DNA of 61,208 nt from an uncultured Bacilli bacterium (GTDB lineage: Bacteria > Bacillota_I > Bacilli_A > RF39 > UBA660). Every line of letters starts with the position of its first letter. Positions within the stretch are counted from its first letter, which is position 1. Shown here one piece after another: positions 1 through 61,208 of this stretch. The position numbers and the translations under genes are program-made. The stretch spans positions 1 to 61,208 of the forward strand of contig CANQGH010000002.1 of assembly GCA_947601845.1 (NCBI GenBank), in the 5' to 3' direction. The notes beneath the pieces were generated by a model. The model saw nothing but the letters and a program-made list of their open reading frames with translations. It did no database searches and was not told the origin of the DNA.

Positions 1-1413
1 GTATCTATTGAATCTTTTGGTGAAGATGGGATTAATATTGATTCCAGTAGTGGTAACTTAGTAACTAATGGTTATGGAGAATTGGGCAATAATACTAATT
101 TTGGTTTATTTAATTATTCTACAGACACGCCATCTAGTGATATAAAGGGTAGTTTTACTAAAAGTACAAATGCGGTAGATGTTTTTTCGGGGAGTGAATA
201 TATAGCAGTAGATCCCACTAAAACCTATAATTATTCTGTGTATTTAAAGAACTTAGGAAATGCCGATACCACTTATTATATAGGATTTACGGAATATGAT
301 ATAGATAAGAAAATGATTGATACTATTAATTTTATGTATATTCCAAACACTTTAACGACATTAAAACAAGATTTAAATGATGGCGACAAAATAGTATATT
401 TAGATGATGTATCATCGTTTGTAGTAAATGCCGATACGCCGTATTATCAGCGAGGGCTAATTTTTTGGAATTATAAAGATAGTACGGGTTACTTATATCC
501 ACCATTAACATATTCTAGAAATACATGGAGAGATTTATATACCTATGATAAAGTAGATAAAGTCAATAATACTATAACTCTGAAAGAAGAGTGGAATCAT
601 GGTACAATTCCTAAGGGAACTCTATTATCACAAAATAATGATGGGCAAACATATAATTACTGTATAAGAGCATCGCAGACTATTCCTTCTACTTGGACTA
701 AATATTCGGCTGTAATTAGTGGAACTAATACTGCAGGAGGTAACAATCAGTTAAAATTCCGTCCAGGCACTAAATATATACGCATATTAGTTTGGTTCGG
801 TGGCCATACAACGAATGCTAGTATGGCAATGGCAGGAATTGATTTTAGAGAAAGTAATACTGCTAATATTGAAACAGGCGAACCATTAAGGAAAGTGGGA
901 AGTAGTAGTGATTATATCGATTTTGCAAATAAAAGAGTAGTAAGGAAAATAGGGGTATATAGTTTTAATGGTAAAGAGAATTGGACTTGTAGTAGTTCTA
1001 CTTCTGGTAAGTCCTTAAATTGCTTTATAAATCAAACAGAATTATCTAATTTAACCGGAGGGAAAATAAATAAGACCAATACGGCATTATTGTCAACCCA
1101 TTTTCCATATACTAATTTAGGAAATAGTAATTATAAAGATAGAGATGGTAATGGAATATATGGTTATAGTGATAGTTCAGCAGCTTTTATTATTACGACA
1201 AACAAGGTAAAGAATGTAAGTGAATGGAAAAGTTATTTAGAGGAACAAGCAAGTAAGAAGACACCTGTTACTATTTATTATGAATTAAATAGTTCAATAA
1301 ATGAACCTATTATCTTACCAAATGTTAAAACACGTACAGGAGATAGCAATATAGTAATTGAGAGTAATATTGCATCTAGTGGAGTATCTTTAAGTTATTA
1401 TAAAAAAAGTTAA
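1..1413 (+). CDS. Phage tail fibre / receptor-binding-like structural protein, 5' end cut by window edge
   Basis: Frame 1 is open from nt 1 (VSIESFGEDG...) into listed ORF 82..1413, so the TTG at 82 is not a real start. The sequence is N/S/T/Y-rich and beta-type, with no TM or enzyme motif. Resemblance to siphophage fibre proteins is by composition and pattern only. Confidence 0.5.
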   Translation, partial: VSIESFGEDGINIDSSSGNLVTNGYGELGNNTNFGLFNYSTDTPSSDIKGSFTKSTNAVDVFSGSEYIAVDPTKTYNYSVYLKNLGNADTTYYIGFTEYDIDKKMIDTINFMYIPNTLTTLKQDLNDGDKIVYLDDVSSFVVNADTPYYQRGLIFWNYKDSTGYLYPPLTYSRNTWRDLYTYDKVDKVNNTITLKEEWNHGTIPKGTLLSQNNDGQTYNYCIRASQTIPSTWTKYSAVISGTNTAGGNNQLKFRPGTKYIRILVWFGGHTTNASMAMAGIDFRESNTANIETGEPLRKVGSSSDYIDFANKRVVRKIGVYSFNGKENWTCSSSTSGKSLNCFINQTELSNLTGGKINKTNTALLSTHFPYTNLGNSNYKDRDGNGIYGYSDSSAAFIITTNKVKNVSEWKSYLEEQASKKTPVTIYYELNSSINEPIILPNVKTRTGDSNIVIESNIASSGVSLSYYKKS

Positions 1414-1450
1414 CTTTTACTAAAAATGAATATTGAAATAAAAAGGTGAT

Positions 1451-1498
1451 ACAAATCTAATGATTGCCTAAAAGCAAAATTTAGATTTGTATTTTTTT
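1451..1498 (+). terminator. Rho-independent terminator
   Basis: acaaatctaa (1451-1460) pairs with ttagatttgt (1481-1490). An inner ttgc/gcaa pair extends the stem, and attttttt follows. Confidence 0.7.
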
Positions 1499-1650
1499 GT
1501 TGGTTTAAAATCATAATTTGGCCATTTTCCTTTTATAAATACACATGATATATTGGTATCAATCAAAGGACGGATTATTAAATTCATTAGAAAATAAAAG
1601 TGATTTTGTTAATAGTGATAAAAAAATTATGAGGTATTTATGAGGTTATT

Positions 1651-2670
1651 ATGTTAGAAAACAATGACAAATATTTTGAAATATTAAATGATATTAAAAA
1701 AACAGTAATTCAAACTAGAAACAAAATTGTCGAAAGCGCAAATAAAGATTTAGTTCTAATGTATTACAATATTGGTTTAAAATTAATTGAAAATAATAAA
1801 TGGGGTTCTTCATTTATAGATACTTTAGCCAAAGATTTAAAAATTGAGTTTCCAACTTTAAAAGGAATGTCAGCAAGGAACTTAAGATATATGCAAAAAT
1901 TTGCAACTGAATTTGATAATGATGAATTTTTGCAAGGAGTCCTTGCAAAATTATCTTGGAACCATAATCAAGTATTATTAGATAAAATTAAAAACAAGGA
2001 AATTAGAAAGTGGTATGCAAAAGAATCATTTGAAAATGGCTGGTCTGTTTCTATATTAACTCATCAGATTTCTCTTAAATTGTATGAGAGACAAGCATTA
2101 TTAGGAAACAAAACGACCAATTTTGATGAAACTTTACCAACACCCAATAATGAACAAGCCAAAGAATTATTAAAGAGTCCTTATATTTTTGATTTTATAA
2201 CTGCTGATAAAGATATTAAGGAGCTTGATATTGAAAGGGAATTAATAGCTAATATAACTAAATTGTTATTAGAACTTGGAAATGGTTTTGCTTTTGTTGG
2301 AAGACAATACCACTTAGAAATAGAAAATGAAGACTATTATATTGACTTGTTATTTTATAATTTAAAAGTTAGGAGTTATGTAGTAATTGAATTAAAAACA
2401 ACTGAGTTCAAACCTGAATATGCCGGCAAGCTAAATTTTTATTTAAATGCAGTTGATACATATATTAAGGACAAAAATGATAATCCAACGTTTGGAATAC
2501 TTTTATGCAAAGATAAAAAACGAGTAACAGCAGAATTAGCTTTGAAAGATATTAATAAACCAATTGGTGTTACTGAATATAAAATATTATCTGAAATACC
2601 TGAGTTTTTAGAAAATGCTTTGCCAAGCATTGAAGATATCGAAAAAAGATTGAAAAACAGTTCTGAATAA
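1651..2670 (+). CDS. PDDEXK nuclease, YhcG/DUF1016 family
   Basis: 339 aa. The N-terminal helical region and the C-terminal core (GRQYHLEIENEDYYIDLLFYNLKVRSYVVIELK, a D..D/ExK-type restriction-endonuclease fold) are typical of DUF1016 proteins. Confidence 0.8.
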   Translation: MLENNDKYFEILNDIKKTVIQTRNKIVESANKDLVLMYYNIGLKLIENNKWGSSFIDTLAKDLKIEFPTLKGMSARNLRYMQKFATEFDNDEFLQGVLAKLSWNHNQVLLDKIKNKEIRKWYAKESFENGWSVSILTHQISLKLYERQALLGNKTTNFDETLPTPNNEQAKELLKSPYIFDFITADKDIKELDIERELIANITKLLLELGNGFAFVGRQYHLEIENEDYYIDLLFYNLKVRSYVVIELKTTEFKPEYAGKLNFYLNAVDTYIKDKNDNPTFGILLCKDKKRVTAELALKDINKPIGVTEYKILSEIPEFLENALPSIEDIEKRLKNSSE

Positions 2671-2832
2671 AATATTGTTAATTAATAAAACGATCAATAA
2701 ATGCCGTTATATATTTAAGAATATAAAAATTGTCTTTTTTTAGGTTACAATAATATTTTTAAATGATTGAAAAAATGAGAGGTAATTGATACAATAAAAG
2801 AGAATAATATAGGTTATATACAAGGAGAGAGT

Positions 2833-4008
2833 ATGAAAAAATTATTATTAATTTTAGTTGTAATGTTACTTATAAGTGGATGTGAAGTAAAAGAGCAAAA
2901 TCATCCAAATGATGAGGTAGAACACGATAAAATTATGGAGCAATTGAATAGTCTTACTTTAGATGAAAAGATTGGTCAAATGCTTATGGTATCTTATCGT
3001 AGTACTGAAGCTGATGATAATTTAATATCAGTATTAAACGATGTTAAACCTGGCGGTTTTATCATGTTTAGTGAAAACTTTGAGAGTTATACTCAAGTTC
3101 AAAAGTTTTTAAATGACATTAACGCTACTAGTGATATACCAATGTTTATTTCTGTTGACCAAGAAGGTGGAAGAGTTCAAAGATTAAAAAATCTAACGGA
3201 TAGAGAAGTAACTATTGTACCTGCCATGAGTGAATTGGGCGCTACTAATGATGAAGCATTATCATATGAGGTAGGTCGTGTAATGGGAGAAGAATTAGGC
3301 GTTTTTGGTATTAACATGGATTTTGCCCCAGTACTTGATATCTATTCTAATCCTAATAATACGGTAATTGGTAATAGATCATTTGGAACTAATGCCCAAA
3401 CAGTTTCTAAAATGGCTTTATCTTTTGCCAAGGGCCTAAAAAGTACAGGAGTTATTCCTGTTTATAAACATTTTCCAGGTCATGGTGATACAGCAACTGA
3501 TTCACATTATGCCCTACCGGTTATTACTAAAACCAAAGAAGAATTAATGCGGCTTGAATTGAAACCATTTATTGATGCCATTAACGATAAGGCTGAAGTT
3601 ATTATGATTGGTCATTTAGCCATTCCTAATATTACCGGTGATGATACACCAGCATCTTTATCTAAAGTACTAATTACAGATTTTCTAAAAGAAGAATTAG
3701 GATATGATGGATTAGTTATTACCGATGCCTTAAATATGGGAGCTTTAACTAATAATTATTCACAAAAAGAAATTTATACGATGGCAATTAATGCGGGAGT
3801 AGATATCTTACTTATGACATCTCCTGCTAGGGATGCTCTAAAAATAATTAAAGAGGCCGTATTAAATGGTGATATAAGTGAAGAACAAATTGATAAATCG
3901 GTGGAAAAAATATTAAGACTTAAAGATAGTATTAGCAATAATACTAAATATGGTGAAAGTTATCTTGGAAGTAGTGAGCATAAAGAGATTATTAATAAAA
4001 TAAAGTAA
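2833..4008 (+). CDS. nagZ: Glycoside hydrolase family 3 beta-N-acetylhexosaminidase lipoprotein (NagZ/YbbD-like)
   Basis: Lipobox LLISGC after the signal peptide. GH3 motifs: SVDQEGGRVQRL, KHFPGHGDTATDSH, VITDAL. SD aggagag lies upstream. Confidence 0.85.
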   Translation: MKKLLLILVVMLLISGCEVKEQNHPNDEVEHDKIMEQLNSLTLDEKIGQMLMVSYRSTEADDNLISVLNDVKPGGFIMFSENFESYTQVQKFLNDINATSDIPMFISVDQEGGRVQRLKNLTDREVTIVPAMSELGATNDEALSYEVGRVMGEELGVFGINMDFAPVLDIYSNPNNTVIGNRSFGTNAQTVSKMALSFAKGLKSTGVIPVYKHFPGHGDTATDSHYALPVITKTKEELMRLELKPFIDAINDKAEVIMIGHLAIPNITGDDTPASLSKVLITDFLKEELGYDGLVITDALNMGALTNNYSQKEIYTMAINAGVDILLMTSPARDALKIIKEAVLNGDISEEQIDKSVEKILRLKDSISNNTKYGESYLGSSEHKEIINKIK

Positions 4009-4027
4009 TATTAAGTAGGTGGTAAAA

Positions 4028-4312
4028 TTGAAAAAAATTATACTTAGCTGTTTACTTATTGCATGTTCATTACTTATGACAGGATGTGGTAGTAAAAGTA
4101 CCCAATTAACTTGCGATATAGGAAAAACAAGTATCACTATTACTTTTGAAAAAGGAAAGATTACCAGTTATTATGATGCCATTACTGGTGCGGCTGGTAG
4201 CAAAGAAATAGAAAACTTAAATGATAACTATTTAAAAGATGTTACAAGTAATAGTGAAGCTTTAGACATAATGCGTGATGTAGTAGCTACCAATGGTGGC
4301 AATTGTCAATAA
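4028..4312 (+). CDS. Small lipoprotein, unknown function
   Basis: Signal peptide plus lipobox LLMTGCGSK. The listed GTG 4019 lies inside the SD aggtgg (4017-4022), so the in-frame TTG at 4028 is the better start. Confidence 0.6.
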   Translation: MKKIILSCLLIACSLLMTGCGSKSTQLTCDIGKTSITITFEKGKITSYYDAITGAAGSKEIENLNDNYLKDVTSNSEALDIMRDVVATNGGNCQ

Positions 4313-4415
4313 CCGCTTTAAATCAGTAATAGATAAGCTATCGTTTTTCACAAAAATGTATTTTAAAAAATGGTTACATGTGATATATTTAAGTAGTAGA
4401 GGTAGATGATGAATT

Positions 4416-5252
4416 ATGAATATTGAATTCGTATCGAATGATTATCTTTTAGCGTGGAACTTATTGTTTAAACCTGCCTTTTCCAGTGAAATACAAGCAC
4501 TAAAAGAAAAGATTTGGCAAAAGTACCCTAAAGAATATATGAAATTACAAAAAGAGAATATTGAAATTTTAAAATATAGTGATGATTTCATTCCTGATGA
4601 TGATACCGTATACAATTATGTTTTTGAATCCGATATTTTTAAAAATATAAAAAAAGAAACGGACAAGCATCGCCGCTTTTTAATGAAATTTTGGTACGAA
4701 TATCAAAAAACTATTAATGAAGAATTGAAAAATATTTTACGATTTCCTATTAAAGATACATATCATCTACTAGTAATTCATCCATCCTTGGATACAGTTG
4801 AATTCATGGGAACTAATCCTAAAAAAAATATTTCGTGGGGAAAGTTAAATGATACAGAAGATGGTCTTAAGACTTTAATGCGTATTATATATACTCTAGT
4901 GAAATACGAAATAGCATCTTTTCAAAAAGAGAATAAAGAAATAGTTGCTGCTGTTATTGATTTGGCAATTACTAACGAATTACATACAAGAATTTTAAAA
5001 AAATCAAAATATAACGAGGGTTTTAAAAACTTGCGATTTTTAAAAAGACAATTATACCCTTATTGGTTAATGTATTTGGGAGCTGACAAAGAAGAAATGG
5101 TTAGTTATATGATGCGTGACCAATTAGCTTTTGATTTTGAAAAATATCCAGTTGAAAAAGAGCTTAAAAAAGTTGATTTATATGGATTTATTGATTTTTG
5201 TTGTAAAAATCAAAAATATATTATTAGACTTAGTGATATAGAAACAATGTAA
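4416..5252 (+). CDS. Hypothetical protein (278 aa)
   Basis: Long ORF with an SD-like agaggtag upstream. I recognise no motif. Confidence 0.65.
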   Translation: MNIEFVSNDYLLAWNLLFKPAFSSEIQALKEKIWQKYPKEYMKLQKENIEILKYSDDFIPDDDTVYNYVFESDIFKNIKKETDKHRRFLMKFWYEYQKTINEELKNILRFPIKDTYHLLVIHPSLDTVEFMGTNPKKNISWGKLNDTEDGLKTLMRIIYTLVKYEIASFQKENKEIVAAVIDLAITNELHTRILKKSKYNEGFKNLRFLKRQLYPYWLMYLGADKEEMVSYMMRDQLAFDFEKYPVEKELKKVDLYGFIDFCCKNQKYIIRLSDIETM

Positions 5253-5275
5253 AAGTGGCAATGCCACTTTTATTT
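5252..5275 (+). terminator. Hairpin plus U-tract just upstream of polC
   Basis: aaagtggc (5252-5259) / gccacttt (5263-5270), followed by tatttg. Confidence 0.5.
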
Positions 5276-5289
5276 GGGGGATACGAAGT

Positions 5290-8200
5290 ATGGATAACAA
5301 ATTAGAATTAATATTACAAAAAATAAATTTAGATAATAAATATTTTAGTGAATTTATAAATGCCAAATTAGATAAAGTAGTTATATATAAAAAGTATGAT
5401 TGCGTACAAATAGTTTTGCAAAATAAGACTAATTTTAGTTTAGAATTATATCAACATTTAACCAATTGTTTTACTAGCTATTTTGGTAAAGAAGTTGACT
5501 TAGAAATTAAAGTAGAAGAAATTAATAAAGATTATATTAATGACTACTACCAAGAGGCTATTGCTAATATTGCTAAAGATAAAGTTTTGTTAAATATTTT
5601 TTTAGATAGATTAAAAATAAAAGACGAAGGCTATTTTGTAGAAGTTATTAATGAAATTGAAAAGCAACAATTTTTAACTATTCAGGATACAGTTAATAAA
5701 AGATTAAAACAATATGGATTTGATATAAACTTAGAATGTTTTATTAATGATGAAGAACGAGAAAAAACCAAAAATGCAATCAATGAATCCTTGAAAATAG
5801 ATGTAATTAATCTAAAACCTAGTAAAAAAACAGAAATGTCTCATGAAAAAGAAAGTACTTTTAAACCTAAATATGAAAAAAAAGAAGTTAATGAGCAAAC
5901 CGTTAAAGGTAGAGTAATTAAAGATAATCCGGTTGCTATTAAAAGTATCGTGGGCGAAGAAGATAGTGTTACTATTGATGCCTGTGTTTTTGGTATTGAT
6001 GAATTTGAACCGGCTAGTAAGGAATTTAAAATTCTAACCTTAAAATTAACTGATTACACTGACAGCATTTATGCCAAGATATTTACTCGTGATGATGATG
6101 AATTTAGTATGCTTAAGAAAAAGTGTAAAGAGGGTAATTGGTTAAGAATAAGGGGAGCAACAAAGAATGATCGCTATTCTAATAATGAATTAGTTTTAAA
6201 TATTAGGGATATTAATGAAATTGAGTCTAAAAGTGGAAAAAGAGTAGATAATGCTCCAAGAAAAAGAGTGGAACTTCATGCCCACACTAAGATGAGTCAG
6301 ATGGATGGGGTCATGGATGAAGTAGATTATATTAAACAAGCTATAGCCTTTGGACATCGTGGGGCAGCCGTAACAGACCACAATGGATGCCAGGCTTTTC
6401 CTCATGTTTTTAATACAATTAAAGACTATAATAAAGATAAAGAAGAAAAGGACAAATTTAAGGGACTATATGGTACTGAAATTACTTTAATTGATGACGA
6501 TATTGATATTGTTGTTCGTGGTAATGATGAACCAATTATGACTTCTACTTATGTGGTTTTTGATTTTGAAACAACGGGTTTTAATGCTGGTGGCGGAGAC
6601 TCCATTATTGAGATTGGTGCTGTTAAAATAAAAGATGGCGAAATAATTGATACTTATGATGAGTTAATTAATCCAGGAAGAGATATAAGTGACAATATTA
6701 CGGCGGTTACTAATATTACCAATGAAATGTTGCAAGGGAAAGATAACGAAGAAGCTGCTGTTAAGAGATTTATTGAATGGTTTGGCAATTTACCAATGGT
6801 TGCGCACAATGCGAAATTCGATTGTTCATTCTTGGAGATGGCGTACCAAAAATATAATTTAGGTAAATTTACTAATCCTGTAATCGATACTTTAGAATTA
6901 TCTAGAACTCTTGATAATACTTATGCAAGACACAGCCTAACTGCTATTACCAAAAGATATGATGTTGAGTGGGATGAAGAATCACACCATAGAGCAGATT
7001 ATGATGCCAAAGGTACAGCTTTAGTATTTTATAAAATGCTTAAAAAATTAGATGATAGGCACTTTGTCGTTATTAAAGACTTAAACAATTTAGTATCTAA
7101 AGATGAAATTCATAAATATGGCAATTCTTATCATGTTAATATGATTGCCCAAAATAAAACTGGTCTTAAAAACATGTTTAAAATTATTTCTTTAGCTAAT
7201 ACCAAATATTTATATAAAACGCCAAGAATTTTAAGAAGTGAAATAGAAAGATTAAGAGAAGGCTTATTAATAGGTAGTGGTTGTTATGAAAGTGAAGTAT
7301 TTAATCAAGCGAGAAGTAAAAGCGATGAAGAATTAGCTAAGATTATATCTTTTTATGATTATGTAGAAGTACAACCACCTGAAGTATATAATCATTTAAT
7401 TCAAAGTGAGGACTTTAAAAATGAACAAGAACTAATCGACAATATTAAAAAAGTCATCGAGTGTACTATTTCTAGTGGTAAGTTAATTGTAGCGACTGGT
7501 GATGTTCATCAATTAAATGATGAGGATAAAATTTATCGTGAGATTATCATTAATCAAAAAGTGCCTGGAGGCGGAATGCATCCTTTGGCTAAAAAGAGTA
7601 TTACTAATATTCCTAGTCAATATTTTAGAACGACAGAAGAAATGTTAAAATCTTTTAGTTTCTTAGATGATGCGACAAGAGAGTTAATTGTAATTGATAA
7701 TCCTAATAAAATAGTCGACATGGTGGAAGATATTGAAGTAATTATTGATACAGGTGGAGTACCTTTTGCGCCTATTATTCCTGATTCACAGAAGACAACG
7801 ACTGATCTTGTATATAATAAAGCAGCAAGTATGTATGGGGATCCATTACCTTATAATATCGAGGAGCGAATTGCTAAGGAATTATATGGGGATGCGGTAT
7901 ATGATGCGATTAAGGATCAAATGAATAAGGAAAAAGAGTGGAGTAGTGAAGAGTTCGAAAAAGAATCTTTCAAAAGACTTCATGATGTTATTGTATCGGG
8001 AGTTGACAATGTTAAAAAGTTAATTCGTGATAATATTCATGAAAATGAACCAGAATTAAATGATGAAGAATTAGATAAAGCTCTACAAAAGAAATTAGGG
8101 GGTATTATTGGTGGTAACTTTGATGTTATTTATTTAATTGCTCAAAAATTAGTTAAACACTCTAATGATGAAGGATATTTAGTTGGTTCCCGTGGATCAG

Positions 8201-9906
8201 TTGGATCAAGTTTTGTAGCTACGATGATGGGAATTACGGAAGTTAATGCCCTACCAGCTCATTATTTATGTCGTAATCCTAAATGTAAATATTCTGAGTT
8301 TAATGATGACAATGGAGAGCCTTATGGTAAAGAGTATTCAAGTGGATATGATTTACCTAATAAAATTTGTCCTAGATGTGGTGAACCATTAGGTAAAGAA
8401 GGACAAGATATGCCATTTGCTACCTTCTTAGGATTTAATGCTGATAAAGTACCTGATATTGACCTTAACTTTTCAGGGGATAACCAAGCTAGTGCTCATG
8501 CTTATACCAAGGTTTTGTTTGGTGATGATAATGTTTATCGTGCAGGTACTATTGGTACAGTAGCTGATAAAACAGCCTTTGGATTTGCTAAAGGATATTT
8601 TGAGGATAAAGGAATCGATGGGGTAAGAACAGCAGAGATAGAGCGTCTAGCTATTGGATGTACAGGAGTTAAAAGAACGACAGGACAGCACCCAGGAGGG
8701 ATTGTCGTTATTCCAGGATATATGGATGTCTTTGATTTTACTCCATTCCAATATCCCGCTGATGATGAAAACAGTGAATGGCGAACAACGCATTTTGATT
8801 ATCATGCTATTGACCAAGATGTTTTGAAGCTTGATATACTAGGACACGATGATCCGACGGTTTTACGTATGTTACAAGATTTGTCGGGTATAGATGTTAC
8901 TACTTTACCAATGGATGATGCTAATGTACTTAGTTTGTTAACTTCACCTAAAGCTTTGGGCGTTACGGAAGAACAAATATTATGTCCAACTGGAACACTA
9001 GGAGTACCAGAGATGGGAACCCAATTTGTAATAAGCATGTTAGTGGATACTAAACCTAAAACTTTTAGTGAAATAGTTAAAATATCTGGATTATCTCATG
9101 GTACGGATGTATGGGCAGGAAATGCTAGTGAATTAATTGCTAATAAAGTTTGTCCTTTTAAAGATGTTATCGGATGTCGTGATGACATTATGGTAAACCT
9201 TATGAACTGGGGAATGAAACCTATTCGTGCTTTTAAAATAATGGAATTTGTTCGTAAAGGAAAAGCTAGTAAAGACCCTGAAACATGGAAAGGTATGGCT
9301 GATGAAATGCGGGCAGTTAATGTCCCTGAGTGGTATATTGAATCATGTCATAAAATCAAATACATGTTCCCTAAAGCCCATGCGGTAGCGTATGTTATGT
9401 CTGCACTTCGTATTGCGTGGTTTAAGGTATATAAACCTCTATATTACTATGCGGCTTATTTCTCAATTAGGGTCAACGACTTTGATATAGAAACAATGAT
9501 AAAAGGTTATGATGCAATTAAAAGTAAAATTGATGATTTAGAATTAAAAGGATATGATCGTACCAATAAAGAATCTAATGTACTTGATACATTACATATT
9601 GCTTTAGAAGCTTCAGCCAGAGGAATTAAATTTGGACCATTGGAATTATCAAGAAGCCATTCTCGTTATTTCTTAATTGATGAGAATAGTGAGAATACTT
9701 TAATACCACCGTTTAGAACCATTGATGGCTTGGGAGACTCAGTTAGTACTTCCATTATTGAAGAACGTGATAAACAAGAATTCATAAGCATTGAAGATTT
9801 GCAAAAAAGGTGTAAAGTATCACTTACCATTACGGACAAGATGCGTAATTTAGGTATGCTTAATGGTATGCCTGAATCTAGTCAAATGACTTTGAATTTA
9901 TTTTAG
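5290..9906 (+). CDS. polC: DNA polymerase III alpha subunit, Gram-positive PolC type
   Basis: 1538 aa. Contains a PHP domain (VELHAHTKMSQMDG), an inserted DEDD exonuclease (VVFDFETTGF ... AHNAKFDCSFL ... HRADYDA), a zinc module (CRNPKCKY...CPRCG), a polymerase core and a C-terminal HhH. Confidence 0.97.
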   Translation: MDNKLELILQKINLDNKYFSEFINAKLDKVVIYKKYDCVQIVLQNKTNFSLELYQHLTNCFTSYFGKEVDLEIKVEEINKDYINDYYQEAIANIAKDKVLLNIFLDRLKIKDEGYFVEVINEIEKQQFLTIQDTVNKRLKQYGFDINLECFINDEEREKTKNAINESLKIDVINLKPSKKTEMSHEKESTFKPKYEKKEVNEQTVKGRVIKDNPVAIKSIVGEEDSVTIDACVFGIDEFEPASKEFKILTLKLTDYTDSIYAKIFTRDDDEFSMLKKKCKEGNWLRIRGATKNDRYSNNELVLNIRDINEIESKSGKRVDNAPRKRVELHAHTKMSQMDGVMDEVDYIKQAIAFGHRGAAVTDHNGCQAFPHVFNTIKDYNKDKEEKDKFKGLYGTEITLIDDDIDIVVRGNDEPIMTSTYVVFDFETTGFNAGGGDSIIEIGAVKIKDGEIIDTYDELINPGRDISDNITAVTNITNEMLQGKDNEEAAVKRFIEWFGNLPMVAHNAKFDCSFLEMAYQKYNLGKFTNPVIDTLELSRTLDNTYARHSLTAITKRYDVEWDEESHHRADYDAKGTALVFYKMLKKLDDRHFVVIKDLNNLVSKDEIHKYGNSYHVNMIAQNKTGLKNMFKIISLANTKYLYKTPRILRSEIERLREGLLIGSGCYESEVFNQARSKSDEELAKIISFYDYVEVQPPEVYNHLIQSEDFKNEQELIDNIKKVIECTISSGKLIVATGDVHQLNDEDKIYREIIINQKVPGGGMHPLAKKSITNIPSQYFRTTEEMLKSFSFLDDATRELIVIDNPNKIVDMVEDIEVIIDTGGVPFAPIIPDSQKTTTDLVYNKAASMYGDPLPYNIEERIAKELYGDAVYDAIKDQMNKEKEWSSEEFEKESFKRLHDVIVSGVDNVKKLIRDNIHENEPELNDEELDKALQKKLGGIIGGNFDVIYLIAQKLVKHSNDEGYLVGSRGSVGSSFVATMMGITEVNALPAHYLCRNPKCKYSEFNDDNGEPYGKEYSSGYDLPNKICPRCGEPLGKEGQDMPFATFLGFNADKVPDIDLNFSGDNQASAHAYTKVLFGDDNVYRAGTIGTVADKTAFGFAKGYFEDKGIDGVRTAEIERLAIGCTGVKRTTGQHPGGIVVIPGYMDVFDFTPFQYPADDENSEWRTTHFDYHAIDQDVLKLDILGHDDPTVLRMLQDLSGIDVTTLPMDDANVLSLLTSPKALGVTEEQILCPTGTLGVPEMGTQFVISMLVDTKPKTFSEIVKISGLSHGTDVWAGNASELIANKVCPFKDVIGCRDDIMVNLMNWGMKPIRAFKIMEFVRKGKASKDPETWKGMADEMRAVNVPEWYIESCHKIKYMFPKAHAVAYVMSALRIAWFKVYKPLYYYAAYFSIRVNDFDIETMIKGYDAIKSKIDDLELKGYDRTNKESNVLDTLHIALEASARGIKFGPLELSRSHSRYFLIDENSENTLIPPFRTIDGLGDSVSTSIIEERDKQEFISIEDLQKRCKVSLTITDKMRNLGMLNGMPESSQMTLNLF

Positions 9907-10033
9907 GCCAAAATAGTAAATTGATTAAAAATTAAGGGAAATGAAACCGTTACAAATTGTAACACTTTGAAACTTAAAACTAAATATAATAGAAACTAAA
10001 ATATAAATATACATAATATTAAAAATTAAAATT

Positions 10034-10057
10034 ATAGTGCTATGCACTATTTTTTTT
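10034..10057 (+). terminator. Rho-independent terminator after polC
   Basis: atagtgc (10034-10040), loop tat, gcactat (10044-10050), then a T7-8 run. Confidence 0.7.
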
Positions 10058-10230
10058 AACAAAATCCTAAAATGTTATTGAGAATTGTAAATATCATGTC
10101 AACTGAACGACAATAAATAATTAATATAAACATCTTTTTGTGATATGGTGTGCTTTTTCATATGAATGATATCAATAAAATATAGTTTAAATATCTTTTA
10201 TAATCATCTTTTTTATACCCAAGGTTTAGG

Positions 10231-10260
10231 TTGACTTTTGTCGAAATAGCGGGTTACAAT
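10231..10260 (+). promoter_or_regulatory. Sigma-A-type promoter for the surface-protein operon
   Basis: TTGACT (10231-10236), 18-nt spacer, TACAAT (10255-10260), about 125 nt upstream of the ATG at 10388. Confidence 0.5.
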
Positions 10261-10387
10261 ATCTATAGATAATAAAAAGACTATAGGATATTGAACTTAT
10301 TTAAGAGGGATACATGTATAATAGTATTTTTATTAGCTATAAAATTTTCTTGTAACATATTATGAATTGAAAGGAGTGTAGGATAAT

Positions 10388-11725
10388 ATGCAAGAATGGT
10401 TAAAAAATAATTATAAAAAATGCTTGGTAGTTTTTATAATTTTAATAATTTTATTAGGCATTATTTATTGGTTATTAAGAAAACCTATTTATGAAGTTAC
10501 CTTTGATAGTAATGGAGGTACGGCCATATCGAGTGTTAAAGTAAAAAAAGGTGATAAAGTTCCTTCACCTATTGACCCAGTTAAAGATGGTTACATCTTT
10601 GAAGGTTGGGAATATCAAAATGAACTTTATGATTTTGATAAACCTGTTAATAAAGATATGACTTTAAAAGCTTTATGGAATGAAGAAGAGCCAAAGATAT
10701 CTTTAAAAAACAATTCTATTACTTTAGTCCCAGGAGAAGAAGTAACCTTAGATGTAATTCTTACAGGTTCTATTAAGATGAGCGATTTAGTATTTACTTC
10801 TAGTGATAAAGATATTGCTACAGTAAATCAAAACGGAAAAATTACAGCTGTTAAAGAAGGAAAAGTACAAATAACCGTTAAAACCAAAGATGGTAAAAAT
10901 AGTGTTACTTGTAATGTAGTGGTAGCTAATAAAGTAATAGAAGTAGAAAAAATAAGTATTACTGGTGGTACTAAAGTTACAGTAGGTGAGACTATTAAGT
11001 TAACTGCAGTAATAACACCTAATGATGCTACTAATAAAAATGTCACTTGGAAAAGTAGTGATACTAATATAGCTACAGTAGATAAAAATGGTAATGTCAA
11101 AGGTCTAAAGGCAGGTACAGTAATAATTACTGCGGTTACGGATAATGGCAAAGAAGCGATGAGGACTATTAATGTCGAAGCTAAAAAGGAAAATCCAAAT
11201 CCCGAGCCACCTAAAGATGTTGCTGTTAAAGGAGTAACTCTTGAAGGCGCTACTAGTGTTAATGTTGGTGAAACAATTAGTTTAACTGTTAAGATTGAAC
11301 CAAATAATGCTACTAATAAAGGCTTTACATGTTCTAGCAATAATACAGGTATTGCTACCGTTGATTCTAAGACATGTAAAGTAACGGGAGTTAGTCAAGG
11401 GGAAGTAGAAATTACTGTCACAACAACAGATGGAAATTATACTGCTACCCATAAAGTGACCGTTAAAGTTAAAGAGGTGCCAAAGCCAGTATATGAGGTA
11501 CATTTTACGGCAGTATATAATAATAACCATGATATTACTAGTTATAAAGTAACCGTATATAAAGATGGTAATGTTTGGGATGGTTACTCATCAATTGTAT
11601 ATAATGGTAAAACAAGTAAGTTTAAAGAAAATGCTATACCAGCAATGATAGATACTAGTATTACAGAAGCTCAAATAAAAGTTGATGGCGAAATAATAGC
11701 TACAGCAACAGTTAAGTATGATTAA
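10388..11725 (+). CDS. Membrane-anchored surface protein: one InlB-B/Flg_new repeat plus three Big_2 Ig-like domains
   Basis: N-terminal TM segment. YEVTFDSNGGT...DGYIFEGW...LKALW is the Listeria-Bacteroides repeat. Three units of the form ITV/VTVGETIKLTA.ITPNDATNK.VTWKSSD..IATVD..G.V.G...G match Big_2. Confidence 0.8.
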   Translation: MQEWLKNNYKKCLVVFIILIILLGIIYWLLRKPIYEVTFDSNGGTAISSVKVKKGDKVPSPIDPVKDGYIFEGWEYQNELYDFDKPVNKDMTLKALWNEEEPKISLKNNSITLVPGEEVTLDVILTGSIKMSDLVFTSSDKDIATVNQNGKITAVKEGKVQITVKTKDGKNSVTCNVVVANKVIEVEKISITGGTKVTVGETIKLTAVITPNDATNKNVTWKSSDTNIATVDKNGNVKGLKAGTVIITAVTDNGKEAMRTINVEAKKENPNPEPPKDVAVKGVTLEGATSVNVGETISLTVKIEPNNATNKGFTCSSNNTGIATVDSKTCKVTGVSQGEVEITVTTTDGNYTATHKVTVKVKEVPKPVYEVHFTAVYNNNHDITSYKVTVYKDGNVWDGYSSIVYNGKTSKFKENAIPAMIDTSITEAQIKVDGEIIATATVKYD

Positions 11726-11738
11726 GGAGGGAAAAATA

Positions 11739-14700
11739 ATGAAAAAAGCAAGAAATTTGATTTTATTTAGCGTTCTAACATTTTTATTAAGTATTTTTAT
11801 GGGAATGCCAGTATTTGCTAAAGAAATGGATTTAAAGACTTTAGGTGATTTAATAGTAAATAGTAATCCTAATGCTGAATCATTTTATGTTATTGGTAAA
11901 TATGCTTTTACCATGAATTATGTGGGAACTAATAACTTGAATGTGGAAGATATAATGATATCTGCTCATTCAATTGAACTTTCCGAAGCTGATGGTGAGA
12001 AAATTAAAGGAACCACCGCTTATAGCAAAATGAGTGTTTATCAAATAGTAGCTGACACTGATGATGATGATGGCAATGTAACAGGTTGGCACGTTAGTGA
12101 TAAAAACTTATTCGGAACTAATAAACTTAGCAATGATGCAACATTTGATATCGATTATATTGATTATGTAAAAGTTAAAAATATTTATACCGTTACTTTT
12201 GTAGATGAAAATGATAGTGAGATAAAAAAAGAATATGTTATTGAAGGTACTAAAATAACGGCGCCAGAAACAAAAGATAAAGAAGGTTATGATTTTAAAG
12301 GATGGTACAAATGTAATGATGATGCCTGTGCTACTTTAGATGGTAATGAATTTAACTTCGAAAATACCGAAATAAGAGAAAATATCAAATTAAAAGTTAA
12401 ATGGGAAATAAAACATCTAAAAGTAACATTTGATTCTAATGGTGGAACTTCAGTTAATGAAGCTAATGTTGATTATGGGAACAAGGTATCAAAACCAAAT
12501 GCTCCAACCAAAGAAGGTTATGATTTTAAAGGATGGTATAAGTGTAATGATGATACCTGTACTACTTTAGAGGAACAAGAATTTAATTTTAATGATACAC
12601 AAATCAAAGAAAATATTAAATTAAAAGCCAAATGGGAAATAAAACATCTAAAAGTAACATTTGATTCTAATGGTGGAACTTCAGTTAATGAAGCTAATGT
12701 TGATTATGGTAACACCGTATCAAAACCAAACGATCCAACCCAAGTAGGTTATGATTTTAAAGGATGGTACAAGTGTAATGATGATACTTGTGATACTTTA
12801 GAGGAACAAGAATTTAATTTTAATGATACTCAAATTAAAGAAAATATTAAATTAAAAGCCAAATGGGAACAAATTAAATATACTATTACTTTTAAAGGAG
12901 TATCTGATAATATTATTCTTGAAGATGATAATGATGATATTTTAGATAGTAGTAAATATGAAGAAAATGAGTATTTAACTGGTAAAACAGCCGTTGTCAC
13001 TTATCCTTATAAATTAAAAGAAAATCAAATTCCTGAAACTGATCATACCGCTGATGGATATAATTTTATAGGTTGGTATTTAGAGACAGGAGAAAAAATA
13101 GACAATTTAACAGATTATGCTTTTAACGAAGATACAACCATTATTGGCAAGTGGGAAGTAATGAAGTTTACAGTATCTTTCGATAGCGATGGTGGTAATA
13201 CAATAGGTGATATTGTTGTAAGATACAAAGATAAAGTAATGTCACCAGGCGATGCAATAAAAAACAATACCAATGCTTATAATGCTTATGAATTTGCTGG
13301 TTGGTATAAATGTAATAATGATGAATGTACAACTATAGAAGATGCTAAATTTGATTTTGAAAAAACTGAAATAACTGAAAATATTAAATTAAAAGCTAAA
13401 TATGTTAATAAAGTATATACTAACAAAATGATTGCTAACTTCGTAAGTTCATTAAAGACAGATGATTTCTCTGCCTATGAAACAGAAGAAACTAAAAAAA
13501 TATCTTTTGCTATCATTAATAAAGATGTTCTATTATCAAAGAATTTTGATATATTTATAAATGGTCTTGAAGATATGGTTCAAATTAAAAATGTTGCAAA
13601 TATTGTTATTACTTATAATGAGAATCAACGTATAGAATTAACTAGTACTTCCAATATTAGTGAAGAAATAGAAACATTCTTTAACAATTTGATAAGTAAA
13701 GAATACGCTAGTGCTAAATTAGAAGACTTATATAATAAAACATTCAGTATGACAATTAATTTGTCTGGTGACTATACAAACGAACAAGAAAAAAATAATG
13801 ACTCTTATACTGTTGATTTTATTACTGAGTTTGCTAAAGTAAAAAATGAACAAGAATTAAGAGACAATTTAACTAAGGTTAAAGAAATCATTATTGATAC
13901 TGAAAATTGGGATGGCGATATTACTAGTCCAATTATAATAAATAATGATATTGCTATTGATTTTAGAAATGCTAATATTACTTCTAATATTCAAAACAAT
14001 AAATATACATTTATTATTAATGCCGGTAATGTTGTAATCAAGGATTTAAATTTAACAATTGATGTTTTAAAACCTTCTGAATATAACAGAACGGAACAAA
14101 AAGCTAATATTGTTAAAAATACGGTAGGAATAAAAGTTGCTGAAGGTGCTACTTTAACTGCCAACAATTTCCATGTAAAAACAAAAGATACCATTAATTA
14201 TGATGATTTAACTATTGCTTCTGAAAAATTAGGTGGAAGTGAAGTAACTGTTAATGAAAATGCCGCAATTGAATTATATGGAAAATTATCTGGTGCAAAT
14301 ATTGTTTATGATAGTGAAATATATGGAAGTCCAACCGTTTTAGTTAAAGATGATAAAACTGCTGCAATGAATGTAAATGGGTTCCATAGTAACAAAGGTT
14401 TATATGTAGTAATAGATAGCGATTCTCATGATTCCTTTGCTACTATTAAAAACAATTTTGTTAATTATTATCGTAATTATAATTATTCATATTTAGCTTA
14501 TGCTTGGTTTAAATCAGATTATACTAGCATTCATCCAGCAGCATTCATATATGGTGAAAATATAACTGTACCAAAAGCTTTCCAAGTAGGTGGAAGAGAA
14601 CATACTTTCTCAGGTTCTAATGGCTCTACTTATGAATTAGTAGGATGGAGATCAAGAAGTTATAGTGGAACAAAAAGTAATGATGATGTTCACAAAATGA

Positions 14701-14753
14701 AAATTACTAATAATGAAACATATTATTTCTATACAGATTACATTATAAAATAA
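11739..14753 (+). CDS. Secreted surface protein with at least six Flg_new (InlB-B-type) repeats and a beta-helix-like C-terminal region
   Basis: Start moved to ATG 11739 (SD aaggaggg; signal peptide MKKARNLILFSVLTFLLSIFMGMPVFA). Repeated VTFDSNGG...GYDFKGWYKCNDDxC...LKAKW modules. Confidence 0.8.
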   Translation: MKKARNLILFSVLTFLLSIFMGMPVFAKEMDLKTLGDLIVNSNPNAESFYVIGKYAFTMNYVGTNNLNVEDIMISAHSIELSEADGEKIKGTTAYSKMSVYQIVADTDDDDGNVTGWHVSDKNLFGTNKLSNDATFDIDYIDYVKVKNIYTVTFVDENDSEIKKEYVIEGTKITAPETKDKEGYDFKGWYKCNDDACATLDGNEFNFENTEIRENIKLKVKWEIKHLKVTFDSNGGTSVNEANVDYGNKVSKPNAPTKEGYDFKGWYKCNDDTCTTLEEQEFNFNDTQIKENIKLKAKWEIKHLKVTFDSNGGTSVNEANVDYGNTVSKPNDPTQVGYDFKGWYKCNDDTCDTLEEQEFNFNDTQIKENIKLKAKWEQIKYTITFKGVSDNIILEDDNDDILDSSKYEENEYLTGKTAVVTYPYKLKENQIPETDHTADGYNFIGWYLETGEKIDNLTDYAFNEDTTIIGKWEVMKFTVSFDSDGGNTIGDIVVRYKDKVMSPGDAIKNNTNAYNAYEFAGWYKCNNDECTTIEDAKFDFEKTEITENIKLKAKYVNKVYTNKMIANFVSSLKTDDFSAYETEETKKISFAIINKDVLLSKNFDIFINGLEDMVQIKNVANIVITYNENQRIELTSTSNISEEIETFFNNLISKEYASAKLEDLYNKTFSMTINLSGDYTNEQEKNNDSYTVDFITEFAKVKNEQELRDNLTKVKEIIIDTENWDGDITSPIIINNDIAIDFRNANITSNIQNNKYTFIINAGNVVIKDLNLTIDVLKPSEYNRTEQKANIVKNTVGIKVAEGATLTANNFHVKTKDTINYDDLTIASEKLGGSEVTVNENAAIELYGKLSGANIVYDSEIYGSPTVLVKDDKTAAMNVNGFHSNKGLYVVIDSDSHDSFATIKNNFVNYYRNYNYSYLAYAWFKSDYTSIHPAAFIYGENITVPKAFQVGGREHTFSGSNGSTYELVGWRSRSYSGTKSNDDVHKMKITNNETYYFYTDYIIK
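12180..12872 (+). repeat. Three tandem 231-bp (77-aa) coding repeats; the last two are near-identical
   Basis: Units run 12180-12410, 12411-12641 and 12642-12872. Units 2 and 3 share long identical runs (aaacatctaaaagtaacatttgattctaatggtggaacttcagttaatgaagctaatgttgattatgg). Confidence 0.9.
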
Positions 14754-14770
14754 TAAATTCAAACTAAAAG

Positions 14771-14794
14771 AAGAGCCTCAATTGGCTCTTTTTT
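14771..14794. terminator. Bidirectional terminator between convergent genes
   Basis: aagagcc (14771-14777) / ggctctt (14784-14790), with A-rich sequence upstream and tttt downstream. Confidence 0.75.
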
Positions 14795-14805
14795 CGTTTT
14801 AGCAC

Positions 14806-16038
14806 TTAAGCTCTACTTTTTACGATTTTTAACTCTGTTCCTGGATAATAATGAGCTAGTATTTCTTGATAGTTACTACCATTATTAGCCATTTCTAAAG
14901 CTCCATATTGACTCATACCAACACCATGACCATAACCTTTTGTAGTAACAATGATACCATCATCGACAAATTCTATACTAAAGTCGGTTGATCTAAGACC
15001 TAATAGTTTTCTAAATTCGACTCCTGAAAAATAATTATCATCAACCCTTAAAGAAGTAATACGCCCAGATAAATCTCTATTTATTATTTCTATGGTTGTT
15101 CCTTGATTAAAAGGTATATTTAATATATAAGATAAATCTTCAAAAGATATGTATTGTTCCATCATAAAATCTCTAGCATTAGTATCCCAAGTAGAACTTA
15201 CAACCGTTAAATAAGGATAGGCTTTTCCAAATACCTCATAAGATGATTCGGTATAGCCATTACTAATGGCGTGATATAAAGCCGTTATTAAATCATTATC
15301 ATAAGTAAGAACTACGCCTCTAGTATTTGTAACCGCATCCTTAATGTTACGATAATAAGTATTATAATTGTTTTTCCATAGAGTTAATAGTTCAATATTA
15401 TCTTTATATATTTGTGTAGTGTTATCATCAGTTAAATAAGCGTGATCTTGTAAATATTTTAAAGCATAAGTTCTAGCAGCTATAGCTTGAGCTTTTAGAG
15501 CCTCTAGAGGAAATAAAGGTGACATTTCGGCACCAATTACTCCCAAAACATAATCTTCTAAATCAATAGTTACCATGATGCCATTACTTCTTTTAACATA
15601 AATAGGTATAGCTACTGTTGCAGATGTATTTACTACTTTGGTAATAGGTTTATTATCATTAACTATTGCACTATAATTAGTAACTTTCTTTTCACCAGTT
15701 AAGATAATAGGTTCCTTAGGTTCAATTTTCGAATAACCAATTTGTATATTATCATTATTATAATGATTTAAAATAATCTGACTTACGTAATGAAAATTAT
15801 TATCATATTTATAAGGAGGAATATCAATTCTGCCTAAGACCACTGACCCTAAAATAAGACCACCTACTACTAGGATAACTTTATTACCTTTCCATTTTAT
15901 CTTATTAATAGATACAAAATCATTAACTTTATTTAATAAAGAATGCCGCTCAAAATCAGAAAACTCATAATCATAACTTAAATATAAAACGAGAATTTCC
16001 TCTTTATCAACTTTTCTTATCTCATAACGCTCAATCAT
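14806..16038 (-). CDS. SpoIID/LytB domain protein (lytic transglycosylase-type amidase enhancer)
   Basis: TM anchor, then SpoIID motifs (EALKAQAIAARTYAL, HAISNGYTES, GHGVGMSQYGA). ATG 16038 with GGTGA 5 nt upstream is preferred over the TTG at 16050. Confidence 0.8.
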   Translation of the reverse strand: MIERYEIRKVDKEEILVLYLSYDYEFSDFERHSLLNKVNDFVSINKIKWKGNKVILVVGGLILGSVVLGRIDIPPYKYDNNFHYVSQIILNHYNNDNIQIGYSKIEPKEPIILTGEKKVTNYSAIVNDNKPITKVVNTSATVAIPIYVKRSNGIMVTIDLEDYVLGVIGAEMSPLFPLEALKAQAIAARTYALKYLQDHAYLTDDNTTQIYKDNIELLTLWKNNYNTYYRNIKDAVTNTRGVVLTYDNDLITALYHAISNGYTESSYEVFGKAYPYLTVVSSTWDTNARDFMMEQYISFEDLSYILNIPFNQGTTIEIINRDLSGRITSLRVDDNYFSGVEFRKLLGLRSTDFSIEFVDDGIIVTTKGYGHGVGMSQYGALEMANNGSNYQEILAHYYPGTELKIVKSRA

Positions 16039-16096
16039 ATTCTTCACCAATTATAGTTTTCCTACAAATTAGTAAAAATATGCAAAAAAAGAAAAC

Positions 16097-17224
16097 CTAA
16101 TTTTTACTGATAGGTTTCCTTTTATAACTATTATCTTCTTCCATAATAAGTGCATAAAGTTTATCAACTTTCGTTTCTAATTTTAATAGCTCTGCATACT
16201 TTTTTTCATAATTAGTAATAATAGGGATTTTGAGTTCTTTTTTAATACTATTTAAGTATTTTTTTCCTTGATTGTTAAAACCCAGTACTCTAATATATTT
16301 TAATGTTAAGTGGCAAGCCTCTTCTTTAGTAAGACCACATAGTATATGGGTTGCCATACGTTGTAATTTGTTATAAGTATATCTTTTGGTTTTTATTTTT
16401 AGTATTAATTCATCAATGGTGTTAACTTCATCGATAAACTTAAGAATTCGATTATGTAAGCCTTCATCGACAGTTTGATACTTGCTAATTCCTTCTTGTT
16501 CAGTTAATATTTTATATTTTAAAAAATTAAAGTAATTATTATTATCTTTTTTATTTTGTAAATAATGATAAGTTTCTTTAGGAACATATTTAACAATATC
16601 AGGATTATGTAAATTTTTCCTAATAGCAGTAGCACTAGCAATATCATTATTTAAATTTAGACTATGATAATCATTTGTTCTTTTTATAGTAACGATTTCT
16701 ATATTAGCTTTTTGTTTTATTATTTCTTTAGTATAAGATAGTCCTAATAAATCATTGGGTAAAGTTATTTCTTGATTAGTTATATCTTTTAGGGCTAAAG
16801 ATAGGGAAGTAGGGTAGTTTTCTCCTTTATCTAAATATGACTTAACTATTTTGTCATAATCTTTATTATTAAGAGCTATATCGGCTAACATTTTTAATTT
16901 ATTAGCATCATTTGATTCACTACCGAAGACAATTGTATCTACCTTTAATTCCTTTAATATAGCAATAGCCCCCTTACTAAATATATCTGATGATTGAGTA
17001 GCATAGATAAAGGGGAGTTCTACTACTAAGTCTACACCATAATTTAAAGCAATATCTGTTTTTTCCCATTTATTTAAAATACTAATTTCACCACGTTCCG
17101 TAAAAGATGAGGACATTACTAAAATAATTAAAGAATCAGGATACATTTCTTTAATTTTATTTAAGTGATATATATGACCATTATGAAAAGGATTATATTC
17201 ACAAATAATACCAATTTTTTGCAT
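16097..17224 (-). CDS. tmcAL: tRNA(Met) cytidine acetate ligase (YlbM/UPF0348 nucleotidyltransferase)
   Basis: N-terminus IGIICEYNPFHNGHIYHL (HxGH nucleotidyltransferase); length 375 aa; SD aaggag. Confidence 0.85.
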   Translation of the reverse strand: MQKIGIICEYNPFHNGHIYHLNKIKEMYPDSLIILVMSSSFTERGEISILNKWEKTDIALNYGVDLVVELPFIYATQSSDIFSKGAIAILKELKVDTIVFGSESNDANKLKMLADIALNNKDYDKIVKSYLDKGENYPTSLSLALKDITNQEITLPNDLLGLSYTKEIIKQKANIEIVTIKRTNDYHSLNLNNDIASATAIRKNLHNPDIVKYVPKETYHYLQNKKDNNNYFNFLKYKILTEQEGISKYQTVDEGLHNRILKFIDEVNTIDELILKIKTKRYTYNKLQRMATHILCGLTKEEACHLTLKYIRVLGFNNQGKKYLNSIKKELKIPIITNYEKKYAELLKLETKVDKLYALIMEEDNSYKRKPISKN

Positions 17225-17381
17225 ATTGATTTCTCCTTTTCCTGTATTATACTATAAATTTTATAAAAAAACAGTTGAAGTGTAAAAAAAGTCATTGACA
17301 AATAAGCTGGAATTTTATAGAATAATAGCTAATTATTACATTAATTTTACATGTTTTGTCAAAATTTGTGTTATAATTTAA

Positions 17382-17410
17382 TTAATAGTACTATCAATGT
17401 ATGGTACAAT
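17382..17410 (+). promoter_or_regulatory. Extended -10 promoter for the leader RNA
   Basis: TGgTACAAT at 17402-17410, with a weak -35 ttaata at 17382-17387. Confidence 0.4.
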
Positions 17411-17416
17411 ATTATT

Positions 17417-17551
17417 GGGAGATGGTAGCCCCAGCCTATCTTCGGCGGCTATAACTTAGTTATAGTACACAAAATAGAAGGCCATTTGCCCAGTTAGTAT
17501 AACAAAATTGGGCTGCTACCAAAGAGGGCTTATTTGGGCTCTCTTTTATTT
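17417..17551 (+). ncRNA. Unclassified structured 5' leader / small RNA ending in an intrinsic terminator
   Basis: Long-range helix GGUAGC (17424-17429) / GCUACC (17515-17520). Perfect hairpin CUAUAAC-UUA-GUUAUAG (17449-17465). Hairpin GCCCA (17488-17492) / UGGGC (17509-17513). Terminator at 17521-17551. Confidence 0.5.
17521..17551 (+). terminator. Intrinsic terminator immediately upstream of the SD of ORF 17563
   Basis: In AAAGAGGGCUUAUUUGGGCUCUCUUUUAUUU, GAGGGC pairs with GCUCUC (including G-U pairs) and a U-rich tail follows. SD gagggg comes 3 nt later. Confidence 0.6.
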
Positions 17552-17562
17552 GAGGGGAAATT

Positions 17563-18144
17563 ATGTTACAAGAATTGATTAATACATTTGAGGCGTTGAA
17601 GAAATATGTTTATATAATTGATAGGGGTAGTTATTCTCCTATAATAATCAAATTTAAGGATGAGCATTTTTATCACTTAATTGGGCTACACAAAACAAAT
17701 ATTGATATGTTTTTCCCAACAAAAATGCATTCTAAAGATAAGCGATATAAACATATCAAGAAAAATATAGAGAAATATGAACATATTATTTTAAATCAAA
17801 CAAAAGATAGAAACTCGTTAGAACTTAGACTTACAACATTCCACCAAATATTAAATCTATTGAGTGGGGAATATAATACTAATTTATACAATTTAAGCAC
17901 AAAAGTACCAGGTAGTATGTATAGTGGAGATTATGGGTTACTTGCTATTTTGGAAAATATATACTGCCTTTTAGGCTTAAGACATGATGCTAACTGTGAT
18001 GGACCGATTTATGTCCCACAAAGTTGGATGGCTAGCAAAAGAGTAAACAAATTGACAGCTGGGAAACCCCCTATGTATTTCAAAAAAATAATTGCTATAC
18101 CAACAAGTATATATTCAAGTGATTATAATGGATTGGGGGTATAA
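17563..18144 (+). CDS. Orphan 193-aa protein; possibly a Barnase/EndoU/RelE-fold (PBECR-like) RNase
   Basis: Good SD (gagggg) and its own terminator. The motif FKDEHFYHLIGLHK recalls PBECR4-type predicted RNases, but this is from memory only and needs an HMM check. Confidence 0.6.
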   Translation: MLQELINTFEALKKYVYIIDRGSYSPIIIKFKDEHFYHLIGLHKTNIDMFFPTKMHSKDKRYKHIKKNIEKYEHIILNQTKDRNSLELRLTTFHQILNLLSGEYNTNLYNLSTKVPGSMYSGDYGLLAILENIYCLLGLRHDANCDGPIYVPQSWMASKRVNKLTAGKPPMYFKKIIAIPTSIYSSDYNGLGV

Positions 18145-18196
18145 AACATAATAAATAATTTACATAACTAATTGTAAAGTATTAACGATATTTTCT

Positions 18197-18227
18197 AATT
18201 ACTAGGTTAATGACTAGTAATTTTTTT
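18197..18227 (+). terminator. Rho-independent terminator
   Basis: aattactag (18197-18205) / ctagtaatt (18214-18222), then ttttt. Confidence 0.7.
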
Positions 18228-18489
18228 AAATCTTTGGTATCATTAATTGTGGAAAATACTTTCATAAAAGAATAGAATATAATGAGGTTTCTAGGTGAGA
18301 AGAGGCGGTAATTTGCAATATTTTTTTTAGTGTTAAACTCGAATAAAAATAAATAAACAATCATCAAGATGTTAAAATTTTATTTTAGGGTTTATTTTTT
18401 TCGACTTTTATGCTAAAATAAACGCGAATATTGAGAAAACCCTTATTATTGCAAAAGTAGTATGAAAAGTAAAATTTGGGAGGAAAAAT

Positions 18490-19164
18490 ATGGAAGAAAT
18501 AAATTTAAAGGATTTTTTAACTTATATAGTTAAAAAAATACCAATTATAATATGCATTACCTTATTGGTACTTTTATTAGGAATAGAATATGCTGTATTT
18601 TTGAAAACACCACTATACAGTGGCGATACCACAATATTGTTGGTACAAGATCATGGAGACTCAAGCATGACTCAAAATGATGTTGCCCTAAACCAAAAAT
18701 TAGTGGCCACTTATAGTGAAATTATTAAAAGTAGAAGAGTATTAAATCAAGTAATTGAGCAATTACAGTTAGACTATACAGCTGGAGCATTATCTAATAA
18801 GATTACGGTATCCAGTATCAATGATACCGAAATTATCAAAATTAGTGTAAGTGATGAAGATTCTGAAACAGCATGTGTTATTGCTGATACGATAGCAAGT
18901 GTTTTTGAAAAAGAAATAGTAGAACTTTATAACTTGAAAAATGTTTCCATTATTGATGAGGCAGAAATAAAAGATCAACCATATAACATTAATACGGTTA
19001 GAGACTTAATTATATTCTTCTTAGCAGGAGCTGTTTTATCAGTAGGTGTTGTCTTTGTCTTCTATTACTTTGATACATCAATTAAATCTAGCGAAGAAAT
19101 AGAAGCTAAATTAGGGGTTACCGTAATAGGTAGTGTACCCTTATATAAGAGAAAGAAAAAATAA
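18490..19164 (+). CDS. cpsC: Polysaccharide co-polymerase / tyrosine-kinase modulator (Wzz, CpsC/YwqC-like)
   Basis: 224 aa with two TM segments flanking an extracytoplasmic Wzz-type domain. It sits immediately upstream of the BY-kinase. Confidence 0.85.
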   Translation: MEEINLKDFLTYIVKKIPIIICITLLVLLLGIEYAVFLKTPLYSGDTTILLVQDHGDSSMTQNDVALNQKLVATYSEIIKSRRVLNQVIEQLQLDYTAGALSNKITVSSINDTEIIKISVSDEDSETACVIADTIASVFEKEIVELYNLKNVSIIDEAEIKDQPYNINTVRDLIIFFLAGAVLSVGVVFVFYYFDTSIKSSEEIEAKLGVTVIGSVPLYKRKKK

Positions 19165-19182
19165 AGGAGGAGGGGTGTAATT

Positions 19183-19881
19183 ATGAATAATGAATTATTA
19201 GTTATAAAGAAACCTTACTCATCTTTTAGCGAAGAAATTAAAAGAGTAAGAACCAATATTAAGTTTTCTGCTGTAGATGAAGCTGTAAAAGTAATTATGA
19301 TTACTTCTTCAGTAGCAGGAGAAGGTAAAAGCTTTATGGCAGCCAATTTAGCAACAGCTTTTGCATTAAATAATGAAAAAGTGTTAATTATTGATTGTGA
19401 TTTAAGAAAAGGAAGACAAAATAAAATATTTGGTATTGCTTGTGAAGAAAACGAAGGATTTTCTAATTTATTATTAGATAAACTTTGGGATGAGCGATAC
19501 ATGGATTATGTTAAACCTACTAAAGTTAAAAAATTAAGTATCATTCCAACGGGGCCTTATCCACCAAATCCATCTGAACTTTTAGCAAGCACTAAATGTA
19601 AGAATCTAATTGATAGATATAAACAGTTCTTTGATGTTATAATATTAGATTGCCCACCAGTATTGGGACTTAATGATTCATTAGTAGTATCAACATATGC
19701 TGATTTATCTATTATTGTGGCAGCACATAAGAAAACACCAATGGATTTATTAATTGAATCTAAGAAATCATTAGAAAATGTAGGTGCAAAGAAAATAAAT
19801 GTCATCCTAAATAAGGTTGATTCTAAAGATAACCCATATTATTCAAGTTATTATACTAATGATGAAGTGGATAAAGAATAA
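19183..19881 (+). CDS. cpsD: BY-family protein tyrosine kinase (CpsD/YwqD-like)
   Basis: Walker A SSVAGEGKS, Walker A' IIDCDLRK, Walker B VIILDCPP, and a C-terminal Tyr cluster NPYYSSYYTND. Confidence 0.9.
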   Translation: MNNELLVIKKPYSSFSEEIKRVRTNIKFSAVDEAVKVIMITSSVAGEGKSFMAANLATAFALNNEKVLIIDCDLRKGRQNKIFGIACEENEGFSNLLLDKLWDERYMDYVKPTKVKKLSIIPTGPYPPNPSELLASTKCKNLIDRYKQFFDVIILDCPPVLGLNDSLVVSTYADLSIIVAAHKKTPMDLLIESKKSLENVGAKKINVILNKVDSKDNPYYSSYYTNDEVDKE

Positions 19882-20669
19882 TGAAAGATATACATAGTCA
19901 TATCCTATTTGGAATAGACGATGGTAGTGAAACTTTAAATGAAAGTATTAAGTTAATCAAACAAGCTGTAGATAATGGATATACAGATTTAATATTGACA
20001 CCACATTATAGGAAAAAACAAGGTTTCACAAGTAGTAATGAGAAAAAAAGAAAGATATTTGATATCTTACAACAAGAAGTAATAAGAAAGAATATGGGGG
20101 TTAAGCTTTATTTAGGTAATGAAATTACATTAGATGATGATTTATTATATTACCTAGATGCTGATTTAGTGACATCATTAAATGATAGTAAATATTTATT
20201 ATTAGAACTTCCTTTTAGAAGTAAAATTAGTAATAAGAAATTAGAAGAAATTATTGATGAATTAAATCATAGAGGTTATAAAATAATTATTGCCCATCCT
20301 GAGAGATATAGAGCTTATAGATCATTAGATGATTTTACTAAGCTTATTGATAAAGGCGTATACTTTCAAGGAAACATTGAGTCATTATATGGCAAATGGG
20401 GTAATGAAGCTCAAAAAGTGTTAGAAGATATGTTAAAAAGACATATGATTCATTTCATTGGTAGCGATATTCATCATAGTAATCAAAAAAGTTATACCTT
20501 AAAAGATGAATTACTATCAAAATTAGAACAATTAACAGAAGATAGCGAAATGGTTAAAGATTTGGTCGATAGAAATATTGATAAAGTTATTCATAATGAA
20601 GACATTAAACTATATCCTGTTAGACAAAGAAGAAGAAGACTTAGACTTATACCAACTGGTGGAAGATAA
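19881..20669 (+). CDS. cpsB: PHP-family protein-tyrosine phosphatase (CpsB/YwqE-like)
   Basis: MKDIHSHILFGIDDGS, TPHY, AHPERY and GSDIHH metal-binding motifs. The start overlaps the cpsD stop (TAATG). Confidence 0.9.
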   Translation: MKDIHSHILFGIDDGSETLNESIKLIKQAVDNGYTDLILTPHYRKKQGFTSSNEKKRKIFDILQQEVIRKNMGVKLYLGNEITLDDDLLYYLDADLVTSLNDSKYLLLELPFRSKISNKKLEEIIDELNHRGYKIIIAHPERYRAYRSLDDFTKLIDKGVYFQGNIESLYGKWGNEAQKVLEDMLKRHMIHFIGSDIHHSNQKSYTLKDELLSKLEQLTEDSEMVKDLVDRNIDKVIHNEDIKLYPVRQRRRRLRLIPTGGR

Positions 20670-20704
20670 AGTTAATATATAGAGTAATATAGGAGGGTTT
20701 GGAA

Positions 20705-21397
20705 ATGTACAAATATGTGAAAAGAATATTAGATTTAGTCTTAGCATTAATATGTATTATCGTTTTTACAATACCAATGATTATAATTGCTATTGCTATA
20801 AAATTAGATAGTAGAGGACCTGTATTCTTTAAACAAGAAAGGACAGGACTACATGGTAAATCTTTTAAACTTTATAAGTTTAGAAGTATGGTGGTTGATA
20901 ATGATGTTCATGACTTTAGTAAGGAAGATAAGCATACTAAAGTAGGTAATTTTCTTAGAAAGACTAGTTTAGATGAATTAGGTCAATTAATAAATATAAT
21001 TAAAGGTGATATGTCTTTTATTGGGCCTAGACCTTGGATACCAGATTATTATGATGCGATGAATGAAGTACAAAGACATAGATGTGATGTTTTACCTGGT
21101 ATTACAGGACTAGCTCAAGCTAGAGGTAGAAATAATATTACAATATTTCAAAAGATTAATTATGATTTGGAATATGTAGAGAATTTTTCTTTCAAAGAAG
21201 ATATTAAAGTGGTATTTTTAACTATTAAAACAGTTCTTTCCAAAGAGGGAGCAGATGCTGGTAAGAATACTATCCATAATGAGTTAGAAGAATTAAGAAA
21301 TCAAAAACACCAAATATACAATAATATAAAAAAACATAGAAAAAGCGATAGCATTAAACAAGGCGAAAACACTGTAGAAGGAATGCAATATATATAA
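20705..21397 (+). CDS. Initiating undecaprenyl-phosphate sugar-phosphate transferase (small monotopic PGT, PglC/EpsL-like)
   Basis: KRILDLVLAL...SRGPVFFKQERTGLHGKSFKLYKFRSM...DELGQLINIIKGDMSFIGPRP is the bacterial sugar transferase signature. ATG 20705 follows SD aggaggg. Confidence 0.9.
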   Translation: MYKYVKRILDLVLALICIIVFTIPMIIIAIAIKLDSRGPVFFKQERTGLHGKSFKLYKFRSMVVDNDVHDFSKEDKHTKVGNFLRKTSLDELGQLINIIKGDMSFIGPRPWIPDYYDAMNEVQRHRCDVLPGITGLAQARGRNNITIFQKINYDLEYVENFSFKEDIKVVFLTIKTVLSKEGADAGKNTIHNELEELRNQKHQIYNNIKKHRKSDSIKQGENTVEGMQYI

Positions 21398-21418
21398 TAA
21401 GCAACGAGGGTGAGAATT

Positions 21419-22240
21419 ATGAATGAAAAGTTTTCAGTTTTAATGAGTGTATATTATAAAGAAAATCCTAAGTTTTTAAAAGAAGCGTTAGATAGTGTTT
21501 TTAATCAAACATTAAAACCAAGTGAGGTGGTATTAGTTGTTGAGGGAAAACTACCTAATGAATTAGATAGTGTTTTAAAAAAATTAAAATCCAAGTATGA
21601 TTGTATAAAAACTTATGATGTTGAAGCTGGTAAAGGTTTAGGAGCTTCATTAAATTATGGGTTAACTAAATGTAAGTATAATTATGTTATGCGTGCTGAT
21701 ACTGATGATATATGTGTTAATACTAGATTCGAAGTAGAAATGGATTTTATGTTAAATCATAATGAGATAGATGTTCTTGGTTCTTCCATATATGAATTTA
21801 AAGAAAGCATAAACGAAAAAGATATTAGATTAAAAAATATGCCAACCGGTGCCGCAATTTATAATTATGCAAAAAAGAGAAATCCGCTAAATCACATGAC
21901 AGTTTGCATGAAAAAAGATGCAGTTTTAAAGGCTGGAAATTATAGCACTCAAAAAATGTTAGAAGATTACGAGCTATGGATAAGAATGATTAATAACGGT
22001 ATGAAATTGGAAAATATAAATATTCCTCTTGTATATGCAAGAATTGGGAATGGTTTTGAGAAAAGAAGAGGGAGTAAGCAGCAAATTTCATTGTGGAAAA
22101 AAATGCAAAAATATATGTATGAAAACAATATGATAGGAGTAACGCGATATTGTATAAATATTATAAACATGTATTTAATGGTATATACGCCAAATTTTGT
22201 TAGAAAATTTGCTTATAAGTATATTTTGAGAAGTAGTTAA
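21419..22240 (+). CDS. Glycosyltransferase family 2
   Basis: FSVLMSVYYKENPKFLKEALDSVFNQT ... ADTDD (DxD). Confidence 0.8.
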   Translation: MNEKFSVLMSVYYKENPKFLKEALDSVFNQTLKPSEVVLVVEGKLPNELDSVLKKLKSKYDCIKTYDVEAGKGLGASLNYGLTKCKYNYVMRADTDDICVNTRFEVEMDFMLNHNEIDVLGSSIYEFKESINEKDIRLKNMPTGAAIYNYAKKRNPLNHMTVCMKKDAVLKAGNYSTQKMLEDYELWIRMINNGMKLENINIPLVYARIGNGFEKRRGSKQQISLWKKMQKYMYENNMIGVTRYCINIINMYLMVYTPNFVRKFAYKYILRSS

Positions 22241-22253
22241 GGGGGAAAATATA

Positions 22254-23231
22254 ATGGTAATAACTAGAACACCATTTAGAATTAGTTTATGCGGTGGTGG
22301 AAGCGATATTGATACGTTTTATAAAAAACATGGTGGCTGTGTATTGAGTACAACTATTAATAAATATATGTATATAACAAGCCATCCATCATTTGATAAA
22401 AGAATGACAGCTTTAAAATACTCTAAGACAGAAATAGTAACCAATGTCAATGATATACAACATAATATTTTTAGGGAATGTTTAAAAAAAGAAAAAGTTG
22501 AAGGATTAGAGATAACATCTATAGCTGATGTTCCAAGTGGAACTGGTCTTGGTTCATCGAGTTCATTTACCGTTGGTTTGATACAAAACTTAAAATGTTA
22601 TAAGAGAGAATATGCAACTAAAGAAGAATTAGCTCAGTTAGCATGTGATTTGGAAAATAATGTTGTTCATACAACTAATGGAAAACAAGATCAGTATGCA
22701 GCTGCCTATGGGGGACTAAACTTTTATAAATTTAATAAAGATGGAAGTGTAGATGTTGAACCGGTTTTAATGGATTATGTTGCATTTAAGCAATTAGAAA
22801 AAAACTTAATAATGTTATATGTTGGTGGAGAACATCGTGCATCTGAAATATTAAATGAACAATCTAAAAATATTATTAGTGCCAAAGATAAAGAAGAAGG
22901 GCAAAAGAAAATTATGGAAATGACTTATACCTTAAAGTATGAGTTAGAACATAATAACATTGATAAAGTTGGTGAAATACTGGATTATAATTGGAAAATA
23001 AAAAAGACACTAGCAAATGGTATTTCAAATAAATTTTTTGATGAAGTATATGATAAGGCAATTAAAGCTGGTGCTATTGGTGGAAAACTTTTAGGCGCTG
23101 GTGGAAGTGGATTTTTCTTATTTTATGTACCAGAAGGAAAACAAAAGAATTTTAGAGAAGTAATGAAAGATTTGTCAGAAATGGAATTTAAATTCGATCA
23201 TCAAGGAACTACGGTTATATTTGTTAATTAG
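22254..23231 (+). CDS. hddA: D-glycero-alpha-D-manno-heptose 7-phosphate kinase (GHMP kinase)
   Basis: TRTPFRISLCGGGSDI, GHMP motif PSGTGLGSSSS, and C-terminal GGKLLGAGGSGFFLF. It sits with gmhA and hddC-gmhB. Confidence 0.8.
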   Translation: MVITRTPFRISLCGGGSDIDTFYKKHGGCVLSTTINKYMYITSHPSFDKRMTALKYSKTEIVTNVNDIQHNIFRECLKKEKVEGLEITSIADVPSGTGLGSSSSFTVGLIQNLKCYKREYATKEELAQLACDLENNVVHTTNGKQDQYAAAYGGLNFYKFNKDGSVDVEPVLMDYVAFKQLEKNLIMLYVGGEHRASEILNEQSKNIISAKDKEEGQKKIMEMTYTLKYELEHNNIDKVGEILDYNWKIKKTLANGISNKFFDEVYDKAIKAGAIGGKLLGAGGSGFFLFYVPEGKQKNFREVMKDLSEMEFKFDHQGTTVIFVN

Positions 23232-23241
23232 GAGGGAAAAA

Positions 23242-24186
23242 ATGAGAGCATTAGTCACTGGAGGAGCAGGATTTATAGGAACACATTTAGTTGAGAGATT
23301 GTTAAATGATGGGAATGAGGTTATCGTTGTTGATAACTTTACTTTAGGAAAACAGGAAAATGTTGATAAATTTAAGAACAATAAAAACTATAAATTTTAT
23401 ATGCTAGATATTTCTGATAACGAACGCTTTTGCCAAGAATTAAAAGATGAACAAATAGATATTGTTTATCACTTAGCAGCTAATAGTGATATTCAAAAGG
23501 GTGGAAAAAATCCAAATGTTGATTATCGCGATACGTTTATGACAACTCGTGGTGTTCTTGAGTTGATGAGAAGAAATAATATTAAAAATTTATTTTTTTC
23601 ATCTACTTCAGCTATATATGGCGATGAACATGGTAAATTACTTACTGAAGATTTAGGCGGATTATTACCAATATCATATTATGGTAGCGCTAAAGCAGCT
23701 TCAGAGAATTTTATTTCTTCATATTCATATATGAACGATTTTAACACTATGATTTTCAGATTTCCAAATGTAATAGGTCCAAATTTAACACATGGGGTTA
23801 TTCACGATTTTACAAAAAAATTATTAAATAATCCAAATGAATTAGAAATATTAGGAGATGGGACACAAACAAAACCATATATATATGTTCTTGATTTAAT
23901 TGATTGTATTATGATGATGACCAAAGAAATAAAAAAAGGTGTTAATATATATAATGTAGGTGTTGAAACGGCAACTTCTGTTACTAGAATAGCAGATATA
24001 GTATGTGAAGAGTTGGGCTATAAAAATGTTGTTTATAAATATACTGGTGGAAATGTTGGATGGAAGGGTGATGTTCCTAAATTTCAATATGATCTAACTA
24101 AAATCCATAGTGTTGGATGGAATGCAAAATATACATCTGATGAAGCTGTTAGAGAAACGGTAAAATCATTAAGGCACGGCAAATAG
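23242..24186 (+). CDS. NAD-dependent epimerase/dehydratase (SDR), probably a nucleotide-heptose-modifying enzyme
   Basis: VTGGAGFIGTHL Rossmann motif and YGSAK catalytic motif. ATG 23242 follows SD aggaggg. Confidence 0.75.
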   Translation: MRALVTGGAGFIGTHLVERLLNDGNEVIVVDNFTLGKQENVDKFKNNKNYKFYMLDISDNERFCQELKDEQIDIVYHLAANSDIQKGGKNPNVDYRDTFMTTRGVLELMRRNNIKNLFFSSTSAIYGDEHGKLLTEDLGGLLPISYYGSAKAASENFISSYSYMNDFNTMIFRFPNVIGPNLTHGVIHDFTKKLLNNPNELEILGDGTQTKPYIYVLDLIDCIMMMTKEIKKGVNIYNVGVETATSVTRIADIVCEELGYKNVVYKYTGGNVGWKGDVPKFQYDLTKIHSVGWNAKYTSDEAVRETVKSLRHGK

Positions 24187-24188
24187 TT

Positions 24189-24699
24189 ATGAATATTGAC
24201 CCAAATAAAGGAATTTTTTATACAATTAGGAAACACATGCAACATTACAATCCAGAAAAATATTGGAAGTACAGAAATATTGTAACCGACCCAAATAATA
24301 AAACAAGTAAAATTATAAAGATATTTATGTTATATAAAATAAAAAAAAGTGATGCATATAATAATGCCTCATTTGGCACGAATTTAAATAGTGGAGCATA
24401 TTTTCAATCACCTCCTAAATTACCTCATGGATTAAACGGAATAATCATATCACATCATGCAAAGGTGGGGGGGGGCCACTATCTTTCAACAGGTAACGGT
24501 TGCTGATGATCCACATAAACCTGGTGAGTCTGCTACGATAGGCAATAATGTATTAATTGGTGCAGGTGCAAAAATTATCGGAGCTGTAAAGATTGGTGAT
24601 AATGTGAAAATTGGTGCTAACGCTGTAGTCGTGAGTGATATACCAGATGGTTGTACAGCTGTTGGGGTGCCAGCTAAAGTTGTCAAAAAATCTAAATAA
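24189..24699 (+). pseudogene. Hexapeptide-repeat O-acetyltransferase (serine acetyltransferase-like), frameshifted in a G9 tract
   Basis: ORFs 24189..24506 and 24457..24699 are the two halves of one LbH acetyltransferase. Removing one G gives ...HHAKVGGATIFQQVTVADD...IGAGAKIIGAVKIGDNVKIGANAVV. Confidence 0.8.
24467..24475 (+). repeat. Homopolymeric G9 tract (candidate slipped-strand switch)
   Basis: Nine consecutive G counted directly. All other G runs I saw in the window are 5 or shorter, except the G10 at 38709. Confidence 0.9.
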
Positions 24700-24743
24700 A
24701 GAAAGGAAGGTATCAGTCAAATATTCGATTGGTAGAATGATAT

Positions 24744-26075
24744 ATGAAAGCAGTTATTCAAGCTGGTGGGAAAGGCACTAGAGTTAGTAGTATTACTGGA
24801 GATAAAATCCCTAAACCAATGTTAGAAGTATCTGGATATCCTGTTTTATATCATCAAATTATGAACTTAAAAAAATCAGGTATTACTGATATTATTATAA
24901 TAATCTGTCACCTAGCTAATGTAATAAAAGATTATTTTGGTGATGGTAGTAAAATGGGCGTAAATATATATTATATAGAGGAAGATGAAAATAATCCTCT
25001 TGGGACAGCGGGTGCTCTTTATAATTTAAAAGATAAAATAAGCGATGATTTTATATTTTTATTAGCCGATGTTTTTATAGATATAGACTTTGAAAAAATG
25101 TATAATTTTCATAGAAATAAGAAAGCGGATGTTACTTTATTAACACATCCTAATAGTCATCCATTCGATAGCGATTTAGTTGTTGTTGGCGATGATGATA
25201 AAGTTTTAAAATTTGATAATAAAGATAATGATAGAACTTCTTATAACTACCACAACTTAGTTAATGCTGGTGTTATGATATTTTCACCTAATACTTTAAA
25301 TTATATTGAGAAGTCGAAAAAATATAGTTATGAGAAAGATATTATTTTACCCTCAATAGAAAAAGGAAAAGTATATTCATATAAATCATCTGAGTATGCC
25401 AAAGATATGGGAACTCCTGAAAGATACGAAAATGTTCAAAAAGATTATATTCAACATTTGCCAGAAAAGAAAAATCTCAAAAATAAGCAAAAGTGTATTT
25501 TCTTAGATAGAGATGGAACTATTAATAATTATGTGGGCTTTTTGAGAAAAGAAGAAGAGATGACTTTAATTGACGGGGCATCTTTAGCAATTCGCGAAAT
25601 TAATAATTCAGAGTATTTATGTATAGTCATAACTAATCAACCAGTTATTGCAAGAGGTGAAGTGACTGTTGAAGAGTTAGAAAATATAAATATGAAGATG
25701 GAAAAATTATTAGGGAATGATGGGGCCTATATAAATGGTTTATATTATTGCCCACATCATCCAGATAAAGGTTTTGATGGTGAAGTACCAGAATTGAAAA
25801 TTGATTGCGATTGTCGAAAACCAAAAATTGGTTTATTGGAAAAAGCAGCTAAAGACTTTAATATTGATTTAGAAAAATCTATTGTTATAGGGGATTCAAC
25901 CTTGGATATTAAGATGGCAGAGAATGCAGGAATGACATCCATATTAGTAAAAACTGGTCAAGCAGGTTTAGACAATAAATATGATGTACATCCAACGTAT
26001 GTAGCAAAAGATTTGCTGGATGCTGTAAATAGTTATATAATTAAGAAAGGAGACAAAGAAAATGGAAAATTTTAA
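24744..26075 (+). CDS. Bifunctional D-glycero-alpha-D-manno-heptose 1-phosphate guanylyltransferase / D,D-heptose 1,7-bisphosphate phosphatase
   Basis: The N-terminus QAGGKGTRV...PKPML is nucleotidyltransferase-type. The C-terminal HAD domain IFLDRDGTIN ... CPHHP...CDCRKP ... GDS is GmhB-type, including a Zn site. Confidence 0.8.
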   Translation: MKAVIQAGGKGTRVSSITGDKIPKPMLEVSGYPVLYHQIMNLKKSGITDIIIIICHLANVIKDYFGDGSKMGVNIYYIEEDENNPLGTAGALYNLKDKISDDFIFLLADVFIDIDFEKMYNFHRNKKADVTLLTHPNSHPFDSDLVVVGDDDKVLKFDNKDNDRTSYNYHNLVNAGVMIFSPNTLNYIEKSKKYSYEKDIILPSIEKGKVYSYKSSEYAKDMGTPERYENVQKDYIQHLPEKKNLKNKQKCIFLDRDGTINNYVGFLRKEEEMTLIDGASLAIREINNSEYLCIVITNQPVIARGEVTVEELENINMKMEKLLGNDGAYINGLYYCPHHPDKGFDGEVPELKIDCDCRKPKIGLLEKAAKDFNIDLEKSIVIGDSTLDIKMAENAGMTSILVKTGQAGLDNKYDVHPTYVAKDLLDAVNSYIIKKGDKENGKF

Positions 26076-26661
26076 AGATGCAATTAAACAATATTATGAT
26101 AGGGAAATAAGGGTTATTACTAATTTAAATTTAGATGAAATTAATGAGGCAATGAATGCTATTTATGATACATATAAAAATAATGGAACTATTTATGTGT
26201 GCGGAAATGGTGGTAGTGCAGCAACTGCATCTCATATGCAAAATGATTTTAATAAAGGAATATCTGAATACGTTGATAAAAAGTTTAGATTTTATTGTTT
26301 AAATGATAATTATCCTACTGTTATGGCCATTGCTAATGATATTGGGTATGATGAGATTTTTAGATTTCAATTAATAAATAAAATAAACAAAAATGATTTA
26401 TTTGTTGGCATAAGTGGTTCTGGAAATTCAAAAAATGTTTTAAATGCTGCAGAGTATGCTAAAGAGCAGGGAGCAAAAGTTTTAGGAATTACTGGATATA
26501 AAGGCGGTAAATTAAAAGAACTTGCTGATTATAAAATGCATGTAGATGAGGAAGATATGCAAATAGATGAAGATATTCATATGACTTTTGATCATATGAT
26601 GATGAAAATATTTTATAATTTCTTAGTCAAAAACGAAATTACTGGAAATAATTTAAAATAA
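26062..26661 (+). CDS. gmhA: Sedoheptulose 7-phosphate isomerase (SIS domain)
   Basis: CGNGGSAATASHMQNDF and ISGSGNS motifs; 199 aa; overlaps the upstream gene by 14 nt. Confidence 0.85.
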   Translation: MENFKDAIKQYYDREIRVITNLNLDEINEAMNAIYDTYKNNGTIYVCGNGGSAATASHMQNDFNKGISEYVDKKFRFYCLNDNYPTVMAIANDIGYDEIFRFQLINKINKNDLFVGISGSGNSKNVLNAAEYAKEQGAKVLGITGYKGGKLKELADYKMHVDEEDMQIDEDIHMTFDHMMMKIFYNFLVKNEITGNNLK

Positions 26662-26706
26662 AAATTATACCTTTAATATATTCATGTAAGTAAAAGGGTG
26701 GTAGTG

Positions 26707-27789
26707 ATGGCAAGAGTATTGTATATAATTAATTATTTAAAAAATAGCGGTCCATCTAGAGTTGTTCTTAATTTGTTGAAAACAATAAACAAATCAAAGT
26801 TTGAAGTTTCTATAATTACATTAAAAAATGATGATGATGAAAAAATCATTAACGAATTAAAACAATTGAGTATAGATGTGATACAACTTAAATATTCCAA
26901 TAATAAAGAAATTGTAAAAAATACAACAAAGATAAGAAAGTGTATTAATAGTAAGAATGCCGATATCATACATTCACACGGAATTATTCCAGATTTCATT
27001 ATTTCTAGCGATGTCATATGTGCTAAGAAAATAACAACAATTCATAATAATATGTTTGAAGATTATATACTTTCATATGGTAAATTTAAAGGAAGTTTGA
27101 TGTGTAAAATTCATTTAATCATTTTAAAAAAAATTGATAAGATAGTATGCTGCTCTAAAAGTTCGTATGCTTCATTAGAAAATTGTGTGAAAAATATAAC
27201 ATACATTAGAAATGGTTCAGATATTGACAAAACAACAAATAAAATATTAAGAAAAGATATTGGCATTCCACGTGATGCTTTTGTATATATTTATTGTGGT
27301 GTTTTAACTAAAGGAAAAAGAGTAATAGAACTAATAGATAAATTTAATAATAGTTTAAAAGCAAATGAATATTTGCTGATTTTGGGAAATGGCCCTTTGT
27401 ATGAAGAAGTTATGAAATATTCTAGTGATCATATAAAAGTACTAGGATTTCAAAAAAATGTCATGGATTTTTATAGTATTTCAAATGTATATGTTTCTAA
27501 CTCGAGTTCAGAAGGATTTTCAATGTCGATTATTGAAGCTCTTGGGTGTAATTTGTATTTGTTACTTTCGGATATTCCATCACATAAAGAATGTTTCTTT
27601 ATCGATAATGAAGTTTATTTGGGCGAATATTTTAATGATGATAATTTCTTAGAGAAAAAAAATATTTTAACCGAAAAAATAAAAGTTGAACATAAGGTAT
27701 TGTTGCGTAATTTCCAAGAAAAGTATTTATCTAGTCGTGCAATGACAAATGAATATGAGAGAGAATATAGTTCATTAGTAAGAAAGTAA
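26707..27789 (+). CDS. Glycosyltransferase family 4 (GT-B)
   Basis: C-terminal SSSEGFSMSIIEALGCN (EX7E-type). ATG 26707 follows SD aagggtgg. Confidence 0.75.
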   Translation: MARVLYIINYLKNSGPSRVVLNLLKTINKSKFEVSIITLKNDDDEKIINELKQLSIDVIQLKYSNNKEIVKNTTKIRKCINSKNADIIHSHGIIPDFIISSDVICAKKITTIHNNMFEDYILSYGKFKGSLMCKIHLIILKKIDKIVCCSKSSYASLENCVKNITYIRNGSDIDKTTNKILRKDIGIPRDAFVYIYCGVLTKGKRVIELIDKFNNSLKANEYLLILGNGPLYEEVMKYSSDHIKVLGFQKNVMDFYSISNVYVSNSSSEGFSMSIIEALGCNLYLLLSDIPSHKECFFIDNEVYLGEYFNDDNFLEKKNILTEKIKVEHKVLLRNFQEKYLSSRAMTNEYEREYSSLVRK

Positions 27790-27817
27790 CTCAGCATGAC
27801 TGCATCCTGATATAAAA

Positions 27818-28070
27818 CTGAAATCAATTGTATTTATAATTGTTCCCGTTTACAATGTAAAAAAAAATTTGAATAGATGTGTTAATTCAATAATTAATCA
27901 AAGTTATAAAGATATAGAAAGAATTGCTTGACAAATAATTGTGAAAAAATTTTTGATAATTATAAAAATAATGATGGCTGAATAAAAACAATATACAAGT
28001 AAAATGATGATAGATTACGACAAAATATATAACGAATAAATAAAAATTATAGTATATACATATTAAATAA
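27818..28070 (+). pseudogene. Decayed family-2 glycosyltransferase remnant
   Basis: Translation gives IVFIIVPVYNVKKKFE*, a second frame gives INQSYKDIERIA*, and later comes NYKNNDG*IKTIYK*NDD. This is collinear with the GT2 N-terminus (VPVYNVEKYL..C..SI.NQSYKDIEII..DDGS...I.D.Y...D.RIK.I). There are multiple stops and frameshifts, and the DDGS segment is missing. Confidence 0.65.
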
Positions 28071-28093
28071 AATATTTAGAAAGGATGATTTTT

Positions 28094-29167
28094 TTGAAGA
28101 TTGCTTTATTTATAGGATCACTTACAGGTGGTGGAGCTGAAAGAGTAACAAGTAATTTAGCTAATTATTTAAGTAATATAAAAAATGATGTAACTGTAAT
28201 TACCATGTCTGATTGCAACAAAACATATAATTTAAATAACGAAGTTAATCATTTTAAATTATTAAAAAGTAACGAAAGAAAAAATGTTGTTTTTGATAAT
28301 ATATTAAGATATAAAAGACTAAAACAATATGTTATTGAACATCAGGATATTGATTGTTATATAGTTATGCTTCCTATTACTATTTTTATGTTAACTAAAT
28401 TAAAAAAATACACTAATGCTAAATTAATAATATCCGAGAGAAATAATCCCAAATCATACAAACTATATGAAAAATTAATTATGAAATATGCTCAAAGAAA
28501 ATGTGATGGGTTAGTGGTACAAACTCAAATAATAAAAGATTGGTATAATATTAACAATATTGAAGTGATTCCAAATGCAATTAATAATGAAATATTAATA
28601 AATGAAGAAAGAAAAAATATTAACAATAAAATTGTTGCGGTAGGAAGATTAAATAAACAAAAAAATTATCCAATGATGTTAAAAGCATTTAGTGTTTTTT
28701 CAAAAAAACATCCTGATTATATTTTGGAAATCTATGGTCAAGGTAAATTAGAAAAAAGTTTAAAAAATCTTGCAAAAAAATTGGAAATATCTGATAAAGT
28801 TTTTTTTAAAGGTTATGTTAAAGATGTTAGTGCAAAAATATATAATGCTAAAATGTTTATAATGACTTCAAACTTTGAAGGAATGCCAAATGCGTTAATA
28901 GAAGCAATGTGTTTGGGCTTACCTTGCATTTCAACTGATTGTGATGGTGGTGGCGCTAAAGATTTAATACAAAACATGGGAAATGGCATTTTAATAGGAA
29001 AAAATGATATAAAATCACTTATTAATTCGATGGAAATTCTTTCAAACAATGAAATGTTAGCAAACCAAATTGGTTTAAATGCTAAGAAATTAATAAAAGT
29101 TTTAAATTCTAATACTATTTATAAAAAGTGGTATGAATATATTAAAAAAATAATTAAAGAGGTATGA
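28094..29167 (+). CDS. Glycosyltransferase family 4 (GT-B)
   Basis: IALFIGSLTGGGAERV N-terminus and NFEGMPNALIEAMCLGLPCISTDC motif. TTG 28094 has better SD spacing than ATG 28085; either start is possible. Confidence 0.8.
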   Translation: MKIALFIGSLTGGGAERVTSNLANYLSNIKNDVTVITMSDCNKTYNLNNEVNHFKLLKSNERKNVVFDNILRYKRLKQYVIEHQDIDCYIVMLPITIFMLTKLKKYTNAKLIISERNNPKSYKLYEKLIMKYAQRKCDGLVVQTQIIKDWYNINNIEVIPNAINNEILINEERKNINNKIVAVGRLNKQKNYPMMLKAFSVFSKKHPDYILEIYGQGKLEKSLKNLAKKLEISDKVFFKGYVKDVSAKIYNAKMFIMTSNFEGMPNALIEAMCLGLPCISTDCDGGGAKDLIQNMGNGILIGKNDIKSLINSMEILSNNEMLANQIGLNAKKLIKVLNSNTIYKKWYEYIKKIIKEV

Positions 29168-29168
29168 T

Positions 29169-30473
29169 ATGAAAAAAACTATAAGCATTAAGCAATTAAA
29201 ACAATTATTATTTTTAATAGTAATTATTTTAATAATTTTTCTTACTAAGGTTTTATTGGTTAAAATAAACCCGTTAATTATTGATTTGCTTTTCCTTTTT
29301 ATCTTAATTTTTTTTGGCAAAGAAGAATTATTATATATGTTAGCATTTAGCTTGCCAATTATGGCTTGTTTTGATAATGTAGCTCATATTTTGTTAATAT
29401 ACTTAATATTAGTTTTTATAAAAAGTAAATTTAAAATTAGTTTAAAATATGTATTGGCATCATTGTTTTTTATAATATTGGAATTAATTGCTCATTATTA
29501 TTATAATGTATCAGATGTTAATAGAATGTTAGGTTATCTAACTTGTTTCTTGATTTTTTTGTATATCATAATAGAATTACCACATTGTAATATTAGTTAT
29601 AAAAAATTTTTAAAGATGTATATTTATGGCACTCTTACTTTATTTATCTTTTATCTTTTGACTATTTTTAGTTATTATAAAACAGCTGCATTTGGACTAC
29701 TATTGAATAATGATTTTAGATTAGGATCTTTTGTGCATGGCGATTTTGAATATTTAAGCATTAATATCAATGCTAATACTCTTGCTTTTTATGCATTAAT
29801 AGGAGTGTTTTTGCCTGTAGTGTTGAAAATAATTGATAAAGATTCAAAGAATAGGTTGCTGTATTATTTTACTCCAATTTTTACGGCAATTTTAGGATTT
29901 TTAACAAAATCAAGGAGTTTTATTATAGTGTTTATTTTAGGATTTTTTATAATTATTCTTATTAATTCAAAAACAAAAAAGCAAGTGTTTAATTCAATTA
30001 TTCTGATGTCACTAATTTCAATTATTTTGATAATATTACTAAATTCTAATAATGTAATATTAAAAAGTATAATTGACCGTTTTCATTCTTCAGATATGAG
30101 TACAGCGAGTGGACGTAGTGATTTGTTTAAACTTTATAACGATGCTTTTTTTAACAAAACATCTTACAAATTAATTGGATCCGGAGTTACTGATTATAAA
30201 TTAATTTATAATTTACCTAATTCTGTTCATAATGGTGTGCAACAAGTTTTAATTTCTTATGGATTATTTGGTTTTATAGTTTTTGCAAGTGTACTGATAT
30301 CTCCGATTATCAAGTATAGAAAAGATAAACTTATTTCTTTCGTACCTTTGTTCTTAGCATTTATATTTATTCAAACAATTCAATTATTAAATCCTTATAT
30401 GTTAATGTTTCCATTTGCCATCTGTTATGTAATGTTATATATTAATAATTGTGACAAATCAAAAATAAGGTGA
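29169..30473 (+). CDS. Wzy-type polysaccharide polymerase / O-antigen-ligase-like membrane protein
   Basis: 434 aa with at least 10 predicted TM helices and one larger loop. Located in a Wzx/Wzy locus. Confidence 0.6.
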   Translation: MKKTISIKQLKQLLFLIVIILIIFLTKVLLVKINPLIIDLLFLFILIFFGKEELLYMLAFSLPIMACFDNVAHILLIYLILVFIKSKFKISLKYVLASLFFIILELIAHYYYNVSDVNRMLGYLTCFLIFLYIIIELPHCNISYKKFLKMYIYGTLTLFIFYLLTIFSYYKTAAFGLLLNNDFRLGSFVHGDFEYLSININANTLAFYALIGVFLPVVLKIIDKDSKNRLLYYFTPIFTAILGFLTKSRSFIIVFILGFFIIILINSKTKKQVFNSIILMSLISIILIILLNSNNVILKSIIDRFHSSDMSTASGRSDLFKLYNDAFFNKTSYKLIGSGVTDYKLIYNLPNSVHNGVQQVLISYGLFGFIVFASVLISPIIKYRKDKLISFVPLFLAFIFIQTIQLLNPYMLMFPFAICYVMLYINNCDKSKIR

Positions 30474-30477
30474 TTTT

Positions 30478-31614
30478 ATGAAAAAAATATGTTTTTATAC
30501 AAATTCTATATATACTTTAGGCGGTATTCAAAGAGTAGTTACTGAATTAGCAAATAATTTATATAATGAATATGATATAACTATTGTGTGCCATGATAAC
30601 TCTAAATGGCACAAAAAGTTTAACTATAATTTAAATAAAAATATAAATGTTAAATCATTTAATGAAAAATATTTAATCTTAGATAATATTTTCTTTTTCC
30701 CTGTTAAATGTTTAAAATTTTTAATACGTAAAACTAAAATTAAGAATAAAATTACGGAAAGTATAATGAATTTTGATTATAAGTTTTTGAAAAGAAGGAC
30801 AATTCTTAAATACTTTAATTCCCAAAATTATGATTACATATTAGCAGAGGGTTTAAGTAATTGTATTTATTTGTCAAATTTAAAAGATAAGATACCTTCA
30901 AAAATAATTGGTTGTTGGCATTCGAGTTTTGATAATTATATAAAGCAATCTAGTGAAAAGTACATTATAAAATCTTTAAAGAGCATAGACACTATTGTAC
31001 TATCTAAATATGATGCTGATTTAATAAAAAAAAGATATAATATAGATGTTAAATATATATATAATTTTATTAATGATAATGAAGTGGAGAAATCATCTTT
31101 AAATAATAAATATATGATATCAATTGGAAGATATCATCAAGTAAAAGGGTATGAACGCTTAATAAAGATTTTTAAGAAATTAAATAATAATGAATGGAAA
31201 CTTCTAATAATTGGTGATGGTCCCGAAAAAAACAAGTTAGCTGCACTTATTGATAAATATCATTTAAATAACAATGTAATTTTAACGGGAGGTACCAATA
31301 ATGTTGAAAAATACTATAGACAGGCATCAATATTCTTAATGACATCATATGGAGAAGGGTTTCCAATGGTTATTTTAGAAGCAATGAAATATGGTTTGCC
31401 AATAATTGCTTATGATATACCAGTTTTGCACGAAATATTACCTAGCGAAGATTACATTATTAAGCAAGATGATGAAGAGTCATATGTGAAATTATTGAAA
31501 AAATTATGCGATGATGCAAAATTAAGAGTTAAAAGTGGTCAACTAAATTTAAAAAAATGTGAAAATTTTTATGGTAAAAAGATAATAAGTCAATGGAAAA
31601 ATGTATTAAAATAA
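30478..31614 (+). CDS. Glycosyltransferase family 4 (GT-B)
   Basis: TSYGEGFPMVILEAMKYGLPIIAYD motif. Confidence 0.8.
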   Translation: MKKICFYTNSIYTLGGIQRVVTELANNLYNEYDITIVCHDNSKWHKKFNYNLNKNINVKSFNEKYLILDNIFFFPVKCLKFLIRKTKIKNKITESIMNFDYKFLKRRTILKYFNSQNYDYILAEGLSNCIYLSNLKDKIPSKIIGCWHSSFDNYIKQSSEKYIIKSLKSIDTIVLSKYDADLIKKRYNIDVKYIYNFINDNEVEKSSLNNKYMISIGRYHQVKGYERLIKIFKKLNNNEWKLLIIGDGPEKNKLAALIDKYHLNNNVILTGGTNNVEKYYRQASIFLMTSYGEGFPMVILEAMKYGLPIIAYDIPVLHEILPSEDYIIKQDDEESYVKLLKKLCDDAKLRVKSGQLNLKKCENFYGKKIISQWKNVLK

Positions 31615-31638
31615 AAAATAGTTTTTAAAGGAGGTAAA

Positions 31639-32565
31639 ATGCAAAAATATTTTATAATTACAATAGATACTGAGGCAGATAATCAATGGAATAATAATCA
31701 AGCTTGTACGACTAAAAATTCTAAATATTTGCCAAGATTTCAGGAACTCGCTGAAAAATATAATTTTAAACCAGTTTGGTTAACAACTTACGAAATGGCA
31801 AATGATAATTTTTTTGTTAATTATTTTAAAGATAAATGTAACAAGGGTCTTTGTGAAATAGGAATGCACTTACATGCGTGGAACAATCCTCCTGAATATA
31901 ATTTGGTAAATAAGACTAATGAAAGATCATATCTGATTGAATATCCAAAAAATATAATGGAACAAAAAATAAAAGTATTAGATGAATTATTGACTAAAAA
32001 AATTGGTATAAAACCTGTTTCACACCGCGCTGGAAGATGGACAACTAATGAAGACTATTTTGAGTTACTTGAAAAATATGGATATAAAGTTGATTGTTCA
32101 GTTACACCTCATATATCATGGGAAAATCATTTGGGGCAAAGCGGTATTAAGGGTAGTAATTATAGTAACAGTCCAGAGAATCCTTATTTTATAAAAAATA
32201 AACTTTTAGAAGTTCCTGTAACAATAAGAATAATGCATAATATACAATTTGATCAAATTAAAAATATAAGAAATGCTGCGGGGGAATTATTTCACTTTTT
32301 AAAAGGTAGAACAGAATGGGTTCGCCCAAATAAAAATATGAATAAAAAGGGGATATTGAAATTAATTAAAAAGTGTAATAAGCATAATGATTACATTATG
32401 TTTATGTTACATTCTTCAGAATTAATGCCCAATGGCAGTCCAAATTTTTCAACTTATGAAAGTGTTGAACATTTATATACATTAATCGAAGAAATATTTC
32501 GTTATATTAGTAATTTGGGTTATACAGGGATTACTTTAAATGAATTTTATGAGAAGGTGAAATAA
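31639..32565 (+). CDS. Polysaccharide deacetylase-like (WalW-type) protein
   Basis: N-terminus FIITIDTEADNQW and HLHAW/HRAGRW histidine motifs resemble WalW-type CE4-like proteins. Recognised by pattern only. Confidence 0.45.
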   Translation: MQKYFIITIDTEADNQWNNNQACTTKNSKYLPRFQELAEKYNFKPVWLTTYEMANDNFFVNYFKDKCNKGLCEIGMHLHAWNNPPEYNLVNKTNERSYLIEYPKNIMEQKIKVLDELLTKKIGIKPVSHRAGRWTTNEDYFELLEKYGYKVDCSVTPHISWENHLGQSGIKGSNYSNSPENPYFIKNKLLEVPVTIRIMHNIQFDQIKNIRNAAGELFHFLKGRTEWVRPNKNMNKKGILKLIKKCNKHNDYIMFMLHSSELMPNGSPNFSTYESVEHLYTLIEEIFRYISNLGYTGITLNEFYEKVK

Positions 32566-33645
32566 ATGAATAAAATAGGGATAATAACATATCACAATAC
32601 AATAAACTATGGAGCCTTATTGCAATCATTTGCTTTAGAATCAAAGTTAAAAGAATTAGGTGCTGATGTTGATATTATTAATTATCATTGTAAAAATGTT
32701 GAAGATAGAGAACATGTAAAATTTCCATCATTTGAGCTTAATATTATTAATTTTTTGAAAAATATAAAATATTATTTCAGCACCACAAAAAAAAGAAAAG
32801 CAATGAACAATTTTTTAAATAAATATATTAAAATTTCTAAACAAGAATACAATATAAAAAATATAAAAAATAGCAATGATTTATATGATAAATTTGTGGT
32901 TGGATCCGATATGGTTTTTGAATTAAATATTAATGGTGGTGATTTAACATATTACCTTGATTTTGCGGATTCCAAAAAAAGATATTCATATGCCGCAAGT
33001 TTAGGCATAGATAAAATTGATAATAAATATTTATCAAATTGTATAAATGAGTTGGAAAAATTTCAACATTTATCCGTTAGAGAAGAACAAGCAAAAGAAT
33101 ATTTTGGCAAGATATTAAAAAACAAGGTCTATGTGGATGTGGATCCGACTTTATTATATGATAAATTTTTTTGGCAAAAATATGAAGAAAAGCCCAAAGA
33201 CAAAATAAATAGAAAATATATGTTATTATATTTCCTAAATGAAACTATGCCTGAATTTAACATTGCTAGAGAAATTGCCGAAAAAAATAATTGGGATATA
33301 TATGTTTTGTCTAATAGTAAAGAAAAAATAAACGGGTGTAAAGTTATATATAATGCCTCAGTAGGTGAGTTTTTATATTATATTCATAATGCTGCGTTAG
33401 TATTAACGGCATCATATCATGGCATGATTTTTTCAATAAACTATAATACTAATTTTATGTATTTTTGTAAGAAAAAAGATGCATCTAGGTTAGATAATAT
33501 TGCAATTTTAACAGGATTAACTAATAGGAAATTAACGGAAACAAATTTGCCTGAAATACAATGCGATTTTGATAATGCCAATAAAGTTATTAGTAAACTC
33601 CGCAATAAATCAATAGATTATTTAAAAACACTAGTAGATGAATAA
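32566..33645 (+). CDS. Polysaccharide pyruvyl transferase
   Basis: KIGIITYHNTINYGALLQSFAL N-terminus and ASYHGMIFS near the C-terminus are typical of the WcaK/CsaB-type family. Confidence 0.7.
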   Translation: MNKIGIITYHNTINYGALLQSFALESKLKELGADVDIINYHCKNVEDREHVKFPSFELNIINFLKNIKYYFSTTKKRKAMNNFLNKYIKISKQEYNIKNIKNSNDLYDKFVVGSDMVFELNINGGDLTYYLDFADSKKRYSYAASLGIDKIDNKYLSNCINELEKFQHLSVREEQAKEYFGKILKNKVYVDVDPTLLYDKFFWQKYEEKPKDKINRKYMLLYFLNETMPEFNIAREIAEKNNWDIYVLSNSKEKINGCKVIYNASVGEFLYYIHNAALVLTASYHGMIFSINYNTNFMYFCKKKDASRLDNIAILTGLTNRKLTETNLPEIQCDFDNANKVISKLRNKSIDYLKTLVDE

Positions 33646-33660
33646 TAAATAGGAGGAGAT

Positions 33661-35190
33661 ATGAAACAAAACACTAGAACTGAAAATGCAATAAAAAATA
33701 CTAGAATAACAATATTATGTCATATTGTGTTTTTGGTGTGTTCCTTTATTTGTAGAACAGTATTAACTAAAAAACTTGGTGCTGAATATTTAGGAATAGG
33801 TGGACTTTTTTCAAATATATTAACAATTTTATCATTTGCAGAATTAGGTTTAGGTAGTACACTTGTTTATAGATTATATAAACCTTTTACTAATAATGAT
33901 TATGAAAAGATTAGTTTATATGTTAAACTTTATAAAAAAATATACAATATTATTATTATCATTATTTTTGGCGCGGGGTTATTATTAATACCTTTTTTAA
34001 AATATTTGGTTGTAGCACCAAATGTTAAAGAAAATTTAGTTTTATTGTATTTATTATATTTATCTCAAACTTTGGCCTCTTATTTATTTGTTTATAAAAA
34101 AACATTGCTTACTGCTGATCAAAAAGATTATATTGTCAGTTTATTTAATGAGACATTCAATGTTATTATGAATATTTTTCAATGTTTTATATTAATATTC
34201 TTTCAAAACTATATTTGGTATTTAGTTATATCTATTGTTTGTATAATTTTGAACAACTTTTTTTGCTCAATTTATGTAGATAAAAAATACAAGTTTTTAA
34301 AAAATGAAGTTAAAGGTTCATTAAATAAAGAAGAAATTAATGATTTAAAGAAAGATACTAAAGGATTATTAATGACCAAGGTTGCAAGCACTGCTTTTAG
34401 CGGAACAGATAATATATTTATTTCTTCATTTATAGGTATTGAATATGTTGGAATTTTATCCAATTATACTTTAATATTAACGACTGTTAATGGATTAATA
34501 AATAAAATATTTTCTTCAATTACCGCATCAGTAGGTAATTTGATTGTTTCTAAAAATAGTGAAGAAAAAGCAGAATCTGTTTTATTTAAAATGTTTTTTA
34601 TCAATGCGAGTTTATACACATATATATGCAATGGGTTATTACTATTAATTACTGAATTTGTAACAAAATATTGGTTAAATAATGATTATTTTTTAGCAAG
34701 TCCAATTGTGGTATTATCAATTTTAGAGTTATATTTTAGGGCCATTCATTATCCCATTTACATAACTAGAAATGCATATGGTTTATTTTCACAGTATAGA
34801 ATTATATTTGTGATAGCAGCTATACTTAACATTTTTTTAGATTTTATTCTTGTAAAACCATTAGGAATAGCAGGCTTAATTATAGCTACTATATTTTGTC
34901 GTGGAATAACGGCTTTTACGGATATTTATGTTTTATATAGATATGGATTTAAGAAAAAAATTGATAATTATATATTAAAGATAGTCAAATGGTTTTTATT
35001 TTTTGGTTTATGTTATATAATATCTTATTCTCTTTTTACAGTAATTACTAAAATGAACTTTTTCTTATTTATAGTTAAAATTGTTATTTTTACTATTATC
35101 TATGTAATTATTTTCTGGTTATATTTTCACAATTGTGATGAGTTTAAGTATTGTATATCTTTGATTAAAAACAGAATTAAAAAAAATTAG
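33661..35190 (+). CDS. wzx: Wzx-type oligosaccharide flippase (MOP superfamily)
   Basis: 509 aa with about 14 TM helices. N-terminus NTRITILCHIVFLVCSFICRTVLTKKLGAEYLGIGGLFSNIL is typical of polysaccharide biosynthesis flippases. Confidence 0.8.
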   Translation: MKQNTRTENAIKNTRITILCHIVFLVCSFICRTVLTKKLGAEYLGIGGLFSNILTILSFAELGLGSTLVYRLYKPFTNNDYEKISLYVKLYKKIYNIIIIIIFGAGLLLIPFLKYLVVAPNVKENLVLLYLLYLSQTLASYLFVYKKTLLTADQKDYIVSLFNETFNVIMNIFQCFILIFFQNYIWYLVISIVCIILNNFFCSIYVDKKYKFLKNEVKGSLNKEEINDLKKDTKGLLMTKVASTAFSGTDNIFISSFIGIEYVGILSNYTLILTTVNGLINKIFSSITASVGNLIVSKNSEEKAESVLFKMFFINASLYTYICNGLLLLITEFVTKYWLNNDYFLASPIVVLSILELYFRAIHYPIYITRNAYGLFSQYRIIFVIAAILNIFLDFILVKPLGIAGLIIATIFCRGITAFTDIYVLYRYGFKKKIDNYILKIVKWFLFFGLCYIISYSLFTVITKMNFFLFIVKIVIFTIIYVIIFWLYFHNCDEFKYCISLIKNRIKKN

Positions 35191-35244
35191 ACTATTAAAA
35201 TTAATAAATGTGTGATAAAATTTAAAAATAGTTTGGAGGATTAA

Positions 35245-36234
35245 ATGAAAAAAATTAAAGCGTTGATTAAGAAAATGTTCCCATTTGCTTATAAAATATA
35301 TAATAATAAAATTGGAAAAAACAGAGTATTGAAAGAGTACAAACAATTTAAATCATATTATAATGATTCATCTGATAATATAAATAATATTGGATACAAA
35401 ATAATTGTTTTAGAACATAGTTTAGAAAAAGCTATGACAAGTAATAATCCAAGATATTTTGGAATTGAAAAAGTAAATAGTATCATAAAATATTTAGATA
35501 TGTATGATATCAAAAAATATAACAAAGATTTTGCTTATAATATTGGTATTAGTATATTACATTCATATTGTGAGTTTTATGAAAAACATAATTGGATAAA
35601 TAGAGATGAATATAATAATGTAAAAATATTCTTAAAAGGTAAGAATGCCCAAATAACTTCGGGATGCATGGAAATAAAAAAAGAATATATAGAAAATAAC
35701 AACAAAATTGATTATGAGCGTTTTTTAAAATCTAGACACGCAATTAGAACGTTTGATAAAAAAAGAGTTGATCCTGAGATAGTAAAAAAAGCTGCGATGA
35801 TTTCTCAATACAGTCCAACTGCATGCAATAGACAAATGATTAAAATATACCACATTATTGATGAAGATAAAAGGAACAGATTGATTAATTTTTTACACGG
35901 ATTAACTAATTTTGAAACTGAAAATTCAAACTTTATTCTATTTACTTATGGTTTATCTGCCTTTGATGAAAACGAATTTAAACAGGGAATGCTTAATTCT
36001 GGATTAGTGGCAATGAATTTCGTTAACGCATTACATTCTATGAATATAGGGAGTTGTTTTTTAGAGTTTAATAATAGTTTAGAAGAAGAATGCGAAATTA
36101 AGAAAATATTAAATATACCTTCAAATGAGAAAATTGCAATATCATTAGTTATAGGATATTATCCCCAAAAAGCTATAATACCCTGTAGTACAAGAAAAAG
36201 TATCAATGAAGTGTATAAAGAGATTAATGATTGA
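35245..36234 (+). CDS. Nitroreductase-family protein
   Basis: SRHAIRTFDKKRVDPEIVKKAAMISQYSPTACNRQ is the nitroreductase FMN-binding N-motif. Confidence 0.65.
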   Translation: MKKIKALIKKMFPFAYKIYNNKIGKNRVLKEYKQFKSYYNDSSDNINNIGYKIIVLEHSLEKAMTSNNPRYFGIEKVNSIIKYLDMYDIKKYNKDFAYNIGISILHSYCEFYEKHNWINRDEYNNVKIFLKGKNAQITSGCMEIKKEYIENNNKIDYERFLKSRHAIRTFDKKRVDPEIVKKAAMISQYSPTACNRQMIKIYHIIDEDKRNRLINFLHGLTNFETENSNFILFTYGLSAFDENEFKQGMLNSGLVAMNFVNALHSMNIGSCFLEFNNSLEEECEIKKILNIPSNEKIAISLVIGYYPQKAIIPCSTRKSINEVYKEIND

Positions 36235-36275
36235 ATTTAATTAATATATTATTAAGAAAATAAGAGGGTAATTAT

Positions 36276-37325
36276 ATGAAGACGAAAGTAAATTTAAATA
36301 ATAAAACAATTTTAGTTACAGGTAGTGCTGGGTTTATTGGTTATTATCTAACTAAAAGATTATTAGAAGAAATAAAAGAAGTAAAAGTAATTGGGCTCGA
36401 TTCAGTTAACGATTATTATGATGTTTCATTGAAAGAATGGAGATTAAAACAATTAGAAAATTATCAAAACTTTATTTTTATTAAAGGCAATCTAGCTGAT
36501 AAAGAATTAATCAATAAAATATTTGCTGATTATAAGCCAAATATTGTAGTTAATCTAGCTGCTCAAGCCGGAGTTAGGTATTCAATAGATCATCCAGATG
36601 TCTATATTGAATCAAATATTATTGGTTTTTATAACATTCTAGAGGCTTGTCGTTATAATCCAGTAGAACACTTAGTATATGCTTCATCTAGTTCTGTATA
36701 TGGCGGGAATACTAAAGTACCATTTAGTACTGAAGATAAAGTAGATAATCCTGTATCACTTTATGCAGCAACTAAAAAAAGTAATGAACTATTAGCTCAT
36801 TGCTATTCCAAACTCTATAATATACCAAGTACAGGTTTAAGATTTTTTACAGTATATGGTCCCGCAGGTAGACCCGATATGGCTTATTTTGGGTTCACTA
36901 ATAAATTAATTAATAATGAAACAATAAAAATATTTAATTATGGCAATTGTAAAAGAGATTTTACTTACATTGATGATATAGTAGAAGGAATAATTAGAAT
37001 AATGCAAGGAGCACCAACAAAAGTTAATGGTGAAGATGGCTTACCAATTTCTCCATATGCAGTATATAATATTGGTAATTCAAATCCAGAAAATTTATTA
37101 GACTTTGTCCAAATATTACAAGAAGAACTGATAAGAGCAGGTGTACTATCTAAAGATTATGATTTTGAAAGTCATAAAGAATTAGTTGCAATGCAAGCAG
37201 GTGATGTTCCGGTAACTTATGCAGATACTACGCCTTTAGAAAGAGATTTTGGATTTAAACCTAGTACATCTTTAAGAGAAGGATTAAGAAAATTTGCCGA
37301 ATGGTATAAAGAATTTTATATGTAA
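36276..37325 (+). CDS. UDP-glucuronate 4-epimerase (SDR)
   Basis: VTGSAGFIGYYL, LAAQAGVRYS, YASSSSVYG, LYAATKKSNELLAH, GLRFFTVYGPAGRPDMA and RDFTYIDDIV match the Cap1J/LpsL-type family closely. Confidence 0.85.
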   Translation: MKTKVNLNNKTILVTGSAGFIGYYLTKRLLEEIKEVKVIGLDSVNDYYDVSLKEWRLKQLENYQNFIFIKGNLADKELINKIFADYKPNIVVNLAAQAGVRYSIDHPDVYIESNIIGFYNILEACRYNPVEHLVYASSSSVYGGNTKVPFSTEDKVDNPVSLYAATKKSNELLAHCYSKLYNIPSTGLRFFTVYGPAGRPDMAYFGFTNKLINNETIKIFNYGNCKRDFTYIDDIVEGIIRIMQGAPTKVNGEDGLPISPYAVYNIGNSNPENLLDFVQILQEELIRAGVLSKDYDFESHKELVAMQAGDVPVTYADTTPLERDFGFKPSTSLREGLRKFAEWYKEFYM

Positions 37326-37494
37326 CATGAATCAAAAGTTGTTTTAAAAGTTGTTTTAAAATTAGTTTATAATGAATAATTATTACAAAACAATTTAAAA
37401 ATTTAATTCATTTTATGATTAGCAATAAATGCAGAAAATAATTAATTTTGTACTATAGGGTAACAAAATATTTAATAGGAGAGGTGTTTTAAAT

Positions 37495-38460
37495 ATGTCG
37501 GATATTATAGTAAAGAAAAATAAGTATTACGATAAGGCGAAGCCTTTAGTTTCAATATGTACCCCAGTATACAATAGAATAAATACGATACAGCGAACTT
37601 TTGATTCTATTATTAATCAAGATTATAAATCTTTTGAATACATAATAGTTGATGATGGTTCTACTGATGGAGTCGAGAAAATAATTAATAAATTTATGAA
37701 TTATGTTGATTTTCCTTGTATATATATACATAAAGACAATGGTGGAGTACATACTGCTAGAAATTTAGCAGTTAAGTTTGCACGTGGAAAATATTTTACT
37801 AATATAGATAGTGATGATGAATTTTTGCCTAATGCAATATCTACTTTTGTTAAAGCTTGGGATAGCATACCTAAAGATAAAATAGGTGAATATCGTGAAA
37901 TAGTTGCTCTTTGTGTAGATGATAATAATAATATTCTCGGTAATAAGTTTCCAGATAACATAAATCAGTTAGATATGAAGAAAGCACAAAAATTGTGTGA
38001 TGCTACTGGTGGCGAGCATATCAGTATGGATTTGACAAAAATAAGAAAAGAAAATTTATTCCCAGAACCAAAAGGAGTAAAAATGGTGATGGAGAATATT
38101 TTATGGCGTAAATTATATGTTAAATACAGATCGTATTATATCAATGAGCCACTAAGGATTTACCATAGATATGGTGATGATCATTTGAGCAATATAAAGA
38201 AAAAAAATATCCAAACTATTGTGAATATTTTATATAATGCACAAGAATATTTAAACAATGATAAGATATACATTTATTCTTTTAAAGAAAGAATAATGAC
38301 GATTACAAGATATTTAATTTCTAGGAATATAGTTAAAAAATCAAATACGAAAGTTTATTTTGATTATAGTATTAAGAATAAAAAAAATCAATTTTTAATT
38401 ATATTGTTATACGTACCTTGTTTATTTGGTACTTATTTGTACAAGAAAAAGAAAATGTAA
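37495..38460 (+). CDS. Glycosyltransferase family 2
   Basis: VSICTPVYNRINTIQRTFDSIINQDYKSFEYIIVDDGSTDG ... DSDDEF. Confidence 0.85.
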   Translation: MSDIIVKKNKYYDKAKPLVSICTPVYNRINTIQRTFDSIINQDYKSFEYIIVDDGSTDGVEKIINKFMNYVDFPCIYIHKDNGGVHTARNLAVKFARGKYFTNIDSDDEFLPNAISTFVKAWDSIPKDKIGEYREIVALCVDDNNNILGNKFPDNINQLDMKKAQKLCDATGGEHISMDLTKIRKENLFPEPKGVKMVMENILWRKLYVKYRSYYINEPLRIYHRYGDDHLSNIKKKNIQTIVNILYNAQEYLNNDKIYIYSFKERIMTITRYLISRNIVKKSNTKVYFDYSIKNKKNQFLIILLYVPCLFGTYLYKKKKM

Positions 38461-38500
38461 AATTTTAAAGATTATAATTTTACATAAGAAATAGTTGATT

Positions 38501-38622
38501 GTGATGTACCGGTTATATATGAAGATACTAGTGTATTAAAATATGATTATGGCTTTAAACATAATATATCATTAAGAGAAAGGTTAAGAAAATTTGCCAC
38601 ACGGGATAAAGAATTTTATATG
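38501..38622 (+). pseudogene. Relic copy of the last ~122 nt of the UDP-glucuronate epimerase gene
   Basis: 38501-38622 is collinear with 37201-37322, at roughly three-quarters identity by eye. It translates DVPVIYEDTSVLKYDYGFKHNISLRERLRKFATRDKEFYM, compared with DVPVTYADTTPLERDFGFKPSTSLREGLRKFAEWYKEFYM. Confidence 0.8.
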
Positions 38623-38638
38623 AAAGGAAGGAAAACAA

Positions 38639-39157
38639 ATGATAAAAAAAATAATATATAAATTTAAATATTATACTTGTAGCTTTGAAAAACGAGCAGA
38701 ATATCTTAGGGGGGGGGGTGTAAAAATTGGATCAAATAGTGAAATCTATCCAAATGTTAGTTTTGGATCAGAACCCTATTTGATTGAATTAGGAGATAAT
38801 GTTAGAATTGCTTCTAATTGTGTTTTAACGACACATGATGGTGGATTATGGGTTTTGAGAAATAATGGAAAACTTCCAAATTCAGATAAATTTGGCAAGA
38901 TTAAAGTTGGAAATAATGTTCATATAGGAATTAATACTATTATTATGCCAGGAGTAACAATCGGTGATAATGTTGTAATTGGAGCAGGTGCAGTAGTAAC
39001 AAAAGACTTACCTTCAAATAGTGTTGCTGTTGGTGTACCGGCAAGGGTAATTGAAACAATTGATGATTATTATGAAAAAAATAAGAATAAAGTTGTTTAT
39101 ACCAAAAATATGAATTTTGATGAAAAAAAAGATTATATCCAAAAGAACCTTAAATGA
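38639..39157 (+). CDS. Hexapeptide-repeat O-acetyltransferase (maltose/galactoside acetyltransferase-like) carrying a G10 tract
   Basis: LbH repeats IGNNVHIGINTIIMPGVTIGDNVVIGAGAVV. The G10 tract at codons 24-27 (RGGG) is in frame. Confidence 0.85.
   Translation: MIKKIIYKFKYYTCSFEKRAEYLRGGGVKIGSNSEIYPNVSFGSEPYLIELGDNVRIASNCVLTTHDGGLWVLRNNGKLPNSDKFGKIKVGNNVHIGINTIIMPGVTIGDNVVIGAGAVVTKDLPSNSVAVGVPARVIETIDDYYEKNKNKVVYTKNMNFDEKKDYIQKNLK
38709..38718 (+). repeat. Homopolymeric G10 tract near the 5' end of the acetyltransferase gene
   Basis: Ten consecutive G counted directly. Confidence 0.9.
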
Positions 39158-39183
39158 TTACAAAGGAATAGGAGAATATAATA

Positions 39184-40353
39184 ATGAAAATAGCAGTAGC
39201 AGGAACTGGATATGTAGGTTTATCTTTAGCTACATTATTAAGTCAAACAAACGAGGTAGTAGCATTAGATGTAATACCTGAGAAGGTGGAAATGATTAAC
39301 AATAGAATTTCACCAATTAAAGATAAAGAAATAGAAGAATATTTTGCAACTAAAGAATTAAACTTAAGAGCTACATTAGATTATGTAGAAGCATTTAAAG
39401 ATGCTAAATATGTAATAATATCTACTCCAACAAATTATGATGAAGAATTAAATTTCTTTGATACTTCATCTGTTGAAGATATTATTGAAAAAGTGATTAG
39501 TATGGGATCAAGTGATACTACAATGGTAGTTAAATCTACTATACCAGTAGGGTTTATTGAAAATATGAAAAAGAAATATAATATTAATAATATTTTGTTT
39601 TCACCTGAGTTCTTAAGAGAAGGTAAGGCTTTATATGATAATTTATATCCATCTAGGATTGTGGTAGGAGAAAAATCAGAAAGAGCTGTTGAGTTTGCTA
39701 ATTTATTAAAACAAGCATCTTTAAAAGAAGATGTTGTCATTAAATATATGAATTCTACGGAAGCTGAGGCCGTAAAATTATTTGCAAATACATACTTAGC
39801 TTTGCGAGTTTCATATTTTAACGAATTGGATACTTATGCCGAATTAAAAGGATTGAATACTAAGGATATTATTGAAGGAGTATGCCTAGACCCTAGAATA
39901 GGCGATCACTATAATAATCCATCCTTCGGATATGGTGGATATTGTCTTCCTAAAGACACCAAACAATTGTTAGCTAATTATAAGGATGTACCTGAAAATT
40001 TAATAGAGGCTATTGTAAAAGCTAATGACACAAGAAAAGATCATATTACAAATATGATTTTAAAGACAAAGCCAAGAGTAGTTGGTATATATAGACTTAC
40101 TATGAAGACTGGTTCTGATAATTTTAGAGCAAGTGCCATTCAAGGTATAATAGATAGGTTGAAAATGTATGATATTGAAGTTGTTATTTATGAGCCAACG
40201 TTAAAAACAAATACTTTTAATGATTACCGAGTAATTGAAGATTTCAATGAGTTTGCATCTATTACCGATGTGGTTCTAGCTAATAGGATGGATGAAGAAT
40301 TAAGCTGTATTAGTGATAAGGTATATACAAGAGATTTATATTCACGAGATTAA
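39184..40353 (+). CDS. ugd: UDP-glucose 6-dehydrogenase
   Basis: [36 protein letters not shown], and catalytic [10 protein letters not shown]. Confidence 0.92.
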
Positions 40354-40394
40354 AAAATAGCAAAAATTGGTAATTTTTATAGAAAGGAAATCAT

Positions 40395-40889
40395 ATGAAA
40401 TTTTTAAAATCTAAAGCATTTAGTTGGATTTTAGTTATTCTTTGGATGATAGTTATCTTTTGGCTATCATCTATGTCGGGAGTAGAATCAGAGACTAAGA
40501 GTAAAGGAATGATTAGTAATTTTGTAGAAACAACTATTGACAAGACTAATGATTTAGGTATCACTGATAAACATTTATCTAGTGATAAACTAGAGACCAT
40601 TACCAATGAATTAAATTATCCATTAAGAAAATTTATGCATGCTGGGGTTTACTTAGTCCTTTCTATATTAGTCTTAAATGCTTTTTATCGAAGTGACATA
40701 AATAATAGAAAATATTTACTTGCTATCTTATTTTGTTTTATTTACGCGTGTACTGATGAGTTTCATCAATTATTTGTAGGAAGAACAGGACAGTTTTTAG
40801 ATGTTTTAATAGATACATTAGGAGCAATTATTGGTTGTTTTGTATATTATATTATAACTAGAAGACATAAAACTCATTCTTTTAGGTAA
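40395..40889 (+). CDS. VanZ-family membrane protein
   Basis: Four TM segments with HAGVY and TDEFHQLFVGRTGQFLDVLIDTLGA motifs. Confidence 0.8.
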   Translation: MKFLKSKAFSWILVILWMIVIFWLSSMSGVESETKSKGMISNFVETTIDKTNDLGITDKHLSSDKLETITNELNYPLRKFMHAGVYLVLSILVLNAFYRSDINNRKYLLAILFCFIYACTDEFHQLFVGRTGQFLDVLIDTLGAIIGCFVYYIITRRHKTHSFR

Positions 40890-40929
40890 ACTATTAATGT
40901 AGTTTTCTGAAAAGCTGTTAGGAGGAGAA

Positions 40930-41043
40930 ATGTTTAGTAATTTAATTATGCTAACAACGGGAGTTATAGTCGTTTCCTTTGATATACTTTTTGTATACTG
41001 CTCTTTAGTAGTTGCAAGTATGGCTGATAATGAATATTATTAG
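40930..41043 (+). CDS. Candidate 37-aa hydrophobic small protein (not in the ORF track)
   Basis: Strong SD aggagg (40920-40925) 4 nt before the ATG. Sequence is MFSNLIMLTTGVIVVSFDILFVYCSLVVASMADNEYY: one TM helix and an acidic tail. A T-run follows the stop. Confidence 0.4.
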   Translation: MFSNLIMLTTGVIVVSFDILFVYCSLVVASMADNEYY

Positions 41044-41121
41044 TCTTTTTTTATGTAGTTATGCTATAATATATTAGATATTTGTTAACTTATTGTTACT
41101 AAATAATGAAAGGATAAGACT

Positions 41122-42555
41122 ATGAAATTTTTAAATAAACGTGATGATTTTAACAATATTTTATTTATTATTATTTGTCTAATATCCTTATGCTTATTTA
41201 GTTATTACATAATAATTTTAGATATATTTCCTAAAAAATATTTAATAGGTGGATACATAATTATAGCAATACTTATTTTTTCATCACTAGTTTTTATGTA
41301 TTTTAGTGGAAAGAAAACATTTAAAATTAAGGGGTATTATCCAATAGCTATTTTTTCATTCATTCTTTTATATACTACTTTTTACTTACATAATACTTAT
41401 TATTTTTTAGACAATGCTAGTAGTAGTCAAGATAATAATTTAAAATATTCTGTCGTAACTTTAAAGGTTAATTCGTATCAACAGCTTGAAGATTTGAATG
41501 GGAAAAAAATTAGTTATTTTGATGATGATTATTCTAGTAATGTTAAAGACCAATTGGAAGATGTTATTTCTTATCAGGAAGTTTTAGCTAATAATATTGG
41601 AACTTTAGCTGATAATTTGCTAGAAAAAAATGTTGATGCATTATGCGTAGAAGATAATTCTTTAGATTTAATAAAAGAAGAAGTTTATGGTTTTGATGAT
41701 AGGGTTAAAACAGTTTCCCAGATAGAAATTAAAACCAATAAAGAAAATAATTTACTTAGGATAGATAATATAACTAGCAAAAATCAAGATCAATTTATTT
41801 TGTATATTAGTGGTATTGATCAGTATGGTAATGTCAATAGTATTATTGGCCGAAGTGATGTCAATATTTTAGCTGTTGTTAATATGAAGACTAATCATAT
41901 TTTACTTGTTAATACTCCAAGAGATTATTATGTTCAATTAGCTGGTACTCAAGGCTTAAAAGATAAACTTACCCATGCTGGTATTTATGGTATTGAGGAA
42001 AGCGTTAATACTTTAGAAAACTTATATGATATTAATATAGATTACTATGTAAAAGTTAATTTTAATACCCTTATTAATGTAGTTGATGTAGTAGGGGGAA
42101 TTGATATATATTCTGATACTTCTTTTGGACCTATATATCGAGGTTGGAATCATCTAAATGGTGAAAAAGCTTTAACTTATTCTAGAGAAAGGCATGCTTA
42201 TGCTTCAGGTGATAATCATAGGGGTGCTAATCAACAACAAGTAATTACTGCTATTATTAATAAGATAACTAACTCAACGGTATTAATCAGTAATTACAAT
42301 CATATTTTATCTACTCTTGATGGTAGTTTTCAAACCAATATGCCTAGATATAGAACAACTAGTTTTCTTCGTTATCAGTTAGATACAATGGCTAATTGGA
42401 AAATAGAAAGCATTGCAGTAACTGGATATAATAGTATGAATTATACTTATAGTATGGGTACCAATTATTTATTATATGTTATGGAACCTAATTTAGATAG
42501 TATAGCTAGCGCTAAAAAGAAGATAAATGAAATATTAGTTGAAAGGTTAGTATGA
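41122..42555 (+). CDS. LCP (LytR-CpsA-Psr) family glycopolymer phosphotransferase, copy 1
   Basis: N-terminal TM region. Catalytic domain motifs RSDVNILAVVN, VNTPRDYYV, LTHAGIYG, VNFNTLINVVDVVGGIDI and YSRERHAYASGDNHRGANQQQV. Confidence 0.9.
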   Translation: MKFLNKRDDFNNILFIIICLISLCLFSYYIIILDIFPKKYLIGGYIIIAILIFSSLVFMYFSGKKTFKIKGYYPIAIFSFILLYTTFYLHNTYYFLDNASSSQDNNLKYSVVTLKVNSYQQLEDLNGKKISYFDDDYSSNVKDQLEDVISYQEVLANNIGTLADNLLEKNVDALCVEDNSLDLIKEEVYGFDDRVKTVSQIEIKTNKENNLLRIDNITSKNQDQFILYISGIDQYGNVNSIIGRSDVNILAVVNMKTNHILLVNTPRDYYVQLAGTQGLKDKLTHAGIYGIEESVNTLENLYDINIDYYVKVNFNTLINVVDVVGGIDIYSDTSFGPIYRGWNHLNGEKALTYSRERHAYASGDNHRGANQQQVITAIINKITNSTVLISNYNHILSTLDGSFQTNMPRYRTTSFLRYQLDTMANWKIESIAVTGYNSMNYTYSMGTNYLLYVMEPNLDSIASAKKKINEILVERLV

Positions 42556-43598
42556 AAAATTATAAAATTAAATTAAAAATATTAGTATATGGTTTTCCAC
42601 CATTAGTTGAAAAATGTATAATTGATAACTTCGAGCTAAAAAATGCTATTATAAATGAAGAAAACATAGTTAAGTCTACTAAAAAAGATAGTTTTAGCAC
42701 GGCTATTTATATTACATCTTGCTCTTATAGAATACAAAAAGGAGAGCCATTATATTACAATTATTTCGAAAATATAGACTATATCAATGTAGAAACTGAT
42801 GATACAGAAGATAAAATAGAAATAATGCATAAGGCAAATATCATCAATAAACTTATGTCTTTTCAAAAAAAATTAAGATTGCAATTTAATGTTAGAATAA
42901 TTTTCCCTATTAGTAGAATAGAGATTTATAGGGATAATGATGAATTTTTTGATAGTGTTGTTAATTATTGGGATTTTCCAATTGAACCGATGTTAATACA
43001 CTTTGATAAAGTTTCTTTTGAACATAATAGTCATTTCCATTTTGAATTACAAAGTTTTGAACAATTAGAACATGCAAATGTAAAGTTTGAACGCGCGATT
43101 AATTATTTCGTTTCATCATTTGATTCTAGTAATATATCTTTACGATATTTGCTATTATTTAGTTCTATGGAAGCACTTTTAATTAATTCTAAAAAGAATA
43201 TAACAGAAAACTTAGCTAATCGTATGAGTAAGATTTTACTCTATAATGATAGCATTAAAGAAAAAGATGCTTATAACAAGATAAAAGAATTATATAATAT
43301 TAGATCAAAATATATACATGGTTCTAAAAAAAATATAATTACTAATGATAATGAACGAGATTTAAGATGTTATGTTAGAGAAGTATTAATTATTTATTGG
43401 GTATATGCTATTAATAATAAATTGGGGTCTGGTCAAATAATAAAGAATATAGATAATAATGTTGAAGTTGACTTTGGTACTAAAACATTAGCTAGATACT
43501 TACGAGTTAACGATTATAAACGGGCTTATATTGAATCATGTACGGAAATAGCCAATGGTATATTGAGTGGAAAATTTAAAATAAGGAAGGAAGATTAA
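42552..43598 (+). CDS. HEPN-domain protein (Rx4H RNase motif) with an uncharacterised N-terminal domain
   Basis: The C-terminal helical domain has LLLFSSMEALL and ELYNIRSKYIHG (R251-x4-H256, nt 43302-43319). Its ATG overlaps the LCP stop (ATGA at 42552-42555). Confidence 0.65.
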   Translation: MKNYKIKLKILVYGFPPLVEKCIIDNFELKNAIINEENIVKSTKKDSFSTAIYITSCSYRIQKGEPLYYNYFENIDYINVETDDTEDKIEIMHKANIINKLMSFQKKLRLQFNVRIIFPISRIEIYRDNDEFFDSVVNYWDFPIEPMLIHFDKVSFEHNSHFHFELQSFEQLEHANVKFERAINYFVSSFDSSNISLRYLLLFSSMEALLINSKKNITENLANRMSKILLYNDSIKEKDAYNKIKELYNIRSKYIHGSKKNIITNDNERDLRCYVREVLIIYWVYAINNKLGSGQIIKNIDNNVEVDFGTKTLARYLRVNDYKRAYIESCTEIANGILSGKFKIRKED

Positions 43599-43858
43599 TA
43601 TCCGAACATTTTTGTGAAAAGATATTAATAAATGGGAAATTGATTGATATCATATATATAAATGCTTTGAGTATTGTCCATCAGAAACTAGATAGTTGAT
43701 TCAATTGGCAGATGTTTTTTCAATATATTTAAATAGCTGTTATCAAAGTAAATTAGATATGGTGGTAGCGAATGATTATATTAAGTGTGAATTTCACTTC
43801 CCGCTATCTTGACAAAAGTTGGTATTGACACAGCTTTTACTTTTTTGAAAAACCTAAC

Positions 43859-43886
43859 TTGACAATTATATTAAAGTCAGTATAAT
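43859..43886 (+). promoter_or_regulatory. Near-consensus sigma-A promoter for the ATPase/TOPRIM pair
   Basis: TTGACA (43859-43864), 16-nt spacer, TATAAT (43881-43886). Two more TTGACA boxes lie at 43809 and 43825. Confidence 0.6.
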
Positions 43887-43889
43887 AGT

Positions 43890-43933
43890 GTAAAAAAAAT
43901 ACATTTTAATAAAAATTAATGTATTTTTTTTAC
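43890..43933. promoter_or_regulatory. Perfect 16-bp inverted repeat overlapping the predicted transcription start (operator or 5' hairpin)
   Basis: gtaaaaaaaatacatt (43890-43905), 12-nt spacer, aatgtattttttttac (43918-43933). Confidence 0.55.
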
Positions 43934-43968
43934 ATTTTTATAATATAATACAAATGAGGGGTGCTAAT

Positions 43969-45126
43969 ATGTTAACAGGGATTACCTTAAAAGATTATAC
44001 TACTTTTATTAAGGAAACAACTTTTGATTTTAAAGCCACTAATTATAAGATACTAGAAAGTACTAATGTAGGAGTAAATAGAGTTTTAAAAGGAGCATTA
44101 TTTATAGGTGAAAATGCATCTGGTAAAACACAAGTTTTAGATGCTATTATGTTATTATTAAATTTATTATTAACCAATTCTGAACAAAATTATATGGTAA
44201 AAAAATCGTTATATACTAAAGGTACTAAATTTAGTTTATCATATACCTTTAATGTTAGTAATAATGATATTAAATATGATATAACTTTTGATAAAAACAC
44301 GATAAGTTTAGAAAGACTTTATGTAAACGGTGTATTAAAACTTGATCGAGTAGGTAAAAGTGGAGAAACTAGTTTTGGGTTGGAAAAAGATGTTAAAGAT
44401 GATATTAATCCTAGTTTATCATTATTGAAATTAGAATATTACAACACCAAATTTAATAATGATCCCGTTTTAAATGACTGGTTTGACTTCTTAAAAAATT
44501 CATTATATATCAATTGCTTACTAAAAGCGTGTCAATCTTTTAATCCAGCTAAAATAAATGAACAAGCCATCATCAAATATGTAGAGAACAACGATGCGAC
44601 TAAATTAAATAAATTAATAGATAAGCTTAATTATAACAGCGAAATTGTATTTGAAGAACAAAATCCAGGTGATGGCAAAGTAGTGGGAGTTAATTCTACT
44701 AAAATGATTGGTTTAAAGAAAAAAGGAACAGATGTAGTTATACCTTTAGGACTAGAGTCAGCTGGTAATCAAGCTTTTGTTAATATTATTTTACCAATAC
44801 ATTATGCTGTTAAAAATAATTGTATGATAATTGTTGATGAATTTAGTAGTGGCCTTCATAATGAATTGGAAGAAGCTTTAATAAAATACTTTTTTAATAA
44901 TAGCAAAAATTCTCAAATATTTTTTACATCCCATTCAACTAATTTACTTGATACTGATATTTTGCGACCTGATCAAATTTACTCTTTCAAGTTTGATGCC
45001 CAAAATGGTACTTCAATAAAAAGATTCTCAGATGAAAATCCGAGAGAATCACAGAATATTGAAAAAATGTATTTAAATGGAGTCTTTGATGGAATGCCTA
45101 AATACAGCAAAGAATTTAAAGATTAA
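43969..45126 (+). CDS. ABC/AAA_21-type ATPase of a split OLD-family pair (AriA/AbiLi/RloA-like)
   Basis: Walker A GENASGKT, signature-like LESAGNQ, Walker B MIIVDEFSSGLH, H-loop FFTSHS. ATG 43969 follows SD gagggg. Confidence 0.75.
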   Translation: MLTGITLKDYTTFIKETTFDFKATNYKILESTNVGVNRVLKGALFIGENASGKTQVLDAIMLLLNLLLTNSEQNYMVKKSLYTKGTKFSLSYTFNVSNNDIKYDITFDKNTISLERLYVNGVLKLDRVGKSGETSFGLEKDVKDDINPSLSLLKLEYYNTKFNNDPVLNDWFDFLKNSLYINCLLKACQSFNPAKINEQAIIKYVENNDATKLNKLIDKLNYNSEIVFEEQNPGDGKVVGVNSTKMIGLKKKGTDVVIPLGLESAGNQAFVNIILPIHYAVKNNCMIIVDEFSSGLHNELEEALIKYFFNNSKNSQIFFTSHSTNLLDTDILRPDQIYSFKFDAQNGTSIKRFSDENPRESQNIEKMYLNGVFDGMPKYSKEFKD

Positions 45127-45835
45127 TAAAGATAAGACAATTGGTCCAGTCGTTATTGTAGTTGAAGGAGAAGAGGATGAGTTTAGATTACTAAAACATA
45201 TATTTACTACTATATTAGATTATAATTATATTACAATTAAAAGAAATAAAATTATGAAACATGAGTTTCAAAGTAAAACCAATAAAAATTGTAACGTAAT
45301 CATAGCCAATACTAAAAGTTCTAGTATTAAAACAATTACTGATGATGGTGAATTTAAAGATAAACTATATCAAATATTAAAAAAAGAATATAAAAGAAGT
45401 TTAAAAAATACTCCTATATATATTATGTGGGATAGAGATAAAGAAATAGATGAAGACAAGATAATTGATGATTATTATAGAAAAGCCATAAATACTTTTT
45501 ATAGTGCTCAGGATAATGAGTATGAGATGAATGGACTTTTACTTTTAAGTTATCCATGTCATGAAAGTTATAATTTATCTAATTTCTATAAAAGATTATG
45601 GAAAAAGACATATCATACAAGTGCTGAATGTAAGCATGAATTTAATAGTTCAATACATTATATAAAAGATATTAATGATAAGACACTTCTATTAGCAGTA
45701 GAGAATATGCATCATTCTATGATGGAATATGGAATTAGAAATTATGATCCATCTAATTTAAAAAAATTAAATAATACTATTTATAGAAAAGAAGAAGAGT
45801 GTTTTAGAAATAATAAATATTTTAGAGCTCTTTAA
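45077..45835 (+). CDS. TOPRIM-like nuclease partner (DUF4435/RloB-type; AriB/AbiLii-like)
   Basis: N-terminal beta-strand plus acidic motif VVIVVEGEEDEF, and a later WDRD acidic motif. It overlaps the ATPase gene by 38-50 nt, consistent with translational coupling. Family assignment is by motif only. Confidence 0.6.
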   Translation: MESLMECLNTAKNLKINKDKTIGPVVIVVEGEEDEFRLLKHIFTTILDYNYITIKRNKIMKHEFQSKTNKNCNVIIANTKSSSIKTITDDGEFKDKLYQILKKEYKRSLKNTPIYIMWDRDKEIDEDKIIDDYYRKAINTFYSAQDNEYEMNGLLLLSYPCHESYNLSNFYKRLWKKTYHTSAECKHEFNSSIHYIKDINDKTLLLAVENMHHSMMEYGIRNYDPSNLKKLNNTIYRKEEECFRNNKYFRAL

Positions 45836-45879
45836 TTAATAAGTATAATGTTTATTGATTTAGGAATTATTGTAGAAGA

Positions 45880-45914
45880 AGACTGAGTAATAATGATTAC
45901 TTAGTCTTTTTTTC
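45880..45914 (+). terminator. Rho-independent terminator
   Basis: agactgagtaa (45880-45890) / ttacttagtct (45897-45907) with one G-U pair, then T7. Confidence 0.75.
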
Positions 45915-45983
45915 GCCATTTTTTTCAAAAGTTAAGAAGTATATTTTTTATTGATAAAGGGAATTCTTATAATAGGTGAACTT

Positions 45984-47414
45984 ATGAATAAAAAATATAA
46001 AAGTATAATCTTTTCTTTTTTAAATATTGTATTTACTATGTTATTGATTGGTACTTTTTATACCTTTAATTATTATTTAGTAAACTTAGATATTATACCT
46101 TTTAAGCTATTATTTAAAGGTTATATTGCTATAGGTATATTGTTTATAGTTCTATTGATGTTTATGTATTTGTCGAAAAAAGTTTTTTTTAAAATACTAA
46201 GTTATATTCCTGTTATGATTTGTAGTTTTGCTTTTATAGTGATGACTGGATATTTACATAATACTAATTCTTTTATAGAAAATGTTAGTGTTAAAGAAGA
46301 AAAGCATTATTTAAACTATTCGGTTGTAACTTTGAAAGCAGAAAAGTATCAAAGTATTTCAGATTTGGTAAATGAAGATATTAGTTATTTTGATGATGAT
46401 TATCTTCTTAGTATTAAGAATGCATTAAATAAGTTAATTGGTTATGAAGAAGTTTTAGCATATGATATAGGGACTTTAGCTAATAGTCTATTAGATAGGG
46501 AAGTATCAGCCATATGTGTAGAAGATAGTATTTTAGAACTAATTAATGATGAAGTAGAAGACTTTCGTGATAACATTAAAGTAATTTATACTTTTAAAAT
46601 TGATTTAGATGATAATGTAGTAAATGTTTTTAGTGAAGATGATATAAAAAATGATCATTTTATTTTGTATATTAGTGGTATAGACCAATATGGTGATGTT
46701 AATAATGTTAGGGGGCGCAGTGATGTTAATATTTTAGCAATAGTTAACATGTATACTAAACACATATTATTAGTTAATACTCCAAGAGATTATTATGTTC
46801 AATTAGCAGGGACCAAAGGCTTAAAAGATAAACTTACTCATGCTGGTATTTATGGTATTGAAAAAAGTGTTAATACTTTAGAGGAGTTATATGATATCGA
46901 TATTGATTATTATTTAAAAGTTAATTTTAATACGCTTATTAATGTGGTTGATGTTATAGGAGGAGTTGATATATACTCGGATAGTGCTTTTGGTAATATA
47001 TCCAAAGGATGGAATCATTTAGATGGTAAAGGAGCTTTAGCTTATTCTAGAGAAAGGTATGCTTATATAACGGGAGATAATCATAGGGGTGCTAATCAAC
47101 AACAAGTTATTACGGCGATTATCGATAAAGTTAGTCAATCTTCAGTTTTAATAAAAAAGTATAATAGTATTTTATCGGCTCTAGATGGTAGTTTTCAAAC
47201 TAATATACCTAAATCAGTAATTACTAGTTTTATTCGCCTTCAATTAAATAATATGTCCGCATGGCAAGTAGAAAGTATGGCGGTTGTTGGTACTGACAGC
47301 ATGAATTACACTTATAGTATGGGGACAAATTATTTACTATATGTAATGGAACCCGATTTAGAAAGTGTGTCTAATGCCAAAAATAGAATTAATGATGTAT
47401 TGGTAGAAGAGTAA
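45984..47414 (+). CDS. LCP (LytR-CpsA-Psr) family glycopolymer phosphotransferase, copy 2
   Basis: Same motifs as copy 1 (RSDVNILAIVN, VNTPRDYYVQLAGT, YSRERYAYITGDNHRGANQQQV). ATG 45984 follows SD aggtga. Confidence 0.9.
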   Translation: MNKKYKSIIFSFLNIVFTMLLIGTFYTFNYYLVNLDIIPFKLLFKGYIAIGILFIVLLMFMYLSKKVFFKILSYIPVMICSFAFIVMTGYLHNTNSFIENVSVKEEKHYLNYSVVTLKAEKYQSISDLVNEDISYFDDDYLLSIKNALNKLIGYEEVLAYDIGTLANSLLDREVSAICVEDSILELINDEVEDFRDNIKVIYTFKIDLDDNVVNVFSEDDIKNDHFILYISGIDQYGDVNNVRGRSDVNILAIVNMYTKHILLVNTPRDYYVQLAGTKGLKDKLTHAGIYGIEKSVNTLEELYDIDIDYYLKVNFNTLINVVDVIGGVDIYSDSAFGNISKGWNHLDGKGALAYSRERYAYITGDNHRGANQQQVITAIIDKVSQSSVLIKKYNSILSALDGSFQTNIPKSVITSFIRLQLNNMSAWQVESMAVVGTDSMNYTYSMGTNYLLYVMEPDLESVSNAKNRINDVLVEE

Positions 47415-47459
47415 TTTTTACATCAGTGAATAGTAGTTTCATATTTAAAGTAAAAAAAT

Positions 47460-47497
47460 GCTGAATAGAAATTATCCATTTCTATTCAGCTCTTTTT
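47460..47497. terminator. Bidirectional terminator between LCP copy 2 and the toxin gene
   Basis: gctgaatagaaa (47460-47471) / tttctattcagc (47479-47490), flanked by an A7 run and tcttttt. Confidence 0.8.
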
Positions 47498-47550
47498 AAA
47501 CATTATTACTATACTATTTTCAAACACAGTAATAGATTTTATTCTAAAAA

Positions 47551-48033
47551 TCAATGCTCATTTGCCGTTTTTAATTCTTCAAGCATTTGCTTCTTGATTT
47601 TATCTATATCCGTAAAAAATAAATTGATACCACGTTTTTTTAAGTTCATTAAATCTTCAAAATTTTCTAAAATTATTTTGCTTAATTTTTCTGGCACTTT
47701 GGCAGGTTTATTATCGACTGTATGCACATGATCTATGTATTTTTCTAAAGTTGGAAAAGCATTTTGCAATAGAATAGCCGCATCATTATTGAATACTTTT
47801 TCAATTAATATTGTATTACAAAAGCCAAATTTTTCAATCTTTTTATCAACAATTTTTTTATATTTCTCGACTTTACTGCTTAGCGGAATAAACCATAATA
47901 TATCTTTGTCCTTAATAGTGAAATAGGTGGGGCGCTTTTTACCACGTTCATGATTAGTCATAAGATTTTCATCATTAACAACATCAAAAAACTCATCTTT
48001 AATATGATATAAATATCCTGTTTGTATGTTCAT
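47551..48033 (-). CDS. Type III toxin-antitoxin endoribonuclease toxin (ToxN/AbiQ/CptN-like)
   Basis: 160 aa. KKRPTYFTIKDKDILWFIPLSSKVEKYKK and AAILLQNAFP resemble the ToxN-family core. The genomic syntax (repeats, terminator, toxin) is diagnostic. Confidence 0.75.
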   Translation of the reverse strand: MNIQTGYLYHIKDEFFDVVNDENLMTNHERGKKRPTYFTIKDKDILWFIPLSSKVEKYKKIVDKKIEKFGFCNTILIEKVFNNDAAILLQNAFPTLEKYIDHVHTVDNKPAKVPEKLSKIILENFEDLMNLKKRGINLFFTDIDKIKKQMLEELKTANEH

Positions 48034-48063
48034 AATAATATCAGCTCCTAGTAATTATTATAT

Positions 48064-48103
48064 CAAAAGCAAAAAGAAAACTCTATTAGATGGTAGAGTT
48101 TTC
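48064..48103 (-). terminator. Intrinsic terminator between the antitoxin repeats and the toxin gene
   Basis: On the minus strand: gaaaactcta-ccatctaa-tagagttttc (perfect 10-bp stem), followed by tttttgctttt. Confidence 0.8.
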
Positions 48104-48210
48104 AAACATTTTCGACTGGGATTACTTATTACTCGCTAGCCACCCAGAAGCGAGAAACATTGTCGCCCAGGATTACTTATTACTCGCACCACCTGGAAGC
48201 GAGAAACATT
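48104..48210 (-). ncRNA. Type III antitoxin RNA: two tandem ~50-nt repeats plus a partial third
   Basis: Minus-strand units run 48210-48162 (49 nt) and 48161-48111 (51 nt). Both start AAUGUUUCUCGCUUC, and the motif restarts at 48110. Each unit has interleaved helices CUCGC/GCGAG and CCAGG/CCUGG (CUGGG/CCCAG in unit 2). Confidence 0.75.
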
Positions 48211-48244
48211 TACATTATTAATGCACTATTTCAAATGCAATAAT

Positions 48245-48273
48245 AATATACTATAATTTACTATAAAAGTCAA
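48245..48273 (-). promoter_or_regulatory. Promoter of the type III TA operon
   Basis: On the minus strand: TTGACT (48273-48268), 17-nt spacer, TATATT (48250-48245). Confidence 0.6.
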
Positions 48274-48489
48274 CGCTTTAACAAAGTAAATTAGCAAGTA
48301 TCACCTTGCAATAATATTATATGCAAAATTACTAACTTTATTTTGATAATATAATAGAAATGGTGATTGTTTGAATATAAAAAATTATTTATAAATGTAA
48401 TGACAAAGTAATTAATTGTCGGTTTTGTTTCCTTGACATTCAATATTTATTGTGAAACAATATTGTCTGTATTGAATGGAGAGTCTAAA

Positions 48490-49629
48490 ATGAATGATGA
48501 TTTGTTAAAGGATAGAGCATGGATAGAAATTAACTTAAGTAATCTTGAACATAATGTTAGGGAAATAGAAAGAATAATTCCTGATAAAACAAAAATCATG
48601 GCAGTTGTTAAAGCTAATGCCTATGGACATGGTATGATTACTGTAGCTAGGCATCTTAATCAAATAGGTATTACATCTTTTGCTGTCGCTACTTTACAAG
48701 AAGGTATCACTCTAAGAGAGAATAATATTACTGGTGATATTCTCATTTTAGGCTATACTAGTATTAATAATCTTGAATATGTATTAAAGTATGACTTGAT
48801 ACAGACAGTAGTAGATTTAGATTATGCCAATGAATTATTAAAGTCCTCTTATTCTAATAAAGTTAAAGTTTATTTAAAAATAAATACTGGTATGAATAGA
48901 ATTGGTATTAATTATAAAGATATTATGAATATTAAAAAATTATATACTAGTAATAAATTAAATATTTTAGGTATGTTTTCTCATTTTTGTGTTGCTGATA
49001 GTAGTAAAAAAAGTGATATAGCTTTTAGTAGCAAACAAATATCTAGATTTGATGAAGTAATCCAAGCATTAACATCTTCTAATATTGAGATTGGTAAAGT
49101 TCATTTACAAAGTAGTTATGGTATTTTAAATTATTCTAATCTTATCTATGATTATGTTCGGCCTGGTATTATTTTATATGGAGTTCACGAAGTAAAGAAC
49201 CCTTATTGTAAAACTTCTATTAATCTTAAACCCGTTTTATCTCTTAAAGCTAGAATTACTAGTATTAAAGAAATTAATAAAGGTGATTCGGTGAGTTATG
49301 GAAGAGGGTATAAAGCTTTAAAGAAAGAGACTATTGCAACGGTATCAATTGGATATGCTGACGGATTTCCTAGAAATGTTTCAGGAAAAGGTGCAAAAGT
49401 TATGGTAAATGGTCAATATGCTTATATTATTGGTAGAATTTGTATGGATCAACTTATGATCAATATTACGGATTTGGCTAATATTAAAGTAGGTGACATA
49501 GTAACTTTAATAGGTGATGATAGTGAAATATCAATTGAAGAGTTAGCATTTAAATCACAAACTATTACCCATGAATTATTATGTGGCTTAAATAATAGAT
49601 TAGGTTATGTAGTGATAGATAAAATCTAA
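48490..49629 (+). CDS. alr: Alanine racemase
   Basis: AVVKANAYGHG PLP-lysine motif and C-terminal VSYG...GYADG...MDQLM motifs. ATG 48490 follows SD ggagag. Confidence 0.9.
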   Translation: MNDDLLKDRAWIEINLSNLEHNVREIERIIPDKTKIMAVVKANAYGHGMITVARHLNQIGITSFAVATLQEGITLRENNITGDILILGYTSINNLEYVLKYDLIQTVVDLDYANELLKSSYSNKVKVYLKINTGMNRIGINYKDIMNIKKLYTSNKLNILGMFSHFCVADSSKKSDIAFSSKQISRFDEVIQALTSSNIEIGKVHLQSSYGILNYSNLIYDYVRPGIILYGVHEVKNPYCKTSINLKPVLSLKARITSIKEINKGDSVSYGRGYKALKKETIATVSIGYADGFPRNVSGKGAKVMVNGQYAYIIGRICMDQLMINITDLANIKVGDIVTLIGDDSEISIEELAFKSQTITHELLCGLNNRLGYVVIDKI

Positions 49630-50483
49630 TGATTATGTAACTTTTTATTTTAAAACCAAGCATTAACGAAAAGCAAGGAAACAAAATAGTAAATAATAAC
49701 TCGTCATATTTAATGCCTTCGACAGTATCTAATTCAACAACACCAAGAGGTCTATTAATTCTTTTCTCCTCTGATAAATATTCAATACTTCTGCCATTTA
49801 ATTGATGACCTCTAACAGTATTTCTTTTAACAGTATTTGTACCATATCTAACTCTAGAAACTTTGTTTCTTAAATCTAAATTACAACAGGCTAATAAACC
49901 TTTATCAATCCACTCATAAAAAGAAGATGGTGCAGATTTAAACATTTGATATTTTTCTGAAAGAGTATTCATAATGATTTCATGAGAAATGCCATTTTTT
50001 ATAAGTCTAGATAGATAATCTTTAAACTCTTTGGGAAAGAAATCAACTTTAGTATCAATACGAGAAACTCATTGGACAGCATTGTGCATTTCTGATATTT
50101 CAAATACAAATGACACCCATTACAAACATGGTGGTTCTTTTTTAGTAATTCACAATCAATAATCGCTTTATAATTAAGACAAACTTTAACAGCATAGAAC
50201 AATATTTACACTAAGAACATTTAACTTTATTCCTAATGGTTTCACAAAGATATTTTTGATGACAATTATTTTTATTTAAATAATTAGAATATTTTCTTTG
50301 ACTACCAAAATAAGAAGAATACTTTTTTATTCCTTTTCTAATCACAGACAGATCTTTACTTAATAACCTAGCTATATCAGCAGGAGATTTCCCTTCATTT
50401 AGATAGAATTCAATATTTCCTATTTTCAAAACAGATAAATTTTTGTTAGAATAATTACGACCCATATATATACCTCCATTCAT
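49630..50483 (-). mobile_element. Decayed, 3'-truncated IS30-family transposase gene (three frame fragments)
   Basis: 50465-50211 encodes the N-terminal HTH (GKSPADIARLLSKDLSVIRKGIKK). 50202-49999 carries VCNGC. 49972 downward gives RGHQLNGRSIEYLSEEKRINRPLGVVELDTVEG, which is the first catalytic Asp region. There are at least two frameshifts, and the rest of the DDE core is absent. Confidence 0.7.
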
Positions 50484-50665
50484 AGTTTTCTAGACAAAAA
50501 TTATTGTAATACAAAGGTTTATATGGGTCTATTTATATTTTCGAATATCCAAATCAAAATTTATATTTAATTCGGATATCAATTTTAAAATGAACACATT
50601 AAAAAAATACAGTTTACATTTCTACTTTTTGATGATAAAATATAAACCATAAGGGGAAAGATAAT

Positions 50666-51709
50666 ATGAACGAAATAGGTAAAAATTTAAAAAGAGTAAG
50701 GCTTTTAAAAAATTTATCACTTAAAGAAGCTGGACTACTTCTTAATATGACTGCTACAGCTATTTCTAAATATGAAAAAGGAGAAATACTCCCAGATTCA
50801 AAAAAGATAATTGCCTTTGCTAATGCTTATCAAGTGAAATCAATTGATTTATTAAAGGTGTATAATGTTCCAAAAATGAAATTTACTTCTTTTAGAAAGA
50901 AAAAAAGATTAGTCGGTTGTAACTTAAAACTTTTAGAGGAATTGATTCAAAATGAAGTCGCTAAATATTTTGAAGTTATAGAATTGAACAACATAGCGTC
51001 TAACAGTATTAAATTAAAAAAATACTCATGTAATAGTATAGAAGAAGCTGAAGAGGCTGCCAACGATTTTAGAAAATTTATAAATATATCTAATAAGCAA
51101 CCCATATCAGACTTAATTAATATTCTTGAAAATCTTGGTATTGTTATAATTCAAATTCAGAATCCTAATCATCGCTTTGATGATTTTGATGGCTTGAGTG
51201 AAATTGTAGATGGTATTCCCGTTATTGTTGTACTGGATAGTATAATGGATGGAGCAAGGCAGCGTTTTACTATTGCTCATGAACTAGGTCATTTATTATT
51301 AGATATAGGCAATGAAAAATTAGATAGCGAAAAATTATGTAATAGATTTGCTAGTGCATTATTAATGCCAAAAGAGGCTGTCATAAACGAATTTGGCATA
51401 TCGAGAAAAAATATAAATTTTTTTGAATTAACAGCTTTTAAAAATGAATTTAAAGTTAGTTATGCCGCAATTGTATATAGATTGCGAGATTTAAATATTA
51501 TATCGGAATATTTATATAAAAGATTATTCATCTTTTTAAATCAAAAAATAGGGAAAAAAGATCCAAAACCTATTCCACCAGAAATATCATATCAATTTAA
51601 AAAAACAGTATTCAGGTTAGAGGCAGATGAAATAATTTCCTTAAATAAGGCCTGCGAATTATTGGGAGTTACAGTAGATGAATATAACAGCGAAGATAAT
51701 AATTACTGA
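50666..51709 (+). CDS. XRE-family HTH fused to an ImmA/IrrE (COG2856) zinc metallopeptidase
   Basis: N-terminal HTH (LKRVRLLKNLSLKEAGLLLNMTATAISKYEKGE) and HEXXH (IAHELGHLLL). Confidence 0.85.
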   Translation: MNEIGKNLKRVRLLKNLSLKEAGLLLNMTATAISKYEKGEILPDSKKIIAFANAYQVKSIDLLKVYNVPKMKFTSFRKKKRLVGCNLKLLEELIQNEVAKYFEVIELNNIASNSIKLKKYSCNSIEEAEEAANDFRKFINISNKQPISDLINILENLGIVIIQIQNPNHRFDDFDGLSEIVDGIPVIVVLDSIMDGARQRFTIAHELGHLLLDIGNEKLDSEKLCNRFASALLMPKEAVINEFGISRKNINFFELTAFKNEFKVSYAAIVYRLRDLNIISEYLYKRLFIFLNQKIGKKDPKPIPPEISYQFKKTVFRLEADEIISLNKACELLGVTVDEYNSEDNNY

Positions 51710-52193
51710 TACTAATATAATAACAGATTTAAATAGTGCCAATATACTAGAAGAGTTTGTTAATCTTGATAATGTTTATATAAGTGATATGGTTAAAAAT
51801 GATGAAATAAATGCTAAGACAGGAAATATTGAGTTAATAAATAAATTTAAAGTTATAACATCCTCTTCTACCCAATTAATAGAGGTGAGTAACTTATCTA
51901 TTGCTGAAAAAAAATTATCTCCTTATGATTTATTAAATTACGTTATAGCAAGAGATAATAATGGGATTCTTGCTACAGGCGATAATAGATTAAAAAGGTA
52001 TGCTGAAAGTAAGAAAATAGAAGTTATTAGAACATTAAAAATAATTAAATTGATGCAAGAACGTGGCGTTATTACTTGTGAAAAAGCCATAAATGCTTGT
52101 CATTTATTGAAAACTTGTCGTACAACACGTATACCAGAAGAAGATATAAACAATCTAATTGATATATTAGAAGATACTTCGGTTGCGGTTTAA
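51678..52193 (+). CDS. PIN-like nuclease domain protein (COG2405/DUF3368-like)
   Basis: N-terminus IIITDTNIITDL (PIN-type acidic strand) and a C-terminal helical tail RGVITCEKAINACHLLK. Overlaps the upstream gene by 32 nt. Assigned by pattern only. Confidence 0.5.
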   Translation: MNITAKIIITDTNIITDLNSANILEEFVNLDNVYISDMVKNDEINAKTGNIELINKFKVITSSSTQLIEVSNLSIAEKKLSPYDLLNYVIARDNNGILATGDNRLKRYAESKKIEVIRTLKIIKLMQERGVITCEKAINACHLLKTCRTTRIPEEDINNLIDILEDTSVAV

Positions 52194-52235
52194 ATTTTTG
52201 CTTTGATAGAGCTTTAATACTTAATTAATTTTTCC

Positions 52236-52264
52236 TTGTATATTTGTTTTATATAAGTTATAAT
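52236..52264 (+). promoter_or_regulatory. Promoter of yceD-rpmF
   Basis: TTGTAT (52236-52241), 17-nt spacer, TATAAT (52259-52264). Confidence 0.6.
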
Positions 52265-52280
52265 TTGTTTGGTGATATAA

Positions 52281-52745
52281 ATGATTATAGAACTAGATGA
52301 ATTATTTTGCCATAATACGGAGAAGATTCCTATTGATAGCAACATCAAATTTAATAATGAAGAGTATCATAATAATGAAATTAAAGATTTAAAGAATGTT
52401 CATTTTACAGGTGAGATTCATTATGGGAATGATGAATCTATTGATTTAGTAGGTTCTTTACAAGGAACAATGGTAATTTCTGATGCGATTAGTTTAGATG
52501 ATGTAGATTATTCATTTTCTTGTGAAATTGATGAAAACTTAGATGAAATTCTAGAAAATAATCAAAATACTATTGATATTCTTGATGTTTTGTGGCAAAA
52601 TATTGTTTTAGAGATCCCGCTTAAATACACTTTAGTTGATGATTTAAGTAAATATCAAGGGGATGGATGGAAAGTAATAAGTGAAGATGAAATAAAAAGG
52701 GATAATCCTTTTAGCGTCTTAGCTGAAAAAATGAAAGAGGAGTGA
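52281..52745 (+). CDS. yceD: YceD/DUF177 family large-subunit accumulation protein
   Basis: 154-aa acidic protein directly upstream of rpmF, which is the conserved yceD-rpmF pairing. Confidence 0.75.
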
Positions 52746-52749
52746 TAAC

Positions 52750-52935
52750 ATGGCGGTACCATTTAGAAAAGTTTCAAAAACTAGAAAAAGAATGAGAAGA
52801 AGTCATAATGCTTTAGAAGTAGTAGGAACTACTACTTGCAGTGAGTGTGGAGCAGTAATTAAACCACATCGTGTATGTAAAAAGTGTGGAAGTTACAAAG
52901 GTAAAAAAGTTATTGAAACTAAGGATGCTGAATAA
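52750..52935 (+). CDS. rpmF: 50S ribosomal protein L32
   Basis: [19 protein letters not shown] and a CxxC...CxxC zinc ribbon. Confidence 0.95.
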
Positions 52936-52950
52936 GCATCTTTTCTTTTT
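52924..52950 (+). terminator. Terminator overlapping the rpmF stop
   Basis: gatgct (52924-52929) / agcatc (52935-52940), then ttttcttttt. Confidence 0.65.
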
Positions 52951-52959
52951 AAATAATTC

Positions 52960-52988
52960 TTGCTAAAATTACTAATCTTTATTATAAT
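52960..52988 (+). promoter_or_regulatory. Promoter of the ClpX-like gene
   Basis: TTGCTA (52960-52965), 17-nt spacer, TATAAT (52983-52988). The TTG start listed in the ORF track is this -35 box. Confidence 0.6.
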
Positions 52989-53019
52989 AGCAAGTAGTTA
53001 TTTAAAGGGGGCAGTATTA

Positions 53020-54552
53020 ATGACCTATTATGCAATGTCTTATGAAGCAAGTTCAATTGAAGGTAAGATTGTATTATTGCCTAATCATATAGTAGCAGGA
53101 AGTATAATTAATGGAGAAATGTATGATTATTATAATAATACATATTATTTAATTAGAAATTATTATGATCTACGTAATAATGGTAAGAAATACGTTGCTT
53201 TTCCAGTATCAGAGGCAGAATTGAGAAATCATTTTCATGATGCTAATTTTCATGATGATATTGATATTTATGCAGGACTATATCAAGAATTGTGTGAAAG
53301 GTATATATGCTATTTAAAAGTCAAAAATCCAAAAGATAGTTATGTGATAGATACTTATAATAATAAAATTATTAAATTAAAATTAAATCAATCTTTGTTT
53401 GATCAACTAGAGAAAAAAGAAAATTGTGAAAAGATAGAAGAAGTTACTAGTAATGATAATGCCGAAGGGTATGATTTTGGTAACGTTATGGATACCAATT
53501 CCATTTTTAATAGAATTACTGATAAGGTTGTTGGACAAGATGAAGCAGCTAGAATGTTAATATATACAATCTATCGTAATTTACGATATTCACAAAATGA
53601 GAGAATGAAATCTAACATTTTATTATATGGACCCACAGGATGTGGAAAAACAGCGCTTCTTAAGGCTATTTCTCAAGAATTTGGTGTACCATTTATGAGA
53701 GAAAATATGAAAGATTATACGGCGGTTGGTTATGAAGGTTCTAATGTAAAAAACATATTAAAGCGCTTATATAAGAAATGTAATGGTAATTTGGCATTAG
53801 CTGAACATGCGATTATTATGTTAGATGAGTTTGATAAATTAGCTACTACTAATCCTAGAGAAACTGTCAATAAAACTGATGTTCAAGATGAATTGTTAAC
53901 TATGGCTGATGGTGATAAAATTAACATAGGTGATGATAGAACCGGTGGAGAAATATTTATTGATACTTCGAATATTACGTTTATTTTTTGTGGAGCATTT
54001 ATGGGTTTAACTGACCCTATTAAGAAAAACTCTATGGGCTTTATCACTAGCAGTGACAATCATAATGATGCAAGTGATATTGATGTTTCAGCATTTGAAA
54101 AGTATGGAATAAAAAAGGAATTGTTGGGACGCCTACCTGTGCCTATTCCGGTTAGAAAACTAGAAGTTTCTGATTTAGAAAGAATTTTAGATAAATCTTC
54201 TATAAGTGATTTAAAAATATATGAAAATTCATTATATGATGTAGATAAAGTTAAAATTGTTTATACTAATAGAAACCAATTTATTAAAGATTTAGCTCAT
54301 AAGGCTAGTGAAAAAAATACTGGTGTTAGAGGCTTAAAATCGGTAGTTGATTACGTATTCATGGAAGCATGTAATAAAATAGGCATTGAATTATTGAATG
54401 ATATGCAAAATGGTAATATGCCTTCGGAAAGAGAATTAATTGTATCAAGTGCTACAATAGATGATAATAGTAAATTTGTTTTAAGAAAGGTTCAAGAGAA
54501 AGGTAGTTTGAGTGTTAATGAATTATCAAGAAGAGCTAGACAAAATAATTAA
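53020..54552 (+). CDS. ClpX-like AAA+ ATPase with a non-canonical N-terminal domain
   Basis: VVGQDEAARML, Walker A YGPTGCGKT, Walker B IIMLDEFDKL, FIFCGAF, NSMGF (IGF-loop-like) and LLGRLPV. There is no N-terminal Cys4 zinc finger. ATG 53020 follows SD aaaggggg. Confidence 0.75.
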   Translation: MTYYAMSYEASSIEGKIVLLPNHIVAGSIINGEMYDYYNNTYYLIRNYYDLRNNGKKYVAFPVSEAELRNHFHDANFHDDIDIYAGLYQELCERYICYLKVKNPKDSYVIDTYNNKIIKLKLNQSLFDQLEKKENCEKIEEVTSNDNAEGYDFGNVMDTNSIFNRITDKVVGQDEAARMLIYTIYRNLRYSQNERMKSNILLYGPTGCGKTALLKAISQEFGVPFMRENMKDYTAVGYEGSNVKNILKRLYKKCNGNLALAEHAIIMLDEFDKLATTNPRETVNKTDVQDELLTMADGDKINIGDDRTGGEIFIDTSNITFIFCGAFMGLTDPIKKNSMGFITSSDNHNDASDIDVSAFEKYGIKKELLGRLPVPIPVRKLEVSDLERILDKSSISDLKIYENSLYDVDKVKIVYTNRNQFIKDLAHKASEKNTGVRGLKSVVDYVFMEACNKIGIELLNDMQNGNMPSERELIVSSATIDDNSKFVLRKVQEKGSLSVNELSRRARQNN

Positions 54553-55132
54553 GAAGAATCAGGAAAATAAGTTTATTCCTACTTTGTTATTACATAGTTG
54601 TTGTGCTCCTTGTTCTAGTTATGTTTTAGAATATTTGTCTAATTATTTTAAAATATCAATCTTATATTATAATCCTAATATTTATCCTGAAGAAGAGTAT
54701 ATAAAAAGGCGTGAAGAGTTAGAAAGATTAATTAAGGAAATGCCTTTAGCTAATCCTGTTCAACTAATTGAGTGTAACTATGATAATGATAAATTTAACG
54801 AGTTGGCAAAAGGCTTAGAACAAGAAAAAGAGGGTGGAGCTAGATGTCATTTATGTTATCGCTTGCGTTTAGAAGAGGCGGCTAAAGTAGCTAAAAAGTT
54901 AGACTTTGATTATTTTACGACTACTTTATCGATAAGTCCTTACAAGAACGCTAAAGTCTTAAATGAGATTGGTTCTGATTTAGGTAAAAAGTATAATGTT
55001 GGATATCTATATGCTGATTTTAAAAAAAGAAATGGTTATAAAAGAAGTATTGAGTTATCAAAGATATATAATTTATATCGCCAGAATTATTGCGGATGCA
55101 TTTATTCTAAAAGAAATGATATAGAAGAATAA
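54518..55132 (+). CDS. queH: Epoxyqueuosine reductase QueH (DUF208)
   Basis: LLLHSCCAPCSSYVLEYL and the C-terminal YCGCIYS cysteine motifs. Confidence 0.85.
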   Translation: MNYQEELDKIIKKNQENKFIPTLLLHSCCAPCSSYVLEYLSNYFKISILYYNPNIYPEEEYIKRREELERLIKEMPLANPVQLIECNYDNDKFNELAKGLEQEKEGGARCHLCYRLRLEEAAKVAKKLDFDYFTTTLSISPYKNAKVLNEIGSDLGKKYNVGYLYADFKKRNGYKRSIELSKIYNLYRQNYCGCIYSKRNDIEE

Positions 55133-55149
55133 AAAGGCAAAAGAAAAGA

Positions 55150-55181
55150 TGTATTGAGTTAATCTTAATACACCTTTTTTT
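55150..55181 (+). terminator. Terminator after queH
   Basis: gtattgag (55151-55158) / cttaatac (55164-55171) with one G-U pair, then a T7 run. Confidence 0.6.
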
Positions 55182-55695
55182 ATCCAATGATTCCTTTTAA
55201 TAGACCAAACGATAATAACATCATAATTAATCCTGCTACAAAGACACCTAAAGCGATGGTTAAAAAAGATTTTTTTCTACTCATACCTAATACTGCGGCA
55301 ATCAAAGCTCCAGTCCATGCTCCTGTTCCTGGTAGAGGAATAGCTACAAAGAAAAATAACCCCCAATAACCATATTTTTCAATACTACCTTTTTTCTTTT
55401 CAACTTTATTTTCCATTTTAGTTACTATTTTACCTAACGATTTAGTCTTTTTAAACTGTTTAAATATCCAGTTGATTAAAAGTAGAATAAAAGGAATAGG
55501 TAATAAATTAAAAAAATAACAAAGAATAAAACTTAAAGCACTATTTAAATTTAGTAGGGCAGCTGCAATTAAACCACCACGCAACTCAATAATTGGTAAC
55601 ATCGATAGTACACAAATAATGACTATTTTAACTATATCTGAGTTATTAGCACCTCCAAATAAATTTACAAAAAAATTAACTAATGTTTCTGTCAT
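55180..55695 (-). CDS. Small multidrug-export-family membrane protein (COG2426)
   Basis: 171 aa, 4-5 TM segments, MLPIIELRGGL motif. Confidence 0.65.
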   Translation of the reverse strand: MTETLVNFFVNLFGGANNSDIVKIVIICVLSMLPIIELRGGLIAAALLNLNSALSFILCYFFNLLPIPFILLLINWIFKQFKKTKSLGKIVTKMENKVEKKKGSIEKYGYWGLFFFVAIPLPGTGAWTGALIAAVLGMSRKKSFLTIALGVFVAGLIMMLLSFGLLKGIIG

Positions 55696-55790
55696 GACTT
55701 CTTCCTTTCTTTTAGATAATTATATGATATTGTCATGAAGAGGTCAAACAAATTAATAGAACTATGTAAAATATTGTTAGTTACCAATAC

Positions 55791-57278
55791 TTAATTAACA
55801 TTTGATTTTACACTAATATTGTAGATGCTAGGACCTTTAATAACCTTGCCATCAATATCAAATCTTGAACCATGACATGGACAATCCCAAGTTTTATCGA
55901 CTGTGTTAAAGACTAGATTACATTTCATATGGGGACATAAGTTATATACTATATGCTCCTTATTATTTTCATCAGTATAGATTCCATATTTTACCCCATC
56001 TTTAGTTACTACTTTGACATTATCTGGATAAAAAGAATAATTTGTTTTCAATTTAGATAACATGTAAGTAGTACCTGTTTTTAAATTAAAATTAACAATA
56101 TTTAAAGCCTTTCCTATGTTAAGTTTTCTAGTTGGACTAAAAATGTTGGCATACTTATTTTCTTTATCTTGAACTAAATCACTTAAAATTCTTCCAGCTA
56201 AAGTACCATTAGTCATGCCCCAAGTATTATAACCAGTACCAATTAATAGATTCTTATTATCATCTTCATAATAACCAATAATAGGTAATCCATCTGGAGT
56301 CATAATATCGTAATTAAACCATTCATATTTAATATCCTTAGTTAGATTAGATTCGACATGCCAAGTTAAATCTTTAAAATTTTTTTCATTATCCATATTA
56401 TTTCCTAAACTTTTAGATAGTCCTGCGTAAATGATATAATCTCTATTGTCGGAATAATATCTTATGGAATGCGTAGAATCTTTACAACTAATGGCGTTAA
56501 ACATTTTATTTTTAGGAACAATGCCACTTGCTACATATGATTTTTCTAAATATGTTTTAAAAGGAAATAGTCCAGGATTTAGAAAAAAAGGGTAGTGACA
56601 TGCTAGAATAACTTTTTTAGCAGCAATAGTATGGTTTTTGGTTTTAGCTATATAGCCATCACTAATTTTGTCCATACTGATTATTTTGGTTTTTTCATAT
56701 AAATGAATACCTTCTTTTTTACATATATCTTTTAGTTCTAATACATATTTAACAGGATGAAAAACGGCAGTATCATCTACTTTAATAGCGTATTTACAAG
56801 GATATTTAATGGGTAGGTTAGTAGTTGTTTTACAATTATTATAAGCATCAGTTAAAAATGATCTAAGTTTTTTTAAATGATGAATATTTTTATCTTGATG
56901 AGTAAAAACATAAGAACTATTGCTTTCAAAATTACATTTGATATTATAATTTAAGATATTACTTTTTACTAAATCAATCGCATATTTTTGACTTTCTAAA
57001 TATTTCTTAGCAATTCCAAAGCCATGGATACTTTCTATTTTATTGTATAAAAGTTCTTGTAAATAAGTAAGCTTTCCTGTCGTTTTTGAGGTAACACCAT
57101 GACCAATTAAATTACTATCGACCAATGTTACATCTAATTTAGATTTTCTTAAATAAAAAGCTGTTGATATTCCAGTAATACCACCACCAATAATTAAAAC
57201 ATCCGTATTGATATCTTTATTTAATGACTCCAAAGGTTTTACTTTGATTCCTTTTAACCATAAAGAATTATATATCAT
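55791..57278 (-). CDS. FAD-dependent oxidoreductase fused to a C-terminal Rieske [2Fe-2S] domain
   Basis: DVLIIGGGITGIS dinucleotide fold and Rieske CPHMKC...CPCHGSRF. ATG 57278 (GGTGA 5 nt upstream) is preferred over TTG 57305. Confidence 0.8.
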   Translation of the reverse strand: MIYNSLWLKGIKVKPLESLNKDINTDVLIIGGGITGISTAFYLRKSKLDVTLVDSNLIGHGVTSKTTGKLTYLQELLYNKIESIHGFGIAKKYLESQKYAIDLVKSNILNYNIKCNFESNSSYVFTHQDKNIHHLKKLRSFLTDAYNNCKTTTNLPIKYPCKYAIKVDDTAVFHPVKYVLELKDICKKEGIHLYEKTKIISMDKISDGYIAKTKNHTIAAKKVILACHYPFFLNPGLFPFKTYLEKSYVASGIVPKNKMFNAISCKDSTHSIRYYSDNRDYIIYAGLSKSLGNNMDNEKNFKDLTWHVESNLTKDIKYEWFNYDIMTPDGLPIIGYYEDDNKNLLIGTGYNTWGMTNGTLAGRILSDLVQDKENKYANIFSPTRKLNIGKALNIVNFNLKTGTTYMLSKLKTNYSFYPDNVKVVTKDGVKYGIYTDENNKEHIVYNLCPHMKCNLVFNTVDKTWDCPCHGSRFDIDGKVIKGPSIYNISVKSNVN

Positions 57279-57367
57279 ATTTATCACCATTATATTATGA
57301 TACAATGTTTCTTTTTTTAATCATTGCTAATTAAAATAAATTATGATAAGTTTAAAGTGGTGATAAT

Positions 57368-57916
57368 ATGAAGTGCCCAAAGTGTCATGAAAATATTCGT
57401 GATAATATTAAATATTGTCCAAGATGTGGATACCTATTTGCAAGTGATGAAGTAAGTGGTTATGATACTGTTGAAAATCAATTATTAAGTATTTATACTG
57501 ATAAAAAGTTGTTATATCAATCAAACTTTTCTTTAGGCTTTTTACTTTTTAATTTTGCTTATGCTTTTTATAGAAAGATGTACTATGAAGGAATAGTTGC
57601 ATTTATATCTACATTCCTACTTATTATCTTTGGTAAGAATGTATTAATGTATATTGTTAAAAGTATGGGTTTTTATGCTTTAGCTATTATCTTTACTATT
57701 CTTGGCTGTGTTGCTATAAATCTTTATTATCTTTTTAATTTTAATAATTTATATATTGCTAAATCTAAGACTAGAATATATAAGATAATGCAACGATATA
57801 GTAAGAGTGATTTAGATACCTTACAAAAAATATGTGTAAAAGATAGTAGGGGTAATTTGATGATTTCTATTATTAGTGTAATTATCTTTGTAATACTTTT
57901 AATTAAGCAATTATAG
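57368..57916 (+). CDS. Zinc-ribbon membrane protein
   Basis: MKCPKCHENI...YCPRCGY, then 3-4 TM helices. Confidence 0.65.
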   Translation: MKCPKCHENIRDNIKYCPRCGYLFASDEVSGYDTVENQLLSIYTDKKLLYQSNFSLGFLLFNFAYAFYRKMYYEGIVAFISTFLLIIFGKNVLMYIVKSMGFYALAIIFTILGCVAINLYYLFNFNNLYIAKSKTRIYKIMQRYSKSDLDTLQKICVKDSRGNLMISIISVIIFVILLIKQL

Positions 57917-58024
57917 TAAAGTAATAAGAATATTGTGAATATATTTGGGGAAACTACTTTAAAGACCTTGATTTTTATCCATTTTGTGGTATAATTTAAA
58001 AAGTTTTTAAGGAAGTGTAAGTAT

Positions 58025-59833
58025 ATGGAAAAAAGGAATGTTGCTATCATCGCTCATGTTGACCATGGAAAGACAACATTGGTAGATGAAATTTTAAAAA
58101 CGAGTGGAACTTTTAGAGAAAATGAAGATTTGAGTAATGAAACGATGGACTCTAACCAATTAGAAAGAGAACGTGGTATTACTATTTTAGCTAAAACAAC
58201 GGCTATTAATTATAAAGGATATCGTATTAATATTCTTGATACTCCAGGACATGCTGATTTTGGTGGCGAAGTAGAACGTATTATGAATATGGTTGATGGG
58301 GTTTTATTAGTCGTTGATGCTTATGAGGGAACAATGCCTCAAACAAGATTTGTATTAAAAAAAGCTTTAGAAGCTCATGTAAAACCTATTGTAGTTATTA
58401 ATAAAGTTGATAAAGAGTCAGCCAGATGTAAGGAAGTAGTAGATGAGGTTTTAGATTTATTTATTGATTTAGGGGCTGATGAAGATTGGTTAGACTTTAA
58501 AGTTGTTTATGCTTCAGCCTTAAATGGTACTTGTAGTTTAAGTGATGATTTATCAACTCAAACACCAGGATTTACGGAATTACTAGATTTAATTGTTAGT
58601 GAGATTCCATCTCCTCAAGGTGATGTTAATAAAGATTTACAGTTTCAACCAGCTTTACTAGATTATAATGATTATGTAGGTCGTATTGGTATAGGTAGGG
58701 TACATAATGGTAAAATTAAAGTAGGGCAGATGGTTGATTGCTTAAGGTTAGATGGATCAGTAAAACAATTTAGAGTGCAAAAATTATTTGGATATCTAGG
58801 ATATAAAAGAATTGAAATAGAAGAAGCTGAGGCTGGAGATATTTGTGCTGTAGCGGGACTTATGGATATTTCGGTAGGTGAGACTTTGTGCGAAGTTGGT
58901 AAGCATAATCCTCTACCAATTCTACATATTGATGAACCTACGTTACAAATGACTTTCGGGGTTAATACATCTCCTTTTGTCGGACGTGAAGGTAAGCTTT
59001 TAACAGCAAGAAAAATAGAAGAGCGTCTAATGAAAGAGTTACAACGTGATGTGAGTTTGCGTGTAGAACCAAATGATAGTGAATCATGGATTGTCTCAGG
59101 ACGTGGTGAATTACATTTAGGTATATTAATTGAAAATATGCGTCGTGAAGGTTTTGAATTACAAGTATCAAAACCAGCCGTAATTATAAAGGAAGAAAAT
59201 GGAGAGAAATTAGAACCATATGAGGAATTAATGCTTGATGTACCAGAAGAATCAGTAGGAACTATTATTGAACAATTGGGAACTCGTGGTGCTATTATGG
59301 AAAGTATGAATAATTTTAATGGACAAGTTAAATTAATTTATACTATTCCTTCTCGTGGCCTAATTGGCTTTACAACTAACTTCTTAACTTTAACTAAAGG
59401 ATATGGTATTATTAATCATACTTTTAAAGAATATCGTAAGATGACTAATGTTGATGTTGGTGAACGTTCTATCGGTGTTTTGGTATCCATTGAAAACGGT
59501 AAATCTACTGCCTATGCTTTAGGAGGATTAGAAGACCGTGGCGTTATGTTTATTGAACCAGGAACTGAAGTATACGAAGGAATGATAGTTGGTGAACATA
59601 ACCGTGATAATGATTTAGCCGTTAATGTTGTTAAAGGAAAACAATTAACTAATATGCGTGCAGCTGGTAGTGATAAAACAGTAGTATTAAAACGTCCTAG
59701 ACCAATGCCATTAGAGACTGCTATTGACTATATTAATTCTGATGAATATGTTGAAGTTACTCCATTAAATATTCGTTTACGTAAGAAAATTTTAAATACT
59801 GAACAAAGAAAGAAAATGGATGCAAAAAACTAA
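58025..59833 (+). CDS. typA: Translational GTPase TypA/BipA
   Basis: [32 protein letters not shown]; 602 aa with EF-G-like domains. Confidence 0.95.
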
Positions 59834-59854
59834 TTTGTTTTTTCATCTTTTTTT
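59819..59854 (+). terminator. Terminator overlapping the typA 3' end
   Basis: gatgcaaaaaac / gttttttcatc (one bulge), then T7. Confidence 0.55.
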
Positions 59855-59891
59855 GATATAATATTCTATGTAGTAAATAGGAGGAATAAAT

Positions 59892-60437
59892 ATGGTAAAA
59901 AATAATAATCAAGTAGAAAATAAAGAAGAGAAAAGGCATATTCCTTTAAAAAATTATGTAATTGTAGCAATTATTTTTATTGTGACAATTGGTCTTGCCT
60001 TATTTTTAAACAATTGGTATCAAAGTTATCAAGATTATCAACAAACTATTCCTATTTTAAAAGGTGTATTAAGTGAAATTAGATATAATGAAATCGATAA
60101 TTATATAAATGATAATCCTAATTCCATTATTTATGTTGGGGTAGCTGATGATATGGATTGCCGAAAAGTTGAAGAAGACTTAAAAGATATTATTGTAAAG
60201 CATCACTTAAAAGATAAAATCGTATACTTTAATATTACTGATGTTTCTAATCGTAAGGATGTATTGACATCTTTTAATAATCAATATGTTCCAAATGGTA
60301 AAATATATACTTATCCTGCTATTGCTATATTAGATGAAGGAGAAGTTATTGCTTATAAAAGTAAATCTGCAAATAAAAACTTAATTATTAGTGATATTGA
60401 ACAATTATTTGAAGAGTATGAAGTATATGGTGATTAG
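59892..60437 (+). CDS. Membrane-anchored hypothetical protein (possibly a thioredoxin-like fold)
   Basis: SD aggagg and a single N-terminal TM helix. No catalytic CxxC seen. Confidence 0.6.
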   Translation: MVKNNNQVENKEEKRHIPLKNYVIVAIIFIVTIGLALFLNNWYQSYQDYQQTIPILKGVLSEIRYNEIDNYINDNPNSIIYVGVADDMDCRKVEEDLKDIIVKHHLKDKIVYFNITDVSNRKDVLTSFNNQYVPNGKIYTYPAIAILDEGEVIAYKSKSANKNLIISDIEQLFEEYEVYGD

Positions 60438-60439
60438 TT

Positions 60440-60949
60440 GTGATAAATATTGTTTTATATGAACCAGAAATACCAGGTAATACGGGTAATATTATGCGTA
60501 CTTGTGTTGCCACTAATACTAAATTACATTTGATAGAACCTTTAGGCTTTTCTCTTGATGAGAGTAAGATTAGAAGAAGTGGAGTTAATTATATAGATAA
60601 ATTAGATTATGAGGTTTATAAAAATTTTGATGAATTTAAAAGTAAAAATAAAGGAACATATTATTATTTTACAAGATATGGTCATAAACCTCATACTAGT
60701 TTTGATTATTCTAACCAAGATGAAAACATTTATTTAATTTTTGGAAAAGAGTCTACCGGTATTCCTAAAGAAATATTAAGACAAGATTTAGATCATTGTA
60801 TGCGAATACCTATGACTAGTAACGTGAGGGCACTTAACTTATCTAATTGTGCTGCTATTGTGGTATATGAAGTATTAAGACAGCAAAATTATCCTAACTT
60901 ATTATTTGAAGAACCACATAAGGATAAAGATTTTATTAATTTAGATTAA
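60440..60949 (+). CDS. trmL: tRNA (cytidine/uridine(34)-2'-O)-methyltransferase, SpoU/TrmL family
   Basis: IVLYEPEIPGNTGNIMRTC, FGKESTGIP, RALNLSNCAAIVVYE. Confidence 0.88.
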   Translation: MINIVLYEPEIPGNTGNIMRTCVATNTKLHLIEPLGFSLDESKIRRSGVNYIDKLDYEVYKNFDEFKSKNKGTYYYFTRYGHKPHTSFDYSNQDENIYLIFGKESTGIPKEILRQDLDHCMRIPMTSNVRALNLSNCAAIVVYEVLRQQNYPNLLFEEPHKDKDFINLD

Positions 60950-60955
60950 AAATTG

Positions 60956-60985
60956 TTGACAATCATTATCATGTAATGGTATGAT
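60956..60985 (+). promoter_or_regulatory. Promoter for tRNA-Ala
   Basis: TTGACA (60956-60961), 18-nt spacer, TATGAT (60980-60985). Confidence 0.5.
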
Positions 60986-61015
60986 TATATCACTGAGTTG
61001 AGATTCAACTCATAT

Positions 61016-61091
61016 GGGGCATTAGCTCAGCTGGGAGAGCGCCACGTTTGCACCGTGGAGGTCAGGAGTTCGATCCTCCTATGCTCCACCA
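61016..61091 (+). tRNA. tRNA-Ala (anticodon UGC), CCA encoded
   Basis: 76-nt cloverleaf folded by hand. Acceptor stem GGGGCAU/AUGCUCC with the G3:U70 Ala identity pair, anticodon loop UUUGCAC, and T-arm AGGAG-UUCGAUC-CUCCU. Confidence 0.95.
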
Positions 61092-61130
61092 TAGGGAAAT
61101 TAGTCGAACTAATCGACTTGAAATATATGA

Positions 61131-61157
61131 AAGGTTAATTTCGGTTAACCTTTTTAT
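61131..61157 (+). terminator. Terminator after the tRNA
   Basis: aaggttaa (61131-61138) / ttaacctt (61145-61152), then tttat. Confidence 0.65.
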
Positions 61158-61182
61158 ATTGCTCGAAAGGAGTTGATTAGTT

Positions 61183-61208
61183 ATGCAGATAAAAAGTGAA
61201 AAATTAGA
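61183..61208 (+). CDS. Start of an unidentified CDS running off the window
   Basis: SD gaaaggag (61165-61172) and ATG 61183 (MQIKSEKL...). Only 8 codons are visible. Confidence 0.3.

What the first reader, a model, noticed from the sequence alone, without database searches (positions are those of the whole stretch)
17382..18227. Self-contained module: promoter, ~105-nt structured RNA with terminator, orphan 193-aa protein (possible RNase), terminator
This unit lies between tmcAL and the capsule operon and has its own extended -10 promoter.

RNA structure:
- a closing helix, GGUAGC...GCUACC;
- two internal hairpins, one of them a perfect 7-bp stem (CUAUAAC-UUA-GUUAUAG);
- an intrinsic terminator directly abutting the SD of the ORF.

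The sequence UGGGCU occurs in both the aptamer-like 3' strand (17509-17514) and the terminator 3' strand (17535-17540). GCCCA (17488-17492) could therefore pair with either one, which is a plausible terminator/antiterminator switch.

I cannot match the RNA to a riboswitch class I know. The ORF contains FYHLIGLHK, reminiscent of PBECR-type (Barnase/EndoU/RelE-fold) RNases.

Possible readings:
- a new riboswitch or leader controlling a toxic RNase;
- a non-repetitive RNA antitoxin (type III-like);
- an sRNA plus an independent gene.
Basis: partly seen in the sequence, partly recalled or inferred. Interest (0 to 1): 0.6.

Follow-up and report, generated by a model that had tools for sequence, protein, structure and literature searches.

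The report
Structured RNA partnered with PBECR4 nuclease
A small, strongly conserved folded RNA with its own promoter and terminator sits in front of a predicted RNA-cutting toxin gene (PBECR4), most likely as an untested RNA-antidote/protein-poison pair of a kind not yet described in the literature, and uncultured phages carry the same RNA on its own.

Summary
At 17405-18228 there is a conserved promoter, an RNA of about 130 nt ending in an intrinsic terminator, a 193-aa ORF and a second terminator.

The ORF is a PBECR4 domain protein (Pfam PF18813), a predicted BECR-fold RNase. The RNA matches no Rfam family. It lies upstream of all 29 close PBECR4 homologues examined, and its helices are supported by compensatory base changes.

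It is not a riboswitch:
- some relatives have a separate promoter between the RNA's terminator and the gene;
- the RNA occurs alone, with promoter and terminator, in three bacterial loci;
- it occurs in uncultured phages inside tRNA gene arrays or just before the packaging genes, with the same invariant core.

More distant PBECR4 genes in Bacillota show the same layout (promoter, non-coding RNA, terminator, gene) with other RNAs. Two of these RNAs are tandem repeats, as in type III toxin-antitoxin loci.

Best reading (about 0.55): a type III-like RNA-antitoxin/RNase-toxin module with a non-repetitive RNA and a toxin fold new to that class; the phage copies are possible decoys. Nothing has been tested at the bench.

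This scan has already noted PBECR4-plus-RNA modules on other DNA, with different RNAs. I found no description in the literature.

The parts
17369..17377 (+). Distal conserved extended -10 element (TGTTATAAT); possibly a second promoter
   Evidence: The consensus TGTGnTATAAT is conserved in most of 29 relatives (alignment A2). No transcript data are available.
17382..17410 (+). Proximal promoter: TTAATA, 17-nt spacer, TG-n-TACAAT (-10 at 17405-17410)
   Evidence: Found by the consensus scan. The A and T at the -11 and -7 positions are invariant in 29 relatives. The predicted start, near 17417, coincides with the 5' limit of conservation in phage copies.
17417..17551 (+). Non-coding RNA, about 130 nt. 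It comprises a 5' tail GGGAG, P1 (17424-17429 / 17515-17520), a CCC junction, a mini-hairpin (17434-17446), the P2 hairpin (17448-17466), an A-rich junction with GAAG (17467-17487), the P3 hairpin (17488-17513) and the terminator.
   Evidence: Fold z = -2.7 to -2.9. Covariation in P1, P2, P3 and the terminator. No Rfam match. Single copy in the genome.
17521..17551 (+). Intrinsic terminator between the RNA and the ORF (hairpin 17521-17546 plus U-tract)
   Evidence: -12.8 kcal/mol, z = -3.2. All 10 stem pairs covary across relatives.
17552..17557 (+). Shine-Dalgarno sequence GAGGGG, 5 nt before the ATG
   Evidence: Read from the sequence. GGAGG-like sites occupy the same place in relatives.
17563..18144 (+). 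PBECR4-family protein, 193 aa; predicted metal-independent BECR-fold endoribonuclease and the presumed toxin
   Evidence: PF18813, 37.8 bits against a cut-off of 27. 53 homologues; invariant E10, K13, R21, H38, H43, K44, K60, Y62, K63, R89, Y120; S154 at 90% or more. AF2 model pLDDT 92.6. The top structural matches are weak (Z 3.3-2.4) but are colicin D tRNase, BrnT, RelE-like, T4 RegB and CdiA toxins.
18197..18228 (+). AT-rich intrinsic terminator that closes the module
   Evidence: 9-bp stem plus U7, -8.9 kcal/mol, z = -3.5.

Best explanation
This is a two-part, type III-like toxin-antitoxin (probably abortive-infection or superinfection-exclusion) module.

**Proposed mechanism.**
1. A constitutive extended -10 promoter makes a multi-helix RNA of about 130 nt with an invariant core.
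2. The intrinsic terminator stops most transcripts, so the RNA far outnumbers the read-through mRNA of the PBECR4 gene.
3. The PBECR4 protein, a BECR-fold endoribonuclease related to colicin D, RelE and RegB, is held inactive by direct binding of the RNA, possibly after cutting it.
4. When transcription of the locus stops, for example on phage attack, the RNA decays and the free nuclease cuts cellular and phage RNA.
5. Free-standing copies of the same RNA in phages would then act as antitoxin decoys.

**What is shown.**
- The RNA is real and structured.
- Its linkage to PBECR4 is strict.
- The promoter-RNA-terminator-gene layout is a trait of the whole PBECR4 family.
- The module moves between genomic contexts, including prophages.
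- Phages carry the RNA alone.

**What is inferred.** Toxicity, RNase activity, neutralisation by the RNA, and the decoy role of the phage copies.
For: **1. Linkage.**
- All 29 close homologues from GTDB species genomes carry the RNA 114-241 nt upstream of the start codon.
- In 151 genomes of the order, the RNA is in 8 and PBECR4 in 6. All 6 are among the 8, and the two features are adjacent.

**2. Structure.**
- 18 of 27 pairs have compensatory changes on 29 sequences, and 25 of 27 on 54 distinct sequences.
- 0 of 500 shuffles reach the observed values; slid controls give 30-50% of cells paired against 91% observed.

**3. Family-wide layout.**
- In 12 of 13 more distant solo PBECR4 genes from 400 Bacillota genomes, a promoter-like site, 120-200 nt of non-coding sequence and a hairpin plus U-run ending 13-34 nt before the ATG precede the gene.
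- Two of these have exact tandem repeats: L190 with 53 nt x 2.1 and L197 with 32 nt x 2.2. That is the hallmark of type III loci.
- Clostridial homologues next to an integrase or tRNA show the same layout.

**4. No protein antitoxin candidate.** There is no conserved ORF in the RNA region or downstream, and the neighbours differ in every locus.

**5. Mobility and defence context.**
- No synteny of flanking genes.
- The module sits in a prophage between the integrase and the lysis cassette (L208).
- It lies next to an integrase (L209).
- It occurs on a viral contig (L052).
- One copy has a broken toxin gene with an intact RNA (L136).

**6. Nuclease assignment.**, and Iyer et al. 2017 (PMC5512222).

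**7. Phage copies.** They keep the same 28 columns at 95% identity or more, including GGGAG and AAAAUAGAAG, which were not part of the search pattern.
Against: - No experiment or RNA-seq data bear on toxicity, binding or termination.
- The RNA here has no repeats, unlike every characterised type III antitoxin.
- The toxin is not ToxN-like.
- Five loci have a separate promoter for the gene, so the RNA:toxin ratio is not always set by the terminator.
- The phage copies are old and diverse (P1 and P3 are fully diverged), and they lie in tRNA arrays or as the leader of the packaging operon. The bacterial module is present in only about 4% of genomes of the order. A decoy role alone may therefore not explain the strict conservation of the core, and the RNA may have a function of its own.
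- Structural matches to BECR RNases are weak (Z of 3.3 or less).
Confidence: 0.55

Rival explanations
1. The RNA is primarily a phage-type stable small RNA with a biochemical role of its own, for example a translation- or RNA-processing-related RNA, a tRNA-array 'frame' RNA, or a ribozyme. PBECR4 would then be its dedicated processing or binding enzyme, or a nuclease that targets this RNA class. Under this reading the pair is a ribonucleoprotein or a target-sensing defence, not a toxin-antitoxin.
For: - Phage copies lie on the same strand within tRNA arrays, 6-8 nt upstream of a tRNA, beside tmRNA and OLE-like RNAs.
- Other phage copies lie directly upstream of a terS-like gene, the large terminase and the portal gene.
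- Five phage records of 10-104 kb, at most 78% complete, contain no PBECR4 gene.
- A core of about 28 invariant nucleotides with freely exchangeable arms is typical of catalytic or ligand-binding RNAs.
- Orphan bacterial copies keep their promoter and terminator (L039, L041, L131).
Against: - In bacteria the RNA is almost always (about 40 of 43 loci) glued to PBECR4.
- Other PBECR4 clades use quite different RNAs in the same position, including simple tandem repeats. This points to a role defined by the protein rather than a general RNA function.
- No second conserved partner gene is seen in phages; the neighbours are homing endonucleases and an NlpC/P60 protein.
Confidence: 0.25
2. The RNA is a cis-acting riboswitch or leader that controls read-through of its terminator into the PBECR4 gene in response to a ligand or protein.
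For: - The highly conserved junction nucleotides and variable helices resemble an aptamer.
- The terminator directly follows P1.
- In one group of phages the RNA lies immediately before the ribosome-binding site of the next gene.
Against: - There is no conserved alternative pairing between the aptamer and the terminator; only 2 of 29 relatives have one.
- L002, L003, L027, L064 and L069 have separate promoters downstream of the terminator.
- Orphan copies are followed by a convergent or unrelated gene.
- Some copies lie 6-8 nt upstream of tRNA genes.
- The conserved GGGAG tail lies outside P1.
Confidence: 0.08
3. The RNA and the gene are unrelated neighbours: an sRNA gene and an independent gene.
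For: - The RNA has its own promoter and terminator.
- The RNA occurs without the gene in three bacterial loci and in phages.
Against: - 29 of 29 close homologues, and 6 of 6 genomes in the order sample, have the two adjacent and in the same orientation despite having no shared flanks.
- The layout is conserved across the wider PBECR4 family.
Confidence: 0.05

Closest known systems
Type III toxin-antitoxin systems ToxIN, CptIN and TenpIN (Blower et al. 2012, PMC3401426; TenpIN cryo-EM 2026, PMC13682666)
   Same: - One promoter, an antitoxin RNA gene, a Rho-independent terminator, then an endoribonuclease gene on the same strand.
- No protein antitoxin.
- Patchy distribution and carriage on mobile elements and prophages.
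- Phages that carry antitoxin look-alikes are known for ToxIN.
- Other PBECR4 loci do have tandem RNA repeats.
   Different: - The RNA here is a single, non-repetitive multi-helix unit of about 105-130 nt, not 2-5 repeats of 34-45 nt.
- The toxin is a PBECR4 (BECR, RelE/colicin D-like) domain, not the ToxN-like fold shared by all three known families. It has no Pfam or PDB sequence match to them.
- Some loci have a separate toxin promoter.
- Function is untested.
PBECR4 domain (Pfam PF18813; Iyer, Burroughs, Anand, de Souza, Aravind 2017, PMC5512222)
   Same: The ORF scores above the curated cut-off. It has the conserved His and C-terminal Ser described for PBECR families. Solo versions in phages and mobile elements were already noted in that paper.
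   Different: That paper predicts PBECR domains to be phage-injected RNases that attack host or CRISPR RNAs. It describes no RNA partner and no toxin-antitoxin layout.
Conserved RNA motifs with 3' terminators linked to one protein family (DUF3800-I, drum, skipping-rope, FuFi-1; Weinberg et al. 2017, PMC5737381)
   Same: These are complex, highly conserved RNAs followed by intrinsic terminators and tied to one gene family. Several unrelated RNA structures serve the same protein family, and their function is unknown.
   Different: This RNA matches none of those Rfam models.
Small stable RNAs in phage tRNA arrays (for example T4 species 1/2 RNAs and YrlA-type Y RNAs)
   Same: The phage copies lie on the same strand among tRNA genes and would be released by tRNA processing.
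   Different: There is no sequence or Rfam match to Y RNA or any other family, and no Ro/Rsr gene was seen nearby.

Membership tests
Type III toxin-antitoxin system (Blower 2012 criteria) | A non-coding RNA gene and a toxin gene on the same strand behind one promoter, with no protein antitoxin | tested here: met
   Conserved promoter at 17382-17410. No conserved ORF in the RNA region or next to the gene.
Type III toxin-antitoxin system (Blower 2012 criteria) | Rho-independent terminator between the RNA and the toxin gene | tested here: met
   Hairpin 17521-17546 plus U-tract. All 10 stem pairs covary.
Type III toxin-antitoxin system (Blower 2012 criteria) | Antitoxin made of tandem direct repeats | tested here: not met
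   No direct or tandem repeat in 17300-17600. Repeats are present in other PBECR4 loci (L190, L197).
Type III toxin-antitoxin system (Blower 2012 criteria) | Toxin belongs to the ToxN/CptN/TenpN sequence families | tested here: not met
   Pfam gives PBECR4 as the only family above its cut-off at E up to 10; the sole other row, APC1_3rd, is below its cut-off and unrelated. The profile search of PDB sequences finds no ToxN, AbiQ or CptN chain. The fold comparison does not list them, which by itself is inconclusive.
Type III toxin-antitoxin system (Blower 2012 criteria) | The RNA neutralises the toxin by direct binding, and the toxin processes the RNA | not testable with these tools
   Requires expression, rescue and co-purification experiments.
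PBECR4 (PF18813) | HMM score above the curated gathering threshold | tested here: met
   37.8 bits against 27; residues 3-155 matched to profile positions 3-149 of 188.
PBECR4 (PF18813) | Conserved catalytic-type His plus C-terminal Ser/Thr, as described for PBECR families | tested here: met
   H38 and H43 are invariant and S154 is at 90% or more in 51 sequences. The description of the motif comes from PMC5512222. A catalytic role is inferred.
PBECR4 (PF18813) | [quoted passage not shown] | tested here: inconclusive
   The model is confident (pLDDT 92.6). Foldseek finds nothing below 1e-3. The best VIA-align rows are BECR RNases but only at Z 3.3-2.4.
Riboswitch / cis-regulatory leader | Consistently located in the 5' UTR of the regulated gene | tested here: not met
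   Orphan copies, copies in tRNA arrays and loci with an intervening promoter.
Riboswitch / cis-regulatory leader | Conserved, mutually exclusive terminator/antiterminator pairing | tested here: not met
   Only 2 of 29 relatives share 5 nt or more between the P3 3' strand and the terminator 3' strand.
Any Rfam 15 family (including drum, skipping-rope, DUF3800 motifs, Y RNA, OLE) | Covariance-model match | tested here: not met
   No hit over 17400-17560 at E up to 10. The OLE consensus differs from this RNA.

The most novel reading that the evidence does not exclude
The RNA is the founding member of a phage-borne class of 'invariant-frame' small RNAs that neutralise BECR-type RNase toxins. Large phages would express it from their tRNA arrays, or as the leader of their packaging operon, as a general counter-defence. 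Bacteria and prophages would use the same RNA as the antitoxin of a fourth, ToxN-unrelated family of type III toxin-antitoxin systems, in which a single complex RNA replaces the usual repeat array.
Probability: 0.3. Interest if true: 0.75.

Novelty: new variant of a known kind. Interest (0 to 1): 0.62.

Why it matters
**Type III systems.** These are known from only three toxin families that share one fold, and always with repeat-array antitoxins (PMC13682666). A BECR-fold toxin guarded by a single, intricately folded RNA would widen the definition of the class and give the PBECR4 domain its first concrete biological context.

**Phage counter-defence.** The same RNA core in phage tRNA arrays and in front of terminase genes suggests either a natural RNA counter-defence or an unrecognised phage small-RNA function. 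Both can be tested with simple rescue assays.

**A new RNA family.** The RNA is also a well-supported structured RNA family absent from Rfam.

Tried and rejected
- **RNAalifold on MAFFT alignments.** It missed P1-P3 because the variable hairpins were misaligned. I set the structure by hand and checked it by pair counts.
- **Expression data.** No RNA holder was listed among public runs; the DNA comes from rabbit-gut metagenomes.
- **Cultured phages and plasmids.** blastn in distant mode with the phage and window copies found no match.
- **Second viral pattern scan.** ACGGGAG-N7-9-CCAGCCTA gave 41 stretches but only one new true member.
- **Foldseek against PDB.** Nothing below 1e-3. The sequence profile against PDB gave only chance hits.
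- **PADLOC.** No family. PHROGs gave nothing significant for the window's protein.
- **Is the RNA part of OLE RNA?** I tested this because truncated OLE-like RNAs lie next to it in two phage contigs. The OLE consensus does not contain the RNA's conserved blocks, so I rejected the idea.
- **Small leader peptide.** ATG 17422 would open a 10-codon ORF. Rejected: it is not conserved, and other copies have TTG or GTA with a stop after 5 codons.
- **Synteny.** I looked for synteny with tmcAL or the capsule genes in relatives and found none.
- **bioRxiv BECR classification preprint.** Listed, but it could not be opened.
- **Pseudoknot pairs.** GGG:CCC and CUUC:GAAG are 97-99% paired but almost invariant, so they are neither proven nor excluded.
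Full report
**What is in the window.**

Between the divergently transcribed tmcAL gene (16097-17224, minus strand) and the capsule operon (from 18490) lies a compact plus-strand unit.
- *Promoter.* An extended -10 promoter, TTAATA-17-TGgTACAAT, ends at 17410. The consensus scan finds it, and its -11 A and -7 T are invariant in 29 relatives.
- *Second -10.* A further conserved extended -10 (17369-17377) lies upstream.
- *RNA.* From about 17417 an RNA runs to a terminator: hairpin 17521-17546 plus U-tract, z = -3.2.
- *Gene.* GAGGGG and the ATG at 17563 open a 193-aa ORF ending at 18144.
- *End of the unit.* An AT-rich terminator follows at 18197-18228.

**The protein.**
- Pfam assigns it to PBECR4 (PF18813, E = 3.4e-9, 37.8 bits against a cut-off of 27).
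- 53 homologues of 106-338 aa were found. All are of similar length (142-239 aa), so this is a solo domain.
- Invariant residues include H38, H43 and K44 in the FYHLxGLHK block; S154 is nearly invariant.
- This fits the description of PBECR families as metal-independent BECR RNases with a His and a C-terminal Ser/Thr (PMC5512222).
- The AlphaFold model is confident (pLDDT 92.6).
- Foldseek finds nothing significant. An exhaustive structural comparison ranks colicin D tRNase, BrnT, a RelE-like toxin, T4 RegB and CdiA toxins first, but only at Z 3.3-2.4. This is consistent with the fold assignment but not proof of it.
- PADLOC has no match.

**The RNA is real and new to Rfam.**
- cmscan at E up to 10 finds nothing over the RNA.
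- The 99-nt core folds with z = -2.86.
- A scan of one genome per GTDB species found 32 loci that encode relatives of the protein. These are uncultured gut Bacilli, 'Tenericutes' and Erysipelotrichaceae MAGs.
- Every one of the 29 close relatives has the same RNA upstream.
- On a 29-sequence alignment with a hand-set structure (P1, P2, P3, terminator), 18 of 27 pairs show compensatory changes. No shuffle of 500 reaches the observed values, and slid-partner controls give 32-51% of cells paired against 91% observed.
- With 54 distinct sequences, including phage copies, 25 of 27 pairs covary. That alignment is fitted to the model, so it leans towards the structure.
- Nearly invariant features are the 5' tail (GAC)GGGAG, CCCAGCCUAKCUUCGGCG and AAAAUAGAAG.
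- The two positions that vary in the second block both fall in the loop of a GCC/GGC mini-hairpin, which favours that hairpin.
- Pseudoknot pairings GGG:CCC and CUUC:GAAG are possible, but they are almost invariant and therefore unproven.

**Not a riboswitch.**
Only 2 of 29 relatives share 5 nt or more between the P3 3' strand and the terminator 3' strand.
- In L002, L003, L027, L064 and L069 the RNA and its terminator are followed by 100-180 nt that contain a consensus-like TTGACA-17-TATAxT promoter before the gene.
- L039, L041 and L131 have the RNA with its promoter and terminator but no PBECR4 gene.
- L136 has an intact RNA and a PBECR4 gene split into two ORFs.

**Distribution.**
- The RNA is single-copy in the 1.46-Mb genome.
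- Among 151 genomes of the order, the RNA is in 8 and PBECR4 in 6. All 6 are among the 8, and the two features are adjacent.
- Among 137 genomes of other families in the class, the RNA was not found.
- The flanks are not syntenic.
- The module lies in a prophage between the integrase and the lysis cassette (L208), next to an integrase (L209), on a viral contig (L052), and once more in front of a surface-polysaccharide gene cluster (L206).

**Phage copies.**

An exact 17-mer from the core, followed by the covariance model, recovered 30 instances in viral and metagenome contigs.
- About ten are the PBECR4-linked type (more than 110 bits).
- About twenty are more divergent (60-82 bits), with fully different P1 and P3 sequences that still pair, for example AGCAGC/GCUGCU, GGCGAC/GUCGCC and GACAGC/GCUGUC.

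The divergent copies lie in two settings.
- *Before the packaging genes.* Directly before the ribosome-binding site of a 275-aa gene (phrog_3314), followed by the large terminase and the portal gene, and downstream of an exonuclease and an RdRP-like polymerase.
- *In tRNA arrays.* On the same strand inside tRNA arrays of 80-105-kb phage contigs, ending 6-8 nt before a tRNA. tmRNA genes and, in two contigs, a truncated OLE-like RNA lie nearby.

Further points on the phage copies:
- Five of these phage records contain no PBECR4. They are incomplete, at most 78%.
- Twenty-eight alignment columns are at 95% identity or more in both the bacterial and the phage groups. The 17-mer is there by ascertainment; GGGAG and AAAAUAGAAG are not.
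- A looser pattern found only one further member.
- Cultured phages and plasmids have none.

**The layout is a trait of the PBECR4 family.**

I searched PF18813 in 400 Bacillota genomes and read the upstream regions.
- 12 of 13 solo genes have a promoter-like site, 120-200 nt without an ORF, and a hairpin plus U-run ending 13-34 nt before the start codon.
- The RNAs differ between clades.
- L190 has 53-nt units x 2.1 and L197 has 32-nt units x 2.2 (TRF).
- L199 and L194 have two diverged units with compensating stems.
- L192, L195 and L202 share yet another RNA.
- L198 and L029 carry a divergent member of the RNA studied here.
- Clostridial homologues beside a tRNA and an integrase have the same layout.

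This matches the gene organisation that defines type III toxin-antitoxin loci. As of October 2026, however, that class still comprises only ToxIN, CptIN and TenpIN, all with a ToxN-like toxin (PMC13682666). In the library searched, the only paper that discusses PBECR domains as a family is the 2017 domain survey; the three other papers containing the term either mention it in passing or could not be opened, and I found no RNA partner described.

**Interpretation.**

The most economical reading is an RNA-antitoxin/RNase-toxin pair in which a single complex RNA replaces the repeat array. Prophage carriage would point to a defence role, and phage-borne free copies would be decoys, by analogy with the pseudo-ToxI of phage TE (the analogy rests on my own knowledge).

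Against a pure decoy role:
- the phage copies are ancient and diverse;
- they sit with housekeeping-type RNAs;
- the bacterial module is rare.

I therefore keep a sizeable probability (0.25) that the RNA has an independent function and that PBECR4 is its processing or targeting enzyme. The riboswitch reading (0.08) and the coincidence reading (0.05) are poorly supported.

**Relation to earlier notes of this scan.**

After I had reached this reading, a word search showed that the scan has repeatedly recorded PBECR4 genes preceded by promoter, RNA and terminator on other DNA. Those cases involve other RNAs (repeat units, pseudoknots and, in one case, the drum motif), and phages were reported to carry those RNAs alone.

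Those notes are unchecked and do not count as evidence here. They agree.

A note on 'framed' small RNAs in phage tRNA arrays (e1-5319482) may concern the same phage family, but I could not test this.

The same window also holds a canonical CptIN locus and a defence islet at the far end of the capsule locus, so defence modules bracket the capsule genes.

Noticed in passing
L056:5177-5380 (-) and L087:1462-1733 (-): Two uncultured phage contigs carry a truncated OLE-like RNA. It matches Rfam OLE model positions 279-595 only, at 107-111 bits, and lies just downstream of two tRNAs and of the RNA studied here. OLE RNA is known as a bacterial RNA, so a phage-borne 3'-half version seems unusual.
   Followed up: partly
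Own genome, contig C21:5780-6369 (locus L158:1501-2090): The window's organism, a 1.46-Mb rabbit-gut Bacilli MAG, encodes a full-length OLE RNA (388 bits).
   Followed up: partly
L086:7560-7977 (+) and L117:4241-4601 (-): The phage contigs that carry the RNA in their tRNA arrays also encode tmRNA genes. Homing endonucleases (GIY-YIG, HNH, PD-(D/E)XK) lie among the tRNAs.
   Followed up: partly
L056, L087, L086 and L100, about 20-60 nt upstream of the RNA: A second conserved hairpin, GUAGAGAGCGUGGCUCUAC, precedes the RNA in four phage or metagenome copies. It may be the end of another conserved element.
   Followed up: no
window 17429/17515 (alignment A4, columns 24/199): The innermost P1 pair is C-G in 37 sequences and consistently U.U in 16. 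This is a covarying non-canonical pair and may mark a tertiary contact.
   Followed up: no
window 17381-17398, and relatives: A conserved inverted repeat (AAUAAUAGUA...UAUACUAUUA in the consensus) overlaps the proximal -10 and lies downstream of the distal -10. It could be an operator, or a 5' hairpin of transcripts that start at the distal promoter.
   Followed up: partly
L136:4737-4870 and downstream: In one metagenome copy the PBECR4 gene is split into 76-aa and 110-aa ORFs while the RNA is intact. This looks like decay of the toxin gene.
   Followed up: no
L192, L195, L202; L190; L197/L196/L199; L191 and L031/L032: Other PBECR4 clades have at least four other upstream RNA types, some shared between loci: for example GGGGUUAGAAAUA...UUACCGUUUAU in L192/L195/L202, and a GUCGGGCCAGAGACUAUAAACCUGUCC unit in L197/L196/L199.
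   Followed up: partly
L050:5238-6068 and equivalents in L054, L049, L075, L083: The 275-aa gene directly downstream of the phage RNA copies (phrog_3314, no Pfam family) sits where a small terminase subunit would be expected. Its identity was not established.
   Followed up: no

What the first reader, a model, noticed from the sequence alone, without database searches (positions are those of the whole stretch)
24189..24699. Capsule O-acetyltransferase gene interrupted by a G9 tract: candidate phase-variable OFF state
A hexapeptide-repeat acetyltransferase is split into two overlapping ORFs exactly at a run of nine G (24467-24475). Removing one G (G8) or adding two (G11) restores a single 169-aa LbH protein (...HHAKVGGATIFQQVTVADD...). 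In this very AT-rich window all other G runs I saw are 5 or shorter, apart from a second tract in the other acetyltransferase gene. Poly-G slipped-strand switches in capsule-modification genes are classic in Campylobacter, which also makes heptose capsules, and in Neisseria and Haemophilus. As far as I know they are not a commonly described feature of Firmicute capsule loci.
Basis: partly seen in the sequence, partly recalled or inferred. Interest (0 to 1): 0.7.

Follow-up and report, generated by a model that had tools for sequence, protein, structure and literature searches.

The report
Poly-G switch in capsule acetyltransferase gene
A run of nine G bases breaks a sugar-coat acetyltransferase gene in an uncultured gut bacterium, and related strains carry the same run at lengths that turn the gene on or off, so this is most likely a reversible slippage switch of a well-known kind, here in an unstudied Gram-positive lineage.

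Summary
G9 at 24467-24475 splits a hexapeptide-repeat (CysE/EpsC-like) acetyltransferase, AT1, into 105-aa and 80-aa ORFs. G8 gives 169 aa and G11 gives 170 aa. The only other G/C run of 6 or more in the 61 kb window (27% GC) is an in-frame G10 in a second, LacA/NeuO-like acetyltransferase, AT2.

Comparative data support phase variation:
- Six diverged AT1 alleles (75-88% nt identity where measured, synonymous sites near saturation) keep a G8-G10 tract at the same codon.
- Two loci 99% identical over 6.5 kb differ by one G: G9 intact, G8 split.
- dN/dS is 0.04-0.12 on both sides of the tract.
- In a G10-OFF allele found in six strains, all seven polymorphic codons downstream of the tract are synonymous in the ON frame.
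- Across 116 homolog loci, G/C runs of 7 or more are concentrated inside this gene (p = 7e-9).

Not shown: length heterogeneity within this strain. Every record of the window's own allele is G9, and these records are not independent. One relative also carries a nonsense codon.

Verdict: a probable slipped-strand contingency locus caught OFF. It is a new member of a known kind (Campylobacter poly-G genes, E. coli K1 neuO, pneumococcal wciZ) in an uncultured Bacilli gut MAG lineage.

The parts
24189..24699 (+). AT1: CysE/EpsC-like hexapeptide-repeat (LbH) acetyltransferase gene, frameshifted in this assembly (OFF)
   Evidence: The repaired product is 169 aa (G8) or 170 aa (G11). Pfam Hexapep scores 41 bits (cut-off 27). 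The segment LPHGLNG aligns with the LDHA-TG segment of serine acetyltransferase 6wye.
24467..24475 (+). G9 homopolymer tract, the proposed slipped-strand switch. G8 and G11 are ON; G7, G9, G10 and G12 are OFF.
   Evidence: A tract at the same site is present in L001/L007, L002, L003-5, L009, L060, L061-65 and L137.
24189..24506 (+). OFF-state product 1: 105-aa N-terminal fragment ending ...AKVGGGHYLSTGNGC*. It lacks the C-terminal LbH coils.
24457..24699 (+). OFF-state ORF 2: 80-aa C-terminal LbH part, in the frame of the functional protein. It is called as a separate gene in the public contig.
   Evidence: dN/dS for this half is 0.04-0.08 against the other alleles.
38639..39157 (+). AT2: LacA/WbbJ/NeuO-like hexapeptide acetyltransferase, 172 aa, intact (ON)
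   Evidence: GAT 1kqa E = 1e-22; NeuO 3jqy E = 1e-9.
38709..38718 (+). G10 tract at codons 24-27 of AT2 (LRGGGV). G10 and G13 are ON; G8, G9, G11 and G12 are OFF.
   Evidence: The closest homologs (about 75-78% identity) read LRKxGV and have no Gly-Gly-Gly there, so the tract is specific to this allele.
18490..42555 (+). Wzy-type capsule/exopolysaccharide locus holding both acetyltransferases. It encodes CpsC/D/B-like proteins, a priming transferase, glycosyltransferases, Wzy, a pyruvyl transferase, UDP-glucose dehydrogenase and an LCP protein.
22254..26661 (+). Heptose-nucleotide gene block around AT1: HddA-like kinase (22254-23231), epimerase/dehydratase (23242-24186), AT1, HddC-GmhB fusion (24744-26075), GmhA (26062-26661)
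   Evidence: These are the best NCBIfam matches; most are below the equivalog cut-offs.

Best explanation
AT1 is a phase-variable (contingency) gene. During replication, the G9 run in its coding strand gains or loses a G by slipped-strand mispairing.

- At G8 or G11 the gene encodes a full left-handed beta-helix acetyltransferase, which presumably O-acetylates a sugar of the capsule/EPS repeat unit.
- At G9, as assembled, or at G10 or G12, translation stops 11 or 7 codons after the tract. Only the N-terminal part is made and the acetyl-CoA-binding coils are missing (OFF).
- AT2 carries an independent G10 switch near its 5' end and is ON here.

Together the two switches would allow four O-acetylation states of one polysaccharide within a clonal population. 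That would vary epitopes seen by host antibody and receptors used by phages.

Shown: the tract, the frame logic, conservation of the tract, length differences between close relatives, and the selection signatures.
Inferred: the switching rate, heterogeneity inside this population, the enzyme's acceptor, and the ecological benefit.
For: 1. The tracts are non-random. There are two runs of 9 or more against 0.006-0.015 expected, no runs of 6-8, and both lie in the two hexapeptide acetyltransferase genes, which are 1.7% of the window.
2. The site is the same in six alleles:
 - window, G9, OFF
 - P0001/L002, G9, ON
 - P0002/L003-5, G9, ON
 - L009, G8, OFF
 - P0135/L060, G8, ON
 - P0004/L137, G8, ON
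 - P0130/L061-65, G10, OFF

3. L003 and L009 are 99.05% identical over 6.5 kb and 99.8% in the gene, but differ by one G. That gives 171 aa against 102 + 79 aa.
4. Between alleles dS is 0.5-3.1, yet the (GGG)n run persists although GGG is a rare Gly codon. dN/dS is 0.04-0.12 in both halves.
5. In the G10-OFF allele, sampled in six strains 0.4-1.6% apart, all 7 polymorphic codons downstream of the tract are synonymous in the ON frame. That half has therefore been translated in frame during recent history.
6. Both ON spacings occur naturally: K-x-G-G-x-T as in P0135, and K-x-G-G-G-x as in P0001.
7. The AT2 tract was created in this allele at two variable residues.
8. L060 also has a G10 in an adjacent Acyl_transf_3 gene.
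9. Across 116 homolog loci, 16 of 41 G/C runs of 7 or more fall inside the acetyltransferase gene, which is 7% of the sequence (p = 7e-9). L116 and L127 are frameshifted at their tracts.
Against: - No read-level data were available. No ON version of the window's allele exists in the protein collection. All six contig records of its 80-aa fragment imply G9, and at least some come from the same strain or dataset.
- The G10 allele is OFF in all six strains sampled, and one of them (L001/L007) also has TGT->TAA next to the tract. OFF states can therefore persist and decay.
- The mutation rate of G9 in this organism, and its mismatch-repair status, are unknown.
- O-acetylation and its acceptor are inferred from family membership only. 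NCBIfam EpsC and CysE scores are below their cut-offs.
Confidence: 0.7

Rival explanations
1. AT1 is a fixed pseudogene. The G tract is only a mutational hotspot that has permanently inactivated AT1 in this lineage, with no adaptive switching.
For: - Every record of the window allele is G9, and no ON form is on record.
- The related G10 allele is OFF in all six strains, and L001/L007 has an added nonsense codon.
Against: - The downstream 80 codons have no further stops. dN/dS for that half is 0.04-0.08 against other alleles.
- 7 of 7 polymorphisms downstream of the tract in the OFF allele group are synonymous in the ON frame.
- The tract is retained across alleles whose synonymous sites are near saturation, against codon bias.
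- ON and OFF versions of one allele coexist in the same sample series.
Confidence: 0.15
2. The frameshift is a homopolymer sequencing or assembly error. The true tract is in frame (G8 or G11) and the gene is simply intact.
For: - The contig is a short-read metagenome assembly (NODE_232, coverage about 18).
- Poly-G runs are hard to sequence. Assemblies from two other datasets that are 100% identical to the window over what they cover break at or near the tract: L068 ends on its first G, and L058 starts 10 nt after it.
Against: - Tract lengths are reproducible. G10 appears in six different samples, including one run with a DRR accession (DRR848764). G9 appears in three samples and G8 in another for the sister allele.
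- At about 18x coverage a consensus error is unlikely.
- In the same contig the G10 in AT2 is in frame.
Confidence: 0.08
3. The G9 DNA is stable, and the gene is expressed by recoding. RNA polymerase slippage on the G run, or ribosomal frameshifting, yields some full-length enzyme from the out-of-frame gene.
For: The C-terminal frame is under purifying selection although it is out of frame in all records of two alleles. From general knowledge, long homopolymers can cause transcriptional slippage.
Against: - Many alleles carry the tract in frame, and a dedicated recoding site would not need that.
- Length differs between near-identical loci at the DNA level.
- From general knowledge, slippage is best documented for A/T runs. 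No stimulatory structure was sought or seen.
Confidence: 0.05

Closest known systems
Campylobacter poly-G/C contingency genes in capsule, LOS and flagellar-glycan modification loci (PMC8355987, PMC6321876, PMC3068675)
   Same: These are intragenic G homopolymers of about 8-11 nt in an AT-rich genome. They lie in surface-glycan modification genes and give ON/OFF states by frameshift. The tracts are conserved while their lengths differ among strains. A heptose-containing capsule pathway lies nearby.
   Different: The phylum is different: a Gram-positive, spore-former-like uncultured Bacilli lineage (SpoIID is present). Only two tracts occur in 61 kb. The switching rate and mismatch-repair status are unknown. 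The targets here are LbH acetyltransferases, not methyl- or MeOPN-transferases.
E. coli K1 NeuO, a phase-variable capsule O-acetyltransferase (PMC3046976)
   Same: NeuO is an LbH-family capsule O-acetyltransferase whose translation is switched by a slippage-prone repeat in the 5' coding region. AT2 matches the NeuO structure 3jqy by sequence (E = 1e-9) and also carries its tract near the 5' end.
   Different: NeuO uses a heptanucleotide VNTR (AAGACTC)n and is prophage-encoded. Here the repeat is a mononucleotide G run and the genes sit inside the chromosomal cps locus.
Streptococcus pneumoniae wciZ (serotype 15B/15C) and S. aureus icaC (PMC4432689)
   Same: These are Firmicute capsule or exopolysaccharide O-acyltransferase genes switched reversibly by slipped-strand mispairing. 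The switch changes antigenicity without losing the polymer.
   Different: They use other repeat types; a (TA)n repeat in wciZ and a tetranucleotide repeat in icaC are from my own knowledge. The enzymes belong to membrane acyltransferase families rather than the soluble LbH fold.
Bifidobacterium breve pilus-locus replication-slippage switch (PMC9187656)
   Same: It is a replication-slippage ON/OFF switch in a surface structure of a Gram-positive gut commensal. It was demonstrated by ultra-deep sequencing, which is the method needed here.
   Different: It is in Actinobacteria with a high-GC genome. The target is pilus genes, not capsule modification.

Membership tests
SSR-driven phase-variable (contingency) gene | A hypermutable simple sequence repeat lies within the ORF or promoter | tested here: met
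   G9 at 24467-24475 lies inside AT1, and G10 at 38709-38718 lies inside AT2.
SSR-driven phase-variable (contingency) gene | Unit changes in repeat number toggle between a full-length and a truncated product | tested here: met
   AT1: G8 and G11 are full length; G7, G9, G10 and G12 are truncated. AT2: G10 and G13 are full length; the others tested are truncated.
SSR-driven phase-variable (contingency) gene | The repeat is over-represented relative to base composition and codon usage, and is conserved in position | tested here: met
   Two runs observed against 0.006-0.015 expected, and no GGG-GGG dicodon in 40 other ORFs. The site is the same in six alleles with dS of 0.5-3.1.
SSR-driven phase-variable (contingency) gene | Repeat length is polymorphic among closely related strains | tested here: inconclusive
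   Met for the sister allele: L003-5 have G9 and L009 has G8 at 99% locus identity. Not seen for the window's own allele, where all records are G9 and are not independent.
SSR-driven phase-variable (contingency) gene | High-frequency, reversible switching within a clonal population | not testable with these tools
   This needs raw reads or cultures. Assemblies from two other datasets that cover this locus break at or near the tract, which is compatible but uninformative at their low coverage.
SSR-driven phase-variable (contingency) gene | A switchable phenotype, here the presence or absence of an O-acetyl group on the polysaccharide | not testable with these tools
   No isolate is available and no chemistry was done.
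Hexapeptide-repeat (LbH) acyltransferase superfamily | Hexapeptide repeats detected above the curated threshold | tested here: met
   Pfam PF00132 scores 41 bits for AT1 and 61.7 bits for AT2, against a cut-off of 27.
Hexapeptide-repeat (LbH) acyltransferase superfamily | The conserved His-containing segment upstream of the CoA-binding coils is retained | tested here: met
   AT1 LPHGLNG aligns with LDHA-TG of serine acetyltransferase 6wye. His80 is invariant in 16 homologs. That this His is catalytic rests on general knowledge of the family.
EpsC / CysE serine O-acetyltransferase equivalogs (NCBIfam NF041874, TIGR01172) | The whole-protein score reaches the curated equivalog cut-off | tested here: not met
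   EpsC scores 91.6 bits against 150, and CysE scores 77 bits against 210.65. AT1 is CysE-like in fold only. It should be filed as a polysaccharide-locus LbH acetyltransferase of unknown acceptor.

The most novel reading that the evidence does not exclude
Poly-G contingency loci of the Campylobacter type may be a general, so far unrecognised strategy of uncultured Gram-positive gut bacteria. In this reading, G/C tracts have arisen repeatedly and at several positions in polysaccharide O-acyltransferase genes: CysE-like LbH, LacA/NeuO-like LbH and Acyl_transf_3. That would give combinatorial, reversible O-acetylation of capsules across many Bacilli and Clostridia MAG lineages from rabbit, ruminant and human guts.
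Probability: 0.45. Interest if true: 0.6.

Novelty: new member of a known kind. Interest (0 to 1): 0.45.

Why it matters
Slippage-driven phase variation of surface glycans is textbook biology for a few Gram-negative pathogens. It is barely charted in Gram-positive gut commensals, where attention has gone to invertible promoters and epigenetic switches.

If confirmed, this locus and its many relatives would show three things:
- Uncultured AT-rich Bacilli diversify capsule O-acetylation through homopolymer switches.
- Frameshifted "pseudogenes" in MAG annotations can be live genes in the OFF phase.
- Tract-length counting in existing metagenomic reads could track host or phage selection on capsule epitopes in vivo.

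The mechanism itself would not be new.

Tried and rejected
- Exact look-up of the 105-aa ORF found nothing. The public gene call uses a later start (89 aa). The 80-aa fragment and neighbouring genes worked instead.
- A degenerate DNA pattern spanning the tract found nothing in metagenome contigs. The protein-alignment scan that followed returned mostly distant homologs; the closest was 75% identical.
- Naming the organism failed beyond 'uncultured Bacilli bacterium'. The BipA search gave only unnamed or 'MAG: Bacilli bacterium' hits at 90% or below, and cluster look-ups carried no names.
- The contig breaks at or near the tract were considered as evidence of read heterogeneity. This was rejected as uninformative because coverage there is about 2x or unknown.
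- Two-colour poly-G read artefacts were considered and rejected. The runs are internal, 8-10 nt long, encode Gly-Gly(-Gly) in frame in several alleles, and recur at one codon across projects.
- A genuine cysteine-biosynthesis CysE was rejected. The scores are below the equivalog cut-offs and the gene sits inside the cps operon.
- An 80-aa protein made from the internal ATG at 24457 was considered unlikely, because reading the sequence shows no Shine-Dalgarno-like motif upstream.
- Literature checks for meningococcal OatC phase variation did not yield a citable passage, so it is not used as evidence.
- Structure prediction was not run. Natural in-frame variants already show that both loop lengths are tolerated.

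Full report
**1. What is in the sequence**

Window 24460-24480 reads CAAAGGT-GGGGGGGGG-CCAC. The G run covers 24467-24475. It separates an ORF at 24189-24506 (105 aa) from an overlapping ORF at 24457-24699 (80 aa).

Resizing the run in silico gives one 169-aa protein at G8 and one 170-aa protein at G11. G7, G9, G10 and G12 give truncated products.

The repaired protein passes Pfam Hexapep (41 bits, cut-off 27). Its best NCBIfam hits are EpsC (91.6 bits, cut-off 150) and CysE, both below cut-off. Against solved structures it aligns with the C-terminal half of serine acetyltransferases. The LPHGLNG segment lies over LDHA-TG of 6wye. The tract is at residues 94-96, just after that segment and before the remaining beta-helix coils. 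The OFF product therefore lacks the C-terminal coils.

**2. Is it more than chance?**

The window is 27.3% GC. Apart from this G9 and a G10 at 38709-38718, no G or C run exceeds 5. The expected number of runs of 9 or more is 0.006-0.015. No run of 6-8 is seen, although about 1.3-2.5 runs of 6 or more would be expected. GGG is only 9.4% of Gly codons, and none of 56 Gly-Gly dicodons in 40 other ORFs is GGG-GGG.

The G10 lies at codons 24-27 of a second hexapeptide acetyltransferase, AT2 (38639-39157, 172 aa, in frame). AT2 is LacA/WbbJ-like and related to the polysialic-acid O-acetyltransferase NeuO. Its nearest homologs (about 75-78% identity) read LRKxGV where the window has LRGGGV, so the tract was created in this allele.

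**3. Context**

Both genes lie on the + strand of a Wzy-type capsule/EPS locus (about 18.5-42.5 kb). It encodes:
- CpsC/D/B-like proteins and a priming phosphotransferase;
- GT2 and GT4 glycosyltransferases;
- Wzy and a pyruvyl transferase;
- UDP-glucose dehydrogenase and LCP proteins.

AT1 sits inside a block that looks like a GDP-heptose pathway: HddA-like, HddC-GmhB fusion and GmhA.

The window matches contig ERZ27249221 NODE_232 (61,830 bp, coverage about 18). The closest AT1 relatives are in MAGs titled 'uncultured Bacilli bacterium', isolates Lapin-024 and Lapin-028. The only named relatives of the BipA protein are 'MAG: Bacilli bacterium' at 86-90%. A SpoIID homolog is present. A rabbit-gut origin is my inference from the isolate names and the shared ERZ accession series.

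**4. Comparative evidence**

A search with the repaired protein found full-length relatives with Gly-Gly(-Gly) at the tract position, and a 106-aa truncated relative. Fetching their DNA gave this series at one and the same codon:

| Allele / locus | Tract | State | Samples or note |
|---|---|---|---|
| window | G9 | OFF | - |
| P0001 / L002 (88% nt identity) | G9 | ON | - |
| P0002 / L003-5 | G9 | ON | three samples |
| P0002 allele in L009 (Lapin-024 bin108) | G8 | OFF, split into 102 + 79 aa | L003 and L009 are 99.05% identical over 6.5 kb |
| P0135 / L060 | G8 | ON | - |
| P0004 / L137 | G8 | ON | - |
| P0130 / L061-65 | G10 | OFF | five samples; ON would be G9 |
| P0130 allele in L001/L007 | G10 plus TGT->TAA | OFF | - |
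| P0005 / L138-139 | no tract (GGAAGGGGA) | intact | - |

Three points follow from the series. First, tract length differs between near-identical loci and flips the reading frame. Second, the in-frame alleles show both loop spacings that G8 and G11 would give in the window. Third, L060 also has an in-frame G10 in the neighbouring Acyl_transf_3 gene.

**5. Selection**

Between tract-bearing alleles dS is 0.5-3.1 and dN/dS is 0.04-0.12. This holds both upstream and downstream of the tract, including comparisons that involve the two OFF alleles. A run of rare GGG codons that survives this much synonymous turnover is best explained by selection for the tract itself.

Within the G10-OFF allele group (strains 0.4-1.6% apart), all seven polymorphic codons downstream of the tract are synonymous in the ON frame. 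Untranslated DNA would not be expected to show that pattern. Six of the seven are linked in one haplotype, so they may represent few events. The gene has nonetheless been read in frame during recent history, although every consensus assembly shows it OFF. This argues against an old pseudogene and for switching. The TAA in L001/L007 shows that individual lineages can still lose the gene.

**6. A wider pattern**

The analysis covered 116 loci with AT1 homologs from the genome and metagenome collections (829 kb). Of 41 G/C runs of 7 or more, 16 lie inside the acetyltransferase gene, which is 7% of the sequence (binomial p = 7e-9). The tracts sit at several positions (about codons 35, 95 and 108). 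In L116 and L127 the reading frame breaks at the tract, and in L119 within about 30 nt of it. L008 has three long G runs in one polysaccharide locus. The family therefore looks like a recurrent host of homopolymer switches in uncultured gut Firmicutes. I did not identify those organisms.

**7. What remains open**

No reads were available. The 80-aa G9-specific fragment is on six contig records, but at least the Logan ERR10663677 contig is 100% identical to the window over the 4.2 kb compared, and probably comes from the same data. Two other datasets with sequence 100% identical to the window over what they cover break at or near the tract. L068 ends on the first G, and L058 starts 10 nt after the run. 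That is compatible with heterogeneity but equally with low coverage. No ON form of the window allele is on record. The enzyme's acceptor, the switching rate and the mismatch-repair status are unknown.

**8. Mechanism and rivals**

- **Best explanation (0.70):** a slipped-strand ON/OFF switch in AT1, caught OFF, plus an independent switch in AT2, caught ON. Together they give combinatorial O-acetylation of one polysaccharide.
- **Fixed pseudogene at a hotspot (0.15):** disfavoured by the selection data in section 5.
- **Assembly error (0.08):** disfavoured because tract lengths reproduce across samples and projects.
- **Transcriptional or translational recoding (0.05):** no positive evidence.

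**9. Comparison with known systems**

It works like four known systems:
- Campylobacter poly-G contingency genes (PMC8355987, PMC6321876);
- the phase-variable LbH capsule O-acetyltransferase NeuO of E. coli K1 (PMC3046976);
- pneumococcal wciZ and S. aureus icaC (PMC4432689);
- the slippage switch of Bifidobacterium breve in the gut (PMC9187656).

The sequence-level criteria for a contingency gene are met. The population-level criteria (within-clone heterogeneity, reversibility, phenotype) could not be tested. AT1 is a member of the hexapeptide acyltransferase superfamily, but it is not an EpsC or CysE equivalog.

**10. Verdict**

This is a new member of a known kind. Interest is moderate (0.45). 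The mechanism is classical. The lineage, the two-switch arrangement and the family-wide recurrence of tracts are worth a read-level follow-up.

Noticed in passing
L008:1270-1280, 6111-6119, 9000-9009 (MAG W1P28.007, 39.6% GC): Three long G runs (G11, G9, G10) lie in one polysaccharide locus. They fall in an FrhB/FdhB-like gene, the AT1 homolog (in frame, about codon 37) and a DUF1796 gene. The DUF1796 reading frame ends about 17 nt after the G10 run, and a second ORF overlaps there.
   Followed up: partly
L060:5621-5630: An in-frame G10 tract lies in an Acyl_transf_3 (PF01757) membrane acyltransferase gene, immediately upstream of the AT1 homolog, which has its own G8 tract. A third acyltransferase family therefore carries a poly-G run in a related cps locus.
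   Followed up: partly
L001/L007:3234-3236: The codon right after the G10 tract is TAA, where five sister strains have TGT (Cys). This is a two-base change that makes the copy non-rescuable by slippage. It could be real decay or a post-homopolymer sequencing error.
   Followed up: partly
window 43954-45835: An AbiLi/AriA-like AAA ATPase (PADLOC AbiLi, E = 4e-50) and an overlapping 252-aa ORF with no family hit sit between two LytR-CpsA-Psr genes at the end of the cps locus. This may be an inserted abortive-infection-type defence pair.
   Followed up: partly
window 50666-54552: An HTH + IrrE/M78 peptidase protein matches PADLOC RmrA (E = 1e-39). It is followed by small ORFs with no hits and an AAA+ ATPase with weak DolB/IetA matches. 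This may be a defence or prophage-remnant island.
   Followed up: no
window 12279-12869: A 231-nt unit is repeated 2.6 times (90% matches) inside the 1011-aa surface protein with Listeria-Bacteroides-type repeats (11718-14753). Repeat-number variation of a surface protein is possible.
   Followed up: no
window 48104-48210: A 51-nt unit is repeated 2.1 times, and by eye the consensus looks more GC-rich than its surroundings. It lies in the intergenic region upstream of alanine racemase (48433-49629). No Rfam family matches at gathering threshold.
   Followed up: no
window 24359-24486 versus L067, L058, L068: Assemblies from two other datasets, 100% identical to the window over what they cover, stop at or near the AT1 tract. 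One ends at 24358 after an A8 run, one ends at 24467 on the first G, and one restarts at 24486. Possible causes are low coverage or tract heterogeneity.
   Followed up: partly

Follow-up and report, generated by a model that had tools for sequence, protein, structure and literature searches.

A predicted poly-G ON/OFF switch in an acetyltransferase gene of a capsule locus from an uncultured gut Bacillota bacterium

Results

The Polysaccharide Locus and Its Host

The stretch of DNA analyzed here (61,208 nucleotides, 27.3% GC, in the following termed the window) stems from a rabbit gut metagenome. According to Pfam scans, it carries a Wzx/Wzy-type locus for capsule or exopolysaccharide (EPS) formation, the genes of which are all located on the plus strand (18490..42555). 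The locus starts with genes for Wzz, a CpsD-like kinase, a CpsB phosphatase and an initiating sugar transferase and continues with genes for glycosyltransferases, a GHMP kinase, an epimerase and a first acetyltransferase that is interrupted by a run of nine G (G9). The third part encodes an NTP-transferase/HAD protein and a SIS protein, which belong to a heptose-type pathway, and is followed by genes for GT4 enzymes, Wzy, a flippase-like protein, a nitroreductase-like protein and a further epimerase. Genes for a GT2 enzyme, a second acetyltransferase containing a run of ten G (G10), UDP-glucose dehydrogenase, VanZ and LCP form the end of the locus. All close homologues of the second acetyltransferase that were examined likewise reside in polysaccharide loci.

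Two features of the gene inventory deserve mention in their own right. Between positions 22254 and 26661, the genes for the GHMP kinase, the NTP-transferase/HAD fusion and the GmhA-like SIS protein flank the G9 acetyltransferase gene, such that a heptose-type nucleotide-sugar pathway is present within a capsule locus of the Gram-positive type, an arrangement that recalls the heptose modules of Campylobacter capsule loci. In addition, the gene for a nitroreductase-family protein of 329 aa (35245-36234) separates the flippase-like gene from the epimerase gene.

The host belongs to an uncultured low-GC lineage of the Bacillota. A SpoIID gene is present in the window, and the nearest named relatives of a TmcAL-like housekeeping protein, with identities of 63-70%, are metagenome-assembled genomes (MAGs) labeled 'Bacilli bacterium' or 'Firmicutes bacterium.'

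The second acetyltransferase gene is part of a cassette with recognizable edges. On the left, directly upstream of the gene, lies a diverged duplicate (38501..38622, plus strand) of the 3' end of the epimerase gene (37201-37322); in a Logan contig, positions 38568-38622 align once more at a site roughly 1.29 kb further upstream, with 1237 letters between the two pieces. On the right, the edge is formed by the gene for UDP-glucose 6-dehydrogenase, ugd (39184..40353, plus strand), which begins 27 nt downstream of the acetyltransferase gene and was assigned on the basis of Pfam and of NCBIfam model PRK15057 (E 3.9e-177). In runs X5 and X6, which stem from two other samples, contigs match the window without a difference over the initial 258-317 nt of ugd, divergence setting in precisely upstream of position 39184, so that the acetyltransferase gene is considered an accessory gene in a strain-specific part of the locus. 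In the X6 contig, the tail of the epimerase gene (38597) appears to be joined straight to position 39183, a tentative observation given the low likeness. The strain-specific placement fits a non-essential decoration gene. With regard to transcription, no terminator-like site was detected between positions 37200 and 41200 and promoter-like matches occurred at chance level (36 vs. 31.4 ± 5.8), so that co-transcription is plausible at most.

The Acetyltransferase Gene and Its Product

The gene under study (38639..39157, plus strand) is intact, starts with ATG and encodes a LacA/Maa/WbbJ-like sugar O-acetyltransferase of 172 aa that contains hexapeptide repeats and is predicted to adopt the left-handed beta-helix (LbH) fold. 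The letters AAGGAAGG are found 7 nt upstream of the start codon and were read from the sequence as the Shine-Dalgarno-like element AAAGGAAGG (38623..38631, plus strand). Tandem hexapeptide repeats, the hallmark of the LbH family, were recognized by two Pfam profiles, PF00132 (Hexapep, E 3.5e-17) and PF14602 (E 2.5e-11), both of which exceeded the gathering score. Similarity to the catalytic core of structurally solved O-acetyltransferases is evident from matches to LacA (PDB 1kqa, E 1.2e-22, residues 24-144), Maa (3srt, E 4.4e-20) and SACOL2570 from Staphylococcus aureus (E 1.2e-18), and a distant match was obtained with a phase-variable polysialic-acid O-acetyltransferase (3jqy, E 1.2e-9).

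Orthology with any of the named enzymes was rejected. All NCBIfam scores remained far under the respective equivalog cut-offs (LacA, 88.6 vs. 347; WbbJ, 83 vs. 243; Maa, 60.3 vs. 314; WcaF, 43.6 vs. 326), which leaves the protein within the LbH O-acetyltransferase superfamily but outside the orthologue groups of LacA, WbbJ, Maa and WcaF. LacA, Maa and WbbJ resemble the protein in that they are its best sequence matches and share the predicted beta-helix core, whereas the protein studied here differs by a short two-helix N-terminus, the absence of a Mac domain and its setting in a capsule locus.

An AF2 model built with 27 homologues (pLDDT 91.2, pTM 0.83) features two N-terminal helices comprising residues 2-13 and 16-25, followed by regularly spaced short beta strands. 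Histidine 66 is located within an invariant T-H-D-G-G motif, is conserved in 27/27 aligned homologues and is a candidate for the catalytic histidine of a putative acetyl-CoA-dependent sugar O-acetylation.

The G10 Tract and Its Reading Frame

Ten consecutive G are present on the plus strand at positions 38709..38718. They span codons 24-27 of the acetyltransferase gene (CTT AGG GGG GGG GGT, corresponding to L23 R24 G25 G26 G27), the frame is open and the gene is in the ON state. In the AF2 model, these codons correspond to the end of helix 16-25, just ahead of the beta-helix core. When the length of the tract was changed in silico, only 27 aa were left of the product with G9 and 33 aa with G11; the full-length protein was retained with G7, G10 or G13. 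These results agree with the first-pass annotation of this DNA, in which the tract had been placed at the same codons, called ON and predicted to truncate the protein upon any slip by one nucleotide. The same holds for two further statements made there: the assignment of the gene to an LbH O-acetyltransferase of a polysaccharide locus, which is borne out by Pfam, the PDB matches and the locus content, and the presence of a second, out-of-frame poly-G tract in the other acetyltransferase gene of the locus, which is indeed found as G9 at positions 24467-24475.

The outcome of the in silico changes bears on a reading in which polymerase slippage or ribosomal frameshifting at the tract sets the enzyme yield or generates an alternative product at the RNA level, with no heritable change. 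As a general point, transcriptional slippage is possible at long homopolymers. On the other hand, reading in either alternative frame ends within 0-6 further codons (27 or 33 aa in all) and yields nothing recognizable, RNA slippage could only lower the yield since the frame is already open in the DNA, and length differences at comparable tracts are present in DNA assemblies, as detailed below. Recoding is therefore very improbable as an explanation and was rejected.

Run Lengths and Codon Usage

Given its base composition, the window should contain about 0.005 G runs of nine or more nucleotides; two are observed. The spectrum of run lengths falls smoothly to ten runs of G5 and three of C5, G or C runs of 6-8 nucleotides do not occur at all, and the only G/C runs longer than five are one G9 and one G10. 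Both of these are located on the coding strand of the two LbH acetyltransferase genes of the locus, which together account for approximately 1 kb of 61 kb. A survey of 253 kb of low-GC loci surrounding homologues yielded just two G/C runs longer than seven, the G10 tract itself and a tract in a mouse-gut isolate (L004) that is described below. In the 49 open reading frames of the window, GGG accounts for 9.3% of the glycine codons and AGG for 12.4% of the arginine codons, and from this codon usage the probability of encountering AGG-GGG-GGG, given the residues R-G-G, is about 0.001.

The G10 run is not a product of chance. It shows three of the features commonly expected of contingency genes: a homopolymer of about eight or more units within the reading frame or promoter, an early stop upon change by one unit with in-frame lengths recurring every three, and over-representation of the repeat relative to composition and codon usage.

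Origin of the Tract Among Homologues

In the best 120 homologues, none of which is more than 78% identical, the site reads L-R-x-x-G. The residues equivalent to R24 and G27 show almost no variation; the two positions in between are variable (KK in 18 cases, KQ in 9, KM in 8, KS in 6, and others); among these sequences, two glycines at x-x are found exclusively in the G10 protein and a homopolymer was detected at the site in none of the homologues. An alignment of 27 homologues contains no indel at this site, and both flanks correspond residue for residue in one frame. For the closest homologues, P0003, P0004 and P0008, the DNA at the site reads CGT TTG AGT GGC, CGT TTA CAA GGA and AGA AAA AGT GGA, and a G tract is present in none of the three. 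Three matches of truncated appearance (P0030, P0078 and P0085) were also inspected for a poly-G signature, with negative result. Given the L-R-x-x-G pattern with its variable x-x and without a homopolymer, the run must have arisen by several substitutions at tolerant linker positions. Judged from this comparison, it is a derived feature, built by substitutions at two tolerant positions together with synonymous choices of rare codons.

Such a history could in principle also be that of a fixed, essentially neutral homopolymer that originated by drift or was imported with the cassette, in which case the gene would simply be ON and slips would represent ordinary loss-of-function mutations. Such a run might shift frame now and then, as any G10 does, but would neither be kept as a switch nor play a part at the population level. 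That the tract is common to no relative agrees with this view, as does the location of the gene in a strain-specific cassette absent from other strains. Furthermore, P0105 (59% identical) has I-G-G-G-I at the site, encoded by the mixed codons GGT GGG GGA, so that three glycines are tolerated there and, as such, need no special explanation. What a neutral run does not readily account for is the need for several substitutions into rare codons, with the low probability given above even when the residues are taken as granted, and the lack of G/C runs of intermediate length in a window that contains two long ones, both in acetyltransferase genes of the same locus. Taking into account the rare codons, the two replaced variable residues and the missing runs of 6-8, the G10 tract appears selected rather than accidental, and we consider a neutral origin unlikely, albeit clearly worth keeping in view.

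In the first-pass annotation, homologues that encode the three glycines by mixed codons and lack a homopolymer had been named as a finding that would speak against a switch. Formally, this was encountered, given that the homologues have no homopolymer and that one of them, P0105, uses mixed codons. It is not accepted as a refutation, since the homologues are at most 78% identical and belong to other species, and since a contingency tract is, as a rule, confined to its lineage. Tracts of this kind are, moreover, typically built by substitutions at tolerant positions and rare synonymous codons.

Tract Length in the Available Assemblies

According to the run index, the acetyltransferase gene with its tract is present in only four sequencing runs (X1-X4), all of them from one rabbit-gut sample. 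The Logan assemblies of these runs contain an unbroken contig of 29,098 nt (ERR10663677_11094; depth about 29) that has G10 and zero differences in 4/4 runs, and G10 is also present in the assembly of this sample at ENA (ERZ27249221). In one population, G10 is thus the majority state, with the qualification that assembled contigs report the majority length of a tract and hide minority lengths. The finding of G10 in every assembly that covers the tract is a further point in favor of a fixed, neutral run.

Homopolymers are error-prone, and the data stem from a metagenome assembly with a depth of about 18-29x. Accordingly, an assembly or sequencing artefact has to be considered, in which the true length differs from ten or the run reflects poly-G produced by two-color chemistry. 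The tract is, however, located in the middle of contigs (29 kb and 62 kb), the same length was obtained by two assemblers and from four separately assembled runs, its flanks share one frame and align with homologues without indel, and the pattern is unlike that of poly-G artefacts at read ends. A length artefact was rejected on these grounds and is so improbable that it can practically be disregarded.

Look-ups with the exact sequences of the acetyltransferase and of the adjoining GT2 protein returned contigs from the same sample only. Near-identical acetyltransferase products, whether full-length or truncated, were not found among 5.8 billion protein clusters, and a search of JGI metagenomes for the flank pattern with a gap of variable size gave no match. 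It should be noted that an empty contig alignment of a run over a given stretch is no proof of absence: in the alignments of runs X1 and X4, their own 29-kb contig was missed with 38300-39500 at a likeness of 85 and shown with 38560-38900 at a likeness of 95.

A look-up with ugd retrieved one additional contig (L092) from a second sample of the study (ERZ27249400). It corresponds to window positions 38834-40815, begins 116 nt past the tract and represents a strain diverged by about 1%. There are 20 mismatches in the 1658 nt after the acetyltransferase stop codon, comprising ugd, vanZ and spacers, and none within the final 324 nt of the acetyltransferase gene. As far as can be judged from this distribution, it hints at recent sharing of the cassette between strains.

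The Companion Gene and Length Variation in Related Tracts

The companion gene (24189..24699, plus strand) encodes a CysE/EpsC-like LbH acetyltransferase and is frameshifted, i.e., in the OFF state. With G9, translation stops after 105 aa; G8 or G11 would yield proteins of 169 or 170 aa. Low-depth fragments covering this gene were found in runs X15-X17, one of them ending exactly at the tract. Two relatives carry a tract at the same codon: L093 (91% aa identity) has an in-frame G9 (540-548), and L094 (82% aa identity), which is located in a syntenic heptose locus, has G10 (3224-3233) and encodes a truncated product of 106 aa. The G9 tract of the companion gene has hence been kept across diverged relatives, whereas the G10 tract is absent from the closest homologues.

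Length variation was also observed in a mouse-gut isolate genome labeled Lachnospiraceae (L004). In its locus, which has a GC content of 27.5%, a homologue of the G10 protein (65% identical; 5938-6469) is split into two open reading frames by G8 (6148-6155) at the T-H-D-G-G motif, and shortening to G7 would restore the sequence ...THDGGVWTLRN.... Across 16 public runs, which were drawn from many studies, this tract was G8 in 13, G7, i.e., in frame, in two and G6 in one; its length was the sole polymorphism over about 600 nt and toggles the frame. The tract of L004 looks like a length-variable ON/OFF element that is mostly OFF. A further case is provided by an uncultured organism with 52% GC (L001), in which another LbH acetyltransferase gene (6539-7090) follows directly downstream of the homologue and contains an in-frame G9 (6580-6588) at codons about 14-17, within the sequence SVGGGYS.

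That comparable acetyltransferase tracts of other gut bacteria differ in length and state is not what would be expected of neutral, fixed runs. The polymorphism in L004 and the presence of an in-frame G9 in one and of a truncating G10 in the other relative of the companion gene favor a switch as indirect support.

Comparison With Known Switches

The gene class and the position of the tract match those of known contingency genes for capsule modification (PMC8355987; PMC555961, as presented in PMC9558356). The capsule locus of Campylobacter jejuni includes the poly-G contingency genes cj1421c and cj1422c for MeOPN transferases and cj1426c for a methyltransferase. For G8-G11 tracts in its capsule-modifying genes, switching rates lie between 1e-4 and 1.6e-3 per division, and the lack of functional mismatch repair helps tract switching (PMC8355987). 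Resemblance to the locus studied here extends to the intragenic position of the poly-G tract, the low-GC genome, the non-essential nature of the capsule-decorating gene and its location in a variable part of the locus, the presence of several independent tracts per locus and of heptose-pathway genes; the ON/OFF frameshift itself has been demonstrated in C. jejuni and is predicted here. Differences concern the host, a commensal of the Bacillota and of Gram-positive type, the Wzx/Wzy-type locus and the type of enzyme, an LbH O-acetyltransferase.

The repeat of NeuO is a heptanucleotide and not a homopolymer. NeuO is the phase-variable polysialic-acid O-acetyltransferase of Escherichia coli K1 and is encoded on prophage CUS-3 (Deszo et al., 2005, PMC555961, as presented in PMC9558356). 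Both NeuO and the G10 protein belong to the cytoplasmic LbH capsule O-acetyltransferases, and in both cases the repeat, which in NeuO switches translation, is situated near the 5' end of a gene on an accessory carrier. They are distant in sequence, as is apparent from the 3jqy match, and differ in substrate, and the gene studied here has a mononucleotide run in place of a 5' heptanucleotide array and resides in a chromosomal capsule locus, between the GT2 gene and ugd, instead of on a prophage. Membership in the NeuO type was rejected since both repeat type and carrier differ.

For the capsule O-acetyltransferase genes oatC and oatWY of Neisseria meningitidis, slipped-strand switching at homopolymeric tracts was reportedly described by Claus et al. 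in 2004. A structure of OatWY (PMC2782042) is cited in PMC4553322. As predicted here, capsule O-acetylation in this organism is toggled by indels in an intragenic homopolymer, and OatWY is an LbH enzyme; N. meningitidis differs in being a Gram-negative pathogen with a sialic-acid capsule and ABC-type export. In Streptococcus pneumoniae serotypes 15B/15C, slippage in a (TA)n repeat of wciZ switches an O-acetyltransferase and thereby changes the serotype. This system shares with the present one the Gram-positive Wzx/Wzy capsule locus and the repeat within an O-acetyltransferase gene, but the repeat is a dinucleotide and WciZ is a membrane acyltransferase of the AT3 type, not an LbH protein.

Discussion

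Taken together, we assign a probability of roughly 0.6 to the reading that the G10 tract is a slipped-strand ON/OFF translational switch that is currently ON, switching being a prediction from the sequence. Slipped-strand mispairing during replication would cause G10 to gain or lose one G. With the resulting G11 or G9, the frame would shift, translation would end after 33 or 27 residues, respectively, and the enzyme would be lost; a second slip at the tract would restore the acetyltransferase. When produced, the cytoplasmic LbH O-acetyltransferase would decorate the repeat unit of the Wzx/Wzy-dependent capsule or exopolysaccharide, and the population would be split into cells with and cells without acetylated polysaccharide. 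The G9 tract is placed independently, and if both tracts switch, as many as four decoration states could arise, so that four surface states are plausible. Switching may proceed at a rate useful in the host and may affect phages or host immunity. The case would thus represent a known type of switch, the poly-G contingency gene, predicted here in an added gene.

Phase variation mediated by SSRs is textbook knowledge for Campylobacter, Neisseria and Haemophilus. In the literature searched, no report was found on SSR- or poly-G-based phase variation in commensal gut Clostridia, Lachnospiraceae or Bacilli. It is tempting to see poly-G tracts in genes for cytoplasmic LbH acetyltransferases as a recurrent, convergent 'decoration switchboard' of gut commensal Bacillota, a generalization that we put forward tentatively, rating its chances at slightly less than even. 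The tracts are placed differently, at codons 24-27 in the G10 gene, at the THDGG motif in L004 and at codons about 14-17 in the neighboring gene of L001, which would argue that such tracts arose de novo repeatedly, under selection for a capsule acetylation that can be switched. Such selection would probably be driven by phages or host IgA.

If the tract switches, a commensal bacterium varies the acetylation of its capsule stochastically, with up to four surface states when the second tract is included, and phage adsorption, recognition by IgA and persistence of strains in the gut would be affected. Single consensus genomes or MAGs would then mis-state surface chemistry, and the designations 'pseudogene' and 'intact' may describe momentary states of one and the same gene. 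Each well-documented case helps to reveal how general this strategy is, and the locus described here would be a predicted example of it.

Follow-up and report, generated by a model that had tools for sequence, protein, structure and literature searches.

A very probable CptIN-family type III toxin-antitoxin locus in an uncultured Bacilli bacterium

[quoted passage not shown] That structure is of the Eubacterium rectale (E. rectale) system (PDB 4RMO; Rao et al. 2015, PMC4627078), the only CptIN for which a 2:2 heterotetramer is known. The E. rectale locus features the order promoter, ~2.1 repeats, terminator and toxin. Its CptI antitoxin, whose sequence was recovered here from a primer in PMC4627078, consists of two identical 45-nt repeats that feature a 5′ tail, S1, a short L1, S2, S1′, an A-rich L2, S2′ and a 3′ tail. 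The ribonuclease active site of CptN is given as a Ser-[Ser/Thr]-Arg triad by Rao et al. 2015 (PMC4627078), and the three experimentally validated CptN toxins share a mutual identity of 35–44% (PMC4627078). Blower et al. (2012, PMC3401426) tabulated 33 cptIN loci with repeats of 40–48 nt in 1.9–3.4 copies and toxins of ~150 aa, and described chromosomal cptIN loci in the gut Firmicutes Coprococcus catus (C. catus) GD/7 and Ruminococcus torques (R. torques) L2-14; in 2012 the CptI sequences within the family were reported as unalignable. ToxIN from Pectobacterium atrosepticum and AbiQ from Lactococcus lactis work on the same principle, in which the toxin processes its own repeat RNA into pseudoknots that inhibit it in a closed ring, and they also feature a terminator between the antitoxin and the toxin gene. 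Their toxin, however, belongs to a different family, the ToxI repeats are 36 nt long in 5.5 copies, and the complex is a 3:3 hexamer, as opposed to the 2:2 complex of E. rectale CptIN. An abortive-infection phenotype has been demonstrated for ToxIN and AbiQ, unlike CptIN. Another family, TenpIN (Photorhabdus luminescens and others), features repeats of 39–57 nt, and tenpI has been reported to contain non-identical repeats and a conserved A-rich stretch.

The window analyzed here is a stretch of 61,208 nucleotides from an uncultured Bacilli bacterium (assembly GCA_947601845.1, contig CANQGH010000002.1), and its minus strand very probably carries a complete type III toxin-antitoxin system of the CptIN family (Table 1). 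An earlier note, made from the sequence alone, had described a promoter, two tandem repeats of ~50 nt plus the start of a third, a terminator, a Shine-Dalgarno site and a 160-aa ORF, and each of these elements was found in that order and at the coordinates given in the note. Its description of the layout as canonical type III syntax was also borne out, as the repeats are followed by the terminator and then by the toxin gene; tandem repeats and a terminator upstream of the toxin gene are among the criteria of Blower et al. 2012 for a type III system. Their criteria also include neutralization of the toxin by the repeat RNA and processing of that RNA by the toxin, both of which would be expected here from homology with 4RMO. 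The same architecture was found upstream of nearly every homologue in the 80 related loci that were read. A chance origin of the layout is far-fetched because the architecture recurs in these loci and the helices covary. No further repeat copy was found elsewhere in the window. That the locus is a decaying, non-functional remnant is very unlikely. Truncated CptN genes are known (PMC3401426) and two of the related loci are visibly damaged, one (L009) with a single hybrid repeat that has a mismatched S2 and one (L026) in which the last repeat boundary and half of the terminator are missing, but in the window the promoter, two fully paired repeats, the terminator, the Shine-Dalgarno site and the full-length ORF with its active-site residues are all intact. 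The locus leaves the general picture of type III systems unchanged; it adds an intact CptIN locus and a large clade from hundreds of genomes of uncultured gut Bacilli.

Table 1. Features of the cptIN locus and its flank in the window
Feature	Coordinates	Strand	Basis or description
cptIN locus	48273..47551	minus	promoter, repeats, terminator, Shine-Dalgarno site, ORF
Predicted antitoxin-RNA promoter, sigma-70-type	48245..48273	minus	−35 TTGACT (48273..48268), 17-nt spacer, −10 TATATT (48250..48245)
Predicted 5′ leader hairpin	48222..48239	minus	UGCAUU/AGUGCA, 6 bp, 6-nt loop, upstream of repeat 1
cptI repeat 1, 49 nt	48162..48210	minus	sequence, Tandem Repeats Finder, covariation of both helices; S1 48203..48199 with 48187..48183 (CUCGC/GCGAG), S2 48196..48192 with 48171..48167 (CCAGG/CCUGG)
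cptI repeat 2, 51 nt	48111..48161	minus	sequence, Tandem Repeats Finder, covariation; S1 48154..48150 with 48136..48132 (CUCGC/GCGAG), S2 48147..48143 with 48120..48116 (CUGGG/CCCAG)
Third-repeat start AAUGUUU	48104..48110	minus	sequence
Intrinsic terminator	48066..48103	minus	between repeats and toxin gene; 10-bp perfect stem, 8-nt loop, U-run
Extended −10-like motif TGATATAAT	48057..48065	minus	between terminator U-run and Shine-Dalgarno site
Shine-Dalgarno site AGGAG	48045..48049	minus	sequence
cptN, 160 aa, predicted endoribonuclease	47551..48033	minus	NCBIfam NF047359 and PDB 4RMO match; ATG at 48033
13-bp hairpin, U-runs on both strands	47460..47490	minus	terminator scan, found on both strands

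Assignment of the ORF product to the CptN-family type III toxins is supported by sequence similarity. The NCBIfam equivalog model NF047359, "CptIN family toxin", is the sole NCBIfam match to exceed its cut-off, with 158.7 bits where 90 are required (E 8.7e-47), and this also separates the protein from TenpN. The CptN of E. rectale (PDB 4RMO), which is homologous over the full length, is matched over residues 6–147 (142 residues, 38% identity, E 1e-19), and this identity falls inside the 35–44% range of the validated members. These matches confirm the CptN side of the "ToxN/CptN-like" label used in the earlier note and its preference for cptIN over toxIN; the PF13958 (ToxN) profile on which it proposed to check the protein gave no match at E ≤ 1 in the Pfam scan, although the family assignment is right. 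The sole other Pfam match was a spurious RTX_C hit of 13.5 bits, and a PADLOC scan of the toxin returned no match, which leaves the NCBIfam CptIN model and the PDB sequence as the only references that pick up the protein. By their published description, the C. catus and R. torques CptIN are members of the same family by toxin similarity and also feature about two long repeats.

The active-site pair Ser52 and Ser53 is invariant across the clade and in E. rectale CptN. The Arg of the triad has two candidate positions, K54 (Arg53 in E. rectale) and R34 (Arg30 in E. rectale), both of which are nearly invariant. The residues that line the U4 pocket of the crystal structure, I61, I75 and L89, are conserved and are, like the Ser-Ser pair, common to the window CptN and E. 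rectale CptN. In contrast, conservation does not extend to the residues with which E. rectale CptN reads the scissile adenine: Asp81 is replaced by a gap or Asn and Ser85 by Ala, and the position of Tyr104 is an invariant His104 in this clade. Therefore, the cleavage site and specificity may differ from those of E. rectale. Asp81, Ser85 and Tyr104 are features of one crystallized member and do not define the family. An AlphaFold2 model made with 23 close homologues was discarded (mean pLDDT 39.5, pTM 0.31).

The antitoxin repeats were detected by Tandem Repeats Finder as 2.1 copies with a period of ~50 and 86% matches (48104..48210). The copy number and the 160-aa toxin fit the ranges of the 33 tabulated loci, and with 49 and 51 nt the repeats slightly exceed the tabulated lengths, where these ranges are descriptive and not defining; the TenpIN range covers the window repeats, which are also non-identical and contain a conserved A-rich stretch. 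Each repeat features the same succession of elements as E. rectale CptI, with a 5′ tail of AUGUUU in place of AAGUUU, an L1 of 2 nt vs 1, an L2 of 11 nt vs 9, and a spacer of 4–6 nt between the helices in the window. Compared with repeat 1, repeat 2 carries two compensatory swaps in its S2 helix, and 2 nt are inserted between its helices. Nearly all related loci, like the E. rectale-type locus, contain an equivalent of the partial third repeat.

The two helices of each repeat interleave, and comparison of 98 distinct repeat units from the 80 related loci strongly supports the predicted H-type pseudoknot. The bases can pair in 97.8% of 980 cells, and two-sided compensatory changes occur at 8 of the 10 pairs (91 cells). 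In 500 shuffles the observed pairing and covariation values were never reached, and slid helices used as controls paired at ≤50%. Both the interleaved pairing and the change of CCAGG/CCUGG to CUGGG/CCCAG between the repeats, which the earlier note had read as support for a real RNA structure, were thus upheld. Little or no variation is seen in the 5′ tail, at the UGG junction or in the A/U-rich L2, and L2, UAAUAAGUAAU in repeat 1, is the most conserved stretch of the RNA among related repeat units. The 98 naturally varying units provide comparative support for the CptI pseudoknot and a map of its untouchable nucleotides. A competing nested fold, the minimum free energy fold of repeat 1 in which the 5′ strand of S1 pairs with the 3′ tail, was rejected as it is without informative covariation; one of its pairs fails in 79 of the 98 units and its helix is disrupted where S1 covaries.

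Scanning 47300..48500 against Rfam at E ≤ 10 returned chance-level matches only, none of which accounts for the repeats. The lack of an Rfam family, together with the position of the repeats ahead of a terminator and an ORF, as is usual for leaders, would fit a cis-acting leader of the attenuator or riboswitch kind that acts on an ORF that is no toxin, in place of a trans-acting antitoxin. This reading is extremely improbable: the ORF product shares full-length homology with a toxin that was crystallized with exactly such a repeat RNA, and a pseudoknot that is duplicated in tandem, its unit boundaries conserved, points to a processing substrate and not to the alternative hairpins of an attenuator. 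The repeats are thus read here as a trans-acting antitoxin RNA. The S2 helices of the two repeats are unlike each other in 42 of 75 loci, and each repeat may be kept as a paralogous unit in its own right. If so, two different RNAs in one 2:2 complex are possible, or alternatively the difference could keep the repeats from mispairing within the precursor.

The predicted promoter matches the consensus at 10 of 12 positions in a promoter scan, and TTGAC[A/T]-17-TATATT is kept at the equivalent position in most of the 80 related loci. The leader hairpin begins roughly at the expected transcription start. Its folding energy is weak alone (z = −1.05) and RNAalifold predicted no structure in the leader region; an explicit test by pair counts in 47 related leaders then found its 5 core pairs 90% paired, with two-sided changes at 3 pairs. 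Some related loci have leaders of unrelated sequence, yet a hairpin still forms. At the 5′ terminus the hairpin may stabilize the precursor RNA. The terminator, recovered by both a terminator scan and folding, consists of the stem GAAAACUCUA/UAGAGUUUUC with its loop (48103..48076) followed by UUUUUGCUUU; it folds with −11 kcal/mol (z = −4.55, none of 200 shuffles as stable) and lies 32 nt upstream of the ATG, a position that is kept in related loci, as is GGAG at the Shine-Dalgarno position. The second hairpin, which begins 60 nt past the cptN stop codon, is likely the end of the transcription unit.

The extended −10-like motif follows the terminator. The pattern TGnTAnnnT is found 25–36 nt upstream of the ATG in 64 of 78 loci, where the background rate of these loci would predict ~3%, which suggests a possible second promoter for cptN. 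In five related loci the spacer is longer, and a promoter-like site of the TTGAC type takes the place of this motif. In the E. rectale-type locus there is no room for the motif, as the terminator U-run abuts the Shine-Dalgarno site, and the leader hairpin is absent. The clade thus differs from the E. rectale prototype in small ways, namely longer non-identical repeats, a covarying leader hairpin and the extended −10-like motif, and these features would be relevant to how toxin:antitoxin ratios are set. If cptN has its own weak promoter, toxin and antitoxin synthesis would be uncoupled. That the clade breaks with the design of a single promoter plus read-through, with a toxin promoter, distinct repeats and a stabilizing leader hairpin, is conceivable but rather unlikely.

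The mechanism proposed here is based on homology with E. rectale CptIN (PDB 4RMO; PMC4627078). The promoter would yield a precursor RNA of ~170 nt that mostly ends at the terminator, which would hold toxin synthesis far below antitoxin synthesis. CptN, a presumed metal-independent endoribonuclease, would cleave the precursor at each repeat boundary, most likely at [A/C]A^AUGUUU, where the cut falls between two invariant adenines; the third-repeat start would provide the 3′ side of the final predicted site. A cut at this position would leave a 6-nt 5′ tail as in E. rectale, AUGUUU vs AAGUUU; in the 'GA^' register of E. rectale the nucleotide before the cut varies among units (A, U or G). The products would be two pseudoknot RNAs of ~49 and 51 nt, each of which would bridge two CptN monomers with its 3′ end in an active site, forming an inactive closed ring of 2 proteins and 2 RNAs. 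When transcription of the locus stops, through phage host shut-off or DNA loss, the unstable antitoxin RNA would no longer be replenished, and freed CptN would cleave cellular RNA and arrest growth.

Two biological roles can be proposed for such a device, and the genomic context bears on both. The immediate neighbors of the locus are housekeeping genes, for an LCP-family protein and an alanine racemase. Defense-like genes are found ~2.4 kb away on each side, for an AbiLi-like ATPase (E 3.6e-50) and a RosmerTA-like RmrA (E 1e-39). The statement in the earlier note that the module sits next to other defense genes therefore holds for their presence on both sides and not for direct adjacency. A role in abortive infection, in which CptI runs out and CptN is released once a phage shuts off host transcription, is plausible, though short of probable; it draws on these flanking genes and on the precedent of the sister families ToxIN, AbiQ and TenpIN, which abort phage infection. 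However, phage resistance has never been shown for any CptIN locus, the toxin matches no PADLOC model, and the defense-rich surroundings are peculiar to the window and not common to the 80 related loci.

The device may instead serve mainly for the selfish retention of the locus, or of the variable region around it, through addiction or post-segregational killing, which we consider plausible, if short of probable. E. rectale CptIN raised plasmid retention from ~50% to 100% and stopped none of >200 coliphages (PMC4627078), and two CptIN loci failed to protect E. coli against six phages (PMC3401426). These negative phage tests used E. coli and coliphages, which are far from the native hosts, as the authors concede (PMC3401426), and the defense-like neighbors and the sister families also weigh against retention as the main role. 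Relatives of CptN were found in 442 species-level genomes, mostly of uncultured gut Bacilli, and their genomic contexts are always different. Within 3 kb of cptN in the 80 loci, none of the nine neighboring proteins of the window was matched, in a search whose positive control worked. Many related copies lie amid housekeeping genes, with 26 of the 80 beside a pyruvate phosphate dikinase gene. The unconserved flanks and the housekeeping surroundings fit a small unit capable of inserting and persisting independently, as selfish retention would have it. A search of phage genomes for CptN gave no match, and a search of plasmids gave six distant matches of 28–39% identity, all of them annotated as hypothetical.

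The 160-residue protein encoded by cptN, the toxin gene on the minus strand of the window, is a member of the CptN family. It scores 158.7 bits on NCBIfam NF047359 (curated cut-off 90; E 8.7e-47), the equivalog model for the "type III toxin-antitoxin system CptIN family toxin", in a match that spans the entire 150-position profile. The sole significant match in the PDB is 4RMO chain A, "CptN Toxin", from Eubacterium rectale (E 1e-19, residues 6-147 to 5-150). These matches agree with the earlier note, which had called the protein ToxN/CptN-like and the locus cptIN rather than toxIN. The CptN profile search that it proposed identified the family, while the ToxN profile that it also proposed, PF13958, gave nothing at E ≤ 1. 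The Pfam scan of the protein contained no real match and the PADLOC scan returned zero matches. When aligned with 4RMO and close homologues, the protein is 38% identical to E. rectale CptN; identity among the three experimentally validated CptN toxins is 35–44% (PMC4627078). The active-site Ser-Ser pair is kept as S52 and S53 (S51 and S52 in E. rectale), as are K54 (R53) and R34 (R30), and I61, I75, and L89 correspond to residues lining the RNA U4 pocket in the 4RMO crystal. In E. rectale CptN the scissile adenine is read by residues that are not kept in the alignment of the window clade, where Tyr104 is replaced by an invariant His, Asp81 aligns with a gap or Asn, and Ser85 aligns with Ala. 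An AlphaFold2 model from 23 close homologues was unusable (mean pLDDT 39.5) and was set aside. The CptIN family was defined in 2012, was crystallised in 2015 and has a dedicated NCBI model, and the window locus adds a member to it, which will not surprise a specialist.

The elements of the locus were read on the minus strand of 48450..47400 and are listed in the table with the neighbouring features. The promoter, two tandem repeats of ~50 nt with the start of a third, perfect 10-bp intrinsic terminator, Shine-Dalgarno site, and 160-aa ORF claimed in the earlier note were all recovered. The predicted folding energy of the terminator hairpin is -11 kcal/mol (z = -4.55). A genome scan found CptN relatives in 442 species-level genomes, and the best 80 of these loci were examined. 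Almost all of the 80 lie in genomes that were assembled from metagenomes and belong to uncultured gut Bacilli, "Tenericutes" or Erysipelotrichaceae, Candidatus Onthousia among them, and nearly all have the same upstream architecture.

Features of the cptIN locus and its neighbourhood in the window
Feature	Position	Strand	Basis
AbiLi-like ATPase, 390 aa, followed by overlapping 252-aa ORF	43954..45835	+	PADLOC AbiLi, Pfam AAA_21 (ATPase)
Bidirectional terminator-like hairpin, 13 bp, likely end of unit	47490..47460	-	terminator scan
cptN ORF, 160 aa	ATG at 48033, end 47551	-	ORF reading
Shine-Dalgarno AGGAG	48049..48045	-	direct reading
Extended -10-like motif TGATATAAT, perfect (pattern TGnTAnnnT)	48065..48057	-	between terminator U-run and cptN Shine-Dalgarno
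Intrinsic terminator, perfect 10-bp hairpin and U-run	48103..48066	-	terminator scan
Third-repeat start AAUGUUU	from 48110	-	direct reading; leads directly into terminator hairpin
Repeat 2 AAUGUUUCUCGCUUCUGGGUGGCUAGCGAGUAAUAAGUAAUCCCAGUCGAA, 51 nt	48161..48111	-	direct reading
Repeat 1 AAUGUUUCUCGCUUCCAGGUGGUGCGAGUAAUAAGUAAUCCUGGGCGAC, 49 nt	48210..48162	-	direct reading
cptI repeat tract	48104..48210	-	Tandem Repeats Finder: 2.1 copies, period ~50, 86% matches
5' leader hairpin at predicted transcript 5' end	48239..48222	-	pairing count across leaders
Promoter TTGACT-17-TATATT	48273..48245	-	promoter scan, 10/12 consensus positions
ORFs of 135 and 90 aa, between alanine racemase and RmrA-like genes	49565..50483	-	second ORF: weak HTH_38 match
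RmrA-like protein, 347 aa, followed by overlapping 171-aa ORF	50666..52193	+	PADLOC RmrA (RosmerTA antitoxin), E 1e-39

Each repeat features two interleaved helices, S1 and S2, with the loops L1 and L2. Repeat 1 consists of a 5' tail ending in AUGUUU, S1 (CUCGC/GCGAG), L1 (UU), S2 (CCAGG/CCUGG), the 11-nt L2 UAAUAAGUAAU, and a short 3' tail; the spacer between the helices is 4 nt in repeat 1 and 6 nt in repeat 2. Covariation was counted on an alignment of 98 distinct repeat units. A standard pair is formed in 97.8% of the 980 cells (98 units by the S1 and S2 pairs), and two-sided changes occur in 8 of the 10 pairs (91 cells), values reached by none of 500 shuffled controls. Sliding the 3' partners by 1–3 columns lowers the pairing to 25–50%. 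S2 varies at all five pairs and S1 at three, and the S2 variants include CCAGG/CCUGG, CUGGG/CCCAG, CCGGA/UCCGG, UCGGG/CCCGA, and ACAGG/CCUGU, the first two being the swap between the repeats from which the earlier note had argued for an H-type pseudoknot. In the minimum-free-energy fold of repeat 1, the S1 5' strand pairs with the 3' tail instead. This nested helix is without informative covariation in the 98 units, includes a pair that fails to form in 79 of them, and breaks in those units where S1 covaries. The alignment therefore supports the pseudoknot, and the comparison puts this structure on solid ground. Little or no variation occurs in the unpaired 5' tail, in the UGG that follows S2, and in most of L2, as should be the case for nucleotides making protein and tertiary contacts. 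Rfam has no family matching the cptI repeats. Two related loci carry damaged variants: L009 (2836-2932) is left with a single hybrid repeat, in which the two S2 strands derive from different units and are mismatched (CCGGG with CCCAG), and in L026 (2906-2965) a deletion has left repeat 2 fused directly to the terminator's 3' arm.

The 45-nt E. rectale CptI, AAGUUUACCACUGACCGAUAUGUGGUAUAUAAAUGGUCGGGUUGA, was read from a primer that Rao et al. 2015 (PMC4627078) had used for cloning, and the resulting numbering agrees with the published A29U and deltaU30 mutants. In the crystal, CptI is an H-type pseudoknot whose 5' tail is 6 nt long; L1 is a single base, L2 is A-rich, 9 nt long and makes an A-minor twist, and the short 3' tail has the scissile A45 as its last nucleotide (PMC4627078). 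The window repeats share this element layout. The window clade differs from the E. rectale type in its non-identical repeats, leader hairpin, and extended -10-like motif; L131, an E. rectale-type locus from a gut metagenome, features two identical 45-nt repeats, is without a leader hairpin, and has a terminator U-run that abuts the Shine-Dalgarno site. According to published summaries, the repeats of toxI and cptI are nearly identical. With units trimmed roughly by script, 0 of 75 loci have two identical repeats. In 42 of the 75 the two repeats have different S2 helices, with the change compensated every time, and S2 combinations such as CUGGA (repeat 1) with CCAGG (repeat 2) recur in many genomes. 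Since they are never identical and their S2 pairs recur, the two repeats look like maintained paralogues and not a homogenised array. The leader hairpin is 90% paired in 47 leaders with two-sided changes in 3 of 5 core pairs, and some related loci have an unrelated hairpin sequence at this position. It may serve as a 5' stabiliser or as context for the first processing site.

E. rectale CptI is cut at ...UUGA^AAGUUU... (PMC4627078), and the corresponding junctions in the window are GUAA AUGUUU, GACA AUGUUU, and GAAA AUGUUU. All 98 units have both adenines ahead of UG; the two positions further 5' vary, the first being A, U or G and the second A or C. With a cut in the "GA^" register, the scissile base would differ between units. 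We favour [A/C]A^AUGUUU, between the invariant adenines, since this register would keep the scissile A invariant and leave a 6-nt 5' tail, AUGUUU, of the same length as AAGUUU and alike in 5 of 6 bases. The [A/C]A^AUGUUU register predicts processed units at 48209..48161 and 48160..48110.

Reviews describe type III loci as transcribed from a single promoter. Of 78 related loci, 64 carry the TGnTAnnnT pattern 25–36 nt upstream of the ATG, versus ~3% expected. In five others (L007, L010, L014, L020, and L031) the spacer between terminator and cptN is ~70 nt longer and features instead a TTGAC(G/A)...TACACT promoter-like site ~100 nt before the cptN start, together with a G-rich Shine-Dalgarno site. 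At the level of motifs, the TGnTAnnnT pattern suggests that cptN is transcribed from a promoter of its own, unlike in the single-promoter textbook layout, which would be a modest novelty, if true, because of the single promoter given in those reviews.

Architecture, toxin family, and RNA structure of the locus are shown by the analysis; by homology with the crystallised E. rectale system, we infer the processing, stoichiometry, toxicity, and trigger as follows. The promoter would give a short precursor RNA, mostly stopping at the terminator, which would hold the toxin level low. CptN would cut the precursor into two pseudoknots, each of which would bridge a pair of CptN monomers and place its 3' end in the active site, to form a closed, inactive 2:2 ring. 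Once transcription stops, the RNA would decay and CptN would cleave cellular RNAs.

The earlier note had placed the module next to other defence genes. Defence-like genes do lie ~2.4 kb to each side, but the immediate neighbours encode an LCP-family protein and an alanine racemase. On one side is an AbiLi-like ATPase gene (PADLOC E 3.6e-50), possibly part of an AbiL-like two-gene defence system; the overlapping 252-aa ORF has no Pfam or PADLOC match. On the other side, an RmrA-like gene (HTH and M78 peptidase) is adjoined by a PIN-like 171-aa ORF, whose weak PIN-domain match (E 2.9e-4) is under the Pfam cut-off, and the two may form a RosmerTA-like pair. The AbiLi-like and RmrA-like genes make the neighbourhood defence-rich and favour a role in abortive infection, for which the earlier note had made the module a candidate; for the CptIN family such a role is hypothetical. 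However, this context is not common to the 80 related loci: none has a match to any of the nine neighbour proteins of the window within 3 kb of cptN. Additionally, two CptIN loci failed to protect against six coliphages (PMC3401426) and E. rectale CptIN failed to do so against >200 coliphages (PMC4627078), with the authors' caveat that the native hosts are poorly represented by E. coli and coliphages (PMC3401426). Self-retention of the locus is about equally probable; E. rectale CptIN raised plasmid retention from ~50% to 100% (PMC4627078).

A pyruvate phosphate dikinase gene adjoins cptN in 26 of the 80 best related loci. The 135-aa and 90-aa ORFs near the RmrA-like gene look like pieces of a decayed transposase gene. 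As of 2012, no plasmid-borne cptIN locus was known. Distant CptN-like ORFs with 28–39% identity, all annotated as hypothetical, are present on six plasmids (including NZ_CP048628.1, NZ_CP075965.1, and NC_019558.1) from Megamonas, Clostridium perfringens, Planococcus, Peribacillus, and Virgibacillus.
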